Source: a virus
Virus record (IMG/VR): IMGVR_UViG_3300023179_000021
Location: 81,641-145,640 of that record
Length of the DNA: 64,000 nucleotides
Strand: one strand, 5' to 3'
Shown: positions 1-64,000 of the stretch, in pieces
Layout of the letters: each line of letters starts with the position of its first letter
Position numbering within the stretch: the first letter of the stretch is position 1
The notes under the pieces: generated by a model
Seen by the model: the letters and a program-made list of their open reading frames with translations, nothing else
What the model was told of the DNA's origin: nothing
The model's database searches: none
Translations under genes and position numbers: made by a program

Positions 1-68
1 CAACGAAGCGTATGGTTGCTGCTGGTATTGCAGCTCTTCGCACACAAGGACGCCGTGCATTTGCCTAA
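1..68 (+). CDS. 3' end of a small conserved T4-like phage protein (partial)
   Basis: Frame from nt 3 reads TKRMVAAGIAALRTQGRRAFA*, followed by a terminator. Confidence 0.5.
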   Translation, partial: TKRMVAAGIAALRTQGRRAFA

Positions 69-90
69 AAGATAGTCCACTTTGAGCGAC

Positions 91-124
91 AGAGGGATAT
101 ATACTTTATATCCCTCTTTATTTT
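91..124 (+). terminator. Rho-independent terminator
   Basis: AGAGGGATATA-tactt-TATATCCCTCT stem followed by TTATTTT. Confidence 0.75.
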
Positions 125-135
125 ATGGACAAATT

Positions 136-951
136 ATGGAAATACAAGTAAAACTTGATGAATTGAGGAAACATAAAGTTTTTGTGGCAACACCAATGTA
201 TGGCGGTATGGCTCACGGACTTTATGTTAAATCCAGTCTTGACCTGCAAGCCATGTTAACCAAGTATGGCGTTGAAACTAAATTTTCTTTTCTCTTTAAC
301 GAATCGCTAATTACAAGGGCTCGTAATTACCTTGTTGATGAATTTCTAAGAACAGATTATACACATTTACTTTTTATTGATTCTGATATTCACTATCATG
401 CACAGGATGTCGTAGCACTTCTTGCACTTGATAAAGATGTAATTGGTGGGCCATATCCTAAGAAGGCCATCAATTGGCAGAATATTATTGATGCTGCAAG
501 AAAACATCCCGACCTTGAAGCACATGAATTAGAAAAATTGGTTGGCCAGTATGTGTTCAATGTGGTCAAAGGTACAAAACAATTTTCTGTAACTGAACCA
601 CTAGAAGTGATGGAAATTGGCACAGGCTACATGTTAATTAAACGACATGTATTTGATAAAATGAGAGATGCTTTTCCAATGATTCATTACAAACCAGATC
701 ATGTTGGTCAAGCGAACTTTGATGGTTCTAGATACATTCATGCATATTTCGATACAGTGATTGACGCCAAGGGTTCCATTACAGACGGTGGGACAGATCG
801 TTACCTAAGTGAAGATTACATGTTCTGCCAAATGTGGCGTAAGATCGGCGGTCAAATTTTCTTATGCCCTTGGATGAAAACGCAACATGTCGGAAGTTAT
901 GCATTTACTGGAGATATGCCGGCGGTGGCCAATTATGCAGGAAAGTTATGA
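136..951 (+). CDS. GT-A fold glycosyltransferase-like protein
   Basis: ESLITRARN, LLFIDSDI (DxD) and SEDYMFC motifs; ATG 136 preferred over the TTG upstream of the terminator. Confidence 0.7.
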   Translation: MEIQVKLDELRKHKVFVATPMYGGMAHGLYVKSSLDLQAMLTKYGVETKFSFLFNESLITRARNYLVDEFLRTDYTHLLFIDSDIHYHAQDVVALLALDKDVIGGPYPKKAINWQNIIDAARKHPDLEAHELEKLVGQYVFNVVKGTKQFSVTEPLEVMEIGTGYMLIKRHVFDKMRDAFPMIHYKPDHVGQANFDGSRYIHAYFDTVIDAKGSITDGGTDRYLSEDYMFCQMWRKIGGQIFLCPWMKTQHVGSYAFTGDMPAVANYAGKL

Positions 952-1011
952 AAAACATAACATATAAGTACAGGGCTTTATATAATCATGATATGAAAAA
1001 AGGTGATCGTA

Positions 1012-1698
1012 ATGAAACTTTCAAATGAAACAATTGGTGTTCTAAAAAACTTTGGCAGTATTAATTCTGGTATTTTTTTGAAGAAAGGCAAAACAATTAA
1101 AACCGTTTCTTCACATAAAAATATTTTGGCACAAGCTACAATTCCTGATGAAATTCCTGCCGACTTTGGTATCTACGACTTAAATGAATTTCTTTCTGTG
1201 GTTTCTCTGCATAAAGATGATTTGAATCTTGAGTTTGATTCTAAGAATGTTGTAATCTCTGGCCTTAAAGGCCGTAGTAAAATTAAGTATCGTTCTTGTG
1301 ATGCTACAATGCTTGTTGTACCTCCAGAAAAAACACTTCAGATTGCTAATCCAGAAATTCAATTTGATTTAAGTGCTGAAGACTTTAGATGGATTCTTGA
1401 CGCTGCAAATGTTCTTGGCAGCCCACAAATTTCTGTTGAATCTGATGGTATAAAAGTCACACTGAATACATTAGATGTAACAAATGATTCAGCTCATACC
1501 GAATCGCTTGAATTAGAAGTTGAAGGCTCTGGTAACAAATACAAGATGGTTTTTAAAACTGAAAATTTTTCTAAAGTATTACTTGGTCCATATGAGGTGA
1601 AAATTTCTTCAAAAGGCGTTTCTCATTTTAAGAACAAAAAAACATCTATTGAATATTGGATTACCACAGAAATTGGCTCAACATTTCAAAAGGCTTAA
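1012..1698 (+). CDS. gp45: DNA polymerase sliding clamp
   Basis: MKLSNETIGVLKNFGSIN and FGIYDLNEFL signature; precedes gp44. Confidence 0.93.
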   Translation: MKLSNETIGVLKNFGSINSGIFLKKGKTIKTVSSHKNILAQATIPDEIPADFGIYDLNEFLSVVSLHKDDLNLEFDSKNVVISGLKGRSKIKYRSCDATMLVVPPEKTLQIANPEIQFDLSAEDFRWILDAANVLGSPQISVESDGIKVTLNTLDVTNDSAHTESLELEVEGSGNKYKMVFKTENFSKVLLGPYEVKISSKGVSHFKNKKTSIEYWITTEIGSTFQKA

Positions 1699-1700
1699 TT

Positions 1701-1883
1701 ATGATTTTATTTACTGATGCTGAAACTGGAAATGAAGTTTATATAAATCCAGATTGTGTAAAGATGGTTAGAGATTTTAGAAACTTAACAAAAATCATGT
1801 TTTTGGATGATGCGTATGTTATCGTCACTGACACTCTTAAAGTTACAATTGAAAAAATGGTTAAAAAACCAGTTAAATCTTGA
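1701..1883 (+). CDS. small hypothetical protein
   Basis: Compact ORF between gp45 and gp44. Confidence 0.55.
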   Translation: MILFTDAETGNEVYINPDCVKMVRDFRNLTKIMFLDDAYVIVTDTLKVTIEKMVKKPVKS

Positions 1884-1909
1884 GATGTTTATTGTGAGGA
1901 ATTTTTATT

Positions 1910-2842
1910 ATGAGTCAACTTCTTTGGGTGGAAACACACAGGCCCCAAACAATTCGGGACTGTATCCTACCAGAGCGTCTGAAAAAACCATTTCAGGAAT
2001 ATGTCAATCAAAAAAGTATTCCAAATCTTCTTCTTGCTGGTGGTCCTGGAGTAGGCAAGACCACAGTGGCCAAGGCCATGTGCAACGAAGTGGGATGCGA
2101 TTATCTGGTAATCAATGGTTCTGACGAATCTGGTATTGATACTTTCCGTGTAAAAATCAAAAATTATGCTTCGTCAATGTCTTTGGCTGGTGGCCGTAAA
2201 GTCATCATCATTGATGAAGCCGACTATTTAAACCCAAACTCCACACAACCCGCCTTAAGGAACGCAATTGAAGAATTTGCTTCAAACTGCTCTTTCATAT
2301 TTACTTGTAACTATAAGAATCGTATCATTGAGCCTTTACATTCTCGGTGTGCGGTTGTCGATTTCACTCTTAAAAACGGTGATAAGGCTAAAATGGCCAA
2401 AGAATTCTTCATACGAATCAAAGAAATTTTACGAAGTGAATCGGTCGACTTTGAGGACAAAGTAGTTGCTGAATTAATTAAGAAACATTTTCCAGATTTT
2501 CGTCGTGTAATTAACGAACTGCAGCGTTATTCGCAGTTTGGTAAAATCGATTCTGGTGTTCTTGCTCAAATTGCTAATGTTTCTATTTCTGAAATAGTAA
2601 AGCATATGAAAGAGAAAGATTTTGGCTCTCTTCGTAAGTGGGTGGCCTCAGGAGATTATGATGCAAATGTGGTGTTTCGGCAGATTTATGACGCACTATA
2701 TGACGTATTAAAACCACAATCAATTCCACAGGCCGTATTGATTCTTGCTGACTATCAATACAAACAGGCCTTTGTTGCTGATGGTGAAATTAATCTTGTT
2801 GCTTGTCTTGTTGAATTGATGGGGAATTGTGAGTTTGTATGA
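1910..2842 (+). CDS. gp44: clamp loader large subunit (RFC-like AAA+)
   Basis: LWVETHRP, GGPGVGKT, IIDEAD and SRC motifs. Confidence 0.95.
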   Translation: MSQLLWVETHRPQTIRDCILPERLKKPFQEYVNQKSIPNLLLAGGPGVGKTTVAKAMCNEVGCDYLVINGSDESGIDTFRVKIKNYASSMSLAGGRKVIIIDEADYLNPNSTQPALRNAIEEFASNCSFIFTCNYKNRIIEPLHSRCAVVDFTLKNGDKAKMAKEFFIRIKEILRSESVDFEDKVVAELIKKHFPDFRRVINELQRYSQFGKIDSGVLAQIANVSISEIVKHMKEKDFGSLRKWVASGDYDANVVFRQIYDALYDVLKPQSIPQAVLILADYQYKQAFVADGEINLVACLVELMGNCEFV

Positions 2843-3408
2843 AATTAGATTTTTGTGCTATTTGTGGTACTAAAGAAGGTTTACACCAACATCATATTCA
2901 TCCTGTTGTATACTCTACGGCAAAAAGAAACAGTAAGAAATATGACTCAAATAAGAAATTAAAAGAATGTGATATTTTTGAGATATGGGCTTATCTTTTA
3001 GATCAAGGTTATATATCAGATGATGCGACGGTTACGGTTTGTGAATTTCATCACAATATGTTGCACGGTATAGTTAAATTCACAAAAGCAAAACAATCCG
3101 ATATGATTAAAGCAGGTATAGAAAAATCTAGACAAAAAGGCATCAAGCTTGGAAGACCTAGTAAATTGAATGATGAAATGATATACAATGTGCATCAAAT
3201 GCGAAAAAATGGATTTTCAATTAGAGATGCGGCGAGAGAACTTAAAATTGGTATAGGCACAATTTATTCAGCTTTAAACTTGGAACCAAAAGATTTATCG
3301 AACGAAGAGTGTGATGAAATTCTGAATTTGATTGAAAATGATGAACTTGATTCACATTTAACTGTTGAATTGGAATCAACTTCTTATTGGGAAAATCTTC
3401 GTGAATGA
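2839..3408 (+). CDS. HNH endonuclease fused to a resolvase/Hin-type HTH (putative homing endonuclease)
   Basis: CxxC...HHIHP...CEFHHNMLH, then GIKLGRPSKL...SIRDAARELKIGIGTIY. Confidence 0.7.
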   Translation: MKLDFCAICGTKEGLHQHHIHPVVYSTAKRNSKKYDSNKKLKECDIFEIWAYLLDQGYISDDATVTVCEFHHNMLHGIVKFTKAKQSDMIKAGIEKSRQKGIKLGRPSKLNDEMIYNVHQMRKNGFSIRDAARELKIGIGTIYSALNLEPKDLSNEECDEILNLIENDELDSHLTVELESTSYWENLRE

Positions 3409-4552
3409 TTTATTTAATCTTCTTAGACTAAAACGTTCTAATTCATTTAAAAAAAGTACCAAATATCATGTAGCTCGTAGCCGAAATAAAAGAAAAATAC
3501 GAAAAATTGACGATAGGAAATATGAAATGGGTGCATCAATGGAAGATAAATCACAAACAGAGTATTTTTTAAGTGCATCATCTTTGAATGACCATGTGAT
3601 TTCTAAATGTTTATCAAAGCGTGTTGAATTAAGATTTACAACAATTTGTCTTAAAGAAAGTTTGGTTTGTAATCCTAAGGAATGGCATGAATATGTCCGT
3701 TATAAATTAGATGATGAATTCAATCAATTGGTTGAATTTGGCCATCAAACTGGTATGATTATCAATAATGAAACAAATGATTTCGTTGATTACACTGTCA
3801 ATTCCAATCTTGTTGAAGTCAAAATTTATGGCTCTAAACAATTTACCGAAAAAATGTATGGCCAATTGACCGAGGATTTTGAAATTGCTGCATGTTATAT
3901 TGAATGGGTTTATGGTTCAGATGGTGAATCCGTAAATATTCCATTATCATCAGAAAAGCTTCCAATTTCTGAGATGTACCCTTTTCTTGGGAGTGAATCA
4001 ATCGAAGAATACTATAATCGTTTTTTAGAATCATCAGCATCGATTCTTCTTTTGATTGGTCCACCAGGCACAGGTAAAACCACATTCATTCGTGGTTTGC
4101 TTTATCATTCTGCTATGAACGCCATTGTTACCTATGACGATAAGATCCTAGAGCGTGATTATATCTTTGCTCGTTTTATTGAGGATGATGTTGGCGTAAT
4201 GGTCATTGAAGATGCTGATAGTTTCCTCAAACCAAGGGCCGATGGCAATACAATGATGCATCGCTTTCTAAATGTGGGCGATGGCCTTATTTCAATGAAA
4301 CGTAAGAAACTCATCTTTTCAACCAATCTGCCATCGGTTAATGATGTTGATGATGCTCTAATTCGTCCCGGTCGTTGCTTTGATATTTTAAATTTTGAGA
4401 ATTATAACGAAGAACAAGCTAAGATTGTCAGTGGAAAACTTGGTATACCTTTTAATTCTAAATCACCTTCTGAGACTTATTCTTTGGCTGAAATCTTTCA
4501 TACACAAAAGAATTCAAACTCAAAACAGAAAAGAAAGATGGGATTTGTATGA
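3365..4552 (+). CDS. AAA+ ATPase (start uncertain)
   Basis: GPPGTGKT, VIEDAD, STN sensor, ALIRPGRC, C-terminal KMGF. Confidence 0.85.
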   Translation: MNWNQLLIGKIFVNDLFNLLRLKRSNSFKKSTKYHVARSRNKRKIRKIDDRKYEMGASMEDKSQTEYFLSASSLNDHVISKCLSKRVELRFTTICLKESLVCNPKEWHEYVRYKLDDEFNQLVEFGHQTGMIINNETNDFVDYTVNSNLVEVKIYGSKQFTEKMYGQLTEDFEIAACYIEWVYGSDGESVNIPLSSEKLPISEMYPFLGSESIEEYYNRFLESSASILLLIGPPGTGKTTFIRGLLYHSAMNAIVTYDDKILERDYIFARFIEDDVGVMVIEDADSFLKPRADGNTMMHRFLNVGDGLISMKRKKLIFSTNLPSVNDVDDALIRPGRCFDILNFENYNEEQAKIVSGKLGIPFNSKSPSETYSLAEIFHTQKNSNSKQKRKMGFV

Positions 4553-4935
4553 GTAACCCTTTTGACTATGTAAATCAGATTCTCTATGGTAAAAAGGATT
4601 TGATTGTTGATGCTCAAACTGAAAAAGAATACAACCCCTTCATCGTAAACAGGTCACTTTCTTATCATTTCGATTGTGTTTTGTTTACTAATGAGATGAA
4701 TCGAAGGCATTTTGTCGATAAAAAGTTACAAAATTCATTCCTAATAAATACAATCAGGTCTCGTAAAAGGCCTTTTGCTAAGTGGGTTAAATCTGAAAAG
4801 AGTGAAGATTTGGAATGTATCAAAAAATATTTTAACTATTCCAACATTAGAGCTCTTGAAGTTTTGCCTCTACTCAGTGAAAAACAAATCCAAGAATTAA
4901 AAGAAAAAACCGAAATAGGTGGATTAAGGAAATGA
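4549..4935 (+). CDS. gp62: clamp loader small subunit
   Basis: NPFDYVN, YNPFIVNRSLS, RKRPFAKW; lies before regA. Confidence 0.9.
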   Translation: MSNPFDYVNQILYGKKDLIVDAQTEKEYNPFIVNRSLSYHFDCVLFTNEMNRRHFVDKKLQNSFLINTIRSRKRPFAKWVKSEKSEDLECIKKYFNYSNIRALEVLPLLSEKQIQELKEKTEIGGLRK

Positions 4936-4936
4936 T

Positions 4937-5353
4937 ATGTCTGATATATTTAAAGGAGTTGGAGTTGAAATAACACTTGAAAATGAGGATGCATTTTTAA
5001 AAGTAAGAGAAACACTGACAAGAATTGGTGTTTCGTCTCGTAAAGAAAAAGTGTTATACCAATCTTGCCACATACTTCATAAACAAGGCCGTTATGTAAT
5101 TTTACATTTTAAAGAATTATTTTCTTTAGATGGAAAACCATCTACAATTACAGACAATGATATACAACGAAGAAATGCTATTACTAATTTGCTTGAAGAA
5201 TGGGGATTATTGAAAATACTTAAAGATGAAAAGGAGAAAATTGAAGGAAATTTGGCACCTCTACATCAAATTAAAATCATTTCATATAAAGAAAAAGATG
5301 ATTGGGAACTTGTAAGTAAATATACAATAGGAAAAAAGAAAGTTGAGTATTGA
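4937..5353 (+). CDS. regA: translational repressor RegA
   Basis: FLKVRETLTRIG, LYQSCHILHKQGRYVILHFKELF. Confidence 0.95.
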   Translation: MSDIFKGVGVEITLENEDAFLKVRETLTRIGVSSRKEKVLYQSCHILHKQGRYVILHFKELFSLDGKPSTITDNDIQRRNAITNLLEEWGLLKILKDEKEKIEGNLAPLHQIKIISYKEKDDWELVSKYTIGKKKVEY

Positions 5354-5535
5354 AAATGAAACCCGTAATTGTGAAATTAAAAAATTTATATACAAATGAA
5401 ATTATATACACTGAAAATTATGATGATTACCAAGAAAAAGATGGTCTAGAATTCATCAAAGTTTTTAAGGAAGAAAACCCAAAAAGAAAGTATTTGGTCA
5501 ACAGAAATGCTTATCAAATACTAAATAAAGAATAG
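5350..5535 (+). CDS. hypothetical protein
   Basis: 61-aa ORF overlapping the regA stop. Confidence 0.5.
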   Translation: MKMKPVIVKLKNLYTNEIIYTENYDDYQEKDGLEFIKVFKEENPKRKYLVNRNAYQILNKE

Positions 5536-5587
5536 CCAATGCCTAATGGGTTGGCTATTTTAAACTTGCTTATTTAAGGAGAAAACT
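5531..5587 (+). promoter_or_regulatory. ROSE-like RNA thermometer in the sHsp 5' UTR
   Basis: Upstream hairpin AATAGCCAA/TTGGCTATT plus CTTGCTT-attt-AAGGAG pairing the SD with a bulged G. Confidence 0.65.
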
Positions 5588-6061
5588 ATGACTTATGTAT
5601 TACGTCCGCTTCACTACACAACCCTTGGTTTTGAACGCTTTTTTAATGATGTTGAGCGATTGCTTAAAGATGACCCTCAAGCCAAGGCTTCCAACTTTCC
5701 ACCACATAATATTCTTCGTCTAGATGACAATCGTTATATCATCGAAATGGCTGTCGCTGGTTTTGCCAAAGACGAAATTGATATTACAATTGAAGATGGC
5801 AGCTTGACCGTAAAAGGTGAAAAAAAAGAACAGGTAAATAATTCTCAATATGTACATCGTGGTATTGGCACACGTTCTTTTACCAAAACTTTTACTGTTG
5901 CTGATACAATTGAAGTTTGTGGTGCCGAATTTAAAGATGGCATTCTTCGTATTGGTCTAGAAAATATTATTCCAGATCACAAGAAACCGCGCAAAGTTGA
6001 AATTGGTAATAATCTTGAGGCATTCAAGCCACAACTTTTACAAGAGACCAAAACGGCATAA
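5588..6061 (+). CDS. hsp20: small heat shock protein (IbpA/Hsp20)
   Basis: FPPHNI, EMAVAGF, YVHRGIGTRSF, AEFKDGIL. Confidence 0.93.
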   Translation: MTYVLRPLHYTTLGFERFFNDVERLLKDDPQAKASNFPPHNILRLDDNRYIIEMAVAGFAKDEIDITIEDGSLTVKGEKKEQVNNSQYVHRGIGTRSFTKTFTVADTIEVCGAEFKDGILRIGLENIIPDHKKPRKVEIGNNLEAFKPQLLQETKTA

Positions 6062-6067
6062 GTGGGT

Positions 6068-6094
6068 GGGAGGGCTTGACCCTCCCTTGTTTTT
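6068..6094 (+). terminator. Rho-independent terminator
   Basis: GGGAGGG-cttga-CCCTCCC followed by a T tract. Confidence 0.8.
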
Positions 6095-6112
6095 ATTATA
6101 GAATAGATTCTT

Positions 6113-6565
6113 ATGAAAACTATTTCAATTGTCAGTGATGATAGAAAATGTGGTGATTGTACACTTTGTTGTGAAGGATGGATAACAAATGTTGCACATG
6201 GCTATGAAATGTGGCCAGGTAATAAGTGCCAATTCGTTTCTTGTGGAAATGGTTGTACAATTTATAATGATCGGCCCAAAAGTTGTGAAGAATTTTCTTG
6301 CCAATGGTTAATTGACAAACGTGTGCCAGAGTGGATGAAACCCAATACATGCGGTGCTATTTTAAAAGAATGGGAAATAAATGGTATTAAATTTTTAGAA
6401 ATTTTTGAAGCAGGCCGAAAACTAGATTCTGAAGTTTTAACATGGGCTTTTAATGCTCTAGTAAGCAAAAAATTTGAAAATATAAAATACCAAGTTTCTT
6501 CAGGTTGGAATTATTTCGGTACCAAAGAATTTTTTGATGTAATCAGAAAAAAATATCAAAAATGA
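6113..6565 (+). CDS. CxxCxxCC (YkgJ-like) metal/Fe-S binding protein
   Basis: CGDCTLCC...CTIYNDRPKSCEEFSCQWL. Confidence 0.7.
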   Translation: MKTISIVSDDRKCGDCTLCCEGWITNVAHGYEMWPGNKCQFVSCGNGCTIYNDRPKSCEEFSCQWLIDKRVPEWMKPNTCGAILKEWEINGIKFLEIFEAGRKLDSEVLTWAFNALVSKKFENIKYQVSSGWNYFGTKEFFDVIRKKYQK

Positions 6566-6993
6566 AACAAAAATTTATCGAACCCTATATGAAGGTAGCT
6601 GAAACTTTTGCTGAGTTATCTTCAGCACGCCGTCTTCATGTCGGTGCTATTGTTGTAAAAGATGATAGAATCATTTCAATTGGTTATAATGGTATGCCGA
6701 CTGGATGGACAAATGAGTGTGAAGATGAAAAATATGAAGAAGATGGATTTCATATCACAACGATAACAAAGCCAGAGGTATTGCACGCTGAAACAAACGC
6801 AATCGCTAAGTTAGCTAAATCCACAGAATCTGGTGATGGCGCTATAATGTTTATTACTCACGCACCATGCCTTGAATGTGCAAAGTTAATTTATCAAAGT
6901 GGCATCAAGTCTGTTTTTTATCGTAACACCTATCGCAGCACCGATGGTGTTGATTTTCTAACTAAATGTGGCATCGAGGTAAAAAATGTCTGA
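6562..6993 (+). CDS. cd: dCMP deaminase
   Basis: SIGYNG, HAETNAI, THAPCLEC. Confidence 0.92.
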   Translation: MKQKFIEPYMKVAETFAELSSARRLHVGAIVVKDDRIISIGYNGMPTGWTNECEDEKYEEDGFHITTITKPEVLHAETNAIAKLAKSTESGDGAIMFITHAPCLECAKLIYQSGIKSVFYRNTYRSTDGVDFLTKCGIEVKNV

Positions 6994-7156
6994 TAAAGTA
7001 TACACTAGCGAAGTTCTAGAGATTTTAGAAAACGGTGATGCAATGATTGAAATACCAATTGAACTTATGAAAGAAATGGAATGGAAAGAAGGCGATGTTC
7101 TGGATTGTTCTTTAGAAGAAGACACAATTATTTTGCGTAAACTTGACAATTATTGA
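6986..7156 (+). CDS. AbrB/MazE/SpoVT-like DNA-binding protein (56 aa, not in ORF track)
   Basis: MSDKVYTSEVLEILENGDAMIEIPIELMKEMEWKEGDVLDCSLEEDTIILRK. Confidence 0.7.
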   Translation: MSDKVYTSEVLEILENGDAMIEIPIELMKEMEWKEGDVLDCSLEEDTIILRKLDNY

Positions 7157-7187
7157 TTTACATTTAAAATAAGAAAAGGAAATCATT

Positions 7188-7550
7188 ATGAAATCTGTGT
7201 TTAAAGATGTACAAATTTTTATGGAAGCCGCAGATCAATCAACAACAGATTATAATCTAGACCAATCTTCTCTTTATATGAAATTAATTGGTGAAGAATT
7301 TAGTGAACTACTTACTGCTAAAAACCGTAATGATGACCCTGAAATTGCTGATGCTTGTTTCGACCTCATGTGGGTTGTAATTGGATATATGATTTCAAGA
7401 GGTTGGAATGTTGATAAAATTTGGGATGAAGGTGCTCTAAGTAATTTAAGAAAAATTGATCCAGAAACACGAAAAGTTTTAAAACGTGAAGATGGTAAAG
7501 TTTTAAAACCCGAAGGATGGCAACCTCCCAATTTTAGTCAATTTGTTTAA
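7188..7550 (+). CDS. MazG-like/PRA-PH NTP pyrophosphohydrolase
   Basis: LIGEEFSE, EIADACFD, SNLRK, KREDGKVLKPEGW. Confidence 0.85.
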   Translation: MKSVFKDVQIFMEAADQSTTDYNLDQSSLYMKLIGEEFSELLTAKNRNDDPEIADACFDLMWVVIGYMISRGWNVDKIWDEGALSNLRKIDPETRKVLKREDGKVLKPEGWQPPNFSQFV

Positions 7551-7561
7551 AAAGGAACTAT

Positions 7562-7786
7562 ATGAATATTCGTGAATTAGCTAAAAAAATAGCAATCGAA
7601 CAAAAACTTCCAAGGTCTGAGAAATATGATTTAGTTTTGCGAGAATATGACAGAATGGTCGAACTGATTGGCTTAGTTCCTGACCCTAATTACAACATGC
7701 GTGATTTTGAAGGGCGTGAAATGTTGTTTCCTAAACGCTGGGTAACACTGGCTGTTTTTCCCGAAAGTACAAAGGTGAATGTATAA
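7562..7786 (+). CDS. hypothetical protein
   Basis: SD AAGGA; coupled to the next gene. Confidence 0.6.
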   Translation: MNIRELAKKIAIEQKLPRSEKYDLVLREYDRMVELIGLVPDPNYNMRDFEGREMLFPKRWVTLAVFPESTKVNV

Positions 7787-8085
7787 TGGATGTCAAACTT
7801 GTAACACTTAAAACAAATCACACACTGATTGCTAAGGTTGAACTGCCTTTTGACCAATCGTATGTGTTGGTTAAAGAACCACTTCAAGTAGCCTTACAAC
7901 CAACCAAAGAAGGTTCTGGTGTGATGTTTGTACCATTTGTTGAATATGCCGAAGAGTTTAAAACAGGCTTCAAGATTTCAATGAGTGATGTACTAATGAT
8001 TTCAACACCTCTACAAGAACTACAGGACAATTACCGGCAAATCTTCAGTAATATACAAATTGCCTCAGCCATGCCAAGGGTTTGA
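7786..8085 (+). CDS. conserved T4-like Sm-like fold protein upstream of gp43
   Basis: VKLVTLKTNHTLIAKV pattern; position. Confidence 0.6.
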   Translation: MDVKLVTLKTNHTLIAKVELPFDQSYVLVKEPLQVALQPTKEGSGVMFVPFVEYAEEFKTGFKISMSDVLMISTPLQELQDNYRQIFSNIQIASAMPRV

Positions 8086-8097
8086 TATAATCCAAGG

Positions 8098-10629
8098 ATG
8101 AACTACTATACAAACATTTCAGTACAAGGCAACAATGTCCTGTATAGAGGTGTCTTAAACGGTCGGCGAATTCAAAAGAAAATTGAATACTCGCCGATTT
8201 TGTTTTTGCCTTCTAATAAAAATACAGGATGGAAAACCTTATTTGGTGAGAATCTTGAATTAAAGAAGTTTGATACGATTCGGGATGCTCGTGATTTTGT
8301 TAAACGCTATGAAGAGGTTCAAAACTTTAAGATATATGGCAATGACCGTTTTGAGTATGCCTTTATTGCTGATGAACACCGAGGACCTATAGATTGGGAC
8401 ATCACTCAACTTTCAATTGTTATCATTGATATTGAGGTTGGTTCAGAGAATGGTTTTCCTGATCCATATAAGGCCACAGAACCAATCACAGCCATTGCCG
8501 TGCGCCAACTAAATGGAGATATCACAGTATATGGTTGTGGTGAATATAAGAAACAAGGTGATGAAAATTATATACAATGTAAAGATGAGTGGACACTTTG
8601 TAAAACTTTTTTAAAAGATTGGCAAGCAAATTACCCCGATGTGGTTTCTGGTTGGAATATTGATTACTTTGATATTCCATACTTGGTAAACCGCTTCAAT
8701 CGTATTCTTGGTGAAGATGAGACAAAGAAACTTTCACCATGGAATAACGTATGGGAAAGAAGTTTCGTACATAAAGGCCAACAAAAAAGAGTGTACAATA
8801 TGACTGGTATTGCTGCACTTGATTACATTGAATTGTACCGATGGTATGCTCCTGCTGGTAAGTCACAAGAATCATACTCGTTGAATCATATTACCAGTGT
8901 TGAACTAAATGAATCAAAAATTTCTTATGATGAGTATGACAACCTCCATCAATTGTATAGACTTAATTATCAAAAATTTATTGAATACAATATTAAAGAT
9001 GTAGAACTTGTCATCAAACTTGAAGACAAACTAAAGCTAATTGAACTAGCACTAACTCTAGCCTACGACACAAAGACCAACTATGAAGACGTATTTGCTC
9101 AAACTCGTATGTGGGATTCGCTCATCTATTCGTATCTCTTGGAGAAAAATGTTGTTGTCCCGCCAAAAGAAATTCAAAAGAAAGATTCAGCATTTGAGGG
9201 TGCCTATGTAAAAGACCCTCAGATTGGTATGCACGATTGGGTGGCCTCATTTGATCTTGATAGTCTGTACCCACACCTGATGATGATGTACAACATATCA
9301 CCTGAAACGCTGGTGGAAACAAGCGACTATACCGATGAAATGAGACAATTGGTTATGGATGGGATATCAGTGGAAAATCTCCTTGGCCAAAAAGTAAAAA
9401 CTAACGCTATAAAAAATGTAACTGTTACTCCAAATGGCCAATTCTTTCGTACTGACTTCCAAGGTTTTCTGCCAAAGATGCTTGAAGAAATGTATGAAGA
9501 TCGGAAGAAGTTTAAGAAGTTAATGTTGAAGTGTAAACAAGAATATGTTGACGAAAAAAACCCAAAGAAAAAAGAAGAAATTGGTAAACTGGTTGCACGA
9601 TACAATAATCTACAACTCGCAAAGAAGGTGGCATTAAATTCTGCCTATGGTGCCCTAGGCTCACAGTATTTCCGATTCTATGATCTTAGAATGGCACTTG
9701 GTGTAACATTGGCTGGTCAACTGTCTATTCGTTGGATTGAAAATAAAATCAATATATACATGAATAAACTATTAAAGACTGCTGATGTAGATTATGTTAT
9801 TGCTTCGGACACAGATTCGATTTATTTGCGCCTTGGTGACCTCGTTGATAAGGTGTATGCAGGCGAGAAAGAAGTTACTAAAGTTATCGCCTTCATGGAT
9901 CGTGTCTGCGAAGATAAGATACAACCTTATATTAATGAGAGTTATCAGGAACTTGCTTCGTATGTTCATGCCTATGACCAAAAAATGAGAATGAAGCGTG
10001 AAGGTTTGTCCAATAAAGGGCTCTGGACGGCCAAAAAACGCTATATTCTCAATGTGTTCAATAACGAAGGCGTCCAATATGATGAGCCTGATATGAAAAT
10101 TATGGGTCTTGAGGTGGTTAAATCATCAACTCCGGCCATCATTCGGGAGAAAATGAAAGAAACCATTTCACTGATAATCAATGCCGATGAGGCCACGGTT
10201 CAAGAGTTTATTGCAAATTTGAAACAAGAATTCAAGAAACTACCTGTAGAAGACATTTCTTTTCCTCGTGGCGTCAATGGCATCCGTGAGTATTCGGATT
10301 CAGCCAGTCTATATAAAAAGGGAACACCAATTCATGTAAAGGGTGCCATTCTCTACAACCATTTTCTCATCGAAAAGAAATTAACAAAGAAGTATCCACT
10401 GATACAAGAAGGTGAAAAACTTAAATTTACTTATCTGAAAACACCAAACCCATTTAAAGATACAGTTGTTTCATTTCCTGCAAGGCTGCCAAAAGAATTT
10501 GGCTTACAAGAATATATTGATTATGAAACACAATTTGAAAAAACATTTATTGAGCCTATGGAAATTATTTTAGATTGTATTGGTTGGCAAGTAGAACGAC
10601 AGAACAGCCTCGAAGCATTTTTTGTTTAA
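8098..10629 (+). CDS. gp43: family B DNA polymerase
   Basis: DIEV exo I, SFDLDSLYP, KVALNSAYG and ASDTDS motifs. Confidence 0.98.
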   Translation: MNYYTNISVQGNNVLYRGVLNGRRIQKKIEYSPILFLPSNKNTGWKTLFGENLELKKFDTIRDARDFVKRYEEVQNFKIYGNDRFEYAFIADEHRGPIDWDITQLSIVIIDIEVGSENGFPDPYKATEPITAIAVRQLNGDITVYGCGEYKKQGDENYIQCKDEWTLCKTFLKDWQANYPDVVSGWNIDYFDIPYLVNRFNRILGEDETKKLSPWNNVWERSFVHKGQQKRVYNMTGIAALDYIELYRWYAPAGKSQESYSLNHITSVELNESKISYDEYDNLHQLYRLNYQKFIEYNIKDVELVIKLEDKLKLIELALTLAYDTKTNYEDVFAQTRMWDSLIYSYLLEKNVVVPPKEIQKKDSAFEGAYVKDPQIGMHDWVASFDLDSLYPHLMMMYNISPETLVETSDYTDEMRQLVMDGISVENLLGQKVKTNAIKNVTVTPNGQFFRTDFQGFLPKMLEEMYEDRKKFKKLMLKCKQEYVDEKNPKKKEEIGKLVARYNNLQLAKKVALNSAYGALGSQYFRFYDLRMALGVTLAGQLSIRWIENKINIYMNKLLKTADVDYVIASDTDSIYLRLGDLVDKVYAGEKEVTKVIAFMDRVCEDKIQPYINESYQELASYVHAYDQKMRMKREGLSNKGLWTAKKRYILNVFNNEGVQYDEPDMKIMGLEVVKSSTPAIIREKMKETISLIINADEATVQEFIANLKQEFKKLPVEDISFPRGVNGIREYSDSASLYKKGTPIHVKGAILYNHFLIEKKLTKKYPLIQEGEKLKFTYLKTPNPFKDTVVSFPARLPKEFGLQEYIDYETQFEKTFIEPMEIILDCIGWQVERQNSLEAFFV

Positions 10630-10640
10630 CGGAGAAACGA

Positions 10641-11696
10641 ATGGGCATACTTGAAAAACTGAAAAAGAATTCAACCATTAAAGAAACGGCCATTCTTTCT
10701 AAGTCAAAGTTTTTTAATGAGAAAGATGTAATTAGTACATTTGTGCCAATGATTAATGTTGCCTTTTCTGGTCGCCTCGATGGCGGTTTTACACCTGGCT
10801 TGACAATGTGGGCAGGTCCATCAAAACACTTTAAAACAGCATTTAGTTTATTGATGGCTAAAGCCTACATGGACAAATACCCTGAGGCTGCCCTTTTGTT
10901 TTATGATTCAGAATTCGGCACACCAATTAAATATTTTGAAACATTTAATATTGATATGGACCGTGTCATTCACACACCATTGACTGACATTGAACAATTA
11001 AAATTTGATATTATGCAACAACTTCAGGAAATTTCTCGTGGGGATAAGCTAGTGATTGTTCTAGATTCTATAGGGAACTTAGCATCCAAAAAAGAAGTTG
11101 AAGATGCGCTTGAAGGTAAATCGGTCGCTGACATGAGCCGTGCAAAACAGGTGAAAAGTTTGTTTCGTATGGTGACACCACACCTTACAATGAAAGATAT
11201 TCCAATGGTCGTTGTCAATCATACTTACAAAGAAATCGGCATGTTTCCAAAAGATATTGTAGGTGGCGGCACTGGTTCGTATTATTCAGCCGACAATATT
11301 TATATTCTTGGCCGTCAACAAGAAAAAGATGGCACTGAAATTGTTGGTTACAACTTTATTATCAATGTGGAGAAATCAAGATATGTCAAAGAAAAATCTA
11401 AAATACCTGTTAATGTATCTTTTGATGGTGGGATTAACAAGTGGTCTGGTTTACTTGACATTGCACTTGAATCCGGGCATGTGGTCAAACCATCAAATGG
11501 TTGGTATGCAAAAGTAAATCAAGAAACTGCCGAAATTGGTGGAAAAGTTCGTTATAATGATACACAAACTGCCGATTTTTGGTCTGATATTTTGACCAGT
11601 TATTCTTTCCAAGAGTTTGTAAGGAAGAAATATGAAATCACTTATGGCAATATTATGGGACAAACTGGGGTGGTGGAAGAAGCCGAGGATGCTTGA
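10641..11696 (+). CDS. uvsX: RecA-like recombinase UvsX
   Basis: AGPSKHFKT, FYDSEFG, DSIGNLAS; SD GGAG at 10631. Confidence 0.95.
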   Translation: MGILEKLKKNSTIKETAILSKSKFFNEKDVISTFVPMINVAFSGRLDGGFTPGLTMWAGPSKHFKTAFSLLMAKAYMDKYPEAALLFYDSEFGTPIKYFETFNIDMDRVIHTPLTDIEQLKFDIMQQLQEISRGDKLVIVLDSIGNLASKKEVEDALEGKSVADMSRAKQVKSLFRMVTPHLTMKDIPMVVVNHTYKEIGMFPKDIVGGGTGSYYSADNIYILGRQQEKDGTEIVGYNFIINVEKSRYVKEKSKIPVNVSFDGGINKWSGLLDIALESGHVVKPSNGWYAKVNQETAEIGGKVRYNDTQTADFWSDILTSYSFQEFVRKKYEITYGNIMGQTGVVEEAEDA

Positions 11697-12000
11697 AGAA
11701 AACAAAGACTTTCACTATATAAACTTCAATAACACTGACGTAACAGGTATTGAATTGTTAATGTCGGAGTTTCGCGGTGTTATTTATCATTATGATAAAG
11801 CCAGTGTTACTGAAGAAGGTGAAATTGCTCGTTTGAAATTCGGTTATACTGTGGTTCATCCAGGTGAACATGACATAGATGACTTGAATTCTAACGAAAA
11901 ATTTCATACAATAATGGGTGACCTGTTGACCCAAATTTTAATGGCTAAAATAGAAGATGAGACTAGAGACCAGTATTCTAAAAAATTTAATATTCAATGA
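11689..12000 (+). CDS. gp40-like head assembly chaperone
   Basis: Between uvsX and gp41, as in T4; size fits. Confidence 0.55.
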   Translation: MLEENKDFHYINFNNTDVTGIELLMSEFRGVIYHYDKASVTEEGEIARLKFGYTVVHPGEHDIDDLNSNEKFHTIMGDLLTQILMAKIEDETRDQYSKKFNIQ

Positions 12001-13351
12001 GGAATTTACTCGTAAAGTATTGCCATTTATTCAATCAGAATATTTCGCCGACAACAAAGATAAAACACTTTTTAACTTTGTTTCACAATTTGTCAATAAA
12101 TATAAAACATTGCCAACTTATGAATCTCTTGTTATTGAATTAAATAACTCAAAAAAACTTACCGATCAAGAATTAAAAAATACTTTAAATTTACTTGATG
12201 AAATAAATCAAAACAAAAGCGAGCCTACAGAGTTACAGTGGTTAATTGAACAAACCGAAAAGTTTTGCCAAGACAAGGCGATTTATAATGCCATTATGGA
12301 ATCGGTAACAATACTTGATTCTAAAAACACAAACAAGGACAAGGGTGAAATCCCTAAGTTATTATCAAATGCGCTTGGTGTTTCTTTTGATTCTCATATT
12401 GGCCACGATTATATTAATGACTACGATTCCCGTTTCGAATTTTACCACCGACAAGAAACTAGAATATCATTTGATTTAGACCTTTTTAATACAATCACCA
12501 AAGGTGGTCTACCAAATAAAACACTCAATATTTGTCTTGCTGGGACCGGCGTTGGCAAATCAATGTTTATGTGTCATGTGGCTGCATCTTGTTTATCTCA
12601 GGGCTTGAATGTTCTTTATATTACACTTGAGATGGCCGAAGAAAGAATCGCCGAGCGTATTGATGCCAATCTTTTAAATGTATCAATGAACGATCTACAT
12701 TCTATGACAAAATTGGAGTATGATCGTAAGTTTCAATCATTGCGAAATAAAACACAAGGCAAACTTATCATCAAAGAATATCCAACGGCGGCAGCCAATG
12801 CACTACACTTTCGTTCGTTGCTAAATGAATTGCACCTTAAAAAGAATTTCGTGCCGCAAATTATCTTTATTGATTATCTGAATATCTGTTCTTCGGCTCG
12901 CATTAAACCTGGTGCCAATGTTAATTCTTATTCTTATATCAAGGCGATTGCAGAAGAACTCCGTGGTCTTGCTGTTGAATTTAATTTACCTATTGTTTCA
13001 GCGACACAAACAACAAGGTCGGGCTATACAAACACTGACATTGGTCTTGAAGATACTTCCGAATCTTTTGGTCTGCCTGCAACCGCTGATTTTATGTTTG
13101 CTCTAATTTCAACAGAAGAATTAGAACAATTAAATCAAATCATGGTCAAACAATTAAAGAATCGATATGCTGATCCAAATTTTAATAAAAGGTTTGTAAT
13201 CGGCGTTGATCGTTCGAAGATGAAGTTGTATGATGTTGAACAATTGGCACAAACTGGTATTGTAGATTCTGGCCAAGATGATCCGCCGCTAAATACTTTT
13301 GGAAACCGTGAAAGTAAATTCAATCGTAAGTTTGAAGGCTTTAAAGTATGA
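11957..13351 (+). CDS. gp41: replicative DNA helicase
   Basis: LAGTGVGKS, ITLEMAEE, IKEYPT, FIDYLNI, QLKNRY. Confidence 0.97.
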   Translation: MRLETSILKNLIFNEEFTRKVLPFIQSEYFADNKDKTLFNFVSQFVNKYKTLPTYESLVIELNNSKKLTDQELKNTLNLLDEINQNKSEPTELQWLIEQTEKFCQDKAIYNAIMESVTILDSKNTNKDKGEIPKLLSNALGVSFDSHIGHDYINDYDSRFEFYHRQETRISFDLDLFNTITKGGLPNKTLNICLAGTGVGKSMFMCHVAASCLSQGLNVLYITLEMAEERIAERIDANLLNVSMNDLHSMTKLEYDRKFQSLRNKTQGKLIIKEYPTAAANALHFRSLLNELHLKKNFVPQIIFIDYLNICSSARIKPGANVNSYSYIKAIAEELRGLAVEFNLPIVSATQTTRSGYTNTDIGLEDTSESFGLPATADFMFALISTEELEQLNQIMVKQLKNRYADPNFNKRFVIGVDRSKMKLYDVEQLAQTGIVDSGQDDPPLNTFGNRESKFNRKFEGFKV

Positions 13352-14463
13352 AACTGAATAAAGAACAGGCGCTTCATTGCGCTGAAGCCTTTTCTAATTA
13401 TTTTGACCGATTTGGCCGTATTGATGATTACATTCGTGACCAGAAACTAAATTCATTATCTTCAAGGCCGACTACTCTACCTGGGATGGGACCCGAAGAA
13501 GATTTATTTTCTGATTTTACCATGCACCCAAACGACATGAATTTGGAGTTGGTCGAATTGCCTCAGGACAGTTGGGACATTTATTTAAATATGATTTCTT
13601 CTCATTCAAATATGACCAGTATTCCAGGCCGGTGTTTTCGTTTGGCTGTTCTCGAAAAGAACACAAATAAATGGGTTGGTTTTATTCGCCTTGGTTCACC
13701 AGTTATCAACATGAAACCACGAAATGAACTTCTTGGTGGAGTATTTACACAAACAAAAGAATCAGCCAGAGCCTTCAATCAAACAACTATCATGGGTTTC
13801 GTAATTGTGCCATCGCAGCCATTTGGTTATAATTATCTTGGTGGTAAATTATTGGCGGCCATTTGTTGCTCTCATTGGGTTCGTGAGCAGTTGAACAAGA
13901 AGTATGATATGAATACTTGTATGTTTGAAACAACCAGTCTCTATGGTACATCGAAATCTTCATCGCAATATGACGGTATGAAGCCCTTTTTGAGGTTTAG
14001 TGGTCTTACCGACTCCGATTTTCTGCCAATGATGCACGGTAAACCTTATGAAGAACTCAAAGACTATGTTGAAAATGCTGTTGGTGTTATTGTGCCACCT
14101 GAAGCCTCTAGTCGTAAACTTAAAATTTCAAATAAAATTATCAGTATGACCAAAGTGGCTCTAAAAGGTGAACCAGAATACGGCAAATTTATAACAACGA
14201 TTCAAAACGCATTGTCTTTGACTGAAAAGAAACGATATTATTATTCAAACTACGGCTTCTCCAACTTTACAGATGTGGTGATGGGCCGCGCAGATAAGTT
14301 GGTGCCAGACAAGGAGAATTATGATAAGTTTCGCCTCGACAACATTATTAACTGGTGGAAGAAAAAGGCTACAAATCGTTTTGAAAATCTAAAGGCTGAG
14401 AATAGACTCCGAACAGAAATAGAAGTTTGGACTGGTGAAAAAGAGCTTGACATTATTCGGTAA
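13348..14463 (+). CDS. DUF4338/DruA-like (GNAT-fold) protein
   Basis: PFGYNYLGGKLLA and ETTSLYG...SQY motifs. Confidence 0.6.
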   Translation: MKLNKEQALHCAEAFSNYFDRFGRIDDYIRDQKLNSLSSRPTTLPGMGPEEDLFSDFTMHPNDMNLELVELPQDSWDIYLNMISSHSNMTSIPGRCFRLAVLEKNTNKWVGFIRLGSPVINMKPRNELLGGVFTQTKESARAFNQTTIMGFVIVPSQPFGYNYLGGKLLAAICCSHWVREQLNKKYDMNTCMFETTSLYGTSKSSSQYDGMKPFLRFSGLTDSDFLPMMHGKPYEELKDYVENAVGVIVPPEASSRKLKISNKIISMTKVALKGEPEYGKFITTIQNALSLTEKKRYYYSNYGFSNFTDVVMGRADKLVPDKENYDKFRLDNIINWWKKKATNRFENLKAENRLRTEIEVWTGEKELDIIR

Positions 14464-14472
14464 TTAAGGTAA

Positions 14473-14480
14473 TATAAATA
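14473..14480 (+). promoter_or_regulatory. T4-type late promoter
   Basis: Perfect TATAAATA 10 nt upstream of the ATG at 14491. Confidence 0.7.
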
Positions 14481-14490
14481 CTCCAAAACA

Positions 14491-15834
14491 ATGGAGTATC
14501 AGATGACCCCAGCAGACTTAAAGAAAGAAGCAGGTAAAGGACCGTATAAAGGAGTTCCAAGAACACAAATTTTCAAACTTAAAATAGAGGATGGAAAACC
14601 TTTTACTTTAAATAACGGTCAAAAAGTTCAAGGTACAAAATGGGATGAATCTAATTACACACTATATGTTGGTTCTCGTAAAATATCTCTAAAAGAAATA
14701 AAGAAAGATCCAGATTTTGGTGGAGGTGGTTCTGGTGCTGGTGCTGATGTTACTGCGATTGTAGAATGTGGCCAAGCTCTAGTTTGTTCATTAGTTTATA
14801 ATGTAATGAGGCGTGAAATAAAATGGGAAAATTTAACAATGGAAGGATTACAAGAGGCTTTAAAATATTGTTATCTTTCTGACAGCCTTGATGCTATCAT
14901 TGAAAGATCACCCGCCGAATGGGTACAGTCTTATGTTAAATCGGCGAATATTTTATATAGAAATTATAAGATGATGGGTTCACCTGTGTATTTTCATCGT
15001 GGTTCTAAGTTTATGGATGAGATTTATGCTAGTAAGAAAATTGTTTATGATGCTGATAAGAAGTCTGATAATCCGCAAGCACCAGGCTCATTCTCTGACG
15101 ATAAATGGAACCCAGGCGATATATGGATGACAACATTGAAACAAGTTCCATCAATTAGTAGTGATTCTTGGTCAAATTTAAATAAAGACATTTATGATTT
15201 AGCTCGTGCTAAAAAACTAATAGGTGTTTCATTGAAGAAGGTTGGAGCTACGGCACATATTGAAGAGTATAATGCTCTAAGTACGAAACAAACTAAAGAT
15301 TATAATTATGGTGGTTTCCGTGTTTCGTCGGCATCGGAACGAGGTCCTTTACCTCCATTTTTTAATTCAATTGATTTGTACATGAAAGTTGGTGAAAAAG
15401 AAATTCAGTTTAGAGCCACATCAGGTTCTGCTGGCTGGCAAGGCGAGATAAAGGGTGCCACTGCTGCAGGTGGTAAAATTGGTGGAGGTAATGTGAACTT
15501 CTTTTTGAAAAAGTATACTGGTCGTGGTGTTTTCAATAAAGAAGAAAAAGAAGTCATAGATTTCACAAAGTCTAAAGATTTTTTTCCAGAATTTTACGAG
15601 CTCTATAAAAAACATTTTGATGGTAAAATTTTACCTTATGAAGATTTTGTGATTAATGCTAACAAGAAACAAAAGGAATCGGCTGGTTATCTCTTCTCTA
15701 AATATATCAACATGAAATTTATTGATATATTTTTAAGTGCAAACGCTCAAACTAGAAACAAAATTGCAACTGAATTTTTAAGATATGCAGCTTCAAACAT
15801 AGATCAAAGTTCCTTTTTTGTAAAGATATCCTAA
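14491..15834 (+). CDS. PD-(D/E)xK-like nuclease-fold protein
   Basis: E..Q, DKWNPGDIW and GVSLKK motifs. Confidence 0.55.
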   Translation: MEYQMTPADLKKEAGKGPYKGVPRTQIFKLKIEDGKPFTLNNGQKVQGTKWDESNYTLYVGSRKISLKEIKKDPDFGGGGSGAGADVTAIVECGQALVCSLVYNVMRREIKWENLTMEGLQEALKYCYLSDSLDAIIERSPAEWVQSYVKSANILYRNYKMMGSPVYFHRGSKFMDEIYASKKIVYDADKKSDNPQAPGSFSDDKWNPGDIWMTTLKQVPSISSDSWSNLNKDIYDLARAKKLIGVSLKKVGATAHIEEYNALSTKQTKDYNYGGFRVSSASERGPLPPFFNSIDLYMKVGEKEIQFRATSGSAGWQGEIKGATAAGGKIGGGNVNFFLKKYTGRGVFNKEEKEVIDFTKSKDFFPEFYELYKKHFDGKILPYEDFVINANKKQKESAGYLFSKYINMKFIDIFLSANAQTRNKIATEFLRYAASNIDQSSFFVKIS

Positions 15835-16331
15835 TGTACTTCAAAGAATTTTTAAACGAAGCAAAAGAGGGTGCTAATTTACATTTAGAACATTTAGAAG
15901 ATAATGTGCTTAATCGTGGTACAAATGGTGCTCGTGAAGCTATTAATTTTCTTCGTTCGCTTCGTGACATGTTGGCCGGCCATGCACAATCAAAAACAAA
16001 TGTTACCACAAAATGGGACGGTTGTATTAGAGAAGATACTATTTTAAAAACAAACTATGGTGAAATGACAATAAAAGAATTACATGAAAAATTTCTATCT
16101 TTAGAAAATGTTAAAATTATGGCTAAAGATTTAAAATCAGAAATACCGATTGATAAAATGGTTTCTGTTTTAAATACTTATTGTAACGATGGAAATAAAT
16201 CGTGGGTTGAAATAGAAGTAGAAAATGGAAGTAGCATATTTGTAACAGAAGATCATAAAATACATACAACGAATAGAGGTTGGATTGAAGCTGTAAAATT
16301 GAATGTGGGTGATGATATAACCGAACTATAA
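15834..16331 (+). CDS. N-part of a fractured gene: DUF6267-like N-extein (63 aa, ending KWDG) plus split intein N-half (102 aa, from nt 16023)
   Basis: HLEHLED...TTKWDG|CIREDTILKT (block A Cys1); FVTEDHKIHTTNRGW (block B TxxH); then stop. Confidence 0.9.
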   Translation: MYFKEFLNEAKEGANLHLEHLEDNVLNRGTNGAREAINFLRSLRDMLAGHAQSKTNVTTKWDGCIREDTILKTNYGEMTIKELHEKFLSLENVKIMAKDLKSEIPIDKMVSVLNTYCNDGNKSWVEIEVENGSSIFVTEDHKIHTTNRGWIEAVKLNVGDDITEL

Positions 16332-16352
16332 AATTAGACGGTATTCATCTCA

Positions 16353-16390
16353 ATTTTTCTTTTTTTATAAATAAAATAAAGGAGAAAAAT
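16353..16390 (+). promoter_or_regulatory. late promoter TATAAATA (16366-16373) inside an SD-sequestering hairpin
   Basis: ATTTTTCTTTTTT pairs with AAAGGAGAAAAAT (13 bp, 2 G:U). Confidence 0.65.
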
Positions 16391-17047
16391 ATGAAAATTA
16401 ATGTAATTACGGAAGAAATTAGGAACCTAATTATAGAAACTTATAAACAAGAATATTCTGTTTCTAAAGTTATGGAAAAGTGTCCGAAAGGAATAGGGCG
16501 AAAAAGAGTTGAAAAAATATTAAAAGATGTTAATGTTTATGAGGGATTAAACGGTAAAAATTATTTAAAGAAAAAAGTTGAAAATCATGAAAAATTAATG
16601 ATGGAAAAATATGGCGTTATTAATTGGGGACAAACGAAAAACGGTGGTTACAGAAGTCAAAACAAAATACCATATAAAAAAATAAGTTTTTTAACCGATG
16701 ACTATAAAAAATATAGACTTTTAGTGGAAAAAGAAACTGAAAAAAATATAAAAAAGTTTTTTAAAACATATCCAAAATATTGTTATTATACAAAAATTTT
16801 ATTTGCCGATGAAGAGGGTCCTGTGAATCCAAATGATCCTAGAAAAAGAAGTGTGGATCATAAAGTGCCAGTTTTACATTGTTATTTAAATAATATTGAT
16901 GTGGAAAAAGCTTCTAGTATTGACAATATTATTTTTGTTTTGCGTTATGTAAATGCTGTAAAAGGACAAACTTTAGAGGAATCTTTTCTACCAATCGTGG
17001 AAAAAATAAGAAAGGTTTTTATAAATGAAGGTTTTAAAAGTAAATAG
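16391..17047 (+). mobile_element. free-standing homing endonuclease (HNH-like) between the split-intein halves
   Basis: AT-rich, basic ORF; MMEKYGVINWGQ; C-terminal SVDHKVP...SIDNI...NAVKG. Confidence 0.7.
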
Positions 17048-18179
17048 ATTAAGTGAAAAATATAAACAATATGATTTATCTACAGAAACAGAAAATTTCT
17101 TTGTGAAACTCGGAGAAGTTTGGGGGTTAATTCATAATTCACCCGCTGTGATTTGTGGTATTAATCCAGACAATGGTAAATTCTTCGTTGGCACCAAATC
17201 AGTATTCAATAAAGAGGGTAAACTAAATTATACCGACGCTGATATTGATAAGAACCATCCTGGTGAAGGCCTCAATGATAAGCTGAAGATAGCACTTGCA
17301 TATTTACCAAAACTAGGCATCAAAGGTATCATTCAAGGTGACATGATGTTTACAAAAGGTGATATAAAGAAACAAACAATCGACGGTCAATCCTATGCTA
17401 CCTTTCAACCAAATACGATTGTTTATGCCGTACCTTCTGATTCTGTTATGGCACAAAAGATGATGGCTGCACAACTTGGTATTGTTTTTCATACCACATA
17501 CAATGGCCGTTCAATGAAAACCCTTAAGGCCTCATTTAACATTGATATTGGACATCTCACGCCAACCAAAGATGTATGGTTTCGTGATGCTTCTTTTGTT
17601 GATGCTTCAGGTACAGCAACATTTACTGAACAAGAAACAAAGAAATTATCTGATGTTCTTTCCAATGCCGGCCGAGTGTTTCAGTCTATTAATTCATCGG
17701 TACTTAATCGCATATCAACTAACGAAACTTTTAACCTTTATATCAAAACATTCAATAATACCAAAGTTCGTTCTGGTGAACCAATTAAGAATACCCAACA
17801 ACACACTACACAACTGATAAAATGGATTGAAGATAAACTGAATAAAGAAATATTGGCGGCCAAGAAAGAAGACACTAAGAAAAAACGAATCGGTGAAAAA
17901 AATGAGGTCATGCGTTTCTTTCGAGGCAATGCTATACAACTAAAAAGTATATTTGACCTAATGAATCTAATTGTTGATGCAAAAGTTATGATTGTTCGTA
18001 AATTAGAAACAATTAAATCTTCAATTGATACATTTGTTGTAACACCAGATGGTTTTAAGGTAACTGGTCCCGAAGGGTTTGTTTGCGTGGATAGAATTTC
18101 TGGTGGTGCATTGAAGTTGATTGACCGTATGGAGTTCAGTAAAAACAATTTCAATGCTGCTAAGGCATGGAGTAAATAA
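17025..18179 (+). CDS. C-part of the fractured gene: split intein C-half (38 aa, to nt 17138) plus DUF6267-like C-extein (346 aa)
   Basis: YDLSTETENFF (block F)...LIHN|SPAVICG (block G His-Asn, Ser+1); extein has FFVGTKS, QGDMMF, PEGFV, LKLIDRMEFS. Confidence 0.9.
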   Translation: MKVLKVNRLSEKYKQYDLSTETENFFVKLGEVWGLIHNSPAVICGINPDNGKFFVGTKSVFNKEGKLNYTDADIDKNHPGEGLNDKLKIALAYLPKLGIKGIIQGDMMFTKGDIKKQTIDGQSYATFQPNTIVYAVPSDSVMAQKMMAAQLGIVFHTTYNGRSMKTLKASFNIDIGHLTPTKDVWFRDASFVDASGTATFTEQETKKLSDVLSNAGRVFQSINSSVLNRISTNETFNLYIKTFNNTKVRSGEPIKNTQQHTTQLIKWIEDKLNKEILAAKKEDTKKKRIGEKNEVMRFFRGNAIQLKSIFDLMNLIVDAKVMIVRKLETIKSSIDTFVVTPDGFKVTGPEGFVCVDRISGGALKLIDRMEFSKNNFNAAKAWSK

Positions 18180-18461
18180 ATGGCCACAAAGAAATATGAC
18201 CTAACACAAATTATGGCAGAATTTGATGATGATGATTTTGGATTTAGCACCCTTGATGAATCAGAATATGAGGCAGTGATTGCTGAGAAGGATGAAACAG
18301 TTGAAGAATACAAACAAAGATTAGAACAAGTTGAAAAGATTATATTGCCATTTCTAAACAAATTACTTAAAACTGCCGATCAAGCCGTCATTAAATGGCC
18401 CAATCGTAAACCTGTGATTGAAGCACAAATACAAAAAATTCTCAATCTAACCAGAGAATAA
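18180..18461 (+). CDS. conserved hypothetical phage protein
   Basis: DDFGFS and IKWPNR; tightly packed. Confidence 0.6.
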
Positions 18462-18462
18462 T

Positions 18463-18783
18463 ATGATACAAATTACCGAAAAAGCTTTTAAACAAATCCA
18501 TGAAATTATGATTGAAGAAGATACCAATGAGGCACTAAGAGTGTTTGTTCAAGGTGGTGGTTGTTCTGGTTTTCAATATGGGTTTACATTTGATGAAAAC
18601 CAAGCTGATGATGATTTTGTTATTGAACAGGATGGTGTTAGAGTTCTTGTTGATGCGGCTTCAATGACATATCTTAGTGGTGCAGAAATTGATTATAAGA
18701 AAGATTTAACTTCGGCACAATTCGTTATTAAAAACCCCAACGCAACTAATACTTGTGGTTGCGGTTCTTCTTTTGCAGCATAA
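18463..18783 (+). CDS. erpA: A-type Fe-S carrier ErpA/IscA
   Basis: [21 protein letters not shown] and CGCGSSF. Confidence 0.9.
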
Positions 18784-18784
18784 T

Positions 18785-19174
18785 ATGGCATACTCAGAAA
18801 AAGTTTTAGATCATTATGAAAATCCTCGTAATGTGGGATCATTTGCTAAAGAAATAAAACGTATTGGCACAGGTATGGTTGGTGCTCCAGCCTGTGGTGA
18901 TGTGATGAAACTACAAATACAGGTAAATGATGATGGTATCATTACGGATGCTAAATTTAAAACATATGGATGTGGTTCAGCGATTGCGTCTAGTTCGCTC
19001 GTTACGGAATGGGTCAAAGGTAAAACTCTCGACGAGGCCTGCACTATTCGCAATACTCAAATTGCAGAAGAACTTGCGCTACCACCCGTTAAGATACACT
19101 GCTCCATATTGGCAGAGGATGCGATCAAAGCCGCAATAAAAGATTTTCGTGATAAACATGAAGGAACAACATGA
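18785..19174 (+). CDS. iscU: Fe-S scaffold IscU
   Basis: MAYSEKVLDHYENPRNVG, GAPACGD, GCGSAIAS, LPPVKIHC. Confidence 0.96.
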   Translation: MAYSEKVLDHYENPRNVGSFAKEIKRIGTGMVGAPACGDVMKLQIQVNDDGIITDAKFKTYGCGSAIASSSLVTEWVKGKTLDEACTIRNTQIAEELALPPVKIHCSILAEDAIKAAIKDFRDKHEGTT

Positions 19175-19824
19175 GTTTTTTAGTAGCCAATATTCCACCA
19201 GTCCATTGTTATATTCGCCGTGAATTTTTATATGATTTTGAAAAAGGATATGGTGAGTTTGAACCTTGTATTTGGGTAACCGTTAAATCGATCCGTGGCC
19301 AGGCATTTAGAATTGAATCATATTTACCTAATTATGGCGCACTTTATGATAAACTTCCAATAAATGCATTTGTATCGAGAACAGAAAAACTTGAGCCATA
19401 CTTAGAATTAGATACCCTACAAATTTGGGATTGTTTTTCAAATGAAATAACAGTGTTACAAAAATCATTTCTAAAAAATCTGTCATGTAAATTCTATGCT
19501 AAAGACAAGAATTTTTATAACGGCGATTACATGTTTACTGTTGATAATGGTTTTTCTGATCCAAATACTATCGACACAACTTATGCAGAATGGCCCGAAG
19601 ACCATAAATCATTTAATTTCATACAATTAGAAAACGGCCAGTATGCAGCACAGCCAAATAATCGTTGTATATTTTTAGATGCTGCATCAAATCCAAAACA
19701 ATTAAAATTTCCAGATTTCAAAGTATGCACTAAATTGTATCGTGTAGAAACTAACCCTAAATGGGCCCTTGGTGATGCTAATACGGTAATGTACGAAAAG
19801 GACGAAAATGTTAAAACAAGTTAA
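19171..19824 (+). CDS. conserved hypothetical protein
   Basis: ATGA overlap with iscU; GQYAAQPNNR motif. Confidence 0.65.
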   Translation: MSFLVANIPPVHCYIRREFLYDFEKGYGEFEPCIWVTVKSIRGQAFRIESYLPNYGALYDKLPINAFVSRTEKLEPYLELDTLQIWDCFSNEITVLQKSFLKNLSCKFYAKDKNFYNGDYMFTVDNGFSDPNTIDTTYAEWPEDHKSFNFIQLENGQYAAQPNNRCIFLDAASNPKQLKFPDFKVCTKLYRVETNPKWALGDANTVMYEKDENVKTS

Positions 19825-20095
19825 CGGCAAGTGGGCTCTGGTTTCTAGAAAAACACAGAGGCCATTGGCATATTACAAGGGCCAAGGTAAACCGCCCGAT
19901 ACTTGGGTGGCCAAACAAGAGCGCCGTATTCAATTTTTTAAACATGGGTTTGGTGAGGCTGTTACAAGTCCGGATATTTTACCTAAGTCTGGTGGTGGAA
20001 ACGATGGAACCACAGAACTGGTAAAGACATATATGAAAGATACACCAGGCCAGAACCTTAAGAAATTCAAAGCCTATATAAAAAGTAAATATTAA
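19808..20095 (+). CDS. small basic protein, possibly head-associated
   Basis: KQERRIQFFKH and GTTELVKTYMKDTPGQ modules. Confidence 0.55.
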   Translation: MLKQVNGKWALVSRKTQRPLAYYKGQGKPPDTWVAKQERRIQFFKHGFGEAVTSPDILPKSGGGNDGTTELVKTYMKDTPGQNLKKFKAYIKSKY

Positions 20096-20109
20096 TTTTT
20101 GGAGTTATT

Positions 20110-20982
20110 ATGAAAGACATTGTGATTGGATGCATCACCAACTATAATTTTGACAAAATAAAACACTGGGTCAATTCATTAGACCGAAGTGGTTTTGATG
20201 GTATTAAAGTTATGCTTTGTTACAGTATTGAATATGCTGTAGTTGAAGAATTAACAAAACGAAATTATACCATTTTTGCATTTGGTCAAAACAAAGAAAA
20301 TGGTAATTTATTTTACAAACATCCTAACGAACGGTCATTTAATATTTGTTTAGACCGGTTTGCACATATTCCATTTTTTCTCAATCGCCTTGAAAACAAA
20401 GATCAATATCGTTATGTTATTGCTACCGATGTAAGAGATGTAATATTTCAAAGTAACCCATCAGAGTGGCTTGAGAAAAATGTTGGCGATAAAAAAATTA
20501 ATGTGGCCTCTGAATCATTAACGTATGAAAATGAATCATGGGGTAAAAACAATATGAAATTATCTTTTGGTCCATTAATTTATGAACGAATGAAAAATAA
20601 ACTCATCTACAATGCTGGCACAATTTCTGGCGAATTTAATACAATGCTCGACCTAATGACAAATATTTTTCTTTCGTGTGGCGGAGCACCAGCACATGTA
20701 GCTGGCGGCGGTGGTCCCGATCAAGCAGCCTTAAATGTTCTACTTGACATGACACCGTATAAAGAAATCACCAATTTCGCAATGAGTGAAGATGGGTATG
20801 CTGCACAACTTGGTACAACAGGTTATCAGACGAAAGACAAATATGGCCAGCATTTAGTTGAAAAAGCACCAATAATGGTAAAAGATTTGGTGTGTACGAG
20901 CACAGGAAAACCATTTGCGCTTGTTCATCAATATGACCGAGTGCCCGAATGGAAAGAAATTATAGAGAGAAAATATGACTAA
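20110..20982 (+). CDS. GT-A glycosyltransferase-like protein
   Basis: ATDVRDVIFQ, YNAGT, PDQAALN, HQYDR. Confidence 0.7.
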   Translation: MKDIVIGCITNYNFDKIKHWVNSLDRSGFDGIKVMLCYSIEYAVVEELTKRNYTIFAFGQNKENGNLFYKHPNERSFNICLDRFAHIPFFLNRLENKDQYRYVIATDVRDVIFQSNPSEWLEKNVGDKKINVASESLTYENESWGKNNMKLSFGPLIYERMKNKLIYNAGTISGEFNTMLDLMTNIFLSCGGAPAHVAGGGGPDQAALNVLLDMTPYKEITNFAMSEDGYAAQLGTTGYQTKDKYGQHLVEKAPIMVKDLVCTSTGKPFALVHQYDRVPEWKEIIERKYD

Positions 20983-21706
20983 TTTGATATTTTGCCCTGT
21001 AGGCATACCACTTGAATTTCATCCGACCTATGATAAAGAAAATCATTGGCGATATACAAAACCAGAAAGAAATTATGAAGTGTTTGCCTACCAATATAAT
21101 GATTTTGAAATACCTCAAGGTACCTATGACTACAAAGGATGGGGTAAAGGGTGGAAATGGCAAATTGCAAGCCAGTTTTTAGAAATGTTAGATCACACGC
21201 AATACGAATACATCGGTTTCTGGGATGATGATTTAGTTACCGATATAAAAAGTATGAATCGAGCCTTAGAAATTGCAAAAGAAACCGGTATGAAATTGTT
21301 TCAGTTATCAACAGTTGCTGGCGCTGATTCTACACACCAAATTCTACATCAACAACCAAATGTCAAATATACAACGACAAATGTGCTTGAAGGTATGGGT
21401 CCATTTGTTCATTCATCATTAATACCGACACTTAAAAGTTTTTGGAAATACCATGAAGTTAAAAGTGGATGGGGTTTTGATTTAATTATGCCGAATATAC
21501 TTAAAACTAAAGCTGGTATCATACATGAAGTTTCGATGTATCATCCAGCAAAACCAAGTTACTATGATAAAAATGCAGCTTTCTCTGAAATGTATCAAAT
21601 ATACAATGAAATTTATCCGAAGTTTATGAAGGATACATATAATGAGGACTGTAAACCTTGGAATGAACCGCACCGTGAATATGAAGTAGTTTTTAAAGGA
21701 ATTTAA
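20975..21706 (+). CDS. DUF707-like glycosyltransferase-related protein
   Basis: YEYIGFWDDD and SGWGFD. Confidence 0.6.
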   Translation: MTNLIFCPVGIPLEFHPTYDKENHWRYTKPERNYEVFAYQYNDFEIPQGTYDYKGWGKGWKWQIASQFLEMLDHTQYEYIGFWDDDLVTDIKSMNRALEIAKETGMKLFQLSTVAGADSTHQILHQQPNVKYTTTNVLEGMGPFVHSSLIPTLKSFWKYHEVKSGWGFDLIMPNILKTKAGIIHEVSMYHPAKPSYYDKNAAFSEMYQIYNEIYPKFMKDTYNEDCKPWNEPHREYEVVFKGI

Positions 21707-22819
21707 ATGGAAGTTGTAAACATCAGTAAACTCAAAAAGAAAAAACAAAAACTCGTAGAAGAAAAAGTACAAGGCCGCACATACACTAGTAACCATGTAA
21801 AACTACTTAAGCATCTCGACCGTCTTAAAATAATCCAAGATGGTGGCCGACCAAAGCCTGTGATGTTTCACATGTCACCCTGCAATCCCTGTAATTTGAC
21901 TTGTTCTTTTTGTTGTTTTGCAAATCGTAATCTAAAAGAAATGCTTACACTAGCACAAATGAAAAAGGCTATCGACCAATTTGTAGAACTCGGTGTCAGT
22001 GGCATGGAATTGACCGGTGGTGGTGAACCTCTACTTCATCCAAAAATCAATGATGTAATTAAATATGCTCATTCAAAGGGCTTGAAAATTGGTATTGTAA
22101 CTAATGGATCAATTTTAAAACGTGTTAAAGTTTGGGACATGGTTTCTTGGGTTCGACTTGGTATGTATGGTTTCGATGAGGGTTATGATTATGACCTCTC
22201 GGTATTTGATGGTATTGATACAATTGAAATTTCGGCAGCTTATGTTTGGGATGGCGCACTTGAAACATCTACAAATCCAAATGTAACTGGTAATTGGACC
22301 AATCTAGAAAAGAAAATTCTCTCAAAGAATTTTTATAAAGAAGAAAACTTTTTTCGTATGCTAAAGTGGATTGAAGAGAAAAAAATTCCAACTCGTATTG
22401 CTTTTAATGCCATCAAAGATCCACAAGAAACGATGAAAGATATTGAAAAGATTCGTAGTCTTTTGGCGAAACATGAGGCAGAAAATGGTCCTCTAAAACA
22501 TGCCTTTTTATCTGATTTTAATTTCAAAGGTGTTCGTCGTAATGATAATTGTTATATGCACATGGTTAAACCTTGTGTTTTTACTGATGGTAATGTGTAT
22601 GTTTGTCCTTCGGCCGAACTTGCACCAGAGAATAATTATCATGTAAACGATAAATTCAAACTATGCGACATCGATGGCATTTTGGATTTTTATAATTCTC
22701 AAGTTGGTGGACCAGATGTTTCTCGTAGGCACCATGATTGTTCATTTTGTAAATATGCATATCAAAACGAATTAATTGATGATGTTGTTACTGAATTAAA
22801 ACACACAGAATTTGCTTAG
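21707..22819 (+). CDS. radical SAM enzyme with C-terminal Cys cluster (SPASM/Twitch-like)
   Basis: CNLTCSFC, TGGGEP, DGNVYVC, CSFC. Confidence 0.88.
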   Translation: MEVVNISKLKKKKQKLVEEKVQGRTYTSNHVKLLKHLDRLKIIQDGGRPKPVMFHMSPCNPCNLTCSFCCFANRNLKEMLTLAQMKKAIDQFVELGVSGMELTGGGEPLLHPKINDVIKYAHSKGLKIGIVTNGSILKRVKVWDMVSWVRLGMYGFDEGYDYDLSVFDGIDTIEISAAYVWDGALETSTNPNVTGNWTNLEKKILSKNFYKEENFFRMLKWIEEKKIPTRIAFNAIKDPQETMKDIEKIRSLLAKHEAENGPLKHAFLSDFNFKGVRRNDNCYMHMVKPCVFTDGNVYVCPSAELAPENNYHVNDKFKLCDIDGILDFYNSQVGGPDVSRRHHDCSFCKYAYQNELIDDVVTELKHTEFA

Positions 22820-22827
22820 GAATTATT

Positions 22828-23442
22828 ATGCGTGAACTATTTGATGAAAAATATTTTGAAGATGGTGTTCGTAATCGTGTAAGTGCTTATGAAAATTATC
22901 GATGGATGCCCGAAAGAACAATTCGTGAGGCCTCTTCAATCATTAATAATATATCATTTGAAAATGTATTAGATTATGGATGTGCCAAAGGTTTTATGGT
23001 TTATGCATTAAGGCTTTTAGGTAAACAAGCTCATGGTGTTGACATTTCTGATTATGCTATAAAAAATTGCCATCAAGCTGTGAAAAAATACGTTAGTGTA
23101 GTTGATGACATTGAACAAATTACTGGTGGTTGGGATTTAATTATTGCAAAAGATGTGCTTGAACACACCACGAAAGAAAATGTTCCATTGATTTTAGAAT
23201 CTTTTCGAACCAGAACAAAACAACTTTTTGTTGTTGTACCACTTGGTGATGGTAAAAGATTTCGTATTCGTGAGTATGAAATGGATGTAACTCATATCAT
23301 TCGTGAACCGGAAGAATGGTGGCTTACAACAATTGTAAATGCGGGCTTTAAAATTAAATTTTTTGATTATCAATTTTATCATGTTAAGGCCAATTGGACA
23401 AACACACATTTACATGGTAATGCATTTATCGTAGCTGAATAA
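22828..23442 (+). CDS. class I SAM-dependent methyltransferase
   Basis: VLDYGCAKG, GVDIS, KDVLEH. Confidence 0.85.
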   Translation: MRELFDEKYFEDGVRNRVSAYENYRWMPERTIREASSIINNISFENVLDYGCAKGFMVYALRLLGKQAHGVDISDYAIKNCHQAVKKYVSVVDDIEQITGGWDLIIAKDVLEHTTKENVPLILESFRTRTKQLFVVVPLGDGKRFRIREYEMDVTHIIREPEEWWLTTIVNAGFKIKFFDYQFYHVKANWTNTHLHGNAFIVAE

Positions 23443-23447
23443 TTTAA

Positions 23448-23993
23448 ATGAAACTTATATTATTCAGTGGTGGAGTTGAAAGCACTGCACTTTTAACTAT
23501 GTCTAAAAAAGAAGATTTAATTTTAATTTGTGAATGTCCTAGAGAAGATTATGTAAAAAATGATGTTAATTGGGATAATTGCAGAAAAATTGTTAATTAT
23601 TTTGGAAATGAATCAATAGAATTTAAATTTCCAACAACAATAAAAGGCACAAAATGGGTGCATCAAATTAATTGGTTCATTTTTATTAGCCACTTAATTG
23701 CAGAAAGTCGAGGAGATATTTCAGAAGTTTGGTGGGGTATGCATCATGATGAATCCCACAAAATAAAAACTCATACAATAGAAAGACGCCGCATACTTGA
23801 AAAATGTATGACAGCTTGGAGAGTTTTGCAACCAAAAATCAAATTTCAAATACCTTTAGAATTTATGCCAAAAAAACAACAATGGAATTTAATTCCTGAA
23901 GAAATTAAACCTTTAGTTAATAGTTGTTTATATGGAAATAAATGTGGGAATTGTAACAAATGTGCAGAAGTTAAAACATTAGTTGGAGTATAA
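23448..23993 (+). CDS. QueC-like PP-loop ATPase (short)
   Basis: LFSGGVES N-terminus; SC...CGNCNKC zinc site. Confidence 0.65.
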   Translation: MKLILFSGGVESTALLTMSKKEDLILICECPREDYVKNDVNWDNCRKIVNYFGNESIEFKFPTTIKGTKWVHQINWFIFISHLIAESRGDISEVWWGMHHDESHKIKTHTIERRRILEKCMTAWRVLQPKIKFQIPLEFMPKKQQWNLIPEEIKPLVNSCLYGNKCGNCNKCAEVKTLVGV

Positions 23994-23995
23994 AA

Positions 23996-24577
23996 ATGAT
24001 CCATTTTTATGAAAGAATACATGGTTTTTTTGATTATGAAAAACTTTATGATTTCATCGTCAAAAATGTGCCCGACAATCAAAAAGAAAAAATGGTTGAG
24101 GTTGGTGTATGGAAAGGGAAGTCTGTTTCATATATTGCCGTAGAAATTATTAAATCACAGAAAAATATGACAATAGATGCTGTAGATTCTTGGGAAACAG
24201 CTGAAGGTTGGACAAATGAGCAATATTTAATAGATATGGTAAAAAATGAAGATGTTTATGAACAGTTCGTTAATAATATAGAGCCAGTGAAACATATTGT
24301 AATGCCAATAAAAATGAAAAGTGTGGAAGCTTCAAAAACATATGAAGATAACAGTTTATTTTTTGTTTTTATAGATGGCAATCATACTTATGAATCAACC
24401 AAAGAAGATATTTTATCTTGGTTACCAAAAGTAAAAATTGGTGGTTATATTGGTGGCCATGATTTTGATAATGAAGAATGGCCTGGAGTTCGGCAAGCAG
24501 TGGAAGAAACAGTAGAAGTTAAAAATATTGGAATTTATACTGGCTGGACAAATAGTTGGTTATATCATAAAAAATAA
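23996..24577 (+). CDS. Methyltransf_24-like SAM methyltransferase
   Basis: VEVGVWKGKS, FIDGNHTY, GGYIGGHD. Confidence 0.85.
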   Translation: MIHFYERIHGFFDYEKLYDFIVKNVPDNQKEKMVEVGVWKGKSVSYIAVEIIKSQKNMTIDAVDSWETAEGWTNEQYLIDMVKNEDVYEQFVNNIEPVKHIVMPIKMKSVEASKTYEDNSLFFVFIDGNHTYESTKEDILSWLPKVKIGGYIGGHDFDNEEWPGVRQAVEETVEVKNIGIYTGWTNSWLYHKK

Positions 24578-24592
24578 TAATAGGAAATAATT

Positions 24593-25495
24593 ATGAAAAG
24601 TATTGTAACAGGTGGTTCTGGTTTTATTGGCTCACACATTGTTGATAAATTAATTGAACTTGGCCATGAAGTAATTGTAATTGACAACGAAAGTGCCATA
24701 GTTCATGATAATTTTTATTATAATGAAATGGCTCATTATCATAATGTAGATATTGCCGATTATACAGGCATTCGTTCACTGTTTGAAGGCGTTGATTATG
24801 TTTTTCATTTAGCCGCTGAATCTCGTATTCAGCCAACTATTGATAATCCGCTACTTTGTTTTAATACAAATATCTATGGCACTGGAGTTGTTTTGCAATG
24901 TGCTCGTGAAGCTAAATGTAAAAAATTTATATTTTCTTCAACATCTTCCGCCTACGGCTTAACAAATCAACCACCACTTGAAGAAACGATGCGAGAAGAT
25001 TGTTTAAACCCATATTCTGTTGCTAAAGTTGCTGGTGAGAAGATGTGCAAGATGTATAATGATTTGTTTGGTTTAAAAACAATTATTCTTCGCTATTTTA
25101 ATGTTTACGGTCCCAGAGAACCACTAAAAGGCCCATATGCACCAGTTGTTGGCCTTTTTCTTCGTCAAAAAAGAAACGGCGAAGCTTTAACAATTATTGG
25201 TGATGGTCTACAAAGTCGAGATTTTACACATGTTGATGATGTTGTTGAAGCTAATGTCCGTGCGATGAACTATGATGGCGTGTTTCATGGCAGTATTTTT
25301 AATGTGGGCACAGGCAGAAGTCATTCGGTTTTAAAATTGGCACAAATGATTTCTGACACCGTTCGTTTTATACCACAAAGACAAGGTGAAGCTCGTCAAA
25401 CATTGGCTAAAACAAATAAGATTTATACAGAATTTAATTGGAAACCAAACAAAACAATTGAAGATTATATTCGTGAACAATTAAATACTAAATAG
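24593..25495 (+). CDS. NAD-dependent nucleotide-sugar epimerase/dehydratase
   Basis: GGSGFIG, YSVAK, LRYFNVYG. Confidence 0.92.
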   Translation: MKSIVTGGSGFIGSHIVDKLIELGHEVIVIDNESAIVHDNFYYNEMAHYHNVDIADYTGIRSLFEGVDYVFHLAAESRIQPTIDNPLLCFNTNIYGTGVVLQCAREAKCKKFIFSSTSSAYGLTNQPPLEETMREDCLNPYSVAKVAGEKMCKMYNDLFGLKTIILRYFNVYGPREPLKGPYAPVVGLFLRQKRNGEALTIIGDGLQSRDFTHVDDVVEANVRAMNYDGVFHGSIFNVGTGRSHSVLKLAQMISDTVRFIPQRQGEARQTLAKTNKIYTEFNWKPNKTIEDYIREQLNTK

Positions 25496-25529
25496 AGAAT
25501 CAAATAACAATACTGCTGTAGAGGCGGAA

Positions 25530-28442
25530 ATGAGATTCCTAGAGTTCTTAATTGAACAAAAAGAAAAACATGCAGTTTTAGCTTTTGGTCGTATGAATCC
25601 AATTACGACGGGGCATGAAAAACTAGTTGAAGCTGTTAAATCCATAGCGAAAAAGTATGGTGCAACGCCATATATTGTAGTTTCACATTCGCAAGATTCA
25701 AAGAAAAACCCACTTTCGGCTCAACAAAAACTCCAGTACGCTAAAAAGTTCTTTCTTGGCGTAAACTTTTCAGCTTCAGATAAAGTGTCACCAAATATTT
25801 TTTCTCAAGCTTCAAAACTTTACAAAATGGGATATACTCATCTTCATGTTGTTGGTGGTTCTGATCGTGTCGATGAATATAAAAATATCATGAACAAATA
25901 TAATAATGTTAAAGGTTCTCATGGTTTTTATAATTTTAAAAACATTATGGTTCATTCAGCTGGTGAAAGAGATCCTGATGCGAAGGGCACTGAGGGCATG
26001 TCAGCATCAAAAATGCGTGAAGCTGCTAAAAACAATGATTTTAAAACATTTCGCAAAGGTGTTCCAAGTCATGCTACAGAATCGGATGCAAAAGGATTAT
26101 TTAATGATGTAAGACATGGAATGGGTCTTAAAGAGAGTATTGATTTTGATTTTGAAGAAATGTTTTTAGAGGGTGTCCATGATAAAAGTATTTTCAAGGC
26201 CGTTTTTCTTGCCGGTGGTCCAGGGTCTGGTAAAGATTATGTACTAGACAATACATTAAGTGGCCATGGGTTGACCGAGATTAATTCGGATAAAGCCTTT
26301 GAATATCTCATGGACAAAAAGAATTTAGATATGAAAATGCCCGAAAGTGAGAAAGAAGCTCGTGATGTTGTTCGTGGTAGAGCTAAATCTATGACTGAAC
26401 TACGCGAAAGATTAGCTCTTCTTGGTCGTAATGGTGTAATTATCAATGGCACTGGTGATGACCCAGAAAAAATCGCAAGAATTAAACAACGTCTTGAGCA
26501 AATTGGCTATGAAACAAGAATGATTATGGTAAATACTCGTGATGAAGTTTCGGCATCAAGAAATGTAGAAAGGGGGCAACGTGGTGGTCGTACAGTGCCA
26601 GAAAAGATTCGTAAACAAAAGTGGGATTCTGTGCAGGCTGCCAGGCCAGAACTCGCTAAACTTTTTGGTGATAATTATACTGAATTTGATAACTCGGAAG
26701 ATTTAAGAACAGCCAGACCCGAGATTGTACAACAAAAGAAACAAGAAATGTTGGATCTTTATAAAAGTGTACAAAAATTTGTAACAAAACCACCCAAAAA
26801 TGATGTGTCAAAAGAATGGATTGCAAGCGAATTACAGAAAGCCGATGTACAAAAAATTGATACGAAGAAAGAAGTAGCGCCACATGAAGGATCCAAAGCA
26901 GCAGAAGAGGCACGAAGAATGGGCCTTAAATATTATGGTTTTGGCCGATATGGAAAAGATGGTAAAGTAACTCATCGTGTTATACATGATAAATTGACCG
27001 ATGTAAGTAAATCTGCTCAACAAGAACCTGCTGCAAGAGAAGCTATAAGAACAATTGCAGCGGCTGGTTCAAGTGGTTCAAATATTACTCCAAGGCAAAA
27101 AGAAAAACTTAAAACACTTATGAGTAAATCGAAATTGCCAAAATTAAAAGAAGAAAATGAACCAAGAATACCTAAAAAACCTGGGCAACCAGATAAGTCG
27201 GATAAACATTCTGATTTATATACCGATGAAGAACCAAGAGGTACGATTCATGGGTTGAAATTTGCTACAAAAGAAGATGCTGAAGAAAGTGTAAGAAAAA
27301 TTAAATCAAGTGATCGTTCACATGCACATAAAATACAAGCAGCTGTTGCTATGGAGCAAAGAGCAAGAGTTATGGGTAAAGATTCTGCAGCTGCCGTTTA
27401 TCGAAAGTTTATAAATTCTATGAAAGAATCATTTGAAAATACTGATGAAGAATTCGAAAATTTATTTTCTGAAGATTTGCGTCAATGGTTTAACCCATCT
27501 CATCCAAAAGGTGGTTGGAAAAGAGTTAACAGTAAAGGTGAAGTTATTGGTCCTTGTGCTCGTGAACCTGGTGAGGGTAAACCAAAATGTTTATCTAATG
27601 AAAAAATTGGTAGTTTATCTAAAAAAGAACGTGCTGCGGCTTTTCGTGCAAAAAGAAAGTATGATCCAAATCCAGAACGCCAAGGTAAACCAATTAATGT
27701 ATCAAACTTTGGCAAAGGTAAATTATCAGAATCTTATGATTTGACAGATTCAAGCGCACTTAATATTTTACTCTTAGGTAATCGTATTGATGAAATTGAT
27801 TTAGACGATAACTATATACAGTTTGAAGAAAAAAAATATTTAAAAGATTCTAGCGGAAAAATTCGTGTGTTTATGTTACGAAGAGCCGCAACAAAAGAAG
27901 CACACACTAAAAACGGAACAGTCATACCATATAAAAATGGTTATATTGTCCAACTAAACGAGGAGACTTATCATGGGAATTCTACAATTCCTGAAAGACA
28001 TATTTTGGGTGAACAAATCGAACTCAGAGAAACCACATCCGCTGGACCCACTTACTTTACCGAAACAAGAGCCCGCCTTAGAGAGTACGCCGAGCTTACC
28101 ACAGGTCAAGAATATGCCAGAGGAGAAGGAATCACCAGTGCCGGAACAGAAGCGCCAGCCGCAGGCACAAAAATCACCCTCGCCAAAATCAGGCAACGGC
28201 AGAAGGAAGCCAAAGTCAAAGAATCTATCGACAAGGGCATAGAACCGGGTCTTTCAATGTCGGCTTCTGGTGAAAATGCTGGGCGACCATCTTTAAAAAC
28301 AAAACAAAATAAAAAACCTTTTGAAGAGGCAATTGGTGCTGGTGGTGAAGATGCAAATTCAATTGGTGCTAAAAAAGAAGATGAACTAAAAAAAGTGGGA
28401 ATTAGTTTAACAACATTCAAAGCAAAAAGGCCAATAGGATGA
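25530..28442 (+). CDS. multidomain protein: cytidylyltransferase-like, zeta-toxin-like P-loop kinase and small basic modules; putative head-packaged
   Basis: FGRMNPITTGH, VGGSDR, GMSASKMR; FLAGGPGSGK; N-terminus MRFLEFLIE; late-like ACTAAATA at 25487. Confidence 0.8.
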   Translation: MRFLEFLIEQKEKHAVLAFGRMNPITTGHEKLVEAVKSIAKKYGATPYIVVSHSQDSKKNPLSAQQKLQYAKKFFLGVNFSASDKVSPNIFSQASKLYKMGYTHLHVVGGSDRVDEYKNIMNKYNNVKGSHGFYNFKNIMVHSAGERDPDAKGTEGMSASKMREAAKNNDFKTFRKGVPSHATESDAKGLFNDVRHGMGLKESIDFDFEEMFLEGVHDKSIFKAVFLAGGPGSGKDYVLDNTLSGHGLTEINSDKAFEYLMDKKNLDMKMPESEKEARDVVRGRAKSMTELRERLALLGRNGVIINGTGDDPEKIARIKQRLEQIGYETRMIMVNTRDEVSASRNVERGQRGGRTVPEKIRKQKWDSVQAARPELAKLFGDNYTEFDNSEDLRTARPEIVQQKKQEMLDLYKSVQKFVTKPPKNDVSKEWIASELQKADVQKIDTKKEVAPHEGSKAAEEARRMGLKYYGFGRYGKDGKVTHRVIHDKLTDVSKSAQQEPAAREAIRTIAAAGSSGSNITPRQKEKLKTLMSKSKLPKLKEENEPRIPKKPGQPDKSDKHSDLYTDEEPRGTIHGLKFATKEDAEESVRKIKSSDRSHAHKIQAAVAMEQRARVMGKDSAAAVYRKFINSMKESFENTDEEFENLFSEDLRQWFNPSHPKGGWKRVNSKGEVIGPCAREPGEGKPKCLSNEKIGSLSKKERAAAFRAKRKYDPNPERQGKPINVSNFGKGKLSESYDLTDSSALNILLLGNRIDEIDLDDNYIQFEEKKYLKDSSGKIRVFMLRRAATKEAHTKNGTVIPYKNGYIVQLNEETYHGNSTIPERHILGEQIELRETTSAGPTYFTETRARLREYAELTTGQEYARGEGITSAGTEAPAAGTKITLAKIRQRQKEAKVKESIDKGIEPGLSMSASGENAGRPSLKTKQNKKPFEEAIGAGGEDANSIGAKKEDELKKVGISLTTFKAKRPIG
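27973..28242 (+). CDS. candidate nested out-of-frame gene (89 aa)
   Basis: GAGGAG SD 7 nt upstream; amphipathic MGILQFLKDIFW start; Pro/Lys-rich tail. Confidence 0.45.
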   Translation: MGILQFLKDIFWVNKSNSEKPHPLDPLTLPKQEPALESTPSLPQVKNMPEEKESPVPEQKRQPQAQKSPSPKSGNGRRKPKSKNLSTRA

Positions 28443-29137
28443 AAAACTTTAAAACATTTATAACAGAAGGTCGCCCTTCACAGAGACACCCACTAGAGGG
28501 CCATGATTATCATAAGAAAACTGATGCTCAACTAGAATATATTGCTAAAGACGCACACAAGGCTGCTGAGGCCATGAAAGGTCACAACACACAGGCAGAA
28601 AACAAGTATCGTGACCAGGCCAATGATTCAGCAACCGTAAGATACTGGCGCAAGAAAAATGGTATGCCTGACTGGTATAAGAAAAAATACGGTCACATGA
28701 AAGAAGAAGTAGAACAAATTGATGAAATGGATAAATCACAACCTTCTTCAAGTCGTGGTGCTGAAGGATTACCATTAGGTAAAAAAGCAATCCCAGTTAA
28801 AACTGATAAAGTTAAATCTGATGCGCTAAAAGTATTGCAGAAACAATACAAAAAAGTAAAAGAAGAAATTGAAATCGAAGAAGATTGGCAAAAAGTAAAT
28901 AAGGCCGATAAAACCGATGGTCTCTCACAGAAGGCCGTAGATGCTTATCGCCGTGAGAATCCGGGTTCTAAACTTCAAACAGCTGTAACTGAAAAGAACC
29001 CAACAGGTAAACGAGCAGCACGCCGTAAATCATTTTGTTCTCGGATGGGCGGTATGAAGAAACGATTAACAAACCCGGAAAATGCTCGTGATCCGGATAG
29101 CCCAATCAACAAGGCTCTACGCCGCTGGAATTGCTAA
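28439..29137 (+). CDS. modular basic protein (DUF6321-like C-terminal module), putative internal head protein
   Basis: MKNFKTFITE start; RRKSFCSRM...INKALRRWNC. Confidence 0.65.
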   Translation: MKNFKTFITEGRPSQRHPLEGHDYHKKTDAQLEYIAKDAHKAAEAMKGHNTQAENKYRDQANDSATVRYWRKKNGMPDWYKKKYGHMKEEVEQIDEMDKSQPSSSRGAEGLPLGKKAIPVKTDKVKSDALKVLQKQYKKVKEEIEIEEDWQKVNKADKTDGLSQKAVDAYRRENPGSKLQTAVTEKNPTGKRAARRKSFCSRMGGMKKRLTNPENARDPDSPINKALRRWNC

Positions 29138-29140
29138 TAA

Positions 29141-29797
29141 ATGACACAATTTAGTACACAAACTGACGATTTTTTAAACAATAATCGTAATATTTATGAA
29201 GTGATGTATTTAGCTAACAATGCCAATGGTGACATTGTATCAACCGTAAATCCTTTACCAGTAAAAGTTTTAAATACAATAACAGTAATTACTGAAGAAG
29301 AATCTGGTAATTTATTTGCATTTAATAATCATTCATTACATTCAAATCGTGGTTGGACTATGGATGATAACATGCGACCAGTTATGAGTTTTAGAGTTTC
29401 TAATACAGCGACAACAATAACAGACTTAGCTGAAATATTTGAGTATCAACTAGGAAATAATAATGCTAACCAAAGCACAATAGTTTATGAATGGTATGAA
29501 GGTGATTTAACGATTTCTGGCGCTTCTATCCCAAATTGGATTTCAGTTGGAACAAAATGTGAATATAGAATATATGAAGACAAATATAGTTCTAATACTG
29601 GAAACAGTTTTACAGCAAATACCGGTATATTAAGACATTCAGGAATTGTAATTGGTAAAAATGCTGACGGTGATAATTTGGATATTTCATTGTTTGGTGG
29701 AGCTACACCGAATATGGTAACATTGTGTATGAAAAGAGTGGATTCTTCAACTAAACTTGATGTTTGGTTCGCATTTAATATAAAAGAATTAACATAA
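29141..29797 (+). CDS. hypothetical, possibly virion structural protein
   Basis: Beta-rich Asn/Thr/Ser composition; NPLPV motif. Confidence 0.55.
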   Translation: MTQFSTQTDDFLNNNRNIYEVMYLANNANGDIVSTVNPLPVKVLNTITVITEEESGNLFAFNNHSLHSNRGWTMDDNMRPVMSFRVSNTATTITDLAEIFEYQLGNNNANQSTIVYEWYEGDLTISGASIPNWISVGTKCEYRIYEDKYSSNTGNSFTANTGILRHSGIVIGKNADGDNLDISLFGGATPNMVTLCMKRVDSSTKLDVWFAFNIKELT

Positions 29798-29820
29798 AAA
29801 TAAAAACTCAGGAGAAACAA

Positions 29821-31092
29821 ATGTCGATCTATGATAAGACACTTAAAAATGTTGCAGAAGTTGCAGCAAAAATCATGGCAGAAAAGTTACACCCAAACCA
29901 ACAAAAATTGGATGTATATGAACCAGAGAAAGATAAGTTGACGGCCAAAGATTTTGAAATGCTTCGTGCAGGTAAGAAGGCCAAGATGAAGGAAGAAACT
30001 GGGCTAGAGGAATCTGGCGAAATGGGTCCTGTAACAAGGCCCAAAGAAAAACCTGTAACAATGCGTCATAAAACATCCGGTAAAGAAATCGTTGTTGTTA
30101 AGGCCGGTGTTAAGGACAAACAAAAACTTGGTTATAAAATGGTCAAAGAAGAAGATGAACTTCAAGAAATGAAAGATATGATTGATGCTTTAATTCTTGA
30201 ATATGAAGCAAAAGGCGGCGTATACAGGCATCAAGGTTCCTATGGTTATGGTGGCAAGGGTGTTGAACATGGTCAAACTGATTATAAAAAAGAAAATGAT
30301 TTAGCCAAAGCCGCTGATAAACCTGCTCGTAAAAAGTATGGTTCTCGTCAAAATTATGTTCGTTCTACTCGTGTCAATGAATCGTTCACTGAATTGCTCG
30401 AAAAGTATACTGAGGGTGGCATGAAAGGTTTAAATGAAACTCTTTATGTGATCCAAGAGGAAGCTGATAATGAACAATTTACAAAAGAACTAGAGAAAGC
30501 CAAAAGAAAAGCCGCAGGCCAAGACCGTAATGATGAAAACATTGCTAAGGGTTCAGTGCAAGCTGTAAAAAATGAAGAAGTGGAAGAATTCGATGAAGCT
30601 ATGAGTCATCAGGCCAAAACTACTATGAAACACGTTAAGAATCCTACGCCAGGTGAAAAGAAGGCTGCTAAAGATATTAAACCTGGAGTTGGTGGTTATA
30701 GTGATCGTTATGCAATGCTTCAAAGTGCCAAAGCTCGTGGTGCATTGAAGGAAGAAGACGCACTTGATGAAGAAGGTCCACAAGGTAAAGTACCAATGAC
30801 AAGTTTAATGCCAGGCCACAGTGATAAGGCTGCACGATTTGCCGCTGTTCAAGCAAAAGGTAAATTGGTCAAGGGTAAAGCTCAAAGTGCTCCACAAAAA
30901 GAACCTGGTATGAAAAAAGAAGAAATTGAAGAAATTGATGAGCGTAAGATGACAGAACCAGAAATGAAAGAACGTGAGCGAATTGTAAAAGGTATGAAAA
31001 AAGGCCTTTCTGGTTTCAAGCAGCGTTATGGTGAGAGAGCAAAAAGTGTCATGTACGCTACCTCAGCTAAAATCGCAAAAGAAAGAGCATAA
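29821..31092 (+). CDS. modular basic protein with Glu-rich linkers, putative internal head protein
   Basis: Modules separated by MKEETGLEE, VKEEDELQE, KNEEVEEFDE, KKEEIEEIDE. Confidence 0.65.
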   Translation: MSIYDKTLKNVAEVAAKIMAEKLHPNQQKLDVYEPEKDKLTAKDFEMLRAGKKAKMKEETGLEESGEMGPVTRPKEKPVTMRHKTSGKEIVVVKAGVKDKQKLGYKMVKEEDELQEMKDMIDALILEYEAKGGVYRHQGSYGYGGKGVEHGQTDYKKENDLAKAADKPARKKYGSRQNYVRSTRVNESFTELLEKYTEGGMKGLNETLYVIQEEADNEQFTKELEKAKRKAAGQDRNDENIAKGSVQAVKNEEVEEFDEAMSHQAKTTMKHVKNPTPGEKKAAKDIKPGVGGYSDRYAMLQSAKARGALKEEDALDEEGPQGKVPMTSLMPGHSDKAARFAAVQAKGKLVKGKAQSAPQKEPGMKKEEIEEIDERKMTEPEMKERERIVKGMKKGLSGFKQRYGERAKSVMYATSAKIAKERA

Positions 31093-31685
31093 TGAAACAT
31101 TGGCACCATATTGTTCCCAAACACGCTGGCGGAACTGATGATCCATCAAATCTTATTCAACTTACGATTGAAGAACATGCTGAAGAACATAAAAAACTTT
31201 GGGAACAACATGGTCGTTGGCAAGACAAAATTGCTTGGCAAACATTATCTGGTCAAATAAGTATACAGGAAGCTCGTGAAAAAATGATGAAATATAACAA
31301 TCCAATGCACAATCCAGAAGTTATAACTAAAATGTCTGGTAAAAATCATTGGGTTAATAGGGAAGGCAATATTTCTAATTGGATAAAAGACAATCCAATG
31401 CACAAACCGGAAATTATAGTTAAAATGTCTGGCGAAAATCATTGGTCTAAAAGGCCAGGAAAAGTTCATAATTGTCCAGAAGGTCCTATGAAAAATAAAA
31501 AACACGCCGAAGAAACTAAAAGAAAAATTGCTGAAACTAATATGGGAAGAGTACCTTCGAATAAAGGTCAAAGAGGTATTTTTGGTTGGTTTAATGATGG
31601 CGAAAAAAATTATCAAATAAAGTTAACCGAAAAAATAGATTCCAATTTAAAAAAAGGTAGATTAAAATGGATACAAAAGGACTAA
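31092..31685 (+). mobile_element. HNH homing endonuclease (Mob-like) with NUMOD3-like motif
   Basis: HHIVPKHAGGTDDPSNLIQLTIEEHAEEH; two NPMHxPE..KMSGxNHW repeats; KKHAEETKRKI. Confidence 0.85.
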
Positions 31686-31686
31686 T

Positions 31687-32838
31687 ATGAAAAAAGTCTC
31701 CGAATTCTTTAAAGAACTTGAGGAAGAAAAAAAAGACAAGTATGATGAAGGCGAATATGACCAAGAAGGTGATATGGCCAAGTCAGACCTCCGTTCAATC
31801 ATAGCCAATGCACAAAAACTGCACGATATGATTGATGATGCCGACAACCTTCCTGAATGGGTACAATCTAAAATTACAGTGGCCGAAGATTACATTTCAA
31901 CCGTTGCAAATTATATGACGGCTGAAATGTCTGAGGCCGCTAAATTGACACCTCAACAAAAGTTTAAAAACAGTATGAAACGTGCCGGTTATGATATGGA
32001 TGCTAGTGCTAAAAGATTGCAAGACCTATTAGCAAAGCAAAAGAAAGAGCGTGAAGAGCGTGAGAAGAAAAATATGGCGGAAGGCGACAGTGGAGCAAAA
32101 TATAAAGTAAAATCTATTGGTAAAGATATTAAGGGTGATTACTATATCAGTCCCAGCTCTGATAAAAAAGTTTATAAGTCAGGAGTAAATAAAGGCGATC
32201 ACGAAAATCCTAAAACAGGAGAGATTAAAAAGATTGTGGCGGAAGACACTGAACTACAAGAAGCAAATGCTGCAGCAATAGCAGCTGCTACCGCTATCGC
32301 AAAGAAAAAATCTGGTAATTATGACAGTGAAGGCATGAGAAAAACACCTTATAAGAATCCCGATGCACCAAACAGAAAAACAAATACTGAAAGAAAAAGA
32401 GAAATGGATGAAAGTTATTTGGAAGAAAAAAATGTTCCAACAAACCCTTCTCTTTGGTCAAGAGCAAAAGCTTTAGCTCGTCAGAAATTTGACGTATACC
32501 CTTCGGCCTACGCAAATGGTTGGGCTTCAAAATGGTACAAATCTAAAGGTGGAAGCTGGAAATCAGTGAGTGAATCTAAAGAAGATTTGCCTTTTGAACC
32601 AGATCCACCTAAAAAGAATAAAAAACCAGATCACGGCCCAATGTCGAGAGTTAGGCATTTAGCAAAACAAGCTATGAAAAAACAAACTGAAAAAATGAAA
32701 CCAATGAAAGAAACCATTGAAGAATCACGCAAAGCTGAAATTGTCAAAGAGATCGTTAAAAAAAAGAAAAATGAAATGAACGGTAAATTTGAAGCCGACC
32801 CAGTTTTAACAAGTTCAGTTGTCAAAGAGAATAAATAG
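31687..32838 (+). CDS. modular protein with Glu-delimited modules (DUF5872-like module), putative internal head protein
   Basis: MKKVSEFFKELEE; LPEWVQSKIT; PSAYANGWASKWYKSKGGSWK. Confidence 0.65.
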   Translation: MKKVSEFFKELEEEKKDKYDEGEYDQEGDMAKSDLRSIIANAQKLHDMIDDADNLPEWVQSKITVAEDYISTVANYMTAEMSEAAKLTPQQKFKNSMKRAGYDMDASAKRLQDLLAKQKKEREEREKKNMAEGDSGAKYKVKSIGKDIKGDYYISPSSDKKVYKSGVNKGDHENPKTGEIKKIVAEDTELQEANAAAIAAATAIAKKKSGNYDSEGMRKTPYKNPDAPNRKTNTERKREMDESYLEEKNVPTNPSLWSRAKALARQKFDVYPSAYANGWASKWYKSKGGSWKSVSESKEDLPFEPDPPKKNKKPDHGPMSRVRHLAKQAMKKQTEKMKPMKETIEESRKAEIVKEIVKKKKNEMNGKFEADPVLTSSVVKENK

Positions 32839-32870
32839 AAGAATAAATCAAATTTCTAGGAGAAAAATAA

Positions 32871-33212
32871 ATGGCACTTTGGTCAAATACAGACGCTAAT
32901 ACTTCGGCACCAGTTTTCGCTGTTGCTAGTGGTCGTGGCGTTTCAGCAAACGGCTTCACGCTATATGCAAATACGCAAGCCGATGCTTTTATCACTGGTC
33001 TAAATGTTGGTGTTTTTGGTGTAGACACAACAGAAATTGGTCTCGCTAATAACGCCACACAAAAACCAGCCCATGCTGGTTGGGTACTTCGCACAGAGGG
33101 TTCTGGTGGTCGTGCAGGCCGTATTCAAACCGAAGTTATTGTAGCGATGGGCTCAATGACTGGTGACGGTGGCGCAACAATCAATGACAACCCAATCTAC
33201 GCAAATACCTAA
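32871..33212 (+). CDS. conserved T4-like virion structural protein
   Basis: MALW...HAGWV...GGRAGRIQTEVIVAM; SD AGGAG. Confidence 0.6.
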   Translation: MALWSNTDANTSAPVFAVASGRGVSANGFTLYANTQADAFITGLNVGVFGVDTTEIGLANNATQKPAHAGWVLRTEGSGGRAGRIQTEVIVAMGSMTGDGGATINDNPIYANT

Positions 33213-33213
33213 T

Positions 33214-33585
33214 ATGAGGTTTAGTCAATACATTTCTGAAATGGAAGAACCCATTATAATGACAATGGGTTCTTTTGATGTTTTTGATTCTTTAAGCCAA
33301 GAATTGGATTCAAAACTTTCAGAAACATTTTCATCACCCGAAGAAGGTATTCAAACAATTCGTGACATTATGGCTAATTATGGTGCTAATTTGCCAATGA
33401 TAAACGATTTGAATTCTGAGGGCGATGAGATAGCTCTTGATGTAGAAACGCCTGAAGGTCCTCTTATACTTTATATTATATACTCTTTAACAGATAACGA
33501 TGACTATGAATTTTATGCTGAACTCACTGATGATGATGGTTTAGAAGAAATCTTATCTGATGAGGATGAAGAAGAAAAAGATTAA
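33214..33585 (+). CDS. acidic protein with a capsid-targeting-like N-terminus
   Basis: MRFSQYISE start immediately after the previous stop. Confidence 0.55.
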   Translation: MRFSQYISEMEEPIIMTMGSFDVFDSLSQELDSKLSETFSSPEEGIQTIRDIMANYGANLPMINDLNSEGDEIALDVETPEGPLILYIIYSLTDNDDYEFYAELTDDDGLEEILSDEDEEEKD

Positions 33586-33974
33586 TGTTTGAAGATTTAA
33601 ATAATGAAAACTTTATTATCTATGCAATGAAGGCGTATGACAAACCAAATTGCTTAATGAGTGAGTTTAAAGAAGATATGAAGAGATTTAATTATCTTAA
33701 AAGACTTTTTCACAAATATCGGAAAAGTGGTGAATTAAAAGAACAATTAGTATTAAATCATCTTATTGTAATTTATAATGTGTTTGGGCCAGAACCAGCA
33801 ACAAGAATGTTATTTTATCGTATGGCTAAGGAAGATTACTCGGTGTTAAAAACGTATCTTATTTTTTTAAATTCAATGCCAACGATCATAAAAGGTATTT
33901 GTGGACAAGATATAAGATCATCAGACATAGAAGTTGATATGATGGTTGCAGAGGAATTAAGAAAAATTAAATAA
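33585..33974 (+). CDS. conserved T4-like hypothetical protein
   Basis: YAMKAYDKPNC, EFKEDMKRF, LVLNHLIVIYNVFG. Confidence 0.7.
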   Translation: MFEDLNNENFIIYAMKAYDKPNCLMSEFKEDMKRFNYLKRLFHKYRKSGELKEQLVLNHLIVIYNVFGPEPATRMLFYRMAKEDYSVLKTYLIFLNSMPTIIKGICGQDIRSSDIEVDMMVAEELRKIK

Positions 33975-34280
33975 ATGGCTAACGAATTTAAAAAAGAATG
34001 TGGTGAGGGTATGTATTGGTGTAATACCGATATGAAATGTAAACCTATTGAAGAATCTTGGTCACAAAAATATAAGAGGTCTATTGATTGTAATAATCCA
34101 AAAGGTTTTTCACAAAGAGCACATTGTCAAGGCCGAAAAAAGAGAATGAAAGAAGATGCTCCAGTAAATAATGTAAGTGGTGGTCAAATCGCTGGCGTTG
34201 GTGTAGGGCCACAAGGTGAACCGGGCATAAGTAAGAAAAAGAAAATTGCTTCATTTATTTCATTTATTCGTAGGAAATAA
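33975..34280 (+). CDS. small modular basic protein
   Basis: CGEGMYWC, IEE|SWSQKYKRSIDCNNPKGFSQRAHC, MKE|DAPVN. Confidence 0.6.
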   Translation: MANEFKKECGEGMYWCNTDMKCKPIEESWSQKYKRSIDCNNPKGFSQRAHCQGRKKRMKEDAPVNNVSGGQIAGVGVGPQGEPGISKKKKIASFISFIRRK

Positions 34281-34282
34281 AA

Positions 34283-34828
34283 ATGTTGTTTATACTAGAA
34301 TTTCTTCCATCATGGGTATTTTTAGCATTTCTTGGAATTGGTATTTTGGGTTATGGCTTGACACATCTACTTAAATTTGTACCTCTGCCAATTGTCTATG
34401 TTTACAAGACACCAATACAAATCGTATCAATTATTTTAATGATTACTGCCACGTTTTTGTATGGTGGCGCATACAATAACGATTCTTGGATGGCCAAAGT
34501 AAAAGAAATGGAAGACAAAGTGGCCATTGCCGAAGAGCAAGCTAAGAAAGAAACGGTGAGAATTGAAGAAAAAGTGGTAGAAAAAACCAAAGAGATTAAG
34601 GTAAAGGGCGATACAATTATTAAAGAGATACAGGTACCGGGTCCCGAACGTGTCAAAGAAATTACAAAAGATATGTCAGAAGACCAGAAAAAAGCCTATG
34701 AAGTCAAAGTTGCTGAACTCGAAAATGCAGTGAAAAACTGTCCCATACCACAACTTGTTTTAGATGCACACAATAAAGCTGCAAATCTTGTATCGCCGCC
34801 TGTTAAATCGACTGGAGAAAAGAAATGA
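34283..34828 (+). CDS. inner-membrane spanin (Rz-like)
   Basis: N-terminal TM segments, long coiled coil, C-terminal CPIP; overlaps a lipoprotein gene. Confidence 0.7.
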   Translation: MLFILEFLPSWVFLAFLGIGILGYGLTHLLKFVPLPIVYVYKTPIQIVSIILMITATFLYGGAYNNDSWMAKVKEMEDKVAIAEEQAKKETVRIEEKVVEKTKEIKVKGDTIIKEIQVPGPERVKEITKDMSEDQKKAYEVKVAELENAVKNCPIPQLVLDAHNKAANLVSPPVKSTGEKK

Positions 34829-35142
34829 GAAGTATATTATTGTCTCTGGTGATTTTACTTTCTGGTTGTGCCATGTTTCAAAAGCCCGTACCTATAGCAC
34901 CAAAGTGGCCTGATGCGCCAGCTGCACTTAAAGAAAAATGTGAAGCTCTTAAAACAGTTGCAATGGATAAAGTTTCAATTACCGATATGATGAAAGTAAT
35001 TGTTGAAAATTACACTCTTCATTATCAATGTTCAGCCAAGGTTGATGGTTGGAATGAATGGTATGATTCGCAAAAGAAAATCTATGAAACTGTGGTTCCA
35101 GACAAGAAAAAGAAACCATGGTATAATTTTTGGAGTAAATGA
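34825..35142 (+). CDS. outer-membrane spanin lipoprotein (Rz1-like)
   Basis: Lipobox LLSGC, Pro-rich stretch, two further Cys. Confidence 0.75.
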   Translation: MRSILLSLVILLSGCAMFQKPVPIAPKWPDAPAALKEKCEALKTVAMDKVSITDMMKVIVENYTLHYQCSAKVDGWNEWYDSQKKIYETVVPDKKKKPWYNFWSK

Positions 35143-35399
35143 TGAAAATGATAACATTTCTTATCTTTTGTGTGTTTCTTTCTGGTTGTGCTACCAGTAA
35201 GCATGAACTTTACTATGAAACTGCAAAATCAGTAAGTAAAGATAATACAATGTCACAAACAGCCTGCTGGGCAGCTATCAGTGAAATTGCAAAAAGTTCT
35301 GACAGTGCCGTAAAAGTTGGTGCTATTGCATTAGCCGAAAAATGTAAAAATGATACTGTAAAAATAGAACCACCAAAGTCTAATTGGCTAGGACTCTAA
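35139..35399 (+). CDS. lipoprotein
   Basis: Lipobox FLSGC. Confidence 0.65.
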   Translation: MMKMITFLIFCVFLSGCATSKHELYYETAKSVSKDNTMSQTACWAAISEIAKSSDSAVKVGAIALAEKCKNDTVKIEPPKSNWLGL

Positions 35400-35402
35400 T
35401 AT

Positions 35403-36026
35403 ATGGAATTAACAGAACAACAATTAAAACAATTACTTCCAAAGAACCCTTATGTGAGTTACTGGCACACAGCACTCGCACAATTGTTTCCTGATTATGA
35501 AATTAATACACCACAAAGAGTGGCTTCATTTATAGCACAATGCGCTCATGAATCTGGTGGATTTATGGTTCTACAAGAAAATTTAAATTATAAATGGCAA
35601 TCTCTTCGTAAGGTGTTTCCAAAATATTTTCCGACCGATGATATAGCACAACAGTACGCAAGTAAACCAAACAAACAAGAAGCTATTGCTAATCGTGTTT
35701 ATGCCAGTCGTATGGGAAACGGTCCCGAAGAATCTGGTGATGGTTGGCGTTATCGTGGTCGTGGTCTGATACAATTGACCGGCCGTGATAACTATGCTTG
35801 GTTTGCAGCATCATTACAAATTTCACCTGAGGAAGCAACCGAATACCTTGGCACCTTCGAAGGTGCTGCACAATCGGCCTGCTGGTTCTGGGAAACCAAT
35901 AAACTTAATCAATGGGCCGACAAAGGAGACATTGTAACATTAACAAAACGCATTAACGGTGGCACGATAGGACTTCAGGATCGCATTAAACATTATGAAC
36001 ATGCGCTTCATGTCCTGGAGGTGTAA
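35403..36026 (+). CDS. GH19 endolysin
   Basis: FIAQCAHES, YRGRGLIQLTG, TKRINGG. Confidence 0.92.
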   Translation: MELTEQQLKQLLPKNPYVSYWHTALAQLFPDYEINTPQRVASFIAQCAHESGGFMVLQENLNYKWQSLRKVFPKYFPTDDIAQQYASKPNKQEAIANRVYASRMGNGPEESGDGWRYRGRGLIQLTGRDNYAWFAASLQISPEEATEYLGTFEGAAQSACWFWETNKLNQWADKGDIVTLTKRINGGTIGLQDRIKHYEHALHVLEV

Positions 36027-36329
36027 ATGGTGGCAGATCGAAAACTATTTAAATTTTTATTGTTTTTAATTGTATTACCAGTTGGTCTTGCCATTTTTGG
36101 TGGTGATCGTTTTCGTTATCCATGTCAGGACCCTCAGAATTGGGATAAACAAATATGTAAGTTTCCTGATTGTGATGTTACAAGAACTTGTCCCGAGCAT
36201 GTATTTAAAGGGCAACGTGACCCAAGATTGGGACCGCCCCCCAATAGAAATGAACCCGCTATGATTACAAGTCCTTTGACACAACAAAATTGTCCTGCAC
36301 CGGCACAAGGAGCAAATTGTGGAAAATAA
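36027..36329 (+). CDS. membrane-anchored Cys-rich periplasmic protein
   Basis: N-terminal TM; RYPCQDP...C...C...CP. Confidence 0.6.
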   Translation: MVADRKLFKFLLFLIVLPVGLAIFGGDRFRYPCQDPQNWDKQICKFPDCDVTRTCPEHVFKGQRDPRLGPPPNRNEPAMITSPLTQQNCPAPAQGANCGK

Positions 36330-36795
36330 TAATTTCATATATACCGAAGAGCAATTAATGGCTCGTTTGAAGTTTTTTATTGGCGTTTGTTTGGCGTTGA
36401 CACTGACTGGCATTGTTTTTGTTGTGTTATATTCTTTGATTTTTGTTACGCAGCCACTGAACGCTATTTCACCAATTGACCAAAAATTCTTTGAGTTAAT
36501 TGTGCCAATTGCAACATTTTTAACTGGTACACTTTCTGGAATTATGTTAGCTGGTGCCAAAAAAGAAGATCAAGAGGCTATGTTAGCAGCACAAAAACTA
36601 GCCAATGATAATTTTGAAGCTACAAAGAAGGCCATGACTGCACCGCCACCGCAACAATCAAGCATGCCAACGGTGACATTAGGAAATAATGGTGCAATTA
36701 CAATCGGTGGTGGAAGTAATCAACAATCTGGTCAAGTTGTTCTAGGTTTTGGTGGCAAACCCGCACCTCCAATGGCACCGCAACCAGAACTGTAA
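36319..36795 (+). CDS. 2-TM membrane protein (holin candidate)
   Basis: Two hydrophobic segments; within the lysis cluster. Confidence 0.55.
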   Translation: MENNNFIYTEEQLMARLKFFIGVCLALTLTGIVFVVLYSLIFVTQPLNAISPIDQKFFELIVPIATFLTGTLSGIMLAGAKKEDQEAMLAAQKLANDNFEATKKAMTAPPPQQSSMPTVTLGNNGAITIGGGSNQQSGQVVLGFGGKPAPPMAPQPEL

Positions 36796-37067
36796 TGAGA
36801 GATTTTGTTTACAGTATTTTTCGTGACAGTATTGATGGTTCATGGAGTAGTCGTAGAATTATAACGTTTTTAGCTTTTGTTTTTTGTAGTATTGCATTTT
36901 TTGCCGATTTATTTTGGAATCGTACAATTAATGCCTCAATGTTTGAAGGAATGATGTATATTGTTCTAGGTGGACTTGGGTTTACGGTAAGTGAAAAATT
37001 TGCCAGTAAGCCCACAAAACTTTTTTACGGCACACCATTGCCAAAAATCAAAGAGGGAGAGTTATGA
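36795..37067 (+). CDS. 2-TM holin-like protein
   Basis: SSRRIITFLAF...GLGFTVSEKF. Confidence 0.55.
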   Translation: MRDFVYSIFRDSIDGSWSSRRIITFLAFVFCSIAFFADLFWNRTINASMFEGMMYIVLGGLGFTVSEKFASKPTKLFYGTPLPKIKEGEL

Positions 37068-37282
37068 AGTATTTTATTACATTTTTTACAGCCATTGCTA
37101 TGGCTTCTGGTGTTTATGCCGGAGAAGAACCAAAGAAAGCCGAAGTCAAAAAAGTTTGTGTTGACAAGGTTACAAAAGATGGTAAACCTGTCATGGATAA
37201 AGATGGAAAACAAGTTCAAGATTGTAAAGAGGTGAAAGTCCATCAGAAACTTGAAGGCACTAAAGTACCCGATAAGAAATAA
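37064..37282 (+). CDS. small secreted protein
   Basis: Signal peptide ending VYA; two Cys. Confidence 0.6.
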   Translation: MKYFITFFTAIAMASGVYAGEEPKKAEVKKVCVDKVTKDGKPVMDKDGKQVQDCKEVKVHQKLEGTKVPDKK

Positions 37283-37285
37283 ACC

Positions 37286-37600
37286 ATGGCCACCACCACT
37301 GAACGTCTTGGTATTGTAGAAACCAAGATAGAAAACATTAACGAAAAGGTCGATGAATTAAAAGTCGATGTAAAAGACTTACATGATTGTCTAGACAGAA
37401 CTAGGGATGGTTTAAATGAAAAACTAGACATTATGTATGATGCCTCGTGTTCACAACATAAGGCATTATCCGACGAAATAAGTAAAATCAAAAGAGATAA
37501 AGATAAAATTGTTTGGTTAATTGGTGGTGGAATTGCCTTGCTTGGTTGGTTAAGTGGTCATTCAGATAAAATTTTGGATGTAATTAAATCTTTTGCTTGA
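37286..37600 (+). CDS. coiled-coil protein with C-terminal TM
   Basis: Heptad pattern followed by IVWLIGGGIALLGWL. Confidence 0.6.
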   Translation: MATTTERLGIVETKIENINEKVDELKVDVKDLHDCLDRTRDGLNEKLDIMYDASCSQHKALSDEISKIKRDKDKIVWLIGGGIALLGWLSGHSDKILDVIKSFA

Positions 37601-37625
37601 CTTACACCTTCGGGTGTTTTATAAT
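37597..37625 (+). promoter_or_regulatory. sigma70-type promoter overlapping a cUUCGg terminator hairpin
   Basis: TTGACT-17-TATAAT; the spacer contains ACACC-TTCG-GGTGT-TTT. Confidence 0.65.
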
Positions 37626-37633
37626 TAATTATT

Positions 37634-38659
37634 ATGTTATCGATTGACGTTAAATATCTACGTCTTCTTTCTTCTCGTTTGCGTAATTTCAAGCAGAAGA
37701 AAGAAGGTCTTTTTAATTTCTCTTGCCCAATTTGTGGCGATTCAAAAAAGAATCTATCAAAGGCTCGAGGTTATGCTTTTTCTAAAGGTAATGATTATTT
37801 TTATCGTTGCCATAATTGTGGAGCAAGTACAAATGTTGGTAACCTCATTAAACACATTGATGCTTCCCTACACAAAGAATATATCCTTGAAAGGTATACC
37901 TCCGGTCGAACCAATAATGCTAATTCAGCCAACTCAGTATTACAAATATCCCCACCAAAATTTGGAAAACTACAGAAGCAAAAGATTTTCGAACATGCTG
38001 AATGGTGCGACAAGTTACCATTTGGACATTTTTGCCTAGAGTATTTAAAAAGACGAAAGATACCTAAGGATGCATATAAGTTACTGCTCTTTACAAGCAA
38101 GTACGCAGATTTTGTTACATCAATTTATAAAGACCACGGAAAACAACTAATTAATGATGCTCGACTGGTGATCCCTTTCTACGATGAAAACAATGATTTA
38201 ATTGCTGTTTCTGGCCGAGCTCTTGAAACTAGCGATAATTCTCTTCGATATGTGACAGTAAGAACTAATGAATCAAAAACTAAATTAATTTATGGTATTG
38301 ACAAATTAAAATCGTCAGAAAGAATACTTTTGGTTGAAGGACCTATAGACTCTCTTTTTCTAAATAATTGTCTGGCGTCTGGTGATGCAAATTTATTATC
38401 AGCTGCAAAAGAAGTGCATGGAGATGTGACTTTAGTATTTGACAATGAACCTAGAAATAAAGAAATATGTAAAATGATTGAAAGAGCCATTCATTTCAAT
38501 CAACCAGTTGTTATTTGGCCTGATACTATAAAAGGTAAAGACATCAATGAGATGGTAATGAATGGTTTCCTGCCAGGCGAAATTTCAGATATTATAAGTA
38601 GCAATACGTTTAGTGGTGTAGCAGCAAAATTGAAATTTAATATGTGGAAGAAACTATGA
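37634..38659 (+). CDS. gp61: DNA primase
   Basis: CPICGDS...CHNC zinc ribbon; VEGPIDS and FDNEPRN TOPRIM. Confidence 0.95.
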   Translation: MLSIDVKYLRLLSSRLRNFKQKKEGLFNFSCPICGDSKKNLSKARGYAFSKGNDYFYRCHNCGASTNVGNLIKHIDASLHKEYILERYTSGRTNNANSANSVLQISPPKFGKLQKQKIFEHAEWCDKLPFGHFCLEYLKRRKIPKDAYKLLLFTSKYADFVTSIYKDHGKQLINDARLVIPFYDENNDLIAVSGRALETSDNSLRYVTVRTNESKTKLIYGIDKLKSSERILLVEGPIDSLFLNNCLASGDANLLSAAKEVHGDVTLVFDNEPRNKEICKMIERAIHFNQPVVIWPDTIKGKDINEMVMNGFLPGEISDIISSNTFSGVAAKLKFNMWKKL

Positions 38660-39333
38660 AAGTTAGACTAGTTAGTTATACAGAACCATCAAGTGAGATA
38701 ATTGATGATTTCAAAAGTGAGCCCAATTTACAAGACCTCATTGCATATTGCGCCAGGGTATCAAACCCAAGTAATCAGACAAATACAGAAACTTCAGAAC
38801 GATTGTTAAAATACCTCATCAAAAATAAACATTGGTCACCACTTGAAATGGTGAATATGTGTTTAGAGATACAAACAACCAGAGATATAGCAAGACAAAT
38901 ATTGCGACATCGATCATTTTCATTTCAAGAATTCAGCCAACGATATGCTGATCCAATTAAAGATTTGGATTTTGAAATTCGTGAGGCCAGATTACAAGAC
39001 ACAACAAATCGTCAAAACTCTATTGAAACAGATGATGAAAAATTATCTAAAAAATGGGAACTTGCACAACAGCGAGTTATTCATGAAGCAAAATCTGCCT
39101 ATGAGTGGGCTATCAAAAATGGTATTGCAAAAGAAGTAGCTCGAGCAGTCCTACCAGAAGGCAACATCTTATCAAAAATGTATATGAATGGCACTCTTCG
39201 TTCGTGGATCCATTATATTGAATTGCGCTCAGCAAACGACACACAAAAAGAACACAGAGAGATAGCATTGGCCTGTGCAAAAACTATTACTCAAGTTTTT
39301 CCAATAGCATCAGAGTTCGTATCACAAAAATAA
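38656..39333 (+). CDS. thyX: FAD-dependent thymidylate synthase
   Basis: RQILRHRSFSFQEFSQRY ThyX motif. Confidence 0.96.
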   Translation: MKVRLVSYTEPSSEIIDDFKSEPNLQDLIAYCARVSNPSNQTNTETSERLLKYLIKNKHWSPLEMVNMCLEIQTTRDIARQILRHRSFSFQEFSQRYADPIKDLDFEIREARLQDTTNRQNSIETDDEKLSKKWELAQQRVIHEAKSAYEWAIKNGIAKEVARAVLPEGNILSKMYMNGTLRSWIHYIELRSANDTQKEHREIALACAKTITQVFPIASEFVSQK

Positions 39334-39348
39334 CAATAGGAGTACCGC

Positions 39349-41145
39349 ATGGATGATAAGATTCACGGTATCACGGTCAATTATTTCCGTGATGGTTTGT
39401 TTGACGATTTAGGTATTAAAAGATTAAAAGAAAGTTATATGAGAGATGATGAATCCTCACCACAAGAAAGGTTTGCGTATGTCTCAGCAGAATTTGGATC
39501 CAATTCAGAGCACAGTCAGCGTCTTTATAATTATAGCAGTAATCACTGGCTCAGCTATAGCACTCCAATTCTCTCTTTTGGACGCTCAAAGCGTGGTCTT
39601 CCTATTAGCTGCTTTTTACCTTATTTGGATGATTCTGCTGAAGGTTTGGTCGACACACTATCGGAAGTAAATTGGCTATCAATGTTAGGAGGCGGAATTG
39701 GAATTGGAATTGGTATTCGTAGTGCTGATGATAAGTCTGTCGGTGTTATGCCTCATCTCAGGACTTACGATGCGTCTTCTCTCGCTTACAGACAGGGCCG
39801 TACTCGTCGTGGCAGCTATGCTGCATATCTCGACATCTCTCATCCGGATATTTTAATGTTTCTTGATATGCGTAAGCCCACCGGTGATCCAAACATGCGA
39901 GCGCTCAACCTACACCATGGTATCAATGTTTCGGATGATTTCATGGAAATTATTGAACGTTGTATGATTGACCCAAAAGCCGATGATACATGGGAACTTA
40001 AAGACCCACACAACGGTACAGTAAGAGAGAAAGTTTCTGCTCGTGAACTATGGCAACGTGTTCTAGAACTTAGGATGCAAACTGGTGAGCCATATTTACA
40101 TTTCATTGATACAAGCAATGAAGCTTTACCAGAATTTCAAAAAAAGATTGGTTTAAAAATTCGTCAAAGCAATTTGTGTTCTGAAATTATTTTGCCTACT
40201 GATAAAGAAAGAACAGCGGTGTGTTGCTTATCATCTGTAAATTTGGAGTATTTTGATGATTGGAAAAACGATAAACTTTTTCTACGGGACATTGCAGAGA
40301 TGCTTGATAATGTATTGCAGCACTTTATTGTTAATGCTCCTGATACTGTCTCTAGAGCTAAATATTCTGCTACTCGTGAGCGTAGCATTGGTGTGGGCGC
40401 TCTCGGCTTCCATGCTTACTTACAAAGGAATTCTATACCTTTTGAAACTGCCCTTGCCTCAAGCAAAAATAGAATGATGTTTAAACATATTCGTGAGGAA
40501 TTAAATTCCGCAAACATTGAACTTGGAAAAGAAAGGGGTGAGGCTCCCGATGCTATTGGTACAGGCAAAAGGTTTTCTCATATGACAGCTATAGCACCTA
40601 ATGCTTCAAGTAGCATAATCATGGGAAATACCAGCCCAAGTATTGAACCATATAGAGCAAATGCTTATCGTCAAGATACTTTATCAGGTTCTCATTTGAA
40701 TAAAAATAAATGGCTCGATAAAATTATTAAGGAGAAATGTGATGCCGATTCTAAGTTGGACTATAACGAAATCTGGTCAAGTATTATCGCAAACGACGGA
40801 AGTGTTCAACATCTTGAATTTCTTGATGACTGGACAAAAGATGTATTTAAAACATCAATGGAAATCGACCAAAGATGGATCGTACAGCATGCCGCTGATC
40901 GCCAGCCCTATATTGACCAAGCGCAAAGTCTCAATCTCTTTTTCAGACCGAACTCAAACATTAAATACATTCATGCAGTACACTTCTTGGCATGGAAGCA
41001 AGGACTCAAAACGCTTTACTACTGCCGCAGCGAGAAGATTTCGAAAGCTGATAAAGTCTCTAAAAAAGTAGAACGTAAAATTATTGAAGAATTGAATCTA
41101 AAACAATTAGCAACTGAAGAAGTTTGCTTAGCTTGCGAGGGATAA
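39349..41145 (+). CDS. nrdA: class I ribonucleotide reductase alpha (short, no ATP cone)
   Basis: PISCF, SNLCSE, APNASSS, KTLYY, C-terminal CLACEG. Confidence 0.95.
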   Translation: MDDKIHGITVNYFRDGLFDDLGIKRLKESYMRDDESSPQERFAYVSAEFGSNSEHSQRLYNYSSNHWLSYSTPILSFGRSKRGLPISCFLPYLDDSAEGLVDTLSEVNWLSMLGGGIGIGIGIRSADDKSVGVMPHLRTYDASSLAYRQGRTRRGSYAAYLDISHPDILMFLDMRKPTGDPNMRALNLHHGINVSDDFMEIIERCMIDPKADDTWELKDPHNGTVREKVSARELWQRVLELRMQTGEPYLHFIDTSNEALPEFQKKIGLKIRQSNLCSEIILPTDKERTAVCCLSSVNLEYFDDWKNDKLFLRDIAEMLDNVLQHFIVNAPDTVSRAKYSATRERSIGVGALGFHAYLQRNSIPFETALASSKNRMMFKHIREELNSANIELGKERGEAPDAIGTGKRFSHMTAIAPNASSSIIMGNTSPSIEPYRANAYRQDTLSGSHLNKNKWLDKIIKEKCDADSKLDYNEIWSSIIANDGSVQHLEFLDDWTKDVFKTSMEIDQRWIVQHAADRQPYIDQAQSLNLFFRPNSNIKYIHAVHFLAWKQGLKTLYYCRSEKISKADKVSKKVERKIIEELNLKQLATEEVCLACEG

Positions 41146-42135
41146 ATGGTAAAAAAGAAATCTAAATTAACAGAAGAGCGAAATCACTATAAACCCTTTA
41201 ATTATCCATGGGCTTATGAGGCCTGGCTTAGGCATGAACAAAGTCACTGGTTACACACAGAATGTCCTCTTTTAGAAGATGTAAAAGACTGGAAAAATAA
41301 GTTAACAGAGCACGAAAAGAAATTTCTTACAAATATCTTTCGTTTCTTTACACAAGGTGATATTGATGTTGCAGGCGGTTATGTTAAAAATTATTTACCA
41401 TATTTTCCACAACCAGAAATTCGGATGATGCTTTGTGGGTTTGCTGCAAGAGAGGCTTTACATATTGCTGCATACTCACATTTGATTGAATCATTAGGAA
41501 TGCCCGAAACCACATATAATGAGTTTTTGCAGTATTCTGAGATGAAAGAAAAACACGATTACCTTTTAGATATTAGTTCAAAAAATACCACTAAAGAATC
41601 TACTGCCACACACATTGCTGCGTTCTCAGCATTTACAGAAGGCATGCAGCTCTTTAGTTCTTTTATTATGCTTCTTAATTTTCCTCGTCATGGTGTAATG
41701 AAAGGTATGGGACAAATTGTAACATGGTCGATTGTTGATGAAACACAGCACGCCGAAGCCATGATTAAATTGTTTCGCACCTACATAGAAGAAAATAAAG
41801 AAATCTGGAATGATAATCTTAAATCACAAATTTACACGATTGCTACCAAAATGGTGGAGCTTGAAGATAAGTTTATTGATTTGGCATTTGGCGTGGTACC
41901 TATGGTCGACTTGGACGCTGCTGACGTTAAACGTTATATCCGCTATATTGCTGACCGCCGTCTTATCAGTTTGGGTCTTAAAGGAATCATGAAAGTTAAA
42001 AAGAACCCTCTTCCATGGGTCGAAGAAATGATTAATGCACCAACGCATACCAATTTCTTTGAGAACCGTGCTACAGATTATGCAAAAGGTGCCTTAGCTG
42101 GTTCATGGGAGGATGTTTGGGCTAAGGCCGCATAA
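41146..42135 (+). CDS. nrdB: class I ribonucleotide reductase beta
   Basis: FFTQGD, REALHIAAYS, DETQH, NFFE. Confidence 0.95.
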   Translation: MVKKKSKLTEERNHYKPFNYPWAYEAWLRHEQSHWLHTECPLLEDVKDWKNKLTEHEKKFLTNIFRFFTQGDIDVAGGYVKNYLPYFPQPEIRMMLCGFAAREALHIAAYSHLIESLGMPETTYNEFLQYSEMKEKHDYLLDISSKNTTKESTATHIAAFSAFTEGMQLFSSFIMLLNFPRHGVMKGMGQIVTWSIVDETQHAEAMIKLFRTYIEENKEIWNDNLKSQIYTIATKMVELEDKFIDLAFGVVPMVDLDAADVKRYIRYIADRRLISLGLKGIMKVKKNPLPWVEEMINAPTHTNFFENRATDYAKGALAGSWEDVWAKAA

Positions 42136-42284
42136 TGCCCACGCTTAAACATAATTGTGGCACTTGCGATTCGATATTTACAATAGACTATGATGAAGAG
42201 GTATGTGAAGATGCACCACATTATTGTCCATTTTGCGGAGACTATATAATTGAAGAGAATTATATAGATGAAGAAGATGAGTAA
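42135..42284 (+). CDS. small zinc-ribbon protein (49 aa, not in ORF track)
   Basis: MPTLKHNCGTC...YCPFCG plus acidic tail; TAATG-coupled at both ends. Confidence 0.7.
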   Translation: MPTLKHNCGTCDSIFTIDYDEEVCEDAPHYCPFCGDYIIEENYIDEEDE

Positions 42285-42691
42285 TGTGGACATACAAAGG
42301 CCAGGAATTTTACGAGGAGCATATCGGTTCTACTTACGGTTATGTTTATTGCATTACCAATCTACAAGATGGCAAACAGTACATTGGTAAGAAATTTTTC
42401 AGCAAGGCCGGCTACAAAACTGTAAAAGGTAAACGCAAGAAGATTCGAAAGCCCTCAGATTGGTTAACCTACTGGGGGTCTAACAAAACTCTACTTGAAG
42501 ATATAAAAAGACTTGGCGAACAACATTTTCGCCGAGAGATTTTACATTTATGTGCCACAAGAACAGATTGTGCTTATTTGGAATTAAAAGAACAAATGGA
42601 TCGTCGTGTGTTAGAGTCGGACAATTATTATAACGATTGGATCATGGTAAAAGTTCGTAAAGATCATATAAAATTTCATAAGGTGAAATAG
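42284..42691 (+). CDS. GIY-YIG nuclease
   Basis: YGYVYCITN...YIGKK, YWGS, LE, YYN. Confidence 0.8.
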   Translation: MWTYKGQEFYEEHIGSTYGYVYCITNLQDGKQYIGKKFFSKAGYKTVKGKRKKIRKPSDWLTYWGSNKTLLEDIKRLGEQHFRREILHLCATRTDCAYLELKEQMDRRVLESDNYYNDWIMVKVRKDHIKFHKVK

Positions 42692-42764
42692 TTTATGTTG
42701 CACCTGCACAGCGAAAACATATATAATATTGTGGTTCTTATAAAAGCCAATAACAGGAGAATAT

Positions 42765-42908
42765 ATGTTAAAAAAGATTTTTCAATTTTTTAGATTGGAT
42801 TATCAGTCAATGTTAGATGACTACATTTCAGCGAGAAATCCAACTTGCGAACAAGATGTTGAAAGGCTTATTAAAGAATTTCACCGCAAACAATTTGGAT
42901 ACTATTAA
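42765..42908 (+). CDS. DUF3563-like small protein (47 aa)
   Basis: MLKKIFQFF...LDDYISARNPTCEQDVERLIKEF; SD CAGGAG. Confidence 0.5.
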   Translation: MLKKIFQFFRLDYQSMLDDYISARNPTCEQDVERLIKEFHRKQFGYY

Positions 42909-42928
42909 ACCGTTTAAAGGAAATAAAA

Positions 42929-43108
42929 ATGATTGACAATTTCATCGATACATTTCAAAACTATAAAAAACAATTTGTAACCACCTATGTTACTGATAAA
43001 ACAACTCGTGAGGCCTTGATTAAATTTGTAGATGCACAAACTGATTTTGCAAAAGAATCATATAAAACGTTTGAGGCAATTTCAAAAGCTGGTTATAAAT
43101 TTAATTAA
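42929..43108 (+). CDS. amphipathic phasin-like small protein (59 aa)
   Basis: MIDNFIDTFQNYKKQFVTTYV...FVDAQTDFAK; SD AAGGA. Confidence 0.45.
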   Translation: MIDNFIDTFQNYKKQFVTTYVTDKTTREALIKFVDAQTDFAKESYKTFEAISKAGYKFN

Positions 43109-43139
43109 TTTTAAAATTTTCTAGGGCATACATAAGAGT

Positions 43140-43388
43140 ATGCAAAAGAAACTAGGAAAATCTCAATCTTTCATTGATATTGAAAGTTCGAGCACTTCAT
43201 ACATGCCAGTAAACAGAAATGGATGGTGGATAAAATACTCTTGTCTTAAAGGTGAAACAATTTTACTCCTCTTTACATCAATGTTTACTGGTCAAACCAT
43301 CATACGTTATTTCGGCAATGAAGATGAAGCTATAAAGTTTCTTAATTTCATTATTCATTGTAATCCGGCAGAAGAGTTAATGTTTTAA
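43140..43388 (+). CDS. hypothetical protein
   Basis: 82-aa ORF. Confidence 0.55.
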   Translation: MQKKLGKSQSFIDIESSSTSYMPVNRNGWWIKYSCLKGETILLLFTSMFTGQTIIRYFGNEDEAIKFLNFIIHCNPAEELMF

Positions 43389-43430
43389 TAAATTGCCTCT
43401 TTTGATTTTTCAATGTGTTAAAGTGTTGAA

Positions 43431-43847
43431 ATGCACATACAAGGCCGAATAACAAAACAACAATTTCGTGCAATTGATTTTTTTGCTGATTGTTTATTTT
43501 CACATCAATTAAAACGACATTTGTGGATTGAAATTCGCAATCGAAAAATGAATGAGAATGAAATGTATGGCTATGTTTTTGTTGAATCTTATAATATTCG
43601 TGGTAAACCAAGGCATTTTGTTATTGTAATGAATTCAAAATTGTCGCCCGAATTAAAAATAAGAACATTAGCACATGAAATGGTGCATATAAAACAATAT
43701 GCTTATGATGAATTAAATGAAGAAATGACAATGTGGCGTGGTCATAAAATCGATAGTGATAAAATTTCTTATTTCGAACAACCATGGGAAGTTGAAGCAT
43801 GGAAAAAAGGTGATAAAATTTATGAAAAATTTTGGAGGTTAACATGA
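43431..43847 (+). CDS. HExxH zincin metallopeptidase-like protein
   Basis: TLAHEMVHIKQ and QPWEVEA. Confidence 0.8.
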   Translation: MHIQGRITKQQFRAIDFFADCLFSHQLKRHLWIEIRNRKMNENEMYGYVFVESYNIRGKPRHFVIVMNSKLSPELKIRTLAHEMVHIKQYAYDELNEEMTMWRGHKIDSDKISYFEQPWEVEAWKKGDKIYEKFWRLT

Positions 43848-44203
43848 CAACAAGTAATATCAGCCCACTTACGGTGGATACTCTAGCAATTGATCCCTAC
43901 ACTACCACTTACAGACCGTTTAATATCTTAAAGCCAATTGATTCTATTCAAGGTCAAATGATTATTGCTACAATTAAAGTCAATCATGAAGAAAAAGATA
44001 TGATTGGCATGTCAGCAGCAGAGTTCCAAGAAATGATGAAAAAGAACTTGTGTATGGCTTTAATTGAAGAAATGGTGAAAAATAAAGTCATTGAATTTAC
44101 CAGTCAAATGGATCCAGTTGAACTGGTAACTACATATCGTGCTAGAGTATACGCAACACCCGACACAGAAATTAGAGTGATACGCAAAAGTCAATCATTT
44201 TAA
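43844..44203 (+). CDS. hypothetical protein
   Basis: SD GGAGG; overlaps the previous stop. Confidence 0.55.
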   Translation: MTTSNISPLTVDTLAIDPYTTTYRPFNILKPIDSIQGQMIIATIKVNHEEKDMIGMSAAEFQEMMKKNLCMALIEEMVKNKVIEFTSQMDPVELVTTYRARVYATPDTEIRVIRKSQSF

Positions 44204-44285
44204 AATATTACAAAATTGTTTAAGGAACAATAATTTCTAAGTAAAGAGGGGCAACCGCTCCAAACAATTTTCTTCGGAGAGAAAA

Positions 44286-44528
44286 ATGAAACTAGAAATG
44301 ACCGTTTGGGATCTCAGTGTTAATTTGTCAGTCAAAGGCAATAACGAATTGTCACAAATTGACCTCTTAGAAAAAGTAAAAAGTTTGCTAGAAGAACTTA
44401 CAGCATTTGATGAAGTAAACGTTAGTATTCAAAGTGTTACTCCAGAAGATGGTGAAGAAAATGGCGATGAAGAAGCAACAGTTGAGGATGAGACTGAAGA
44501 TAACTCCGATTATCGCCACGCAGCCTAA
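44286..44528 (+). CDS. small acidic protein
   Basis: SD GGAG; first gene of the unit containing the phosphoesterase and GT4. Confidence 0.6.
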   Translation: MKLEMTVWDLSVNLSVKGNNELSQIDLLEKVKSLLEELTAFDEVNVSIQSVTPEDGEENGDEEATVEDETEDNSDYRHAA

Positions 44529-44531
44529 GAA

Positions 44532-45320
44532 ATGAATTATCGATCTATCTTTATATCGGATATTCATTTAGGAAGCAAAGGTTGTAAGGCAGACTTACTT
44601 ATCAATTTTTTAAAATTGAACTCGGCTGATAAATTATATCTTATAGGCGATATAGTAGATGGATGGAAAATTCAAGAAAATAAATGGTATTGGAAACAGT
44701 CACACACTAATGTCGTAAGAAGAATTTTAGGCTTTGCGAAACAAGGTTCAGAAGTTATATACATTGCTGGAAACCATGATGAATTTTTGCGGCCTATGAT
44801 TCCTTACGGCATTTCCTTTGGTCGAATACAAATTGCTAATCAATTTACGCATGAAGGTTTGGATGGTAAGAAATACCTTGTGGTGCATGGAGACTTATTT
44901 GATGGCATCACCAGGCTTGCTCCATGGGTTAGTTTTATTGGTGATCGAGCCTATGATATATTAATTAATTTAAACACTAAATTTAACTGGTGGAGGCACA
45001 AACTTGGATTTGGTTATTGGTCTCTTAGCCAATTTCTTAAACAGCGTGTCAAGCGTGCTGTTGATTTCATTTTCCATTTTGAGCATAATCTTGTTAACTA
45101 TGGCCGTAAGCGTGGCTATGACGGAGTCATCTGTGGACACATACACAAAGCCGAAATCAAAACGGTAAATGGAATAATATATATGAATGATGGTGATTGG
45201 GTGGAATCATGTACAGCCCTAGTTGAACACCACGATGGCCACTGGGAAATTGTCACTTGGAACAATTTAATTAATGAAAAAAATACTGATTATAACGGAC
45301 AATCTAGCAAACCAAATTAA
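44532..45320 (+). CDS. PlcP/LpxH-like metallophosphoesterase (putative phospholipase C)
   Basis: SDIHLG, GDIVDGW, GNHDE, HGDLFD, CGHIH, NDGDWVESCTAL. Confidence 0.85.
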   Translation: MNYRSIFISDIHLGSKGCKADLLINFLKLNSADKLYLIGDIVDGWKIQENKWYWKQSHTNVVRRILGFAKQGSEVIYIAGNHDEFLRPMIPYGISFGRIQIANQFTHEGLDGKKYLVVHGDLFDGITRLAPWVSFIGDRAYDILINLNTKFNWWRHKLGFGYWSLSQFLKQRVKRAVDFIFHFEHNLVNYGRKRGYDGVICGHIHKAEIKTVNGIIYMNDGDWVESCTALVEHHDGHWEIVTWNNLINEKNTDYNGQSSKPN

Positions 45321-46272
45321 CGGTGTTGTTACGACCTATACAAATCTTGAGGCGCTGGCGTTTCGTGATGGTTATCAGTTTGTTTATATTACTCCCGATG
45401 AGTTCAACCACTTTGATTGCCCTGTCTATAACGAAGTCAAGATTGCCTATCCATGGGAGATGGGCAAGAAGATTGAGGAGATATGTCCGAATTATATCCA
45501 TATCGCCACAGAGGGTCCTGTGGGTTTGTGGGCTCGAGCATATCTTACAAAACACGATTATCATTACAATACTGCTTATCACACTAAATTTCCTGAAGGG
45601 CTCAAAACTTTGGTTGGAATTCCTGAGTCCGTTACTTGGCGCTACATAAAATGGTTTCATAAACATACTGGTAAAGTTTTAACAACAACCGATAGTATGG
45701 TGAAAGAATTAAAAGATCATGGTCTAACCTCAAAAATTATATCATGGACAAGAGGTGTTGATCGAACAATTTTCAACCCCGATCAACGAAATAAAACAAC
45801 AAAAGAAATCATTTTATTGTGTGTTTCAAGAGCAAGCAAAGAAAAAAACCTTGATGTCTTTTGTACGATTCAATATCCAAATTCTAAAAAAATATTTGTT
45901 GGTGATGGGCCTTATTTAAAAATTTTGAAGGAAAAATATGATGATGTTGAATTTGTCGGGTTTAAAACTGGTAAAGAGTTAGCCCATTATTATGCCAATG
46001 CCGATGTATTTGTATTTCCATCGTGCTGGGAAACATTTGGTATTGTAATGATTGAAGCTATGGCTTGTGGAACACCTGTAGCCGCTTACCCTACGCAAGG
46101 CCCTTTAGATGTTGTTGATGAAGGTAAAACTGGGTTTTTACATGAAAATTTAAATATAGCCATTGAAAAATGCTTGAATATGGATCGACAAGATGTTATT
46201 AATTATAGCTATCGATGGAGTTGGTCCGAGGCGTGGAAAATATTTAAAAATAATTTAATTGACTGGAAATGA
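45274..46272 (+). CDS. GT4 glycosyltransferase (Agt-like glycolipid synthase)
   Basis: ITD...QINGVV, IHIATEGPVG, YHTKFPE, ETFGIVMIEAMACG. Confidence 0.85.
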   Translation: MKKILIITDNLANQINGVVTTYTNLEALAFRDGYQFVYITPDEFNHFDCPVYNEVKIAYPWEMGKKIEEICPNYIHIATEGPVGLWARAYLTKHDYHYNTAYHTKFPEGLKTLVGIPESVTWRYIKWFHKHTGKVLTTTDSMVKELKDHGLTSKIISWTRGVDRTIFNPDQRNKTTKEIILLCVSRASKEKNLDVFCTIQYPNSKKIFVGDGPYLKILKEKYDDVEFVGFKTGKELAHYYANADVFVFPSCWETFGIVMIEAMACGTPVAAYPTQGPLDVVDEGKTGFLHENLNIAIEKCLNMDRQDVINYSYRWSWSEAWKIFKNNLIDWK

Positions 46273-46505
46273 AAATGGTAAAAAAAAGAAAAGAAGAAAA
46301 AACAATAAAGATGAAAATGCCCGGCACTCTTGGGAGTGCCAAATTAGTTTTTCCTGAAGAAAAAGAGATTTGGCCTAAGGTGACCAAAGGTTTTTATTCA
46401 ACCCGCATCGAACATGAAAATGGTACAGTTGATTTTCACACTGATTGGAAGGCCTTAAGTGAACATGTCGGCCAAGCTATTAAAGAGCTTAATGCTAAAA
46501 AATAG
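46269..46505 (+). CDS. hypothetical protein
   Basis: Overlaps the GT4 stop. Confidence 0.5.
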   Translation: MKMVKKRKEEKTIKMKMPGTLGSAKLVFPEEKEIWPKVTKGFYSTRIEHENGTVDFHTDWKALSEHVGQAIKELNAKK

Positions 46506-46783
46506 TGCCAGGTATACGCCGACAAAAAGAGTGCCCAAATTGTTCGATTAAACACCGAAGACGAGGGCCTTTTTGTTCTAAAGGTTGCGCTAATTCAGCC
46601 AGAATACCTACAGAAGGTATGATTGAACATATGCGAAAAGTGGTCACGGAATACAATAAAACACCAGAATCCATTGGTTATAAAAAATTATTTCACACAG
46701 GTATGTCACCCAATGATTATGCGGTTGATATACCTGATTTTTATGATATGCCCGATGGTTATGAAAAATCCGAAGATTGGTGA
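46505..46783 (+). CDS. small zinc-finger protein
   Basis: CPNC...FCSKGC. Confidence 0.55.
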   Translation: MPGIRRQKECPNCSIKHRRRGPFCSKGCANSARIPTEGMIEHMRKVVTEYNKTPESIGYKKLFHTGMSPNDYAVDIPDFYDMPDGYEKSEDW

Positions 46784-46784
46784 T

Positions 46785-46836
46785 GTTGCGTAAAAACAAC
46801 AACGCCCTTGACAAATAAACTGTGTTTGTGTACCAT
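46785..46836 (+). promoter_or_regulatory. early sigma70 promoter with one GTTG-N8-CAAC box
   Basis: Box 46785-46800; TTGACA 46808, 17 bp spacer, TACCAT. Confidence 0.75.
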
Positions 46837-46858
46837 ATAATTTTAAAAAGGGTAAAAA

Positions 46859-47233
46859 ATGGGTTTAGATATGTACGCTTGGTCGGTTGATGAAAATGAT
46901 GTAATCTCTGAAACCAAGTTTAATGAAGAGAGCGATAAGGTAGAGATTTTTCGTTGGCGGAAACACCATAACCTTCATGGTTGGATGGAAAAGCTATATT
47001 ATGACAAAAACGGCGAAGGTGAATTTAATTGTGTACCTGTGCGCCTTCGTATCTCCGATTTAGTGGAACTTCAATCTGTAATTCTGGCGCATGGGTTGCC
47101 AAAAACCGAAGGGTTTTTCTTTGGCGATAACCCACCCGATGAAGATTCCGATGAGCAGGATTTATTGTTTATTGCAAAGGCTCTCTCGGAGATTAACCGT
47201 GGCCGTGCGGTTTTTTATGATTCTTGGTGGTGA
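46859..47233 (+). CDS. conserved hypothetical early protein
   Basis: MGLDMYA, WRKHHNLHGWM, GFFFG, FYDSWW. Confidence 0.7.
   Translation: MGLDMYAWSVDENDVISETKFNEESDKVEIFRWRKHHNLHGWMEKLYYDKNGEGEFNCVPVRLRISDLVELQSVILAHGLPKTEGFFFGDNPPDEDSDEQDLLFIAKALSEINRGRAVFYDSWW
47174..47231 (+). repeat. 58-bp direct repeat, copy 1 (3' end of gene 46859-47233)
   Basis: One mismatch to 49396-49453. Confidence 0.9.
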
Positions 47234-47247
47234 AAAACAGTAATTTA

Positions 47248-48249
47248 ATGAAAGCATTTATTACCGGTATAACCGGGCAAGACGGCTCTTATTTAGCGGA
47301 ACTTCTTTTAAATGAGGGCTATGATGTGCATGGCCTAATTAGGCGCACAAGTACATATAATTTTCAAAACATCGAACACATTCAATCAAAATTAAATCTT
47401 CATTACGGAGACTTATCGGACGCACCAAATATACACAACATTATTATGGACATTAAACCCAATGAAGTGTATAACCTTGCCGCACAATCACATGTTTCGG
47501 TTAGTTTTAAATTGCCTGCATATACTGCTGAAATAAATGGCATTGGTGTGCTTTATATACTTGAAGCAATACGAAAACTATCTGAATATCAAACCTGCAA
47601 ATTTTATCAAGCATCAACAAGTGAACTTTTTGGTAAAGTCCAACAAATTCCGCAAACAGAAAATACGCCATTTTACCCACGAAGTCCTTATGCTGTAGCG
47701 AAATTATACGGCTATTGGACTACAGTTAACTATCGTGAAAGTTATAATTTATTTGCATGTAATGGTATTTTGTTCAATCACGAAAGTCCACGAAGAGGTG
47801 TAAATTTTGTTACAAGAAAAATTACACATGGCTTAGTGAGAGCAATTCGCGGTGAAGGCCCCGTTCAATTAGGTAATTTAGATGCAAGAAGAGATTGGGG
47901 CCACGCAAAGGACTTTGTTGAAGCAATGTGGCTTATGCTTCAGCAATCAAAAGCCGATGATTATGTAATTGCAACGGGTGTTCAACGAAGCGTCCGCGAA
48001 TTTTGCGAAGTTGCCGCTAAGGTTTTAGGAAAAGAAATTAACTGGGTTGGTTCTGGGCTATTAGAACAAGGCTTAGATAAAATGTCTGGTAAAGTTCTCA
48101 TTGAAGTTTCAAAAAAGTTTTATAGACCAGCTGAAGTGAATACACTTTTAGGAAATTCAACGAGGGCGAGATCCATTTTACAGTGGGAACCAAAATATAA
48201 TTTTTATGATTTAGTGAAAGAAATGTGTAACGAAGAACTTAAAAATTGA
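47248..48249 (+). CDS. gmd: GDP-mannose 4,6-dehydratase
   Basis: ITGITGQDGSYL, NLAAQSHV, PRSPYAVAK, FNHESPRRG. Confidence 0.96.
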   Translation: MKAFITGITGQDGSYLAELLLNEGYDVHGLIRRTSTYNFQNIEHIQSKLNLHYGDLSDAPNIHNIIMDIKPNEVYNLAAQSHVSVSFKLPAYTAEINGIGVLYILEAIRKLSEYQTCKFYQASTSELFGKVQQIPQTENTPFYPRSPYAVAKLYGYWTTVNYRESYNLFACNGILFNHESPRRGVNFVTRKITHGLVRAIRGEGPVQLGNLDARRDWGHAKDFVEAMWLMLQQSKADDYVIATGVQRSVREFCEVAAKVLGKEINWVGSGLLEQGLDKMSGKVLIEVSKKFYRPAEVNTLLGNSTRARSILQWEPKYNFYDLVKEMCNEELKN

Positions 48250-48255
48250 ATAGAT

Positions 48256-49023
48256 ATGAAAATAGTATTAGCAACTGGTGGTTTTGATCCTCTTCATAGC
48301 GGCCACATTGATTATTTTAATGCAGCAAAAAACTATGGTGATATTTTAGTTGTAGGTATCAATAGTGATGCTTGGTTAACAAGAAAAAAAGGTCGTGCAT
48401 TCATGCCCTGGAATGAAAGATTTTCTATCATTTCAAATCTAAGCATGGTAAACAAAGTTACTGAATTCAATGATGATGCGAATAATAGCACTCATTGTAT
48501 TCAAAAATTATTAAAAGAGTTTCCAAATGATGAAATTATTTTTGTAAATGGCGGAGATCGTGATTATACAAATGTGCCAGAACAGACACAATTCAAAGAT
48601 AATTCTAGAGTTAAATTTGAATTTGGTGTAGGAGGAAATGATAAAAGAAATAGTAGTCGTTGGATTCTTGAAGAATGGAAAGCACCAAAAACAGAACGTG
48701 TTTGGGGGCACTATCGAGTAATTCATGAAACAGGTAAAAAATTTAAAGTAAAAGAATTAATTGTTGAACCGGGTAAAACTCTGAGTATGCAAAAACACGA
48801 AAACCGATCAGAATTTTGGTTTATTGCTGAAGGATATGCTACGGTTTATACAATGAATAACATCGGTACGGAAAAACTAATTGGTGTGTTCGGAGAGCAT
48901 CAGGACATTTGGATACCAAAACAAAGTTGGCATCGTCTAGAAAATGCAACAAAACAAACCTTACGTTTAATTGAACTTCAATATGGAGAGGAATGTTCAG
49001 AACTGGACATTATAAGACAATGA
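48256..49023 (+). CDS. cytidylyltransferase-like domain fused to a mannose-6-P isomerase-type cupin
   Basis: TGGFDPLHSGH, NGGDR; SMQKHENRSEFW, WHRLEN. Confidence 0.8.
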   Translation: MKIVLATGGFDPLHSGHIDYFNAAKNYGDILVVGINSDAWLTRKKGRAFMPWNERFSIISNLSMVNKVTEFNDDANNSTHCIQKLLKEFPNDEIIFVNGGDRDYTNVPEQTQFKDNSRVKFEFGVGGNDKRNSSRWILEEWKAPKTERVWGHYRVIHETGKKFKVKELIVEPGKTLSMQKHENRSEFWFIAEGYATVYTMNNIGTEKLIGVFGEHQDIWIPKQSWHRLENATKQTLRLIELQYGEECSELDIIRQ

Positions 49024-49376
49024 TACAAATACCAATCAGTATTGGGGAATTGATTGACAAACTCACTATTCTTCAGATAAAATTACAACAGATTGATGAT
49101 CCTGAAAAATGGAAGAATGTAAAGAATGAGTGGGATATTCTATTCAGACTTCCTGAATACAAAGACGTTGCATATGAGATTGCACCATATTTCACCAATC
49201 TCTATGTTGTCAATATGGAACTATGGAAGATTGAAGATGATATTCGTGGATGCGAAAAAAATCAAAACTTTGATTTGAGATTTATTCAATTGGCAAGATC
49301 CGTTCTACACTGGAAACCAAAATATAATTTTTATGACTTAGTAAAAGAAATGTGCAATGAAGAGTTTAAAAAGTAG
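49020..49376 (+). CDS. DUF6165-like protein with a gmd-derived C-terminus (chimera)
   Basis: SIGELIDKLTILQIK, LWKIEDDIR; the last 26 aa copy the gmd tail. Confidence 0.7.
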   Translation: MIQIPISIGELIDKLTILQIKLQQIDDPEKWKNVKNEWDILFRLPEYKDVAYEIAPYFTNLYVVNMELWKIEDDIRGCEKNQNFDLRFIQLARSVLHWKPKYNFYDLVKEMCNEEFKK

Positions 49377-49395
49377 GTTTCGGGCGCAGTTTTTC

Positions 49396-49453
49396 GCAAA
49401 GGCTCTCTCGGAGATTAACCGTGGCCGTGCGGTCTTTTATGATTCTTGGTGGT
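49396..49453 (+). repeat. 58-bp direct repeat, copy 2 (non-coding remnant AKALSEINRGRAVFYDSWW*)
   Basis: Matches 47174-47231. Confidence 0.9.
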
Positions 49454-49512
49454 AATTTTAAAAAATCCATTGATTTCATAAATATTATTTTTATTTTCAT
49501 GGAATCAATAAA

Positions 49513-50061
49513 ATGAAAACATACAAAGAATTTGTACAAGAATCTTCATTGTCACGAGTACATTCGCATACACAAGGCCGAAATATAGGTATGATTACGG
49601 CCCATCGTGGAGAAAATACAGCCGAAGAAAATAATCGAAACAATGATTCTCTTAAAAAATCTATAAGAGATGCTGGTTATGGGTTTATTCCTGTCCGAGG
49701 CCGTTATATAGAAAACCATGGCACACCACAAGCTCGTCCTGTTGATGAAAAATCTTTTTTAGTTGTAGGTAAAAAGGGTGATGATAAAGGTGAACTTAAA
49801 AAATTTTTAATTAAACATGGCGAAAAACACGGCCAAGATTCAATTTTACATAAACCCCATGATGAAGAAAATGCTAAATTGCATGGAACTAAAGAGGGTG
49901 GATTTCCAGGTAAGGGGAAAACGCATGATGTTGGAAAATTTCATCCAAACCGTGCTTCTGAATTTCATACGGCCATGAAAGGTTCCAGAACATTTGCATT
50001 TGAATCATTTGAATTTTTAAATTCCGTTGGGTTTTTTTCACGGGAAGAAAAGTTATTTTAA
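49513..50061 (+). CDS. SAM lyase (T3 SAMase/Svi3-3-like) with capsid-targeting N-terminus
   Basis: ITAHR, GRYIE, DEKSF and GQDSIL motifs; MKTYKEFVQE start; CATAAATA at 49477. Confidence 0.7.
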   Translation: MKTYKEFVQESSLSRVHSHTQGRNIGMITAHRGENTAEENNRNNDSLKKSIRDAGYGFIPVRGRYIENHGTPQARPVDEKSFLVVGKKGDDKGELKKFLIKHGEKHGQDSILHKPHDEENAKLHGTKEGGFPGKGKTHDVGKFHPNRASEFHTAMKGSRTFAFESFEFLNSVGFFSREEKLF

Positions 50062-50065
50062 AAGT

Positions 50066-50133
50066 GTCGTAAAAAAGCAACAGTTGCCTACATACAACAC
50101 CGCCTTGACAATTGCCAGAAACCAGACTATAAT
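50066..50133 (+). promoter_or_regulatory. early sigma70 promoter with two boxes
   Basis: GTCG-N8-CAAC 50066; GTTG-N8-CAAC 50083; TTGACA-17-TATAAT. Confidence 0.8.
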
Positions 50134-50163
50134 TGATTCCATGATGATTGATAAGGATACGAA

Positions 50164-50442
50164 ATGAGAGTTAAGAGAATGATTGACGGCCTCGATAACG
50201 GCCAAAAGATTCGGGTGATTGTTGATGGCGTTGGTTTTCACACCACGGTCAAGGGTGCCTTTGATTTGGTTTTCTACCATCACCGTGTGGCTGCTGTTCA
50301 GGCACTCACCAGCCTGGCTCTTCAACGTATACTGGCTATGCAAGGTCATGGTCAAGTAACCACGAGCTTTGCCACCCGGTACGAAGTCCGCAAGGATGAC
50401 GGCAAATTAATTCCTGTTGATGTTCAAGTGGATTTGTACTAA
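50164..50442 (+). CDS. early hypothetical protein
   Basis: SD AAGGA downstream of the promoter. Confidence 0.65.
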   Translation: MRVKRMIDGLDNGQKIRVIVDGVGFHTTVKGAFDLVFYHHRVAAVQALTSLALQRILAMQGHGQVTTSFATRYEVRKDDGKLIPVDVQVDLY

Positions 50443-50443
50443 A

Positions 50444-50638
50444 ATGTATAGAACATTGTATTATGTGGCCTTGAACCACCTAAAAACCTTTTCCGACGGT
50501 GGCTGGCGTGATTATATAGCCACGCCAAGTCTAGGTAGGGCGAGGTACTATGCCAAAAAACTTAAACGAAAGTATAGGCAAATTGATGTTTATGAAAAAG
50601 GTAAGAAACCGTATGTGCTGCCCAGGAGCTGGTTATGA
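50444..50638 (+). CDS. early hypothetical protein
   Basis: MYRTLYYVA, coupled to neighbours. Confidence 0.5.
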   Translation: MYRTLYYVALNHLKTFSDGGWRDYIATPSLGRARYYAKKLKRKYRQIDVYEKGKKPYVLPRSWL

Positions 50639-50898
50639 ATAGCCAGGAAATTAGCGATGCCGTGTATGCCTACGCAAAAGGTCGTAGCGACTTTACAGCA
50701 CCCTATGGTGTTTTACAAGGTGAGCATGTCAATCGAAAAGGCACCAAGTTTAAGAGTGTGACTTTTGGCCGTGCTCGTACACTTGATGCTACAGTGGAAA
50801 TCTATAATAGGAATTTTATGATTCTTCGGTGTAGTGGTGTTGCTAACCGAGTATATGAAAATTATGATGATTTAATGGTCGCATTGCGGGAGCTATAA
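50635..50898 (+). CDS. early hypothetical protein
   Basis: ATGA overlap; SD CAGGAG. Confidence 0.6.
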   Translation: MNSQEISDAVYAYAKGRSDFTAPYGVLQGEHVNRKGTKFKSVTFGRARTLDATVEIYNRNFMILRCSGVANRVYENYDDLMVALREL

Positions 50899-51119
50899 TG
50901 ATGAACGAACGAATTCGAGAACTTGCTGAACAATGTTGGGATCAGCGATTAGATGGTCGGCATTTCGATCAGGAAATGTTCGCCGAGTTGATTTTGAAGG
51001 ATGTATTCGACCGCTTCGGTGATGAAATTTTGAGCTTACACTATCTTAAACAGGAATGTTGCCAAGATTCGGTGCATTTGCTGAAATCAAAAATACAAGA
51101 ACATTTTGGAGTTGAATAA
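50898..51119 (+). CDS. MNERIREL-family small phage protein
   Basis: MNERIREL...FAELI...EHFGVE. Confidence 0.65.
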   Translation: MMNERIRELAEQCWDQRLDGRHFDQEMFAELILKDVFDRFGDEILSLHYLKQECCQDSVHLLKSKIQEHFGVE

Positions 51120-51304
51120 TGAACGAACGAATCAGAGAATTGTATTTAAAATCTTTAAGTGACAATCAAGAATTCTGTTATCAGAAATTCGCCGAGTTGA
51201 TCGTTCTAGAAGTGTTAAATGTACAGGAAAACCTTATGGCTAATGGCCATAATGCCTGGCACCTACACAAACCTACTAAAAAACATTTTGGAATTGAAGA
51301 GTAA
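51119..51304 (+). CDS. MNERIREL-family paralogue
   Basis: MNERIREL...KFAELI...KHFGIEE. Confidence 0.65.
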   Translation: MNERIRELYLKSLSDNQEFCYQKFAELIVLEVLNVQENLMANGHNAWHLHKPTKKHFGIEE

Positions 51305-51317
51305 GAGCTATTGCCTT

Positions 51318-51367
51318 GTTGCAAAAAAACAACACGCCTTGACAATTTCCCACTTTCGGCATACCAT
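51318..51367 (+). promoter_or_regulatory. early sigma70 promoter with one box
   Basis: GTTG-N8-CAAC 51318; TTGACA-17-TACCAT. Confidence 0.78.
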
Positions 51368-51373
51368 TACTCC

Positions 51374-51571
51374 ATGATGAATAAGGAAACAATGATGACT
51401 GACAAAACGATTTTCGCCATTGAAGGTGTCGGTGAGTATGGGCTCGACGTTGACCATAGCCCTGGCAACGGTGGCTATTATGTTAAACTTTATGATGGTT
51501 CTTATGACGCTTCAGGCTTCTATACCGAAAAAGAAGCCCGTGAAGAGCTCGAGTACCTTACCAACCACTGA
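51374..51571 (+). CDS. early hypothetical protein
   Basis: Starts at the predicted TSS ATG or at the SD-led ATG 51392. Confidence 0.6.
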   Translation: MMNKETMMTDKTIFAIEGVGEYGLDVDHSPGNGGYYVKLYDGSYDASGFYTEKEAREELEYLTNH

Positions 51572-51580
51572 GATATAGCC

Positions 51581-51925
51581 ATGATTGATAACCACCTTAC
51601 CGATTACCTCACCGCCATACGCACCAGCTATGCCGACCACCATATCAAAATGAATAATGGTGCTGACGATACAACTAAGGCCATCCGTGCTGAAATGTAT
51701 GATGATTTTTGTGCCAACCTACGCTTTGAAGCGGGTAACAAGTATATAAAGATTATCACCAAGAATTCCGTACATAGCTTCATTGTGAACACCGATAAAG
51801 ACCGAGAGTTTAAGAGGGGTGATATACTGAAAGCCAATAGTTGGACAGCACCGGCCCGTAACTTTGCTCGAGGTAATATAGTGAAAAAGCAATATGGAAA
51901 TTTATCTTGGACCGGAGTAGCATAG
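51581..51925 (+). CDS. conserved phage early protein
   Basis: GNKYIKII, SVHSFIV, GDILKANSWTAPARNFARGNI. Confidence 0.7.
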   Translation: MIDNHLTDYLTAIRTSYADHHIKMNNGADDTTKAIRAEMYDDFCANLRFEAGNKYIKIITKNSVHSFIVNTDKDREFKRGDILKANSWTAPARNFARGNIVKKQYGNLSWTGVA

Positions 51926-51937
51926 TGGTGGTAATTG

Positions 51938-51970
51938 GGATAATGATTACTATTTGAGAATGATTCTTAA
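51938..51970. promoter_or_regulatory. two tandem Fur-box-like 7-1-7 elements
   Basis: GGATAAT-G-ATTACTA and TGAGAAT-G-ATTCTTA. Confidence 0.55.
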
Positions 51971-51987
51971 TTGGAAAAAACTATACC

Positions 51988-52082
51988 GTTGCGAAAAAAC
52001 AACACCTCACTGTTGCCGCAATACAACACCGAAAGTTGCGAAAAAACAACGTCTTGACAATTGCCCAAAATCAGACTATAAT
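51988..52082 (+). promoter_or_regulatory. early sigma70 promoter with three boxes
   Basis: GTTG-N8-CAAC at 51988, 52012 and 52035; TTGACA-17-TATAAT. Confidence 0.82.
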
Positions 52083-52089
52083 TGGTTCC

Positions 52090-52338
52090 ATGATGAATGA
52101 GGAAACGAAAATGATTGATTATGTTGCTGCCGAAGATGGTTGTATTGAATTTTATGCCGGTCTTGGTAACTTGGTTGTAAAGTCGAACGATATAGAAGTT
52201 TTAACGGCTGCTGTGAAGGCTGCTGGAGGCTTTGCTAAGAACCTGATGGCCTCGAGCTCTTGCGATTTTGCGGACGAGTATGGCTTCCCCACCCAAGGTG
52301 CCTTTGATGCTTTACTGATGGCTGCTCTGGAAGCCTAA
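52090..52338 (+). CDS. early hypothetical protein
   Basis: ATG at the predicted TSS, or SD-led ATG 52111. Confidence 0.6.
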   Translation: MMNEETKMIDYVAAEDGCIEFYAGLGNLVVKSNDIEVLTAAVKAAGGFAKNLMASSSCDFADEYGFPTQGAFDALLMAALEA

Positions 52339-52370
52339 GATTGCCTCTGGACTCTGAAAACCTGTATATA

Positions 52371-52562
52371 ATGACGGTGCTACCTATGATAAATGATACC
52401 GATTTAAACCTGCTGTGTGCTGAGATAGCCGCTGAGACCTTGAGCTGTTATACTGAGGACCTTTGTGATGATATGGAGGTGGAGCTTCTGGAGCTAAACA
52501 ACCCCCGCTACCATGGCCCAGATTATGATGAAGGCTGTGAGTTTGACCCGCTGTTGGGATAA
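52371..52562 (+). CDS. small acidic hypothetical protein
   Basis: Start uncertain. Confidence 0.4.
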   Translation: MTVLPMINDTDLNLLCAEIAAETLSCYTEDLCDDMEVELLELNNPRYHGPDYDEGCEFDPLLG

Positions 52563-52600
52563 AACAACAGGCTTGACAATTGCTCAGAAAAGCGTATAAT
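52553..52600 (+). promoter_or_regulatory. early sigma70 promoter with one box
   Basis: GTTG-N8-CAAC 52553; TTGACA-16-TATAAT. Confidence 0.75.
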
Positions 52601-52607
52601 TGGAAAC

Positions 52608-52790
52608 ATGATGAATAAGGAATTGATGATGTTTGTAGTAAGTACCCCCTCCGAGGTGGGCCACGAGGTCCTCTCCACTTTTACCTCCCTCGATGATGCT
52701 GTGGCTTTCGTCGATGGTAACCCCGCTCTGACCGTCACCGAGTGCAAATTGGTGGTTGGTCCGTTCGGTATGAAAATGATCCCCGTTTGA
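52608..52790 (+). CDS. early hypothetical protein
   Basis: Directly after the promoter. Confidence 0.6.
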   Translation: MMNKELMMFVVSTPSEVGHEVLSTFTSLDDAVAFVDGNPALTVTECKLVVGPFGMKMIPV

Positions 52791-52803
52791 AAGGAAATTG
52801 AAA

Positions 52804-53085
52804 ATGGCTGCTGTTGGTTCTCTCAATAATCTTAAAGACACCCTTGCTGCAAAGCGCACGGCTCTCAAAGCTCTGAAGGCTGAGGTCGCTGAATTGGCTG
52901 GTAAGGTCAAAACCTATACCGCTGACAATAAGGCCATCAAGGCTGCGGCTCGAGCTGATCGAAAGGCTGCTAAAATTGCGGCTCTGGAAGCCAAACTGAT
53001 GGCTCTGAAAATTGGCCCGGTCGGTGTGGTTGCCAAGAGGGCGGCTCGTAAGGCTGGTCCCGTAACCGTTGTGGAGGTTGTATAA
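52804..53085 (+). CDS. Lys/Ala-rich basic coiled-coil protein
   Basis: KAAARADRKAAKIAALEAKL; SD AAGGA. Confidence 0.65.
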   Translation: MAAVGSLNNLKDTLAAKRTALKALKAEVAELAGKVKTYTADNKAIKAAARADRKAAKIAALEAKLMALKIGPVGVVAKRAARKAGPVTVVEVV

Positions 53086-53291
53086 TGTGGAATCTTGAAG
53101 GCCTCACCGTGCGAGGCCTTTATATGGGCGAGTACCCGGTAAGTGGCCGGGTGGAGCTTTCAAGGGTCAAGTATGGCGGCGAAGTTCAGCACACCGTGGT
53201 TTTGGACAAGGCAATAAAGTTTCCGTGGCGAACAGAGCCCGCTGAGAGGCTGCTGCTGGAGCATAAGTATATCGAGCAGGTGCAAGGATGA
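53085..53291 (+). CDS. conserved small phage protein
   Basis: MWNLEG...SRVKYGG..HTVVLD. Confidence 0.65.
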   Translation: MWNLEGLTVRGLYMGEYPVSGRVELSRVKYGGEVQHTVVLDKAIKFPWRTEPAERLLLEHKYIEQVQG

Positions 53292-53473
53292 AACAAAAAC
53301 CAGTCCAAACCTATGTGAACGAAGACGGTATATTGGTCAAAGTTTATAAGGGTTTCCCAGCCCGAGCTGAAGAGAAAATGAACTACAATTTTAACCGCTA
53401 TAGTGTCGCCAACGTTGGACGGAAAGCTATGACGCTAACTAAGGCAGGCTTCGCAGGCCGTCACGTTATGTAG
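53288..53473 (+). CDS. hypothetical protein
   Basis: ATGA overlap. Confidence 0.55.
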   Translation: MKQKPVQTYVNEDGILVKVYKGFPARAEEKMNYNFNRYSVANVGRKAMTLTKAGFAGRHVM

Positions 53474-53670
53474 CGGGGCTACATATATTGGTATGGAAAC
53501 TAAATCTATATGGGGTTTAAGGATCCCTTACTGGGTGTCAAGGGATCCACTAAGGGATCCACTCACGCTCTCTATTTCTCTCTTTCAAAAAATCCGCCGG
53601 AGTCCAAAAGCCTCTGGAGTACGAGCTCCAAAAAAACCTCCGGATCCAAAATACACCAGGAGTACGAGCT
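53468..53670. repeat. non-coding repeat cluster (GGATCC x4, AAGGGATCCACT x2 tandem, GGAGTACGAGCT x2, spaced A-tracts)
   Basis: Directly visible; ATGTAGC-ggg-GCTACAT hairpin at the left edge. Confidence 0.75.
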
Positions 53671-53802
53671 ATGTGGGCTCTTAAAATCATAGCCATTGGT
53701 TTCTTTTCTTCTATTGGATGGTATGGTGCCGAGCGATTGGTCATTGAGCCCTACCTAAAGCCCAAAGAACATATCGAGGAGGTTAAAAATGGGAATGCTT
53801 GA
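53671..53802 (+). CDS. small membrane protein (43 aa)
   Basis: MWALKIIAIGFFSSIGWYGAERLVIEP. Confidence 0.45.
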   Translation: MWALKIIAIGFFSSIGWYGAERLVIEPYLKPKEHIEEVKNGNA

Positions 53803-54115
53803 CTATGTTTTATGGAATGGGTTTCGGTATCAATCCCGGACTACACCAGCACAATTTCTGTATGAATATAAAATACAAGCGGATATAGAAACTGGTTTGG
53901 TTTCTCTATGGGTAGAGGAACACGATAGCAACCCTCTACTGGACTATGATAAAATAAACCCTCGGTGGGTACTATGTGAGGACTTTACTGGTGAGGTTCG
54001 GTTTCACAGGAGCCTCGATAAATCCCATACCAAATGGGAGGAATATTCGGCCTATTTCGTTAAGGGTAGGTTGAGAGAGATAAACAGGTTGGATGACAAT
54101 GAAAATATGGGTTGA
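53789..54115 (+). CDS. conserved hypothetical protein
   Basis: MGMLDYV, YQSR, FTGEVRF, YSAYFVKG; SD GGAGG. Confidence 0.65.
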   Translation: MGMLDYVLWNGFRYQSRTTPAQFLYEYKIQADIETGLVSLWVEEHDSNPLLDYDKINPRWVLCEDFTGEVRFHRSLDKSHTKWEEYSAYFVKGRLREINRLDDNENMG

Positions 54116-54278
54116 CCCGCCCAGTGGATGGCGTTATGGATTTCCTAAGATATACAATACTGAAAGTGGAATGACTATCATGGAGTGGTTGGTATCTGAA
54201 GGTTACCCACAAAAGGAAATAGATTACTTGGGTCGTTTATTTTATATGAGACAATGGAAGGTTACAGAAAATGAATAA
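54093..54278 (+). CDS. conserved hypothetical protein
   Basis: DPPSGWRYGFPK...WLVSEGYP. Confidence 0.65.
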   Translation: MTMKIWVDPPSGWRYGFPKIYNTESGMTIMEWLVSEGYPQKEIDYLGRLFYMRQWKVTENE

Positions 54279-54612
54279 ATCAATTAAAGTGGTCATCAAT
54301 GCCGATTATGGCGGATTTTCTTTATCGGGAGAGGCCTATGCGATCATTGCAAAGGTCAACGGATGGACAAGGTGTACAAACGATTATGGTTACGATTACT
54401 TAATGGATGAAAAAGGAAATCGATTGGACTATTGGAAAATTCCACGAGACGATCCGGGGTTGATAGAGGCTGTTGAAACATTGGGTTCCGAAGACGCCGG
54501 TGGAGAACATTCAACACTAAAAATCGTGGAGGTTCCCGAGGACATTAATTGGTATATTGCAGAATATGATGGAAATGAATGGGTAGCCGAAAGGCATCGA
54601 ACATGGAAATAA
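54271..54612 (+). CDS. conserved hypothetical protein
   Basis: KVVINADYGGFSLS, RDDPGLIEAVE, EYDGNEWVAE. Confidence 0.7.
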   Translation: MNKSIKVVINADYGGFSLSGEAYAIIAKVNGWTRCTNDYGYDYLMDEKGNRLDYWKIPRDDPGLIEAVETLGSEDAGGEHSTLKIVEVPEDINWYIAEYDGNEWVAERHRTWK

Positions 54613-54803
54613 ACATACATAAACTGGCAAAGAAGCACCTCTATACGATTGAAGGTTCACCGTTCTGGGAGGCAGCAGGTTATAAAGAGTTTGCCGAAGA
54701 GATTATTGAGGAGTGTGCCAAGGTCGTGGATCATATTTCCATGAGCGGCGGTGAAACCATTGGAAATTTAATACGAAAAAAGTTTACACTCAATGAAAAC
54801 TAA
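54603..54803 (+). CDS. hypothetical protein (FAE.II.EC family)
   Basis: EFAEEIIEECA. Confidence 0.55.
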   Translation: MEINIHKLAKKHLYTIEGSPFWEAAGYKEFAEEIIEECAKVVDHISMSGGETIGNLIRKKFTLNEN

Positions 54804-55431
54804 ATTAGCACTTTTCAATCATCACCCCGAATGTAGCATTGATTGTTGCAATGGTATGGTTGAGGCGCTTTCTTCGGATTATCGAGTGGATTTATTTACG
54901 CAGCATCAATTCAATAAGGTCATACTCAAGGACTATGCGGCTGTCATGTTTCCTGGAGGGATTGGAGACTCTCATACACATTATAATTTTTTCACCCGCC
55001 GGCAAGGTAATATGTTGGCTGAGTATGTGGAGGCTGGTGGCAAGTATATCGGTATTTGTATGGGTGCTTACTGGGCAGGTCCTTGGTACTTTGATTTATT
55101 GGAAGGCATTGATGTTGTTCAATACATTAAAAGGCCTGGAGCCGAAATTAAAAGGTCCTACGCCACGGTAGCCAATGTGGTGTGGGGTGATGAATCGGAG
55201 AATGTTTTTTTCTATGATGGTTGCACATTCATTGGAAAGAATGAAGCCTTTGAAACGGTGGCCTGGTATGCCAATGGCGATCCCATGGCTATCGTACAAG
55301 GAAATATTGGACTGATTGGTTGTCATCCGGAGAGTCAGCAATACTGGTATGATCGTAAATACTTAAAAAAGCATTGGCATGAAAAGAAGCATCATGTACT
55401 GTTAAAAAACTTTGTGAATAATTTACTATGA
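54793..55431 (+). CDS. BPL_N-like class I glutamine amidotransferase-fold protein
   Basis: FPGG, YIGICMGAY, GCHPE triad. Confidence 0.8.
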   Translation: MKTKLALFNHHPECSIDCCNGMVEALSSDYRVDLFTQHQFNKVILKDYAAVMFPGGIGDSHTHYNFFTRRQGNMLAEYVEAGGKYIGICMGAYWAGPWYFDLLEGIDVVQYIKRPGAEIKRSYATVANVVWGDESENVFFYDGCTFIGKNEAFETVAWYANGDPMAIVQGNIGLIGCHPESQQYWYDRKYLKKHWHEKKHHVLLKNFVNNLL

Positions 55432-55576
55432 ATACACTTTGGCTTCTTTTAAATATATTTTTTGCGGCGTGGATGTATAAATCGGCCGATGATGAGCTCT
55501 ACGAAAAAAGTAAATTCGTTTGGTTTTTGTTTTTGTTTACTTCAGCATGGAATGGAGCTTCAATAGCAAAGGCCTT

Positions 55577-55643
55577 GTTGTAAAAATGCAACAGTTGCGT
55601 AAAAACAACAGGTCTTGACAAATGGAGCGGGTTGGTCTACAAT
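55577..55643 (+). promoter_or_regulatory. early sigma70 promoter with two boxes
   Basis: GTTG-N8-CAAC at 55577 and 55594; TTGACA-17-TACAAT. Confidence 0.8.
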
Positions 55644-55649
55644 AGAAGC

Positions 55650-55958
55650 ATGAAAAGACGTTCTGATAGAAACTATGTGCTCTACTCGGTGACCTGCTCG
55701 GACACCGGTGACTTTTACATTGGTTTGACCGTGGCTACTGGCCGTGCGTTCCTTCGTTCCGTCAAGGTTCGTTGGCAAAAGCATGTATCGAGAGCCTATC
55801 GTGAAAACAAAGCTTGGGCATTTTGTGATTTCCTTCGGAATAACGCCGAGGCGGATTTTCGCTACGAGGTCATTGAAGTAATCCGTGGCCGTAAAAATGC
55901 CTATCAGCGAGAGCGTGAATTGATTGCTGAATTTGAACCAACATTAAATACATTTTGA
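55650..55958 (+). CDS. GIY-YIG domain protein, probably leaderless
   Basis: VLY...FYIGLT...RWQKH...ERELI...LN; ATG 7 nt after the -10. Confidence 0.75.
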   Translation: MKRRSDRNYVLYSVTCSDTGDFYIGLTVATGRAFLRSVKVRWQKHVSRAYRENKAWAFCDFLRNNAEADFRYEVIEVIRGRKNAYQRERELIAEFEPTLNTF

Positions 55959-55965
55959 GAATAAA

Positions 55966-56211
55966 ATGAGTAGAATAAGTGACTTGCTTCTGGACATACA
56001 AGAAGCTATTTGTGAAGATGCACTGTCTTTTAGTCAGATAGCTGCAAAGTTTAATGTGCCGCTTTCATGGGTTACGGAAGCCGCTAATATGATGGATGAC
56101 ATTGATGATTCCATGGACGGTGACCATGCTTCGGCTTTAGCTTCGGCTGGTTTTGGCACCGATGAAGATTATTTTTATGTAATGGAAAATGATTATGACG
56201 ATTCCTTCTGA
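55966..56211 (+). CDS. acidic protein with HTH-like segment
   Basis: SFSQIAAKFNVPLSWV; DGDHASALASAGFGTDEDY. Confidence 0.6.
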   Translation: MSRISDLLLDIQEAICEDALSFSQIAAKFNVPLSWVTEAANMMDDIDDSMDGDHASALASAGFGTDEDYFYVMENDYDDSF

Positions 56212-56371
56212 GAAGCGTTACTTTGTCAAAACGCTTTACATGGATAAATTTTGTGTGATCGACCGTGCTACTGGTCGTGTTATGAAAACTTTATCGGATC
56301 CTGTTGCAGCTTTTGAATGGCAGGATTATTTTAATGACCTAGATAAGCAAGATATGTGGGAGAAAGCCTAA
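56195..56371 (+). CDS. hypothetical protein
   Basis: Packed ORF. Confidence 0.5.
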   Translation: MTIPSEKRYFVKTLYMDKFCVIDRATGRVMKTLSDPVAAFEWQDYFNDLDKQDMWEKA

Positions 56372-56625
56372 TGCCCGGTTTTATTAATAATTCTTATGAT
56401 CGGAATAATTTAAATTTTCTGTTATGCCTTGACAATCACTCTTTAAAACAGTGGTATAAAGTTTGCAGTGATGATGATTTACTTTATGCTAAAAAACTTT
56501 TGGATGCATATTCTTTGGAAATTGAAGAAGAAACTAAAAAAAATTTAATTGAAGAAACACTAAACAATACAAAATATTTTACTGAAGCAACAGCCGTACT
56601 TTCTTACATAAGGGAAAAACAATGA
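56371..56625 (+). CDS. hypothetical protein
   Basis: DRNNLNFLL...WY...DDLLYA. Confidence 0.55.
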   Translation: MPGFINNSYDRNNLNFLLCLDNHSLKQWYKVCSDDDLLYAKKLLDAYSLEIEEETKKNLIEETLNNTKYFTEATAVLSYIREKQ

Positions 56626-56921
56626 GCTACCGAAACATCCGTACCAATGGTATTGTTGGAGTTTACGAAAACAAGGATTCTATGAATTCGGTAGATTTGC
56701 ATTTTGCTGAGTGGTGGTCTGGCGAGGGCGCCGACTTTACTTTCGACGAAGGTAAAAAACCTATTAGCCTTTCTCTTGAGGAAATGAAGGCTATTGCTAT
56801 TGCTGCCGGCCTGATGAACATGTTTGATTTTGATGAAGTGATTCAGGAGATTTCCGAAATTCGTGCTGAATCATTAAGGCGTCAACGTGAAATTGAAGAA
56901 ATTGCTGCAAGTATGAGATAA
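56622..56921 (+). CDS. hypothetical protein
   Basis: EWWSGEGADF motif. Confidence 0.6.
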   Translation: MSYRNIRTNGIVGVYENKDSMNSVDLHFAEWWSGEGADFTFDEGKKPISLSLEEMKAIAIAAGLMNMFDFDEVIQEISEIRAESLRRQREIEEIAASMR

Positions 56922-56923
56922 AT

Positions 56924-57163
56924 ATGGAACAATTAGAACTTTTTGAAGATAAACAGAATCGCCGTTTTGGTGTTTACCTTGACCACGAAACTGCTGATCG
57001 AATTACGGTGGCCAATTTAAAGAGCTATCGAGACTCAATGATTGAAACTTTAAAAGACCATCGTGAAAATGGATCTTGGCTGCACCCCGAAGATATACCA
57101 CAAATAGAGAGATCAATCGAGGCCATCCGTATCGTTTTAAGAGACTATGGTGAACACAACTAA
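56924..57163 (+). CDS. hypothetical protein
   Basis: ETADRITVANLK...WLHPED. Confidence 0.6.
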   Translation: MEQLELFEDKQNRRFGVYLDHETADRITVANLKSYRDSMIETLKDHRENGSWLHPEDIPQIERSIEAIRIVLRDYGEHN

Positions 57164-57326
57164 AAAACGAAATTTAATTGCAAAGGATTTACGCACTCCT
57201 AAATATCGTATGCGCGTTGCGGCTTCAAAAAAACAATTTGATCGCAATGCCGAGAAACAGAATACACAAAAGGAATTGTCTTATGTTGAAAGGTTGCGAA
57301 AATACAATTTTAGAAAAAACATATGA
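57147..57326 (+). CDS. small basic protein, weakly ArfA-like (59 aa, not in ORF track)
   Basis: KRNLIAKDLRTPKYRMRVAASKKQFDR. Confidence 0.5.
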   Translation: MVNTTKKRNLIAKDLRTPKYRMRVAASKKQFDRNAEKQNTQKELSYVERLRKYNFRKNI

Positions 57327-57687
57327 TGGGTTTTATTTTACACCCGGAGATCATTCGGGAGAAATTGAATTGTCTTTTTTTAAAGTGAAATCGCAAGAAA
57401 TGGGAAACCCAATTGACTTTACCAAACTTGGTGATATGTTCCATGTGGCTTTCTTTCGAAGAGATACAACCGGTCGACCAGAATTTGAAGAAGAATTTGA
57501 GGCTATTTTTGCCGACCCAAAAATCTATGTGCAGAATTTAATTGGATCGGAGATATACGGCACTTTTTTGCGTAAGACCGAAAACTCTGGTAAGTTTTGG
57601 AAAGATTACCTCGATGATGCAAAGAAAAGGTGTAAGATAAACAAGTTAAAATTTCTCGCTGAAGCTATTATTGAAACAAAAAAGTAA
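57283..57687 (+). CDS. hypothetical protein
   Basis: SD AAGGA before ATG 57283. Confidence 0.6.
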   Translation: MLKGCENTILEKTYDGFYFTPGDHSGEIELSFFKVKSQEMGNPIDFTKLGDMFHVAFFRRDTTGRPEFEEEFEAIFADPKIYVQNLIGSEIYGTFLRKTENSGKFWKDYLDDAKKRCKINKLKFLAEAIIETKK

Positions 57688-57705
57688 AGTTATAAGGAAT
57701 ATATC

Positions 57706-58206
57706 ATGCCTAATTGGTGTAACAATACTATCACTATTCGCTCCAACAAAAAAGAGATTGATAGGATTGAAAAATTTTTAAATGAAAATGAAGGTAAAGA
57801 CTGGTTTACCTACTTTCGGCCAATGCCGGAAGCTCTAAAAGAAAACGGTTGGTACGAATGGTCAATCAACAATTGGGGTTGCAAATGGAATTGCGATGCT
57901 CAAGATTGGGTCCGTGAAGACGAAGAAACAATTTCCTTTTGGTATGATTCACCATGGGGGCCTCCCATGACGCTTTATGAATACATGACCGAGTTGGAAT
58001 TTGATGTCCGTGCAATGTATCATGAAGAAGGTATGTGCTTTGTTGGTGAATTTGTCGATGGGTTTAACGACCAATACGAATACAGTGATTTGGAGTCATT
58101 GGAGTACATTCCAGAACATCTAATTGAACAATGGTGTCTAAGAGAAACGCTCGAGTATCGTGAAATTGAAGAGGATTATGAGGATGAAAGCGATGAAATC
58201 AAGTGA
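57706..58206 (+). CDS. DUF1281/YubB-like ferredoxin-fold protein
   Basis: MPNWCNN, WYEWSINNWGCKW, SPWGPP, YHEEGM. Confidence 0.75.
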   Translation: MPNWCNNTITIRSNKKEIDRIEKFLNENEGKDWFTYFRPMPEALKENGWYEWSINNWGCKWNCDAQDWVREDEETISFWYDSPWGPPMTLYEYMTELEFDVRAMYHEEGMCFVGEFVDGFNDQYEYSDLESLEYIPEHLIEQWCLRETLEYREIEEDYEDESDEIK

Positions 58207-58486
58207 ATTTGCAACGCCCGAGGGTAAAGAATGGATTCAAGGTCTATTGAGGACTGAAATCGTTACTGTAACCTTTGAAAAAGTTGATGGATCGACACGG
58301 GAATTACATTGTACACTGATTGAAAGTAAAATTCCCGATGAAATGAAGCCAAAAAACAGTGGAAAGTCAAAAAGCAGTGAAGTAATCGCTGTTTTTGATG
58401 TTGAAAATCATGGCTGGCGTTCGTTTCGTTATGATTCCGTTCGTAGAATTGAATTTTCTTTAGGAAAGAGTATTGAAAATGAGTGA
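58193..58486 (+). CDS. WYL_2/SH3-like protein
   Basis: VTFEKVDGSTRELHCTL...VFDVENHGWRSFR. Confidence 0.75.
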   Translation: MKSSEFATPEGKEWIQGLLRTEIVTVTFEKVDGSTRELHCTLIESKIPDEMKPKNSGKSKSSEVIAVFDVENHGWRSFRYDSVRRIEFSLGKSIENE

Positions 58487-58802
58487 AAAGCGTCTTTTTG
58501 TTGTTGAAACCGTGAATACTTTCTCGGATGTTCATGTTGTTGAAGCAGAAAATGAAGAAATGGCGAAAAAAATTGCTATAAATTCTGATTACAATGCTTC
58601 AAAATGGCTCGGAACTCAAATTTCTAACGTTTATGAGTTTGATGAGCGTGAAATGCCAAGACTTTTAAAGATGGATACATATTTTTTCGATGGATATGCT
58701 GTCGTTGATGAAGAAGGCTATTTGTACTATAAAAAAATGAACGGCGAAGTGAACGGAAACATGCGCCGTGAGAAAATTTTTGAAACTGGGGATAGTGAGT
58801 GA
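58479..58802 (+). CDS. hypothetical protein
   Basis: Coupled ORF. Confidence 0.55.
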   Translation: MSEKRLFVVETVNTFSDVHVVEAENEEMAKKIAINSDYNASKWLGTQISNVYEFDEREMPRLLKMDTYFFDGYAVVDEEGYLYYKKMNGEVNGNMRREKIFETGDSE

Positions 58803-59737
58803 CTTGTATCATTAACGGTGAGCTAAAAATGCCGCCAAGAATGGCAAATTCAAAAGGCGGCACTGAAAATATGGCTAGGCTTTTTATGAAATATGTGCCG
58901 CCAGACAGTTATAAAAATTTTCAAATACATATTTCAAAAGTTTCACAAGAAATCGATCCTACAAAAAAACAAATTTTGTGGGAAATGGATAATCACTGCG
59001 ATCAAGACACTCCGGTCGGTCGATTTTCTTTTGATGAGTACGTTTTCATTTCGGATTGGCAAAGGCGTGAATTTATACGAGAACATAATTTGCCTCCTGA
59101 AAAAACTTCGGTTATTGAAACCATTATAGATTTTGTGCCCGATGAAACAATACAAAAACCGACCGATAAAATTAATTTTGTTTATGCAAGTGTTCCAGAT
59201 CGCGGCCTTGATGTTTTGTATGAAGTTTTCAATCTACTGACACAAAAATACGATAATTTACATTTGACGGTATTTTCTTCATACAAACTTTATGATTGGC
59301 CCGAAGTTGATGAATATTATACTGAACTTTTTGAAAAAATTAAATCACACAAGAATATAACATATCGAGGGTTTGAGCCAAATTACGACGAAGTGATACG
59401 AGCAAAATATAATTCACATTTTTTCGTGTACCCTTGCACTTGGCTCGAAAACTCTGGAATTAGTTTAATTGAATCGTTGGCTTGCGGTTGTGTTTGTGTT
59501 CACACCGACTTTCATGCACATCCAGAAACATCCGAAGGGCGAAGTATTTCTTATTCGATACCTCCAACGATGGAAGATCACATTTATGCTTGTTATGGAA
59601 TTACCGATCAACTTATTCAAAGGTATCTAAGTGAAGTTATAAAATTTCCTTTGCCTTTTCCAAGAGTATTGTACAAACATACTCCAGCGCATCTTATAGA
59701 AAAATGGACACAATTATTTAAACGATTGGATGTATAA
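58799..59737 (+). CDS. GT-B glycosyltransferase
   Basis: GGTE, YASVPDRGL, YPCTWLENSGISLIESLACG. Confidence 0.8.
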   Translation: MTCIINGELKMPPRMANSKGGTENMARLFMKYVPPDSYKNFQIHISKVSQEIDPTKKQILWEMDNHCDQDTPVGRFSFDEYVFISDWQRREFIREHNLPPEKTSVIETIIDFVPDETIQKPTDKINFVYASVPDRGLDVLYEVFNLLTQKYDNLHLTVFSSYKLYDWPEVDEYYTELFEKIKSHKNITYRGFEPNYDEVIRAKYNSHFFVYPCTWLENSGISLIESLACGCVCVHTDFHAHPETSEGRSISYSIPPTMEDHIYACYGITDQLIQRYLSEVIKFPLPFPRVLYKHTPAHLIEKWTQLFKRLDV

Positions 59738-60903
59738 TGACAACTTGGCCATTGATGAAAAATGCCATTACTTGGCGTGATAAACTTGCACTGATTCGTT
59801 TTTTGGTGGCAAGTGATAAATTAACAAATGGACCAAAAGTCCGTGAATTTGAACAACAATGGGCTTACTGGATTGGAAGCAGACACGCTCTAATGGTGAG
59901 TTCCGGTTCGACAGCTAACTTTCTAATGTTAGCGGCCATTAAAGAAAAGTTTGGTTTGAAAAATGGTGATAAAATTGTTGTGCCTGCTTGTACATGGGTG
60001 ACCAATGTAAGTCCAGTCATACAATTGGGATTTCAACCACTTTTTTGTGATATTAATTTAACCAATTATAGCTTCGATATAAATCATTTAAAACAAATAA
60101 GTTTAGTTCATCCTGATGTTCGTGCTATTTTTGTAACGCACTTACTTGGATTTAGTGCAAACAACGAAGGCTATCAAGAAATTTTTCCAGAGGCCTTGAT
60201 TATTGATGATGTTTGCGAAAGCCATGGATGCCGAGCGCCCGATGGCTCTCGCCGAGGTTCAAATAGTTTGGCCGCTAGTTTTAGCTTTTATTATGGCCAC
60301 CACATGACAACCATTGAAGGTGGAATGGTCAACACAAACGATTCAGAACTTTATGAACTGATGCGTATGAAGCGCTCACATGGTTTAGCAAGAGAATCGG
60401 GCAACCTAGAAAAATATACAAAACAATATCCACAACTTCATGAGCAATTTTTGTTTATGACCGACGGGTATAATTTCCGTAGCTCTGAAATCAATGCTGT
60501 AATTGGTCAAAGTCAATTACAACGATTGGATTCTATGATCGAACAAAGAAGAAGAAATTTTAAACGGTTTACACAAATCATTGAAAAAAATTCTGATAAA
60601 TTTCATCCAGTAATTCACCAAGAAACCAACAGTAGTTTTGCTTTACCTTTTATAGCTCATGATCCAAACACGACAAAAATCATGAAACAGTATTTTACAG
60701 AAAATGGTATAGAACATCGACCAATTGTTGGCGGCAATTTACTTCGACAACCTTTTTTAAAGGGCTACAATTTCGCTTGTCCTAGAAAACAGTACAATGT
60801 CGATTTAGTAAATGACCAAGGACTTTACATTGGCAATAATCATTTCGTTACTGATGAAAACATGGATTGGTTAGAAACTATATTGAAAAACTTGCCGCTA
60901 TAG
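59737..60903 (+). CDS. DegT/DnrJ-family PLP enzyme, ColD/E1-type 3-dehydratase
   Basis: SSGSTAN, DDVCESHG; SFYYGHHMTTIEGG has His in place of the Schiff-base Lys. Confidence 0.82.
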   Translation: MTTWPLMKNAITWRDKLALIRFLVASDKLTNGPKVREFEQQWAYWIGSRHALMVSSGSTANFLMLAAIKEKFGLKNGDKIVVPACTWVTNVSPVIQLGFQPLFCDINLTNYSFDINHLKQISLVHPDVRAIFVTHLLGFSANNEGYQEIFPEALIIDDVCESHGCRAPDGSRRGSNSLAASFSFYYGHHMTTIEGGMVNTNDSELYELMRMKRSHGLARESGNLEKYTKQYPQLHEQFLFMTDGYNFRSSEINAVIGQSQLQRLDSMIEQRRRNFKRFTQIIEKNSDKFHPVIHQETNSSFALPFIAHDPNTTKIMKQYFTENGIEHRPIVGGNLLRQPFLKGYNFACPRKQYNVDLVNDQGLYIGNNHFVTDENMDWLETILKNLPL

Positions 60904-60970
60904 CTCAGAGGTCAGCAGCGCCCGGCTCATAACCGGTGGGTCCTTGGTTCAATTCCAAGTGGCGGCACCA
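60894..60970 (+). tRNA. tRNA, anticodon CAT (elongator Met or Ile2), encoded CCA
   Basis: Acceptor GCCGCTA/TGGCGGC; CCGG-ctCATaa-CCGG; GGTTCAATTCC T arm; ACCA end. Confidence 0.9.
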
Positions 60971-60987
60971 ATTTTTAAGTGATAGAC

Positions 60988-61755
60988 ATGAAAATATTAA
61001 TTACTGGTTATAAAGGCTTCATAGGTTCAAACCTATTTAAAAAATTATCAGAGAACCATGAAGTCATAGGTTTTGATTGGGGTGATGAGTTCCCTGATAT
61101 ATGTGGTTTTGATTGGGTAATTCATTTAGGTGCAATAAGTGCCACAACTGAAAGTGACGTTGAAAAAATTATGAAATGTAACTATGATTTTTCAGTTGAA
61201 CTTTTTGATGCTTGTTTTGATTGTCAGGTTAATTTACAATATGCTTCTTCAGCTCAATTGTATGGACTTGGCACAAACTTTAAAGAAGATGCGCCGCCAG
61301 ATCCAAGATCACCATATGCTTGGACAAAATATCTATTTGAACGATATGTCAAACAAAATGAACCACCACATATAACCGTTCAAGGATTTCGTTATTTCAA
61401 TGTATATGGTCCTGGTGAAGAACAAAAAGGTAATCAGGCTAGTCCGTTTACAAAGTTTCGCAAACAAAAAGAAGAACGTGGCTACATTGAAGTTTTTGCA
61501 CCAGCAGGTAAATATAAAAGGGATTTTATTCATGTAAATGATGTGGTCGATTATCATATCAAATTTTTTAATGTAAAAGAAAATGGTATTTGGAACATTG
61601 GCAGTGGTGAAACAAGAAGTTTTTTAGATATAGCCAAAGAAATTGGTGGTGAGATAAGAGAGATTCCTGTACCTGATAATATTCGGCCATTTTATCAAGA
61701 ATGGACCTGTGCCGATATGACAAAAACAAGACAGACATTATCTAAATATAAATAG
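60988..61755 (+). CDS. hldD: ADP-L-glycero-D-manno-heptose 6-epimerase-like
   Basis: GYKGFIG, HLGAISATT, YASSA, YAWTK, GFRYFNVYG, RDFIHV. Confidence 0.8.
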   Translation: MKILITGYKGFIGSNLFKKLSENHEVIGFDWGDEFPDICGFDWVIHLGAISATTESDVEKIMKCNYDFSVELFDACFDCQVNLQYASSAQLYGLGTNFKEDAPPDPRSPYAWTKYLFERYVKQNEPPHITVQGFRYFNVYGPGEEQKGNQASPFTKFRKQKEERGYIEVFAPAGKYKRDFIHVNDVVDYHIKFFNVKENGIWNIGSGETRSFLDIAKEIGGEIREIPVPDNIRPFYQEWTCADMTKTRQTLSKYK

Positions 61756-61819
61756 TAAAATGAACTATATATTGGTTCTCTGTGATTGTTGTGATATGAT
61801 AAACAATCACAGGGGAACC
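61747..61819 (+). promoter_or_regulatory. late promoter TATAAATA followed by a long SD-occluding hairpin
   Basis: GGTTCTCTGTGATTGTT pairs with AACAATCACAGGGGAACC. Confidence 0.65.
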
Positions 61820-61820
61820 T

Positions 61821-63785
61821 ATGAAAAAGATTTTAGTCGCTCTTTTTATAATTGCAGCGGCAGGCTTTGTAAGTGCTCAAACAAATACCAGCACACAAAC
61901 AACTAATGGTGGCACTACCACCAGCACAACAGGTTTAATTAATCAAGGTGGGTATGATGGTGGCAAAAGTTTAGTTGACACCAATTCTACCTCCAATAGT
62001 ACCAGCACTGTAACAACCAATAATAATAGTGTAAGTACAACTAATTCCGTATCCACCAGTACAGTTAACAGTAATTCAGTTAATACAAATAATAACAACA
62101 ACACTAGTACTAGTGTAAATACCAATAACAATATACAAAGTGGTACAGTTACCAACAACAATAACAATAACTTAACTGGTTCAGTAACCTATACTAACAA
62201 CAACAATAACGTTAGTTCTGGTTCAATGACATATAATAATAACAATGTCAATTCAGGAACTCAAACGTTTAACAATAATAACAATAGCACCAGCACCAGT
62301 ACAGTTAATAATATAAATTCTGGTACACAAACTTTTAATAATAATAATGTTATGAGTGGCACTTTAACAAACATTAATCAAAACACATCCACAACTACCA
62401 ATAGAAATGAAAACATAAATTCTGGTACACAAACTTTAAATAATAATATGTCGGGTAGTGTAACCTATACCAATAATAATATAAATTCTGGCACTCAAAC
62501 CTTCAACAACAATAACAACAACACTTCAACCAGTGTTAATACAAATAATAATGTAAACACTGGCACCATGACATACAACAATAACAACAATAGCATATCA
62601 ACTAGTGTTAACACTAATAACAATGTAAATACGGGTACTATGACTTATAATAATGTACAGACTGGTGATATGACTAATCGCAATATTAATCAAACTACGG
62701 CCACCACTAATAATACCAATAATAACATTCAAACTGGTGACATGACAAATCGTAATATCAACACTAGTACCAGCGTTAACACCAACAACAATATTCAAAC
62801 TGGTGATATGACCAATAGAAATATTATCACAAGTACCAATACTAATAATAATATCCAAACCGGGGATATGACTAATCGTAATATCAACACTAGCACCAGC
62901 ACTAACACTAATAATAACATTCAAACAGGTGATATGACCAATCGTAATATAAATCAAACTACGGCCACTACTAATAATACCAACAACAATATTCAAACTG
63001 GTGACATGACCAATCGTAATATTAATCAAACTACAGCTACTTCAAACAGTACAAATACAAATATTCAAACTGGTGACATGACCAATCGTAATATTAATTC
63101 AAGCACTGCAACCACTAGCAATACCAATAATAATATCCAAACCGGGGACATGACCAATCGTAATATTAATCAAACTACAGCTACTTCAAACAGTACAAAT
63201 ACAAATATTCAAACCGGTGATATGACCAATCGTAATATAAATCAAACTACGGCCACTACTAATAATACCAATAATAACATTCAAACTGGTGACATGACAA
63301 ATCGTAACATCAGTACAAGTACCGCAACTTCTAATAATACCAACAACAATAATAATGTTAGTAGTAATGTAAATCAAAATATTCAAACTGGTGATATGAC
63401 CAATCGTAATATAAACGAAACCACTATAACACAAAAAGTAATTCAACCTCCACCAACTGCTATAGCTCCAGCAATGATGTCTGGCGGTAGCCCCGATCTA
63501 TGTACTACAGGAGCAAGTGGAGCATTACAAACTCAATTGTTTGGTATGGCTCTTGGTGGAACAACAAGAGATATGAATTGTGAAAGACTAAAACTTTCTA
63601 AAACTCTTTACGATATGGGAATGAAAGTAGCTGCAGTAGCGACCATGTGTCAAGACAGAAGAGTGTTTGATGCTATGATGATGGCGGGCACTCCTTGTCC
63701 TTATGAGGGGTTAATAGGCGAACAAGCAAGAGAAGCCTGGCTTAAAAATCCTGAAAAAATGCCTAAATTAGTTAACGAAGGTTAA
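61821..63785 (+). CDS. secreted Asn/Thr-rich repeat protein with Cys-containing C-terminal domain
   Basis: Signal peptide (VSA|Q); 11 x QTGDMTNRNI; C-terminal DLCTTG...NCERLKL...MCQD...TPCP. Confidence 0.85.
   Translation: MKKILVALFIIAAAGFVSAQTNTSTQTTNGGTTTSTTGLINQGGYDGGKSLVDTNSTSNSTSTVTTNNNSVSTTNSVSTSTVNSNSVNTNNNNNTSTSVNTNNNIQSGTVTNNNNNNLTGSVTYTNNNNNVSSGSMTYNNNNVNSGTQTFNNNNNSTSTSTVNNINSGTQTFNNNNVMSGTLTNINQNTSTTTNRNENINSGTQTLNNNMSGSVTYTNNNINSGTQTFNNNNNNTSTSVNTNNNVNTGTMTYNNNNNSISTSVNTNNNVNTGTMTYNNVQTGDMTNRNINQTTATTNNTNNNIQTGDMTNRNINTSTSVNTNNNIQTGDMTNRNIITSTNTNNNIQTGDMTNRNINTSTSTNTNNNIQTGDMTNRNINQTTATTNNTNNNIQTGDMTNRNINQTTATSNSTNTNIQTGDMTNRNINSSTATTSNTNNNIQTGDMTNRNINQTTATSNSTNTNIQTGDMTNRNINQTTATTNNTNNNIQTGDMTNRNISTSTATSNNTNNNNNVSSNVNQNIQTGDMTNRNINETTITQKVIQPPPTAIAPAMMSGGSPDLCTTGASGALQTQLFGMALGGTTRDMNCERLKLSKTLYDMGMKVAAVATMCQDRRVFDAMMMAGTPCPYEGLIGEQAREAWLKNPEKMPKLVNEG
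62658..63413 (+). repeat. coding tandem repeat, 11 units (60-72 nt, one of 102 nt)
   Basis: Invariant QTGDMTNRNI core with synonymous codon variation. Confidence 0.9.
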
Positions 63786-63786
63786 T

Positions 63787-64000
63787 ATGAATTTTAAAAA
63801 ATTAGTAGCCTTTGTTTTATTTTTGATAAGTATTCCCCTATGTGCTCAGACAGTTCCATCGTACTCGACTTCTTATTCTCCGCCCACTACTGTTAACTCT
63901 ACTGGAAATCTTGTAAACAATACACAAACTGCTACGCCTTCAACATCAACATGGCAAAATGCTGTATTTCAAAATTCATTAACTTGCTGGGCATGGGGAG
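63787..64000 (+). CDS. secreted protein, 5' part (truncated by window)
   Basis: MNFKKLVAFVLFLISIPLCA|Q signal peptide; Thr/Ser/Asn-rich. Confidence 0.65.
   Translation, partial: MNFKKLVAFVLFLISIPLCAQTVPSYSTSYSPPTTVNSTGNLVNNTQTATPSTSTWQNAVFQNSLTCWAWG

Follow-up and report, generated by a model that had tools for sequence, protein, structure and literature searches.

In the cyanobacterial DnaE split inteins (Ssp and Npu) the two halves are encoded far apart in the genome, no endonuclease gene lies between them and the residue following the intein is Cys+1. The intein described here resembles these in being of class 1 with Cys1, in the structural position of its split, in the sizes of its halves (102 and 38 aa) and in the charge complementarity between them, and its N-terminal half (IntN) gives a weak match to the NCBIfam profile for the DnaE N-half (NF007079). 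Unlike those of DnaE, its halves lie 0.7 kb apart in one operon, enclose an endonuclease gene and are followed by Ser+1.

Such a layout is known from the set of fractured genes that Dassa et al described (2009; PMC2677866), which includes gp41-1, NrdJ-1, IMPDH-1, NrdA-2, DnaE, DNA ligase and terminase; acidic N-halves and basic C-halves are common to that set and the present locus, and the set comes from aquatic phage metagenomes. The locus departs from that set in its host, a DUF6267 gene outside the eight enzyme types named there, in its endonuclease, which is predicted to combine a Myb-like DNA-binding domain with an HNH nuclease domain, and in that this endonuclease family also occurs free-standing beside an intact target and at all stages of decay. 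The earlier note's view that the host was not a known split-intein site held up in that our literature search found no paper mentioning DUF6267, although the 2009 set includes one fractured gene of "unknown function". The host gene and endonuclease family appear new for the fractured-gene layout, the layout itself being of known type. A comparable break is that of Aeh1 nrdA–mobE–nrdA, where, as summarized in PMC2677866 (citing Friedrich et al, 2007; Gibb & Edgell, 2007), a gene of a T4-like phage is divided by a free-standing endonuclease gene of HNH type, the expression of which is limited to the late stage of infection by controls on both transcription and translation. By that account Aeh1 has no intein and its NrdA halves associate without splicing, whereas the present endonuclease gene lies between intein halves; the late-control scheme itself resembles the predicted placement of TATAAATA within a hairpin at our locus.

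A DUF6267 gene divided at its KxDG motif

The window (the whole 64,000-nucleotide stretch of viral DNA that was analysed) contains three genes on the same strand, in which an endonuclease ORF with its own upstream TATAAATA and Shine-Dalgarno (SD) sequence lies between two extein–intein halves (Table 1). ORF1 (15834–16331, 165 aa), whose start overlaps the stop of the upstream gene (TAATG), carries N-extein residues 1–63, ending TTKWDG, and then IntN (C64 to L165, terminating GDDITEL); ORF3 (17025–18179, 384 aa) opens with IntC (residues 1–38, MKVLKVNR...LIHN) and proceeds to SPAVICG. The halves are separate polypeptides, with a stop after DDITEL and an independent ATG for IntC, whose start is overlapped by the last 23 nt of the endonuclease gene. 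All three ORFs have the coordinates and sequences that the earlier note gave, and joining the exteins in silico (63 + 346 residues) yields the 409-aa product and KWDG-SPA junction that it had proposed, Lys60 being the K of KWDG.

Table 1. Features of the interrupted DUF6267 locus (window positions).
Feature	Position	Strand	Details
N-extein of DUF6267	15834..16022	+	63 codons; Pfam DUF6267 positions 1–47
IntN	16023..16331	+	102 codons + TAA; TIGR01445 over cutoff, PF14890 match
Spacer, putative regulatory	16332..16390	+	predicted folds, TATAAATA, SD
Endonuclease gene (ORF2), free-standing	16391..17047	+	218 aa; PHROG 1035 match, predicted HNH fold
IntC	17025..17138	+	38 codons; PF14890 profile positions 122–148
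C-extein of DUF6267	17139..18179	+	346 codons + stop; Pfam DUF6267 positions 48–376
Entire inserted cassette (IntN, spacer, endonuclease gene, IntC)	16023..17138	+	1,116 bp

The split is not a chance one. The Pfam DUF6267 profile divides exactly between ORF1 (E 4e-14) and ORF3 (E 6.5e-92). Alignment of the spliced product to intact homologues is contiguous across the KWDG|A junction: Melnitz phage gp16 aligns through KWDG(64) and resumes at A65, the intein-less allele P0271 (409 aa) reads KWDG|APAV, and against neither is a residue lost or duplicated. P0271 is 100% identical to the N-extein and 97.7% to the C-extein, and the contig that encodes it (L010) matches window positions 14484–16022 at 99.4% and 17142–18783 at 96.2%. 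The DNA alignment to this empty-site contig stops exactly at 16022/17139, such that the cassette is a clean 1,116-bp insertion relative to a near-identical intein-less allele and the exteins are contiguous at both protein and DNA level. A tblastn search gave 461 phage matches, all but two of which begin at residue 39 of ORF3. The +1 codon is TCA (Ser) in the window and GCT (Ala) in L010; the change from Ala to a nucleophilic Ser at +1 is seen only in intein-bearing alleles, and Ser follows HN in all loci examined, in agreement with the Ser+1 assignment made earlier.

The intein halves carry the expected hallmarks. TIGR01445 (intein N-terminal region) aligns over 1–82 of its 83 positions from C64 with 32.4 bits, above its curated cutoff of 24.5, and PF14890 covers both halves in the correct profile regions (positions 2–92 in IntN; Table 1 for IntC), its scores of 27.7 and 13.7 bits falling under the gathering threshold of 35.8, as would be expected of half-domains. 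Block A is represented by Cys1 directly after KWDG and block B by T-E-D-H, with C1, T75, D77, and H78 invariant in the IntN family (n = 40), nearly all members of which terminate in DDITEL; in IntC, block F reads Y-D-L-S-T...NFF and block G L-I-H-N, with all 11 aligned IntC heads ending HN. The acidic tail and basic head proposed for the halves are borne out by net charges of −7 for IntN and +3 for the first 20 residues of IntC. The closest solved intein is NrdJ-1 (E 1e-6), itself from a fractured gene.

A model of the IntN–IntC complex, in which residues 1–40 on the IntC side contact IntN, reached an ipSAE of 0.78 against 0.00 for the best control (a mark attained by 51 of 78 solved complexes and 2 of 108 mismatched pairs), with at least 86% of contacts agreeing between runs and a partner pLDDT of at least 69. 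Because split-intein complexes have already been solved, this pass may reflect likeness to, or memory of, those structures and not independent proof. Collectively, extein continuity, blocks A, B, F, and G, the empty-site allele and purifying selection, together with the modelled interface and the presence of the arrangement in dozens of phage contigs that have diverged from one another, sustain the earlier note's reading of a split intein that interrupts a DUF6267 host at KxDG. The fractured gene is real and of the type described by Dassa et al (2009), and the evidence supports a naturally split class-1 (HINT) intein carried by ORF1 and ORF3, with trans-splicing itself predicted. What the mobile cassette interrupts is a conserved phage gene whose function is unknown, and it does so within the motif that is conserved best.

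The endonuclease gene, its control, and cassette mobility

The HNH-type gene that had been placed between the halves is a free-standing ORF of 25.7% GC with an invariant D-H...N...N-x-x-K pattern (D156-H157, N179, N188, and K191 in 58 homologues). Its product matches PHROG 1035, "endonuclease VII" (E 4e-7), and no Pfam HNH family even at E up to 10. The AF2 model (pLDDT 93) predicts an N-terminal three-helix Myb/GcrA-like DNA-binding domain and a C-terminal HNH (ββα-metal) nuclease domain, with strand–strand–helix at residues 153–191; fold matches to PacI and Gme-HNH score Z 6.3, within the range in which chance arrangements occur, and Foldseek probabilities are 0.93–0.97. The family adjoins DUF6267 in 41/41 loci found, whether between the intein halves, as a free-standing gene upstream of an uninterrupted DUF6267 gene, or in divergent orientation, and the gene passes through stages of decay (broken, remnant, absent) while the intein remains split. 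We infer a homing endonuclease that would cut intein-less DUF6267 alleles.

The spacer ahead of this gene suggests how its expression could be gated. Beyond a small predicted stem-loop at ~16338–16350, it holds TATAAATA, a T4-late-promoter-like element, at 16366–16373 and an SD (GGAG) at 16381–16384. In the predicted fold, ~16344–16365 pairs with 16378–16395, hiding both the SD and the endonuclease AUG and leaving TATAAATA in the loop. An SD-sequestering hairpin with TATAAATA in its loop recurs, its arm sequences differing, in 12 of the 14 diverged loci folded, and six loci reach z ≤ −2.6; the window's own hairpin barely beats shuffled sequences (z −1.6 to −1.9). TATAAATA is kept upstream of the endonuclease gene, free-standing copies included. 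The hairpin as modelled probably blocks endonuclease translation in read-through transcripts, and the endonuclease is probably expressed late, from the promoter-like element in the loop.

The cassette is laterally mobile. Its GC content is 25.6% against 36–37% for the exteins, and it is better conserved between phages than the DUF6267 gene that hosts it (proteins 81–89% identical with dS ~0.57, versus 71–75% with saturated dS for the exteins). Metagenome contigs join position 16021 to 17142, and a single lake metagenome (run X4) contains occupied and empty alleles together, at depths of ~25 and ~8, respectively; in a further run (X5) the empty allele is the only one present. The foreign GC content, the higher conservation of the cassette and the co-occurring alleles are indirect evidence for cleavage of the empty site and homing. 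The same three-gene layout recurs in loci L003 and L006–L009 and in 26 IMG/VR loci, with IntN as low as ~39% identical across alleles and the splicing residues still kept. Purifying selection acts on the exteins and intein halves, all of which are intact as ORFs (dN/dS 0.08–0.25), with values of 0.08 for IntN (compared with L003) and 0.19 for both IntC and the endonuclease gene. Where the endonuclease gene has been lost (L058, L098) the split layout persists, with IntN and IntC intact and still in separate frames, and no contiguous-intein allele occurs among the loci found.

The DUF6267 protein and its predicted ligase-like fold

The N-extein comprises a T4 capsid-targeting-like leader (MYFKEFLNE), helix α1, and a strand ending K60-W-D-G63, the putative nucleotidyltransferase motif I, and the intein site falls one residue after this KxDG motif. 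K60 is present in 81 of 83 homologues, and D62 and G63 in 82 each. The earlier note's ligase-like host finds support only at the level of the predicted fold: for an AF2 model of pLDDT 91.8, VIA puts nucleotidyltransferase domains of RNA or DNA ligases in each of its first 12 places, with no unrelated fold among them (162–205 residues aligned; Z 6.8–8.9, values of 7–9 being close to the usual best score for unrelated models). It finds no counterpart in sequence profiles, since Pfam returned DUF6267 only, without a ligase link, and an HMM of the 83 homologues found no ligase family among PDB sequences. Foldseek was weak (best E 0.1), and a language-model search reached unnamed viral clusters only.

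The predicted fold resembles that of the nucleotidyltransferase domain in Rnl2/REL1, NgrRnl (Rnl5), Trl1, T4 Rnl1, and ATP-dependent DNA ligases; as in these, K-x-D-G lies on a strand–turn–strand, and conserved motifs come after it in the same order, first acidic/Gly and then Lys/Arg. Near-invariant Q129-G-D131, F152/P154-N-T, E375-G-x-V378, and K389...R393 sit on strands in the order of motifs III, IIIa, IV, and V, an assignment made by pattern only. Unlike those ligases, DUF6267 has no detectable profile similarity to them, its predicted nucleotidyltransferase domain is interrupted between putative motifs IIIa and IV by a ~130-residue helical bundle (residues ~227–353), it bears the capsid-targeting-like leader, and its model contains no recognized OB-fold, Rnl-type C-terminal domain, or further accessory domain typical of ligases. 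Elsewhere in the family, DUF6267 occurs in fusions with P-loop (AAA_33/Zeta) kinase and with cytidylyltransferase-like domains.

The leader has the consensus M-K-[ST]-F-x-x-[FY]-[LI]-x-E (F in 59, F/Y in 63, L/I in 73, and E in 75 of the 83 homologues). In the T4 sequence the key positions are hydrophobic residues 4 and 7 for targeting and L/I 8 with Glu 10 for gp21 processing (PMC9026906), and the DUF6267 leader, judged by residue pattern only, would fit these; our literature search found no virion-proteome paper mentioning a DUF6267 protein. On balance we lean toward a lysine-nucleotidylating member of the RNA/DNA-ligase superfamily in which K60 would be the catalytic residue, the "adenylating enzyme" identity put forward in the earlier note being an inference from the modelled fold. 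Were DUF6267 such an enzyme, its active-site motif would be complete only after splicing.

A trans-splicing model and competing explanations

We consider it highly probable that the locus as a whole is explained by a DUF6267 gene split by intein halves that flank an endonuclease gene. In a freshwater, T4-like (Kyanoviridae-like) phage, the cassette separates the DUF6267 codon for Gly63 from that for residue 64. Because it carries intein halves around a self-contained endonuclease gene, the interrupted gene is translated as two polypeptides, N-extein–IntN (165 aa) and IntC–C-extein (384 aa). Acidic IntN and basic IntC would then associate to rebuild the HINT fold, allowing Cys1, the block-B Thr/His, the terminal Asn, and Ser+1 to perform protein trans-splicing and release a 409-aa DUF6267 protein with junction KWDG-SPAV, Ala64Ser being the sole difference from the uninterrupted allele. 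During co-infection the endonuclease would cleave intein-less DUF6267 alleles, and repair of the cut would therefore copy in the whole cassette (homing). The SD-hiding hairpin would keep the endonuclease silent in read-through transcripts, with late transcription from TATAAATA permitting its translation.

That the intein halves might instead serve only to hold the chains together non-covalently, or that the two halves function as separate subunits, giving a two-chain DUF6267 without splicing, has a precedent in the functional two-chain product documented, in the summary cited above, for Aeh1 nrdA after its fracture by an HNH gene, and the complex model speaks to association only and not to chemistry. 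We regard it as improbable, given that all four catalytic positions needed only for splicing (Cys1, block-B Thr/His, terminal His-Asn, Ser+1) are kept across alleles, that Ala gives way to Ser at +1 exactly in intein-bearing alleles, and that a free chain end one residue past the most conserved motif would probably disturb the active site. More improbable still is a dead DUF6267 gene, a dispensable locus inactivated by an endonuclease cassette whose intein-like flanks are decaying relics. No essential role has been demonstrated for DUF6267, and the endonuclease gene itself does decay at L042/L072, L051, L070, and L071, but the exteins and intein halves are intact and under purifying selection, IntN and IntC stay intact and split even without the endonuclease gene, and frames and catalytic residues are kept in dozens of diverged alleles.

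A split intein in a host that is not a ligase-type adenylyltransferase, with KWDG as a structural or binding motif in, for example, a capsid-internal (ejected) protein, is the alternative to which we give the most weight, though we think it rather unlikely. It would account for the missing profile link to ligases, the moderate fold scores, the unnamed clusters of the language-model search, and a conserved leader that agrees with the T4 capsid-targeting sequence at its functionally key positions. The ligase-like reading draws on a dozen best VIA matches without an unrelated fold and on near-invariant residues at the places expected of motifs I, III, IV, and V; capsid packaging and a ligase role are in any case not mutually exclusive, and the fusions to a PNK-like P-loop kinase recall enzymes of end-healing and sealing.

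The split intein and its empty site

The window holds three consecutive ORFs (see the table), exactly as an earlier note had read them, and two profiles are divided between the outer pair. The Pfam DUF6267 profile falls in two pieces (positions 1–47 on ORF1 residues 15–63, positions 48–376 on ORF3 residues 39–380), and the Intein_splicing profile (PF14890) is divided likewise (positions 2–92 on ORF1 residues 70–162, positions 122–148 on ORF3 residues 2–27). NCBIfam TIGR01445, which describes the intein N-terminal splicing region, aligns end to end from Cys64 above its curated cutoff.

Features of the window and of related loci (positions without a prefix are window positions)
Feature	Location	Length	Details
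ORF1: leader-bearing DUF6267 N-half with IntN	15834–16331	165 aa	...TTKWDG then CIREDT...TEDHK...GDDITEL then stop
ORF2: endonuclease gene	16391–17047	218 aa	AT-rich
ORF3: IntC with DUF6267 C-half	17025–18179	384 aa	MKVLKVNR...YDLST...NFF...LIHN then SPAVICG
Inserted cassette	16023–17138	1,116 bp	between ...TGGGACGGT and CCCGCTGT...
GAYGG-N3-4-CCRTC element	16338–16350		directly after IntN stop
Promoter-like motif	16366–16373		TATAAATA, in 59-nt spacer
SD-like motif	16381–16384		GGAG, in 59-nt spacer
DruA (Druantia) match	13348–14463	371 aa	PF14236, E 1e-10; start overlaps gp41-helicase stop
Leader-bearing ORF	25530–28442	970 aa	leader MRFLEFLIE; TTGHE nucleotidyltransferase-like motif; Zeta/AAA_33 P-loop kinase domain
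Leader-bearing ORF	28439–29137		DUF6321 protein; leader MKNFKTFITE; next gene after the 970-aa protein
Leader-bearing ORF	49513–50061	182 aa	S-adenosylmethionine-lyase family (PF23780); begins MKTYKEFVQE
ORF between DNA polymerase and UvsX genes	L003:824–1480	218 aa	I-TevI DNA-binding domain
Interrupted RecA_N region (also L007–L009)	L006:305–2427	298, 216 and 185 aa	RecA_N + intein-splicing ORF; opposite-strand ORF (HNH, I-TevI DNA-binding-domain matches); third ORF
Extra segment of intein-less contig	L010:3185–3490	~306 bp	95-aa ORF; missing at window 18783–18785
S-PM2 p141/p142	L132:2342–4121		DUF6267 match in two pieces

Across 40 IntN sequences (39–89% identical to that of the window) Cys1 and the block-B T-x-D-H are invariant, and almost all terminate alike in ...DDITEL, the break point itself thus being conserved. 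The IntC heads (n = 11) share a block F of the form Y/C-D-I/L-S/T-T...NF-F/Y and a block G ending in HN. IntN carries a net charge of −7, against +3 for the first 20 residues of IntC. NrdJ-1 is the nearest solved intein (E 1e-6), and among PHROGs IntN is best matched by a phage helicase family, at its IntN-bearing end. When ORF1 residues 55–165 and ORF3 residues 1–60 were modelled as a complex, the ipSAE was 0.78 (best control 0.00; 51 of 78 solved complexes attain the mark applied, as do 2 of 108 mismatched pairs), with contact agreement between runs of at least 86%, partner pLDDT of at least 69 and an interface formed by IntC residues 1–40; since split-intein complexes have already been solved, this expresses likeness to them and is not independent proof.

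No second copy of IntN, IntC or the endonuclease was found by tblastn in the phage's own genome; a PF14890 search of that genome returned no match and missed the window's intein too, making it too insensitive to inform on other inteins. Many other viral genes contain IntN relatives, in split or in contiguous form. At several loci (L092, L095, L099, L105, L121, L125 and L131) they recur two to four times within a few kb, some contiguous inside very long ORFs and others split, indicating that some viral genes carry several inteins.

The earlier note had expected intact homologues to run without a break across the junction, and they do so both in the closest cultured relative and in a near-identical metagenomic allele. 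In Methylophilales phage Melnitz the DUF6267 gene is uninterrupted (415 aa); residues 4–64 (...KWDG) align with ORF1 residues 3–63 and those from 65 (APAIFAG...) with ORF3 from Ser39, with nothing missing. Among 461 phage genomes the tblastn match of ORF3 starts at residue 39 in all but 2. The metagenomic protein P0271 (409 aa) is identical to the window over the N-extein and 97.7% identical over the C-extein, with the junction KWDG/APAV, and is, judged from its sequence, an intein-less allele of essentially the window's phage. Its contig, L010, matches the window at 99.4% over 14484–16022 and at 96.2% over 17142–18783, which defines the cassette as a clean insertion. At +1 the empty allele has the codon GCT (Ala) and the window TCA (Ser); 83 intact homologues have Ala (62) or Ser (19) as the main residues here, and Ser occupies +1 in every intein-bearing allele examined. 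The extra segment of L010, which lies between IscA/ErpA-like and NifU/IscU-like genes, is another presence/absence polymorphism of the same population, being missing from the otherwise near-identical window.

The window's stretch is present in freshwater and lake metagenomes of several studies. In sequencing run X4, one contig covers the whole cassette (15980–17171, depth ~25) and another joins 16021 to 17142 through GGC-GCT (Gly-Ala; depth ~8), placing occupied and empty alleles together in one lake sample; run X5 holds the empty joint only, and in run X2 the cassette is present. These joints rest on 90% likeness over sides of 30–41 letters and are modest evidence by themselves; the empty allele is confirmed by the independently assembled L010.

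The endonuclease gene and the history of the cassette

The protein encoded by ORF2 matched no Pfam family, HNH models included, and only spurious matches were returned by phmmer against the PDB; its match to PHROG 1035 (“endonuclease VII”) has an E of 4e-7. Asp156-His157, Asn179 and Asn188-x-x-Lys191 are invariant in 58 homologues. The AF2 model (pLDDT 93.2) has two domains: residues 1–55 are predicted to form a three-helix Myb/GcrA/Tc3-like DNA-binding domain (Z 6–7), and residues ~97–216 resemble the HNH nucleases PacI (Z 6.3, 95 residues aligned), Gme-HNH (Z 6.3) and T5 SciA (Z 5.4), with Foldseek probabilities of 0.93–0.97. The label “HNH-like”, originally given from sequence, is hence supported by both motif and fold.

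A scan of IMG/VR with the endonuclease alignment found the gene adjoining DUF6267 in 41 of 41 loci. It lies between IntN and IntC, as in the window, in 26; it is free-standing, directly upstream of an uninterrupted DUF6267 gene, in 8 (L025–L030, L032, L037); and a shorter form stands in divergent orientation beside DUF6267 in the other 7 (L044–L050). The scan with the IntN alignment revealed a decay series in which the gene is broken in two (L042, the same as L072), truncated (L051), reduced to remnants (L070, L071) or absent (L058, L098). The last two were considered as mini-inteins and rejected, IntN and IntC being separate ORFs in different frames. No contiguous-intein allele was seen among the best 150 DUF6267 family representatives, longer ORF1 relatives or the loci of the IntN scan, which falls short of proving its absence; the long forms among these 150 all carry a domain fused at the N- or C-terminus and have an insert of 0 residues at the junction, and C-halves bearing IntC make up 11 of the 150. 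The backbone of the endonuclease tree lacks the resolution to show which of the two positions, free-standing or embedded, is the older.

Comparison with the allele of L003, a relative with the same three-gene layout, gave dN/dS values of 0.08 for IntN and 0.19 for both IntC and the endonuclease gene; with L006, a distant allele, they are 0.24–0.64. The cassette is 81–89% identical in protein to that of L003 (dS ~0.57), whereas the exteins are 71–75% identical with saturated dS. Cassette GC is 25.6%, uniform over IntN, endonuclease gene and IntC, against 36–37% in the exteins and 35–36% in the flanks. The greater similarity of the cassette than of its host gene, together with this deviant GC, indicates that the cassette moved laterally as a single unit.

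The spacer ahead of ORF2 carries TATAAATA, the T4 late-promoter consensus, which most loci, free-standing copies included, also have upstream of the endonuclease gene. In the minimum-energy fold of 12 of 14 diverged loci the SD, often together with the AUG, is paired with an upstream arm, and TATAAATA lies in the loop; the sequences of the arms vary among loci, and the hairpin z is −2.6 or below in six loci and only −1.6 to −1.9 in the window. Such SD sequestration resembles the control of T4 I-TevI. The arrangement, known here from predicted folds, also resembles that of Aeh1 mobE, whose translation PMC2677866 summarises as limited to late infection. The IntC ATG lies 23 nt inside the endonuclease ORF, an overlap kept in L003 and L006, and the ORF1 ATG overlaps the stop of the upstream gene; both overlaps, visible in the sequence, may be further coupling signals. 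The GAYGG-N3-4-CCRTC element occurs at the equivalent position in L003, L006 and L011–L032 and also upstream of free-standing endonuclease copies. Some of its pairs look compensatory; pairing is imperfect in several loci, the window included, so it may be a sequence or protein-binding motif instead of a stem-loop.

In the replication module of a related phage (L006, also L007–L009) the UvsX/RecA gene looks like a second, different fractured gene; in that of the close relative L003 the ORF beside UvsX is free-standing and homing-endonuclease-like; and the DruA match of the window falls inside the replication module.

Relation to known fractured genes

The kind of arrangement is already known, its architecture being that of the fractured genes of Dassa et al. 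2009 (PMC2677866), who described 26–27 loci in eight enzyme types and one protein of unknown function (upstream of nrdB). Their endonucleases were only GIY-YIG or Vsr-like ones, as against HNH/Myb-like here, and other hosts and HNH types were explicitly anticipated; a stage series of this kind was proposed largely by inference (PMC2677866). We found no paper mentioning DUF6267, nor any for Syn9 gp183, in line with the earlier view that this gene was not a recognised split-intein site; the one unknown-function locus of Dassa et al. could itself be DUF6267. With that proviso, the DUF6267 host gene and the insertion site after Gly63 of KWDG appear to be new, as do an endonuclease family of HNH/Myb-like type that is dedicated to this gene, the series from free-standing through embedded to decayed endonuclease with the split state persisting, an empty site resolved to the nucleotide, with occupied and empty alleles sharing one natural sample, and the functional pointer to an uncharacterised, conserved phage protein.

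For mobile-element evolution, a single target gene displays one endonuclease family in every stage (free-standing, inside a split intein, and broken, remnant or lost), throughout which the intein stays split. For intein biology, the alleles make up a large natural family of split inteins broken at the canonical site, with Cys1 and Ser+1; there are dozens of them, with IntN down to ~39% identical. Being related to gp41-1 and NrdJ-1, both fast inteins, yet distinct from them, they are candidate tools for orthogonal ligation. The intein also points to K-W-D-G as the functional heart of DUF6267, a protein conserved in Kyanoviridae as well as in related myophages from fresh water and the sea, and the cultured host–phage pair of Melnitz, with its intact homologue, makes that function testable.

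The DUF6267 protein and its N-terminal leader

DUF6267 numbers 2,170 representatives at E ≤1e-3 in a 50%-clustered library, occurs among cultured phages mainly in Kyanoviridae, and in the window follows DNA polymerase B, UvsX and a gp41-type helicase, within a replication module. An AF2 model of the intein-less allele (pLDDT 91.8, pTM 0.88) was compared exhaustively by VIA, and ligases took all twelve top places (NgrRnl, Z 8.9; TbREL1, 8.2; Trl1, 8.1; T4 Rnl2, 7.9; archaeal Rnl3; T4 Rnl1, 7.1; DNA ligase III and others); such Z values lie close to the range that the tool's notes call common, and the argument lies in the unanimity of the matches, not in the scores. Foldseek against the PDB gave weak matches, an HMM of 83 homologues against PDB sequences gave no ligase and only spurious helical matches, a structure search of the ESM Atlas returned DUF6267 clusters only, and a feature search returned unnamed viral clusters. 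Near-invariant residues sit on strands, and their order is the one expected of motifs I, III, IIIa, IV and V (K60-x-D62-G63, Q129-G-D131, P154-N-T, E375-G-x-V378 and K389...R393), with a helical bundle of ~130 residues inserted ahead of putative motif IV. From the modelled fold, DUF6267 is probably a ligase-superfamily nucleotidyltransferase with Lys60 as nucleophile and RNA or DNA as substrate.

Such a fold matters because these phages are reported without a recognisable DNA ligase: g30 homologues were not found in cyanomyoviruses, where unidentified distant homologues were held possible (Clokie et al. 2010, PMC2984593). No match to PF09414 or PF01068 ligases was found in the phage's own contig, which, at an estimated 83% completeness, is suggestive only. 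Elsewhere in the family DUF6267 occurs as a fusion with AAA_33/Zeta-type P-loop kinase, cytidylyltransferase-like or DUF5824 domains, and the DUF6267 neighbour in cyanophages is a “cytidyltransferase” gene. In Synechococcus phage S-PM2 the two-piece DUF6267 match covers a “hypothetical” gene of 192 aa together with the beginning of the annotated cytidyltransferase, and may reflect a frameshift, a fusion or mis-annotation.

The family N-terminus is conserved as M-K-[ST]-F-x-x-[FY]-[LI]-x-E, and residues 1–11 are disordered in the model. For the T4 capsid-targeting sequence, targeting depends mainly on residues 4 and 7, and gp21 processing at L/I-x-E on residues 8 and 10 (PMC9026906); by pattern match, the four conserved leader positions of DUF6267 are these same four. 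The leader begins four first-ATG ORFs of the phage genome (see the table), against 2 of 717 internal Met positions. If it works as in T4, the four proteins would be packaged in the head and ejected; DUF6267 would then have its leader and putative catalytic lysine on the N-half and the remaining enzyme on the C-half, joined only by splicing.

Taken together, these observations allow a wider reading that we advance with considerable doubt: DUF6267 would be the “missing” polynucleotide ligase of cyanomyovirus-like (Kyanoviridae) phages, a divergent lysine-adenylyltransferase with a T4-type capsid-targeting leader, packaged and ejected or acting at the replisome, where leader-bearing partners (P-loop kinase and nucleotidyltransferase) would form with it a system that heals and seals ends; the split intein would mark its catalytic lysine motif, and the HNH endonuclease family would document the path from free-standing neighbour to intein-embedded gene breaker to decay.

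The domain types of the 970-aa protein and of the DUF6321 protein encoded next to it are those fused to DUF6267 in other phages. The leader of the S-adenosylmethionine-lyase family protein is almost the capsid-targeting sequence of T4 internal proteins, and this protein could be an ejected anti-restriction enzyme.

What the first reader, a model, noticed from the sequence alone, without database searches (positions are those of the whole stretch)
25530..34280. Putative capsid-packaged polyprotein arsenal: T4-type capsid-targeting leaders and modules delimited by prohead-protease-like sites
Seen: N-termini MRFLEFLIE (25530), MKNFKTFITE (28439), MKKVSEFFKELEE (31687) and MRFSQYISE (33214), plus MYFKEFLNE (15834) and MKTYKEFVQE (49513). 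The long ORFs are strings of short basic modules separated by acidic linkers ending in hydrophobic-x-E (EQIDE, EIEE, GLEE, ELQE, EFDE, ALDE, NMAE, YLEE, TIEE). Known: T4 IPII/IPIII carry MKTYQEFIAE, gp21 cuts after (I/L)xE, and internal proteins are injected (IPI* is an anti-restriction factor). Inference: these are polyproteins matured in the head into many small peptides and enzymes that are delivered with the DNA, an expandable anti-defence or takeover payload.
Basis: partly seen in the sequence, partly recalled or inferred. Interest (0 to 1): 0.82.

Follow-up and report, generated by a model that had tools for sequence, protein, structure and literature searches.

The report
Capsid-targeted cargo polyproteins in T4-like phage
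A marine T4-like phage puts a T4-style "load me into the head" tag on six unrelated proteins, among them a SAM-destroying enzyme and chains of small basic modules joined by an acidic peptide that fits its head protease's cutting rule. It probably injects a swappable protein kit with its DNA: virion proteomes of relatives support packaging, but cutting is untested.

Summary
The window comes from a 145.6-kb marine T4-like myovirus that encodes a gp21-type prohead protease.

- **Leaders.** Six ORFs start with a T4 CTS-like leader: aromatic or hydrophobic residues at the T4 targeting positions, then hydrophobic-x-Glu. Strict DNA patterns hit five times in the genome, always at ORF starts. Orthologues and more than 100 homologues of two cargo families keep the leader.
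- **Cargo.** It includes an S-AdoMet lyase, an HxGH nucleotidyltransferase fused to a P-loop kinase, a ligase-like DUF6267 protein, an acidic protein, and chains of 40-135-aa basic modules.
- **Packaging evidence.** In cyanophage S-CREM2 the strict pattern hits only three genes: SAM hydrolase, kinase and cytidylyltransferase. These are the three "regulatory" proteins in its published virion proteome.
- **Linkers.** Modules are joined by [K/N]EE..hydrophobic-x-E linkers. Modules are gained, lost and reordered between relatives at these linkers. The exact linker EEVEQIDE occurs in frame in over 120 viral contigs.
- **Leader equals junction.** Stand-alone kinases carry an N-terminal leader that ends where the fused form has its internal junction.

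Cleavage, injection and an anti-defence role remain inferred. This is a new variant of the T4 CTS/internal-protein system. The scan has noted similar systems on other DNA before.

The parts
25530..28442 (+). 970-aa cargo polyprotein. Order of parts: 9-residue leader (nt 25530-25556), HxGH nucleotidyltransferase (aa 8-203), junction ending at aa 214 (nt 26171), P-loop kinase (aa 215-450), small GL-Y-GFG-Y module, an optional 115-aa module, junction ending at aa 648 (nt 27473), Cys-containing basic modules.
   Evidence: Pfam and PHROG hits. AF2 models with pLDDT 87 and 91, with fold matches to NaMNAT/PPAT/FADS and to zeta/AK/PNK kinases. Alignment with orthologues. Leader present on 103 of 120 stand-alone homologues. 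Kinase junction test.
28439..29137 (+). 232-aa cargo protein: 10-residue leader (nt 28439-28468), two basic modules, linkers at nt 28700-28726 and 28859-28882, C-terminal DUF6321 module.
   Evidence: Orthologues keep the same leader but carry different bodies of 105, 213 (L005) and 218 aa.
29821..31092 (+). 423-aa chain of about 7 basic modules with five [KN]EE..phi-x-E linkers (nt 29989-30012, 30145-30168, 30571-30597, 30748-30771, 30916-30942). It has no CTS-like leader; its N-terminus is a different conserved type.
   Evidence: Whole-module indels against L005-L010 fall at the linkers. The same N-terminal type recurs on linker-bearing ORFs in other contigs.
31687..32838 (+). 383-aa cargo chain with a leader (nt 31687-31725) and modules that are reordered in relatives. 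It includes the PSAYANGW module (phrog_27331).
33214..33585 (+). 123-aa strongly acidic protein (pI 4.1) with a 9-residue leader (nt 33214-33240).
33975..34280 (+). 101-aa basic Cys-rich protein related to modules of ORF 25530 and to phrog_30733. It has no clear leader, so whether it belongs to the system is uncertain.
   Evidence: (repeat families D7 and D9).
15834..18179 (+). DUF6267 ligase-like gene with a 9-residue leader (nt 15834-15860). In this phage it is split by intein halves and an endonuclease gene; in relatives it is uninterrupted (408-409 aa).
49513..50061 (+). 182-aa S-adenosylmethionine lyase family protein with a near-canonical T4-type leader (nt 49513-49542). A late-promoter-like CATAAATA lies at 49477-49484.
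   Evidence: PF23780 hit, 42.9 bits against a cut-off of 28. Most of 120 homologues keep the leader. The S-CREM2 homologue is a virion protein. Promoter motif.
31092..31685 (+). HNH/NUMOD3 homing endonuclease inserted between two cargo genes. It is not part of the system and is absent at this place in relatives.

Best explanation
These genes encode head cargo of a T4-like phage.

Proposed mechanism:
1. A 9-13-residue N-terminal leader resembles the T4 capsid targeting sequence. It has aromatic or hydrophobic residues at the T4 targeting positions 4 and 7, then hydrophobic-x-Glu at the T4 processing positions 8 and 10. The leader takes each protein into the scaffold core of the prohead.
2. The gp21-family prohead protease then removes the leader.
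3. In the long proteins the protease most likely also cuts after the Glu of each acidic linker, [K/N]EE..hydrophobic-x-E. The linkers keep the processing residues of the leader but not its targeting residues. This would release enzymes and 40-135-residue basic peptides inside the head.
4. These proteins leave with the DNA at infection.

The cargo comprises an S-AdoMet lyase (expected to remove the cofactor of SAM-dependent restriction and BREX-type defences), an HxGH nucleotidyltransferase plus P-loop kinase, a ligase-like protein, an acidic protein and many small basic modules.

Because every module is flanked by the same short linker, modules are gained, lost and reordered by recombination at the linkers. 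This gives a cassette-like, expandable payload.

Status of each step:
- Shown: the leader and its enrichment, conservation and portability; the modular architecture and module exchange at linkers; the presence of the protease.
- Supported by published proteomes of relatives: virion association.
- Inferred: cutting at linkers, ejection, and any counter-defence role.
For: **Leader**
- It is enriched and specific to ORF starts.
- It is conserved in orthologues, on most of 120 SAM-lyase homologues and on 103 of 120 nucleotidyltransferase homologues, where the Glu is invariant.
- It sits on unrelated folds.

**Protease**
- A Peptidase_S77 protease is encoded in the genome.
- The phage's own major capsid protein has a T4-homologous delta domain with L-H-E|A near T4's L-T-E|A.
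- The head-cluster core genes begin with similar leaders.

**Virion association in relatives**
- In S-CREM2 the strict pattern hits the 175-kb genome only at ORF6, ORF14 and ORF154. These are the three non-structural "regulatory" proteins of the virion proteome.
- ORF13 and ORF15 have looser leaders and are also virion proteins.
- Virion proteins ORF160 and ORF14 share small modules with ORFs 25530 and 31687.
- Cytidylyltransferase was detected in S-SM1 virions (PMC3037559).

**Linkers**
- They are near-exclusive to the cargo ORFs and the scaffold.
- Module indels and reordering fall at linkers.
- Similarity blocks start 5-9 residues before a phi-x-E end in 19 of 55 cases, against 5.3 expected. 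They end at such a site in 19 of 47 cases, against 8.8 expected. A phi-x-K control is flat.
The 91 matches listed lay inside long ORFs. A recount over all fetched loci gave 134 sites with 63 distinct DNA spellings.
- 5 of 5 long contigs tested encode Peptidase_S77.

**Leader and junction are interchangeable**
- In 87 of 92 kinase homologues a phi-x-E ends 14 residues before the Walker A motif. In the 59 where the kinase lies at the protein's start it closes the N-terminus, many with a CTS-like leader; in the 33 fused forms it is an internal junction.
- The DUF6321 module shows the same pattern.

**T4 background**
- Residues 4 and 7 act in targeting and residues 8 and 10 in processing (PMC9026906).
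Against: - No cleavage, packaging or injection has been measured for this phage.
- The S-CREM2 authors themselves caution that non-structural proteins may be co-purified contaminants.
- ORF 29821, the clearest module chain, lacks a CTS-like leader.
- There is no late-promoter motif directly upstream of the 25530 cluster.
- Phi-x-E sites are frequent in Glu- and Lys-rich proteins, and some lie inside folded domains.
- A naive gap-boundary test was not significant. The block-start window used was fixed after I had seen the histogram.
- The Glu-Gly before the kinase core could be conserved for structural reasons.
- T4 itself offers no precedent for multi-site cutting of non-scaffold cargo beyond the two ends of Alt.
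Confidence: 0.6

Rival explanations
1. The proteins are packaged but not cut apart. The leader targets them to the head and may be removed, but the acidic linkers are only flexible spacers and recombination joints between basic modules. The long chains then act as intact multi-domain proteins.
For: - Linker DNA repeats of 26-29 nt at 72-88% identity could drive recombination on their own.
- The Gln codon in the linker is biased to CAG (81% against 30% in the same ORFs), which hints at some DNA-level constraint.
- No cleavage data exist.
- Multi-domain, uncut "polyvalent" effectors are known (PMC5512222).
Against: - The linker peptide is held constant across 63 distinct DNA spellings and many contexts.
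- It keeps exactly the two T4 processing positions.
- The same position is an N-terminal leader in stand-alone forms.
- The only other copy of the linker motif in the proteome is in the scaffold, which is a known protease substrate class in T4.
Confidence: 0.22
2. The leader is not a capsid-targeting signal. It would instead be a common N-terminal helix with another role, such as folding, translation efficiency, or recognition by a modifying enzyme like the nearby radical-SAM protein. Detection of homologues in virions would then reflect abundant contaminants.
For: - The S-CREM2 authors raise contamination as a possibility.
- A radical-SAM gene lies at 21707-22819.
- An earlier scan note (e1-127136) found another shared phage tag that is better explained by a radical-SAM partner.
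- HTVC008M homologues have weaker leaders.
Against: - In S-CREM2 the strict pattern picks exactly the three non-structural virion proteins out of 221 genes.
- The leader closely matches the experimentally defined T4 CTS, 8 of 10 residues for ORF 49513.
- The invariant Glu and the preceding hydrophobic residue fit the protease rule.
- SAM-lyase homologues in named phage records all lie in myoviruses, several of them known T4-like phages; I tested none of those records for the protease.
Confidence: 0.1
3. The cargo is packaged and processed but is not an anti-defence payload. The basic peptides would mainly neutralise and organise DNA in the head, as proposed for T4 IPII and IPIII. The enzymes would serve early metabolism, such as nucleotide-cofactor supply or RNA repair.
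For: - Most modules are strongly basic.
- The fold matches of the two enzymes are generic: NaMNAT/PPAT/FADS for one and zeta/AK/PNK for the other.
- There were no hits to known anti-defence families apart from the SAM lyase.
Against: - SAM lyase is an established anti-restriction activity.
- The fast turnover and shuffling of modules between close relatives is more typical of arms-race genes than of housekeeping DNA-condensing proteins.
Confidence: 0.08

Closest known systems
Phage T4 internal proteins IPI, IPII, IPIII and Alt: capsid targeting sequence (CTS) plus gp21 processing
   Same: - An N-terminal leader of about 10 residues with the same key positions. ORF 49513 matches MKTYQEFIAE at 8 of 10 residues.
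- The leader ends in hydrophobic-x-Glu.
- The phage has a gp21-family protease.
- The cargo is unrelated in sequence behind a shared leader.
- Enzymes are among the cargo, as with Alt in T4.
- Basic small proteins are among the cargo.
   Different: - The mature parts have no homology to T4 IPs.
- Leader lengths vary: 9, 10 and 12-13 residues.
- Cargo includes SAM lyase, nucleotidyltransferase-kinase and ligase-like enzymes.
- Long chains of modules are joined by internal processing-type linkers that are exchanged between phages. This is not described for T4.
- The genes lie among replication and nucleotide-metabolism genes rather than at the T4 ip loci.
Polyvalent proteins of phages and conjugative elements (Iyer, Burroughs, Anand, de Souza, Aravind 2017, PMC5512222)
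   Same: - Many effector modules sit in one polypeptide.
- Delivery with the invading DNA is predicted.
- The authors draw an analogy to viral polyproteins.
- Release of domains by proteolysis is proposed.
   Different: - Polyvalent proteins carry embedded peptidase domains and are linked to MuF/portal or T4SS contexts. Here no peptidase domain is present, and the proposed cutter is the separate prohead protease acting on a short repeated linker.
- Targeting is by a T4-type leader.
- That paper notes a paucity of polyvalent proteins in cyanobacteria and does not count T4 Alt among them.
Ejection proteins of giant phages phiKZ and SPN3US, processed by the prohead protease (PMC5694885, PMC10052503)
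   Same: - Many head-internal proteins are cut by a T4-related prohead protease after Glu.
- Propeptides are removed.
- The proteins are ejected into the cell.
   Different: - The cleavage motif and the propeptides differ. I read neither paper's text here; from my own recollection the motif there has a small residue, then x, then Glu.
- There is no shared 10-residue CTS-type leader and no repeated cassette linker.
- The cargo families are unrelated.
T3/T7-type S-adenosylmethionine lyase (SAMase), Pfam PF23780
   Same: ORF 49513 is a member of this family by Pfam score. The known role of the enzyme is to remove SAM and so blunt SAM-dependent restriction.
   Different: To my knowledge the T3 enzyme is made early from the injected DNA. 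Here the enzyme carries a capsid-targeting-type leader, and its S-CREM2 homologue is found in virions, which implies delivery as pre-made protein.

Membership tests
T4-type CTS-bearing head cargo (functional class) | N-terminal leader of about 10 residues with hydrophobic or aromatic residues at positions 4 and 7 (targeting) | tested here: met
   Six ORFs meet this in register (10-mers) or shifted by one residue (9-mers). The positions are as defined in PMC9026906.
T4-type CTS-bearing head cargo (functional class) | Hydrophobic residue at position 8 and Glu at position 10 (gp21 processing site) | tested here: met
   All six leaders end in [ILVF]-x-E. The Glu is invariant in 46 aligned nucleotidyltransferase homologues.
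T4-type CTS-bearing head cargo (functional class) | Phage encodes a gp21-family (Peptidase_S77) prohead protease | tested here: met
   PF03420 hit at E 6e-36, at genome 65156-65611.
T4-type CTS-bearing head cargo (functional class) | Protein present in virions with the leader removed | not testable with these tools
   Only indirect evidence exists. Homologues with the leader are in the S-CREM2 and S-SM1 virion proteomes. No data on termini are available.
T4 internal proteins IPI/IPII/IPIII (sequence families) | Sequence homology of the mature protein | tested here: not met
   No Pfam or PHROG hit to internal-protein families for any ORF of the region.
Polyvalent proteins (Iyer et al. 2017) | Several effector domains in one polypeptide | tested here: met
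   ORF 25530 has at least 5 modules, ORF 29821 about 7 and ORF 31687 about 6.
Polyvalent proteins (Iyer et al. 2017) | Embedded peptidase domain that releases the modules | tested here: not met
   No peptidase family was found in these ORFs at E <= 0.01.
S-AdoMet lyase family PF23780 | Pfam score above the gathering threshold | tested here: met
   ORF 49513 scores 42.9 bits against a cut-off of 28. Catalytic residues were not checked.
HxGH (cytidylyltransferase-like) nucleotidyltransferases | (H/T)xGH motif and Rossmann-like nucleotidyltransferase fold | tested here: met
   P-x-T-x-G-H is invariant. The AF2 model (pLDDT 87) matches NaMNAT, PPAT and FAD synthetase at TM about 0.5. PF01467 itself scores below its cut-off (16.7 against 21). 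The substrate is not assignable.

The most novel reading that the evidence does not exclude
Across abundant aquatic T4-like phages, a short conserved peptide, [K/N]EEVEQIDE and its variants, serves as a universal prohead-protease cut site and recombination joint. This would turn head cargo genes into cassette arrays. Any module placed behind a leader or a linker would be packaged, released and injected, giving these phages a combinatorial, rapidly exchangeable library of pre-made counter-defence enzymes and peptides.
Probability: 0.4. Interest if true: 0.85.

Novelty: new variant of a known kind. Interest (0 to 1): 0.72.

Why it matters
T4-like myoviruses are among the most abundant viruses in the ocean, and many of their genes have no assigned function. 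If the leader and linker rules hold, sequence alone would show which proteins these phages deliver ready-made into the cell. That would assign a role to a large class of small "hypothetical" modules and to the cyanophage-core cytidylyltransferase.

It would also explain why enzymes such as SAM hydrolase, kinases and cytidylyltransferase keep appearing in cyanophage virion proteomes.

Finally, it would provide natural packaging tags and cleavable linkers for T4-type protein delivery. The claim can be tested directly by re-searching existing virion mass-spectrometry data for peptides that begin after the predicted Glu residues.

Tried and rejected
- **Gap-boundary test.** On pairwise global alignments, 31% of gap edges lay within 3 residues of a phi-x-E site against 23% at random. 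This was not significant, because reshuffled modules give spurious gaps and repeated linkers make gap placement arbitrary.
- **Exact-offset test.** Similarity-block starts falling exactly after the Glu were not enriched (2 against 1.8). Blocks include the shared linker, so I replaced this with the offset-window test. I fixed that window after seeing the histogram, although I had expected an offset of about -8 beforehand.
- **Late promoters.** TATAAATA is not found before the 25530 cluster. Only ORFs 49513 and 32871 have ATAAATA just upstream, so the timing of expression of the cluster is unresolved.
- **Substrates of the two enzymes.**
  - The PDB sequence search gave nothing for the nucleotidyltransferase and only weak adenylate-kinase hits for the kinase.
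  - Fold searches gave generic NaMNAT/PPAT/FADS and zeta/AK/PNK matches.
  - I therefore could not choose between NadR-like cofactor salvage, CoA-type synthesis and RNA repair.
- **Literature.** I found no paper linking a capsid targeting sequence to cyanophages or marine T4-like phages. Sullivan 2010 has no text on leaders.
- **S-CREM2 ORF12 (virion Cas9-like protein).** It has a leader-like stretch at residues 17-25. The codion there is CTG, so an alternative start is unproven.
- **ORF 29141.** It has only uncharacterised viral relatives.

Full report
**Context.** The window is bases 81641-145640 of a 145.6-kb viral record. Its genes include a T4-type family-B DNA polymerase, UvsX, a gp41-like helicase, a gp61-like primase, NrdAB and ThyX/ThyA-type genes. 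The polymerase is about 50% identical to those of marine cyanomyophages. The closest named relative of the large ORF is Pelagibacter phage HTVC008M. The genome encodes a gp21-family prohead protease (Peptidase_S77, E 6e-36) in a T4-like head gene cluster. Its major capsid protein has a delta domain homologous to that of T4 gp23. An L-H-E|A site lies close to T4's L-T-E|A cleavage site, so a T4-like hydrophobic-x-Glu specificity is plausible.

**Observation: the leaders.** All six N-termini exist as described.
- Three are 10-13-mers in register with the T4 CTS, at 28439, 31687 and 49513. The last matches MKTYQEFIAE at 8 of 10 positions.
- Three are 9-mers shifted by one residue, at 15834, 25530 and 33214.
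- A strict pattern fits 5 of 188 N-termini against 0.06 expected, and 0 of 830 internal Met positions.
- The DNA forms of the pattern hit the whole genome in all frames only at these five starts. Reversed-pattern controls give 1 and 0 hits here. The 9-mer form gives 0 hits in four other T4-like genomes.
- The 10-mer form finds T4 IPII and IPIII (positive control), plus T4 gp61.1 and one site inside rnlA.

**The leader is portable and conserved.**
- It heads unrelated proteins:
  - an S-AdoMet lyase (PF23780);
  - an HxGH nucleotidyltransferase fused to a P-loop kinase;
  - a DUF6267 ligase-like protein;
  - a DUF6321-containing protein;
  - an acidic 123-aa protein;
  - a multi-module chain.
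- Eight related IMG/VR loci keep the leader on each orthologue.
- Most of 120 SAM-lyase homologues keep it.
- 103 of 120 stand-alone nucleotidyltransferase homologues start with it, and the Glu is invariant in a 46-sequence alignment.
- In relatives, the gene after the large ORF has the same leader followed by different bodies.
- The AF2 model places the leader as a separate, lower-confidence N-terminal helix before the nucleotidyltransferase core.

**Link to experiment.** The S-CREM2 paper (PMC10665884) lists 52 virion proteins. Three of them are "regulatory": SAM hydrolase ORF6, kinase ORF14 and cytidylyltransferase ORF154.
- The strict leader pattern hits the entire 174,876-bp S-CREM2 genome three times, at the starts of exactly these three genes. 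With 52 of 221 genes detected in virions, the chance of this is about 0.013.
- Two neighbours with looser leaders, ORF13 and ORF15, are also virion proteins. None of the 40 non-virion ORFs I read in the two regions has the leader.
- ORF6 is a homologue of window ORF 49513, and ORF154 of the first domain of ORF 25530.
- Virion proteins ORF160 and ORF14 share small modules with ORFs 25530 and 31687.
- Sullivan et al. 2010 detected the cyanophage-core cytidylyltransferase in S-SM1 virions. In Syn9 the only strict hit is its cytidyltransferase gp184.
- The S-CREM2 authors do not mention a targeting sequence, and they caution that these proteins might be contaminants. The coincidence with the leader argues against contamination.

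**Modules and linkers.** ORFs 28439, 29821, 31687 and the C-terminal half of 25530 are chains of mostly basic segments (pI 9.3-10.8, 40-135 aa) separated by acidic stretches ending in hydrophobic-x-Glu.
- The extended linker [KN]EE..phi[DEQ]E occurs seven times in ORFs 28439 and 29821. It occurs once elsewhere in the proteome, in the gp22-like scaffold.
- The linkers are also 26-29-nt DNA repeats.
- Against the closest relative (L005), ORF 29821 differs by whole modules that are present or absent. Each is bounded by linkers on both sides.
- ORF 28439 has one module replaced between identical linkers. ORF 31687 and its orthologues carry the same modules in different orders, each starting right after a hydrophobic-x-Glu.
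- ORF 25530 has a 115-aa optional module that ends at a linker.
- A BLAST-block test supports this pattern. Block starts lie 5-9 residues before a phi-x-E end in 19 of 55 cases (5.3+-2.1 expected). Block ends lie within -3..+2 residues in 19 of 47 cases (8.8+-2.6 expected). A phi-x-K control shows no enrichment.
- Caveats: simpler tests failed, and I chose the offset window after viewing the histogram.

**Leader and linker are interchangeable.** Among 92 kinase homologues with a Walker A motif, 87 have a phi-x-E ending 14 residues upstream of it.
- In 54 of the 59 where the kinase lies at the protein's start, this site closes the N-terminus, and many of these N-termini are CTS-like leaders.
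- In all 33 fused forms it is an internal junction, like the one in ORF 25530.
- HTVC008M encodes the kinase and the nucleotidyltransferase as separate genes.
- The DUF6321 module follows either a leader directly or a linker.
- The linkers keep the two positions that T4 genetics assigns to processing (8 and 10) but not those assigned to targeting (4 and 7). This is what one would expect of internal cut sites.

- All 91 matches examined lie in frame in long ORFs. They are usually preceded by Lys or Asn and followed by varied modules.
- A recount over all fetched loci found 134 sites with 63 distinct DNA spellings. Codon use is mostly ordinary, apart from a CAG preference.
- All five long contigs tested encode Peptidase_S77.

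**Cargo functions.**
- The SAM lyase assignment is by Pfam.
- The nucleotidyltransferase has the P-x-T-x-G-H motif and a fold nearest to NaMNAT, PPAT and FAD synthetase.
- The kinase fold is nearest to zeta toxin, adenylate kinase and polynucleotide kinases.
- Substrates cannot be assigned. Nucleotide-cofactor salvage and RNA repair (together with the ligase-like DUF6267 protein) are both possible.

**What remains open.**
- Cutting, ejection and counter-defence activity are inferred.
- ORF 29821 lacks the leader and instead has another conserved N-terminus, which recurs on linker-bearing ORFs elsewhere.
- No late promoter precedes the cluster.

**Comparison with known systems.** The closest known systems are the T4 CTS with its internal proteins and Alt, and the polyvalent proteins of Iyer et al. 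2017. This system differs by combining a CTS-type leader with repeated protease-type linkers that act as module-exchange points, and by its cargo. Earlier notes of this scan describe similar leader-plus-linker systems in other uncultured T4-like phages. Those notes are unverified and I did not use them as evidence.

Noticed in passing
window 15834-18179: The DUF6267 ligase-like gene is split. ORF 15834 carries the N-extein plus an intein N-half (PF14890). An endonuclease VII-like gene lies at 16391-17047. ORF 17025 carries the remainder. Relatives have one uninterrupted gene of 408-409 aa. The scan has already noted this (e1-5703789).
   Followed up: partly
window 31092-31685: An HNH/NUMOD3 homing endonuclease is inserted between cargo genes 29821 and 31687. 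It is absent at this place in relatives L005-L012. It contains an internal 85-nt direct repeat at 31297-31474 (two NUMOD3-like units).
   Followed up: partly
window 29821-29885 and loci L026, L033, L044, L046, L047, L089, L094, L097: A second conserved N-terminal type, about 20 residues with ..K....VA(E/D)AV.KI.., heads ORF 29821 and many linker-bearing ORFs in other contigs. It may be an alternative targeting element or a small domain.
   Followed up: no
T4 record NC_000866.4 18966-19130 (locus L018): T4 gp61.1, a 54-aa hypothetical protein, begins with MKTFKEFIKE, a near-canonical CTS. I do not know of it being listed among T4 head proteins.
   Followed up: no
window, whole: The late-promoter core ATAAATA is depleted: 11 copies against about 30 expected from shuffles. 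On the + strand, copies sit just upstream of ORFs 14491, 16391, 32871, 49513 and 61821. This is consistent with selection against stray late promoters.
   Followed up: partly
window 33214-33585: A leader-bearing protein of 123 aa has pI 4.1 and a net charge of about -24. That composition is reminiscent of DNA-mimic anti-restriction proteins. It has no family hit.
   Followed up: no
genome 63547-64748 (locus L015): Two small genes between the portal and protease genes start with leader-like N-termini (MKSLTEFRQE and MNFIDKLIE). The second has an extremely Arg/Lys-rich C-terminal half. They are likely prohead core or internal proteins.
   Followed up: no
window 50400-54200: A stretch of higher G+C (0.41-0.47 against about 0.35) is packed with 46-114-aa ORFs. 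Several begin with similar MMN(E/K).. N-termini. It looks like a hyperplastic small-gene region.
   Followed up: no
loci L020-L099, linker sites: In the conserved linker the Gln codon is CAG in 81% of 134 sites, although CAA makes up 70% of Gln codons in the same ORFs. This suggests an added constraint at the DNA or RNA level.
   Followed up: partly
window 13348-14463: A 371-aa gene has a DruA (Druantia) Pfam hit (E 1e-10). It is syntenic with HTVC008M gp126 and lies just upstream of the leader-bearing DUF6267 gene.
   Followed up: no

Follow-up and report, generated by a model that had tools for sequence, protein, structure and literature searches.

A SAM-lyase-family gene with a putative T4-type capsid-targeting leader in an uncultured T4-like lake phage

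Our analysis of a T4-like lake phage reveals a gene for a SAM-lyase-family protein that starts with a ten-residue leader similar to that of the T4 internal proteins (IPs) and that is preceded by a motif of the late-promoter type. In particular, the gene (positions 49513–50061 including the stop codon, + strand) encodes a 182-aa precursor with a match to Pfam PF23780; its first ten codons (49513–49542, +) specify MKTYKEFVQE, a putative capsid-targeting sequence by its likeness to the T4 leader, with a predicted prohead-protease cut after Glu10 (VQE/S); and the predicted mature enzyme, residues 11–182 (49543–50058, +; 172 aa, 19.3 kDa, pI 9.5), matches the fold of the T3 enzyme. We consider it probable that the protein is a T3-type SAM lyase that is made late, targeted to the head, trimmed of its leader, and injected with the DNA, lowering SAM early in infection; for the lake phage, we infer packaging, cleavage, ejection, activity, and target defences. 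SAM lyases convert SAM to 5′-methylthioadenosine and homoserine lactone, and the T3 enzyme is the classic example of a phage product that disables SAM-dependent restriction and BREX, although its gene must first be transcribed; if packed in the head, such an enzyme would supply defence-blunting activity at time zero.

The window (the whole stretch of DNA analysed, 64,000 nucleotides) is the final 64 kb of a 145,640-bp IMG/VR virus record (35.7% G+C; CheckV completeness 83%), and the phage, known here from sequence alone, is T4-like and uncultured. Searches of the genome with T4 proteins (tblastn) identified homologues of head proteins (portal gp20, prohead protease gp21, scaffold gp22, and major capsid protein gp23, with gp21 matched at E 2e-26 and gp22 at E 7e-19), of the packaging terminase gp17, of tail sheath gp18 and tail tube gp19, of neck proteins gp13, gp14, and gp15, of baseplate proteins gp5, gp6, gp25, gp26, and gp53, and of gp2, gp3, gp4, and UvsW. 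The prohead protease also matches Pfam PF03420 (Peptidase_S77, 120 bits), and the genome also encodes homologues of gp55 (late sigma factor) and gp45 (clamp). Compared with their counterparts in Synechococcus phage S-CREM2, the major capsid protein (MCP) shows 57% identity and the protease 53%; by these comparisons, the head proteins are nearest to those of T4-like cyanophages. The MCP has an LHE/A site at the position where T4 gp23 is cut. No cyanophage marker genes were seen within the 64-kb window, and megablast of the lyase region against 50,697 phage records returned no match, indicating that the phage has no close sequenced isolate among those records.

Membership of the protein in the SAM lyase family is well supported. 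The open reading frame begins at the first start codon after a stop, and its product matches the S-AdoMet_lyase family of Pfam (PF23780) over residues 27–146 with an E-value of 5.6e-11 and a score of 42.9 bits, above the curated cut-off of 28. The 182-aa protein contains the motifs ITAHR (residues 28–32), GRYIE (63–67), DEKS (78–81), and GQDSIL (107–112), and the T3 gene 0.3 product (NC_003298) contains VSAFR, GCYRE, EEKT, and EQDCVL. Alignment of the family profile with T3 gp0.3 by hhalign (E 3.2e-4) places residues 26–127 onto T3 residues 13–113 and pairs ITAHR with VSAFR, GRYIE with GCYRE, DEKS with EEKT, and GQDSIL with EQDCVL, in that order. Specifically, Tyr65 of GRYIE (codon 49705–49707, +) is aligned with T3 Tyr57 and is at least 90% conserved in an alignment of 56 sequences; Glu79 of DEKS (codon 49747–49749, +), the predicted catalytic Glu, is aligned with T3 Glu68 and is invariant (56/56); and Gln108 of GQDSIL (codon 49834–49836, +), the B-loop Gln, is aligned with T3 Gln94 and is likewise invariant in the 56-sequence alignment. 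Since hhalign pairs DEKS with EEKT, Glu79 corresponds to T3 E68 and Svi3-3 E69, and function is lost in T3 E68Q and in Svi3-3 E69Q and E69A (PMC7877911). By position, rather than by alignment, Tyr65 would be equivalent to Svi3-3 Tyr58, the residue whose substitution in Y58F lowers activity and destabilises the trimer (PMC7877911). Known SAM and SAM-AMP lyases have their active sites at trimer interfaces and share a conserved Glu and Gln (PMC7877911, PMC12255297); this catalytic Glu and the Gln (Gln104 in Svi3-3, Gln108 in the SAM-AMP lyase) are the only structurally conserved residues of the active site (PMC12255297).

The predicted structure points to the same family. An AlphaFold2 monomer model built from 56 homologues (mean pLDDT 82.5) adopts a PII-like/GlnB-like alpha-beta sandwich fold, and its closest solved structures by Foldseek and VIA-align are SAM lyases. 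The top Foldseek matches in the PDB are the T3 SAM lyase (8bb1, chain E; 7ock) and Svi3-3 (6zm9, 6znb), and VIA-align superimposes model residues 17–169 on the T3 enzyme with Z 9.9 (7ock_L; rmsd 3.6 Å, 129 residues) and 9.7 (8bb1_E), compared with 6.8 and 6.5 for Svi3-3 and 5.6 for the best unrelated chain. Sequence identity between the T3 enzyme and the lyase is about 17–25%, phmmer of the lyase against PDB sequences gave chance-level matches only, and a profile of the close family found no match among PDB sequences; the link to T3 therefore rests on Pfam, hhalign, and the fold. A sequence-only reading of this DNA had proposed a SAM lyase from a motif order parallel to that of T3. That proposal is borne out: the T3 motifs it cited are those of gene 0.3 in NC_003298, all four lake phage motifs are present and pair collinearly with them, family membership gains support from Pfam, from the predicted fold, and from conservation of the catalytic Glu, the Gln, and the Tyr, and the two structural relatives that it had named, T3 SAMase and Svi3-3, both rank at the top of the PDB.

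Kinship with SAM lyases would also be compatible with a protein that is packaged and injected and whose main job is to cleave SAM-AMP, or to bind and inhibit the host methionine adenosyltransferase (MAT) as T3 SAMase does, a reading that we regard as rather unlikely. The family includes SAM-AMP-specific members, with one phage enzyme that has no SAM activity (PMC12255297), and T3 SAMase is complexed with MAT in the two structures that match best, 7ock and 8bb1. Against a SAM-AMP assignment, the structural ranking does not favour the SAM-AMP lyase, which matches the lyase model at a Foldseek E-value of only 0.16; nearness to T3 over the SAM-AMP lyase is only suggestive as an indicator of substrate (SAM versus SAM-AMP). 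The residues specific to SAM-AMP are W64, F84, T110, and Y122.

Late expression of the lyase gene is likely, judging from the DNA in front of it. The motif CATAAATA (49477–49484, +), 28 nt upstream of the ATG, is like the late-promoter motif of T4, TATAAATA, when the latter is relaxed to NATAAATA. ATAAATA heptamers occur 22 times on the sense strand of the genome and 4 times on the other strand; of the 22, 10 are found no more than 40 nt ahead of a gene start, in windows that make up 5% of the genome, and the motif class is about 9-fold enriched before gene starts. The reverse complement of ATAAATA does not occur (0 copies) in the 40-nt windows upstream of gene starts. Genes preceded by the motif include homologues of gp25, gp13, gp67-like, gp22, and gp3, and all seven TATAAATA copies in the genome precede genes. 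The C-variant is less specific: because CATAAATA precedes a gene start in only two of its five sense-strand copies, late timing is likely and not certain. In a set of 70 orthologous IMG/VR loci, at least 8 distinct upstream contexts have NATAAATA 6–31 nt before the gene; the motif also precedes the homologue in S-CREM2 (TATAAATA) and in S-H34 (AATAAATA); and in the closest relative, L017, the heptamer is conserved within the alignable promoter region. Further upstream of the lyase gene is a weak sigma-70-like site with 9/12 matches.

Sequence features on either side suggest where the transcription unit of the lyase gene begins and ends. Downstream, a perfect sigma-70 promoter, TTGACA-17-TATAAT (50105–50133, +; 12/12 matches), starts a unit of small open reading frames, and G+C rises past this point from 0.34–0.37 to 0.40–0.51; because the promoter opens this next, higher-G+C unit, the lyase gene would end its own, and it looks like a late unit by itself. 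Upstream, a non-coding 65-nt copy of the 3′ end of the open reading frame 46859–47233 (49389–49453, +; direct repeat D2, 95% identical) contains a terminator-like hairpin (49418–49433) and forms the right-hand boundary of an inserted cassette of sugar genes (2.2 kb), separating the lyase gene from that cassette; in the relative L017, the junction is uninterrupted at the cassette site. The 143-nt region upstream of the lyase gene folds no better than shuffled sequences (z −0.84), and an RNA element considered there was rejected on this score; the G+C-rich part of the region is the duplicated 3′ end of the upstream gene. A block of glycan-decoration genes also lies upstream of the lyase gene.

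Comparison with T4 supports the first ten residues of the lyase as a portable T4-type capsid-targeting sequence. The T4 genes ipII and ipIII (NC_000866) begin MKTYQEFIAE, ipI begins MKTFKEF, and the lyase leader is identical to that of IPII and IPIII at 7 of 10 positions, including positions 4, 7, and 10. On its own, the 10-residue start of IPIII can direct foreign proteins into the T4 head, where gp21 cleaves this leader away (PMC10229621, PMC5694885), and suppressor analysis of the T4 leader assigns targeting mainly to residues 4 and 7 and processing to residues 8 and 10 (PMC9026906). At these functional positions, the lyase leader has Tyr4, Phe7, Val8, and Glu10; the predicted processing site is V8-Q9-E10/S11, in which Val8 is a conservative departure from the Ile/Leu of T4. 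By this likeness, the lyase would be packaged and would be cleaved between Glu10 and Ser11. The pI of 9.5 of the mature lyase, compared with a genome median of 6.35, is as expected for an internal protein associated with DNA.

The same leader is found on other proteins of the lake phage. We scanned every ATG, GTG, and TTG that opens at least 50 codons, in six frames, with a strict leader pattern at the start codon, M-x(1,2)-[FY]-x2-F-x2-E; a loose pattern was dropped as too permissive, with dozens of matches at internal or antisense starts in S-CREM2. The strict pattern matched 4 of 2466 candidate starts in the lake phage genome, all of them true gene starts of unrelated proteins. Besides the lyase, these are a 970-aa protein (25530–28442, +; leader MRFLEFLIE), with cytidylyltransferase and zeta-toxin/AAA kinase-like modules by Pfam and PHROG and an N-terminal part 34.5% identical to S-CREM2 gp154; a 232-aa basic protein (28439–29137, +; pI 9.7; leader MKNFKTFITE), with a C-terminal DUF6321 domain match; and a 165-aa open reading frame (15834–16331, +; leader MYFKEFLNE), with a DUF6267 N-terminal piece followed by an intein fragment. 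The 970-aa protein would accordingly count among a putative head-targeted set. Looser copies of the leader are present in a 383-aa basic protein (31687–32838, +; pI 9.2; MKKVSEFFKE), which matches a 'mid' pattern and is a weaker case than the four strict matches, and in a 255-aa protein encoded between the portal and protease genes (MKSLTEFRQE). Applied to T4 (85 kb; 1234 candidate starts), the strict pattern returned ipII, ipIII, and one spurious internal GTG, and in Paraglaciecola GD virus 1 the leader occurs on three adjacent genes for unrelated proteins.

The case for the leader as a packaging signal, rather than just the first helix of the enzyme, is made most strongly by its agreement with the virion proteome of S-CREM2. 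Mass spectrometry (MS) of CsCl-purified S-CREM2 virions detected 52 of 219 ORF products, among them ORF6, a 'SAM hydrolase', with 19 unique peptides (PMC10665884). The strict pattern selects in S-CREM2 gp6 (the SAM-lyase homologue), gp14 (a kinase), gp136, and gp154 (a cytidylyltransferase), together with one antisense artefact; all four genes are in the virion list (4/4; hypergeometric P about 0.003), and so are the near-pattern proteins gp13 and gp15. Because every pattern gene of S-CREM2 is virion-detected, the leader is predictive of presence in the virion for a phage with a protease 53% identical to that of the lake phage. A second cyanophage virion-proteome paper reported no SAM lyase in virions (PMC12801897).

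The processing site can be followed across a large family. Homologues of the lyase (n = 157) contain PF23780 in all listed cases except one short fragment; at least 390 IMG/VR contigs carry the family, and the alignment of 56 homologues spans 43–92% identity. tblastn identified homologues in isolated phages, namely Synechococcus phages S-CREM2, S-H34, and S-N03, Prochlorococcus phage P-TIM68, Microcystis phage Mel-JY01, Paraglaciecola GD virus 1, Alishewanella phages, Campylobacter CP220-like phages, and Lak megaphages. Every isolated-phage homologue with its N-terminus read (all but S-N03) has a hydrophobic-x-E site followed by SLxR, and most of them have a T4-like leader; the Lak and CP220 homologues have a long N-terminal part that is not clearly T4-like. 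Among 113 family members, P3 is hydrophobic in 113/113 (Leu or Ile in 95), P1 is Glu, P1′ is Ala or Ser in 100/113, and the leader is most often 10 residues long. Fused homologues are known only through BFVD matches of 538–1477 aa, plus S-CREM2 and S-H34.

These comparisons bear on the simpler idea that the protein works as an ordinary SAM lyase in the cytoplasm of the cell that makes it and that its N-terminal 16 residues are a structural helix only. Model residues 4–20 do form a single helix that runs across the proposed cut site, but residues 1–10 are of low confidence (pLDDT about 53) and lie outside the region aligned with T3 (model residues 17–169). Lak megaphages, although not T4-like, also keep the x-E-S-L-S-R motif, so part of the conservation of the h-x-E/SLSR motif could be structural; against this stands the occurrence of the same leader on unrelated proteins in the lake phage, in GD virus 1, and in S-CREM2. 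The S-CREM2 authors warn that late proteins, when abundant, might be carried along during virion purification and be detected as contaminants (PMC10665884), whereas every strict-pattern gene of that phage encodes a virion protein. An anti-restriction enzyme of this kind would, moreover, be expected early, as in T3, and not behind a late-type motif. With the leader portable and the S-CREM2 proteome in agreement, the cytoplasmic reading is weakened, and we judge it unlikely. An inert internal head protein that has the SAM-lyase fold but serves, say, as a DNA-binding protein or decoy, would suit the basic pI of 9.5 and the diverse, often non-enzymatic nature of T4 internal proteins (PMC3012670), but is very improbable, because more than 50 homologues of 43–92% identity show little or no variation at the catalytic Glu, the B-loop Gln, and the Tyr, and such a conserved active site is the pattern left by purifying selection.

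Other proposals of the sequence-only reading also hold up, and its delivery model, a pre-packaged and injected enzyme that would act before any transcription, is probable. Its near-T4 IP leader is the 7/10 identity to IPII and IPIII of NC_000866; its capsid-targeting role for that leader gains weight from the presence of the leader on unrelated proteins and from S-CREM2, where it marks non-structural proteins detected in virions; its late-type promoter is the CATAAATA at 49477–49484, of a motif class that is enriched before late genes and recurs before orthologues; and its SAM-consuming enzymes in the same genome are represented by two class I methyltransferase genes (window 22828–23442 and 23996–24577).

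For the late-made, head-delivered SAM lyase that we favour, the following course of events can be proposed. The precursor would be transcribed late from the NATAAATA promoter, read by the phage gp55-type sigma factor; the leader would dock it onto the gp22 scaffolding core of the prohead, and the gp21-type prohead protease would cut it after Glu10 (VQE/SSLSRV). Once trimmed, the basic 19-kDa enzyme would remain packed with the DNA and travel with it into the next host; as known relatives are active as trimers, it would have to trimerise again after ejection. The injected lyase could draw down the cell's SAM before the phage expresses its first gene, and SAM depletion would weaken type I and type III restriction and BREX, provided that the few dozen to few hundred injected molecules could outrun pre-loaded restriction complexes.

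Late synthesis raises a question of timing, since a late-made active lyase could compete for SAM with the class I methyltransferases that the phage encodes. More speculatively, the precursor could be a zymogen that gains SAM-lyase activity only when the prohead protease cuts away its leader inside the head, and aquatic T4-like phages could carry a whole set of leader-tagged injected enzymes that is readable from the genome; we hold this combined proposal to be possible but doubtful. If true, the zymogen would permit late synthesis of the enzyme without starving the phage's own SAM-dependent methyltransferases, and the injected set would comprise the SAM lyase, an NMNAT-like cytidylyltransferase/kinase polyprotein, and a DUF6267 ligase-like protein.

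Neither SAM lyases nor the T4 targeting leader are new to the literature, and a virion-associated homologue, with the idea of its injection, was published in 2023 (PMC10665884): the S-CREM2 authors proposed that ORF6 enters with the DNA to counter restriction, in a paper that is silent on a targeting leader and on protease processing. Our literature search found no paper connecting a SAM lyase with a targeting leader and protease site, and found capsid targeting together with cyanophage only in a T4 review. New here are the compact stand-alone form in a non-cyanophage lake phage, the family of at least 390 IMG/VR loci, and the test of the leader rule against a proteome. In T4-like aquatic phages, the leader rule serves to predict which non-structural proteins are packaged in the virion, and it matches a virion proteome published independently; this suggests that injected proteins of uncultured phages may be readable from their genomes; the lyase family, with its at least 390 IMG/VR contigs, offers cultured relatives in which the head-delivery idea can be examined.

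Among known systems, Svi3-3 (PDB 6ZM9, 6ZNB) and the SAM-AMP lyases of C. botulinum and phage (PDB 9GAD; AcrIIIB4 candidate) share the PII-like fold with the lake phage lyase but are structurally farther from it (Svi3-3, Z 6.5–6.8; SAM-AMP lyase, Foldseek E 0.16), and to our knowledge none of them is virion-packaged. Closer is T3 gp0.3 (PDB 7OCK, 8BB1), which belongs to the same Pfam family (PF23780), is the best structural match, and shares four collinear motifs, with Glu (E68 in T3, E79 in the lake phage), Gln (Q94, Q108), and Tyr (Y57, Y65) conserved. The two differ in timing and in the N-terminus: the T3 enzyme is made first, from the early host-RNA-polymerase promoters A1–A3 before gene 0.3, and has no leader, whereas the lake phage lyase has a 16-residue N-terminal extension, 10 residues of which are the T4-type leader, has a late-type motif upstream, and is more basic (pI 9.5 versus 8.2).

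The T4 internal proteins IPI, IPII, and IPIII provide the parallel for the leader. They share with the lyase a 10-residue N-terminal leader (MKTYQEFIAE in T4, MKTYKEFVQE in the lake phage) with an aromatic residue at position 4 and Phe7 for targeting and an aliphatic residue at position 8 and Glu10 for gp21 processing, according to Mullaney and Black 1996 as relayed in PMC9026906 and PMC10229621, and they are small basic cargo that is packed with the DNA and injected, as the lyase would be. IPI* is an anti-restriction protein (PMC3012670). Unlike the lyase, the T4 proteins are not enzymes (IPI* is a stoichiometric GmrSD inhibitor); the lake phage cargo has another fold and function, and sequence similarity ends with the leader. 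The nearest counterpart overall is S-CREM2 ORF6, a homologue (33.7% identity over 166 residues, E 8e-14) that has the same kind of leader (MKDFDSFLEE ... LEE/SSLSRL) and TATAAATA upstream. It differs in its length of 414 aa, in a longer, two-site leader, and in a long basic C-terminal tail that the lake phage lyase lacks; its phage infects Synechococcus, whereas the lake phage is uncultured.

The SAM-lyase gene lies between a cassette and a block of small ORFs. Upstream lies a 2,222-bp sugar-nucleotide cassette (window 47232–49453). It carries the gene for a GDP-mannose 4,6-dehydratase, one for a cytidylyltransferase-cupin fusion, and a DUF6165-like ORF. Direct repeats of 65 nt with 95% identity flank it (47167–47231 and 49389–49453). 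A nested 81-nt repeat inside the cassette (48165–48245 and 49292–49372) copies the 3′ end of the dehydratase gene, and the dehydratase C-terminus is therefore copied at the end of ORF 48993–49376. The closest relative, L017, is without the cassette and has an uninterrupted junction. The cassette looks like a recent recombinational insertion accompanied by duplication at the junction. Downstream, a perfect TTGACA-17-TATAAT promoter (50105–50133) marks the start of a block with numerous small ORFs (50100–55800); the G+C content of this block, 0.40–0.51, clearly exceeds the genome average of 0.357. The block is probably an early region and is possibly of different origin.

Two further proteins of the phage have leaders or leader-like starts. 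The first, a leader-bearing protein of 970 residues (25530–28442), joins an NMNAT-like cytidylyltransferase module to a zeta-toxin/AAA_33 kinase-like module and to additional PHROG modules. The first of its modules has a homologue in S-CREM2 gp154, which is found in virions, and the protein is a candidate injected multi-enzyme protein. The second, a basic protein of 255 residues with the leader-like start MKSLTEFRQE, is encoded outside the window (whole-genome record C1, 63547–64314; L011:2548–3312), between the portal and prohead-protease genes and downstream of a gp67-like ORF that is itself preceded by TATAAATA. Searches of Pfam and PHROG returned no match for this protein, which may be a component of the core or an internal protein.

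In S-CREM2 gp12 (L012:7704–10313), a virion protein annotated as Cas9-like, a leader-like stretch (...LRFASFMAE|AAV) lies inside the annotated N-terminus, approximately 17 residues in, suggesting either that the start is mis-set or that the leader is internal.

The RefSeq name of the T3 gene 0.3 product (NC_003298; L097:901–1359) is "SAM-dependent methyltransferase", and PHROG 2226 is named likewise. The product is a SAM lyase; this label is therefore a misannotation, and can mislead automatic annotation of the SAM lyase family.

In Paraglaciecola Antarctic GD virus 1, the strict leader heads three neighbouring genes (L001:2995–4579), gp44 (MQTFDQFLTE), gp46 (MKTFSTFMAE), and gp48 (MKTFSEFLGE), with gp45 and gp47 interspersed among them. 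The last of these leader genes, starting MKTFSEFLGE, is the SAM-lyase homologue. The gp44/gp46/gp48 arrangement resembles the T4 internal-protein locus.
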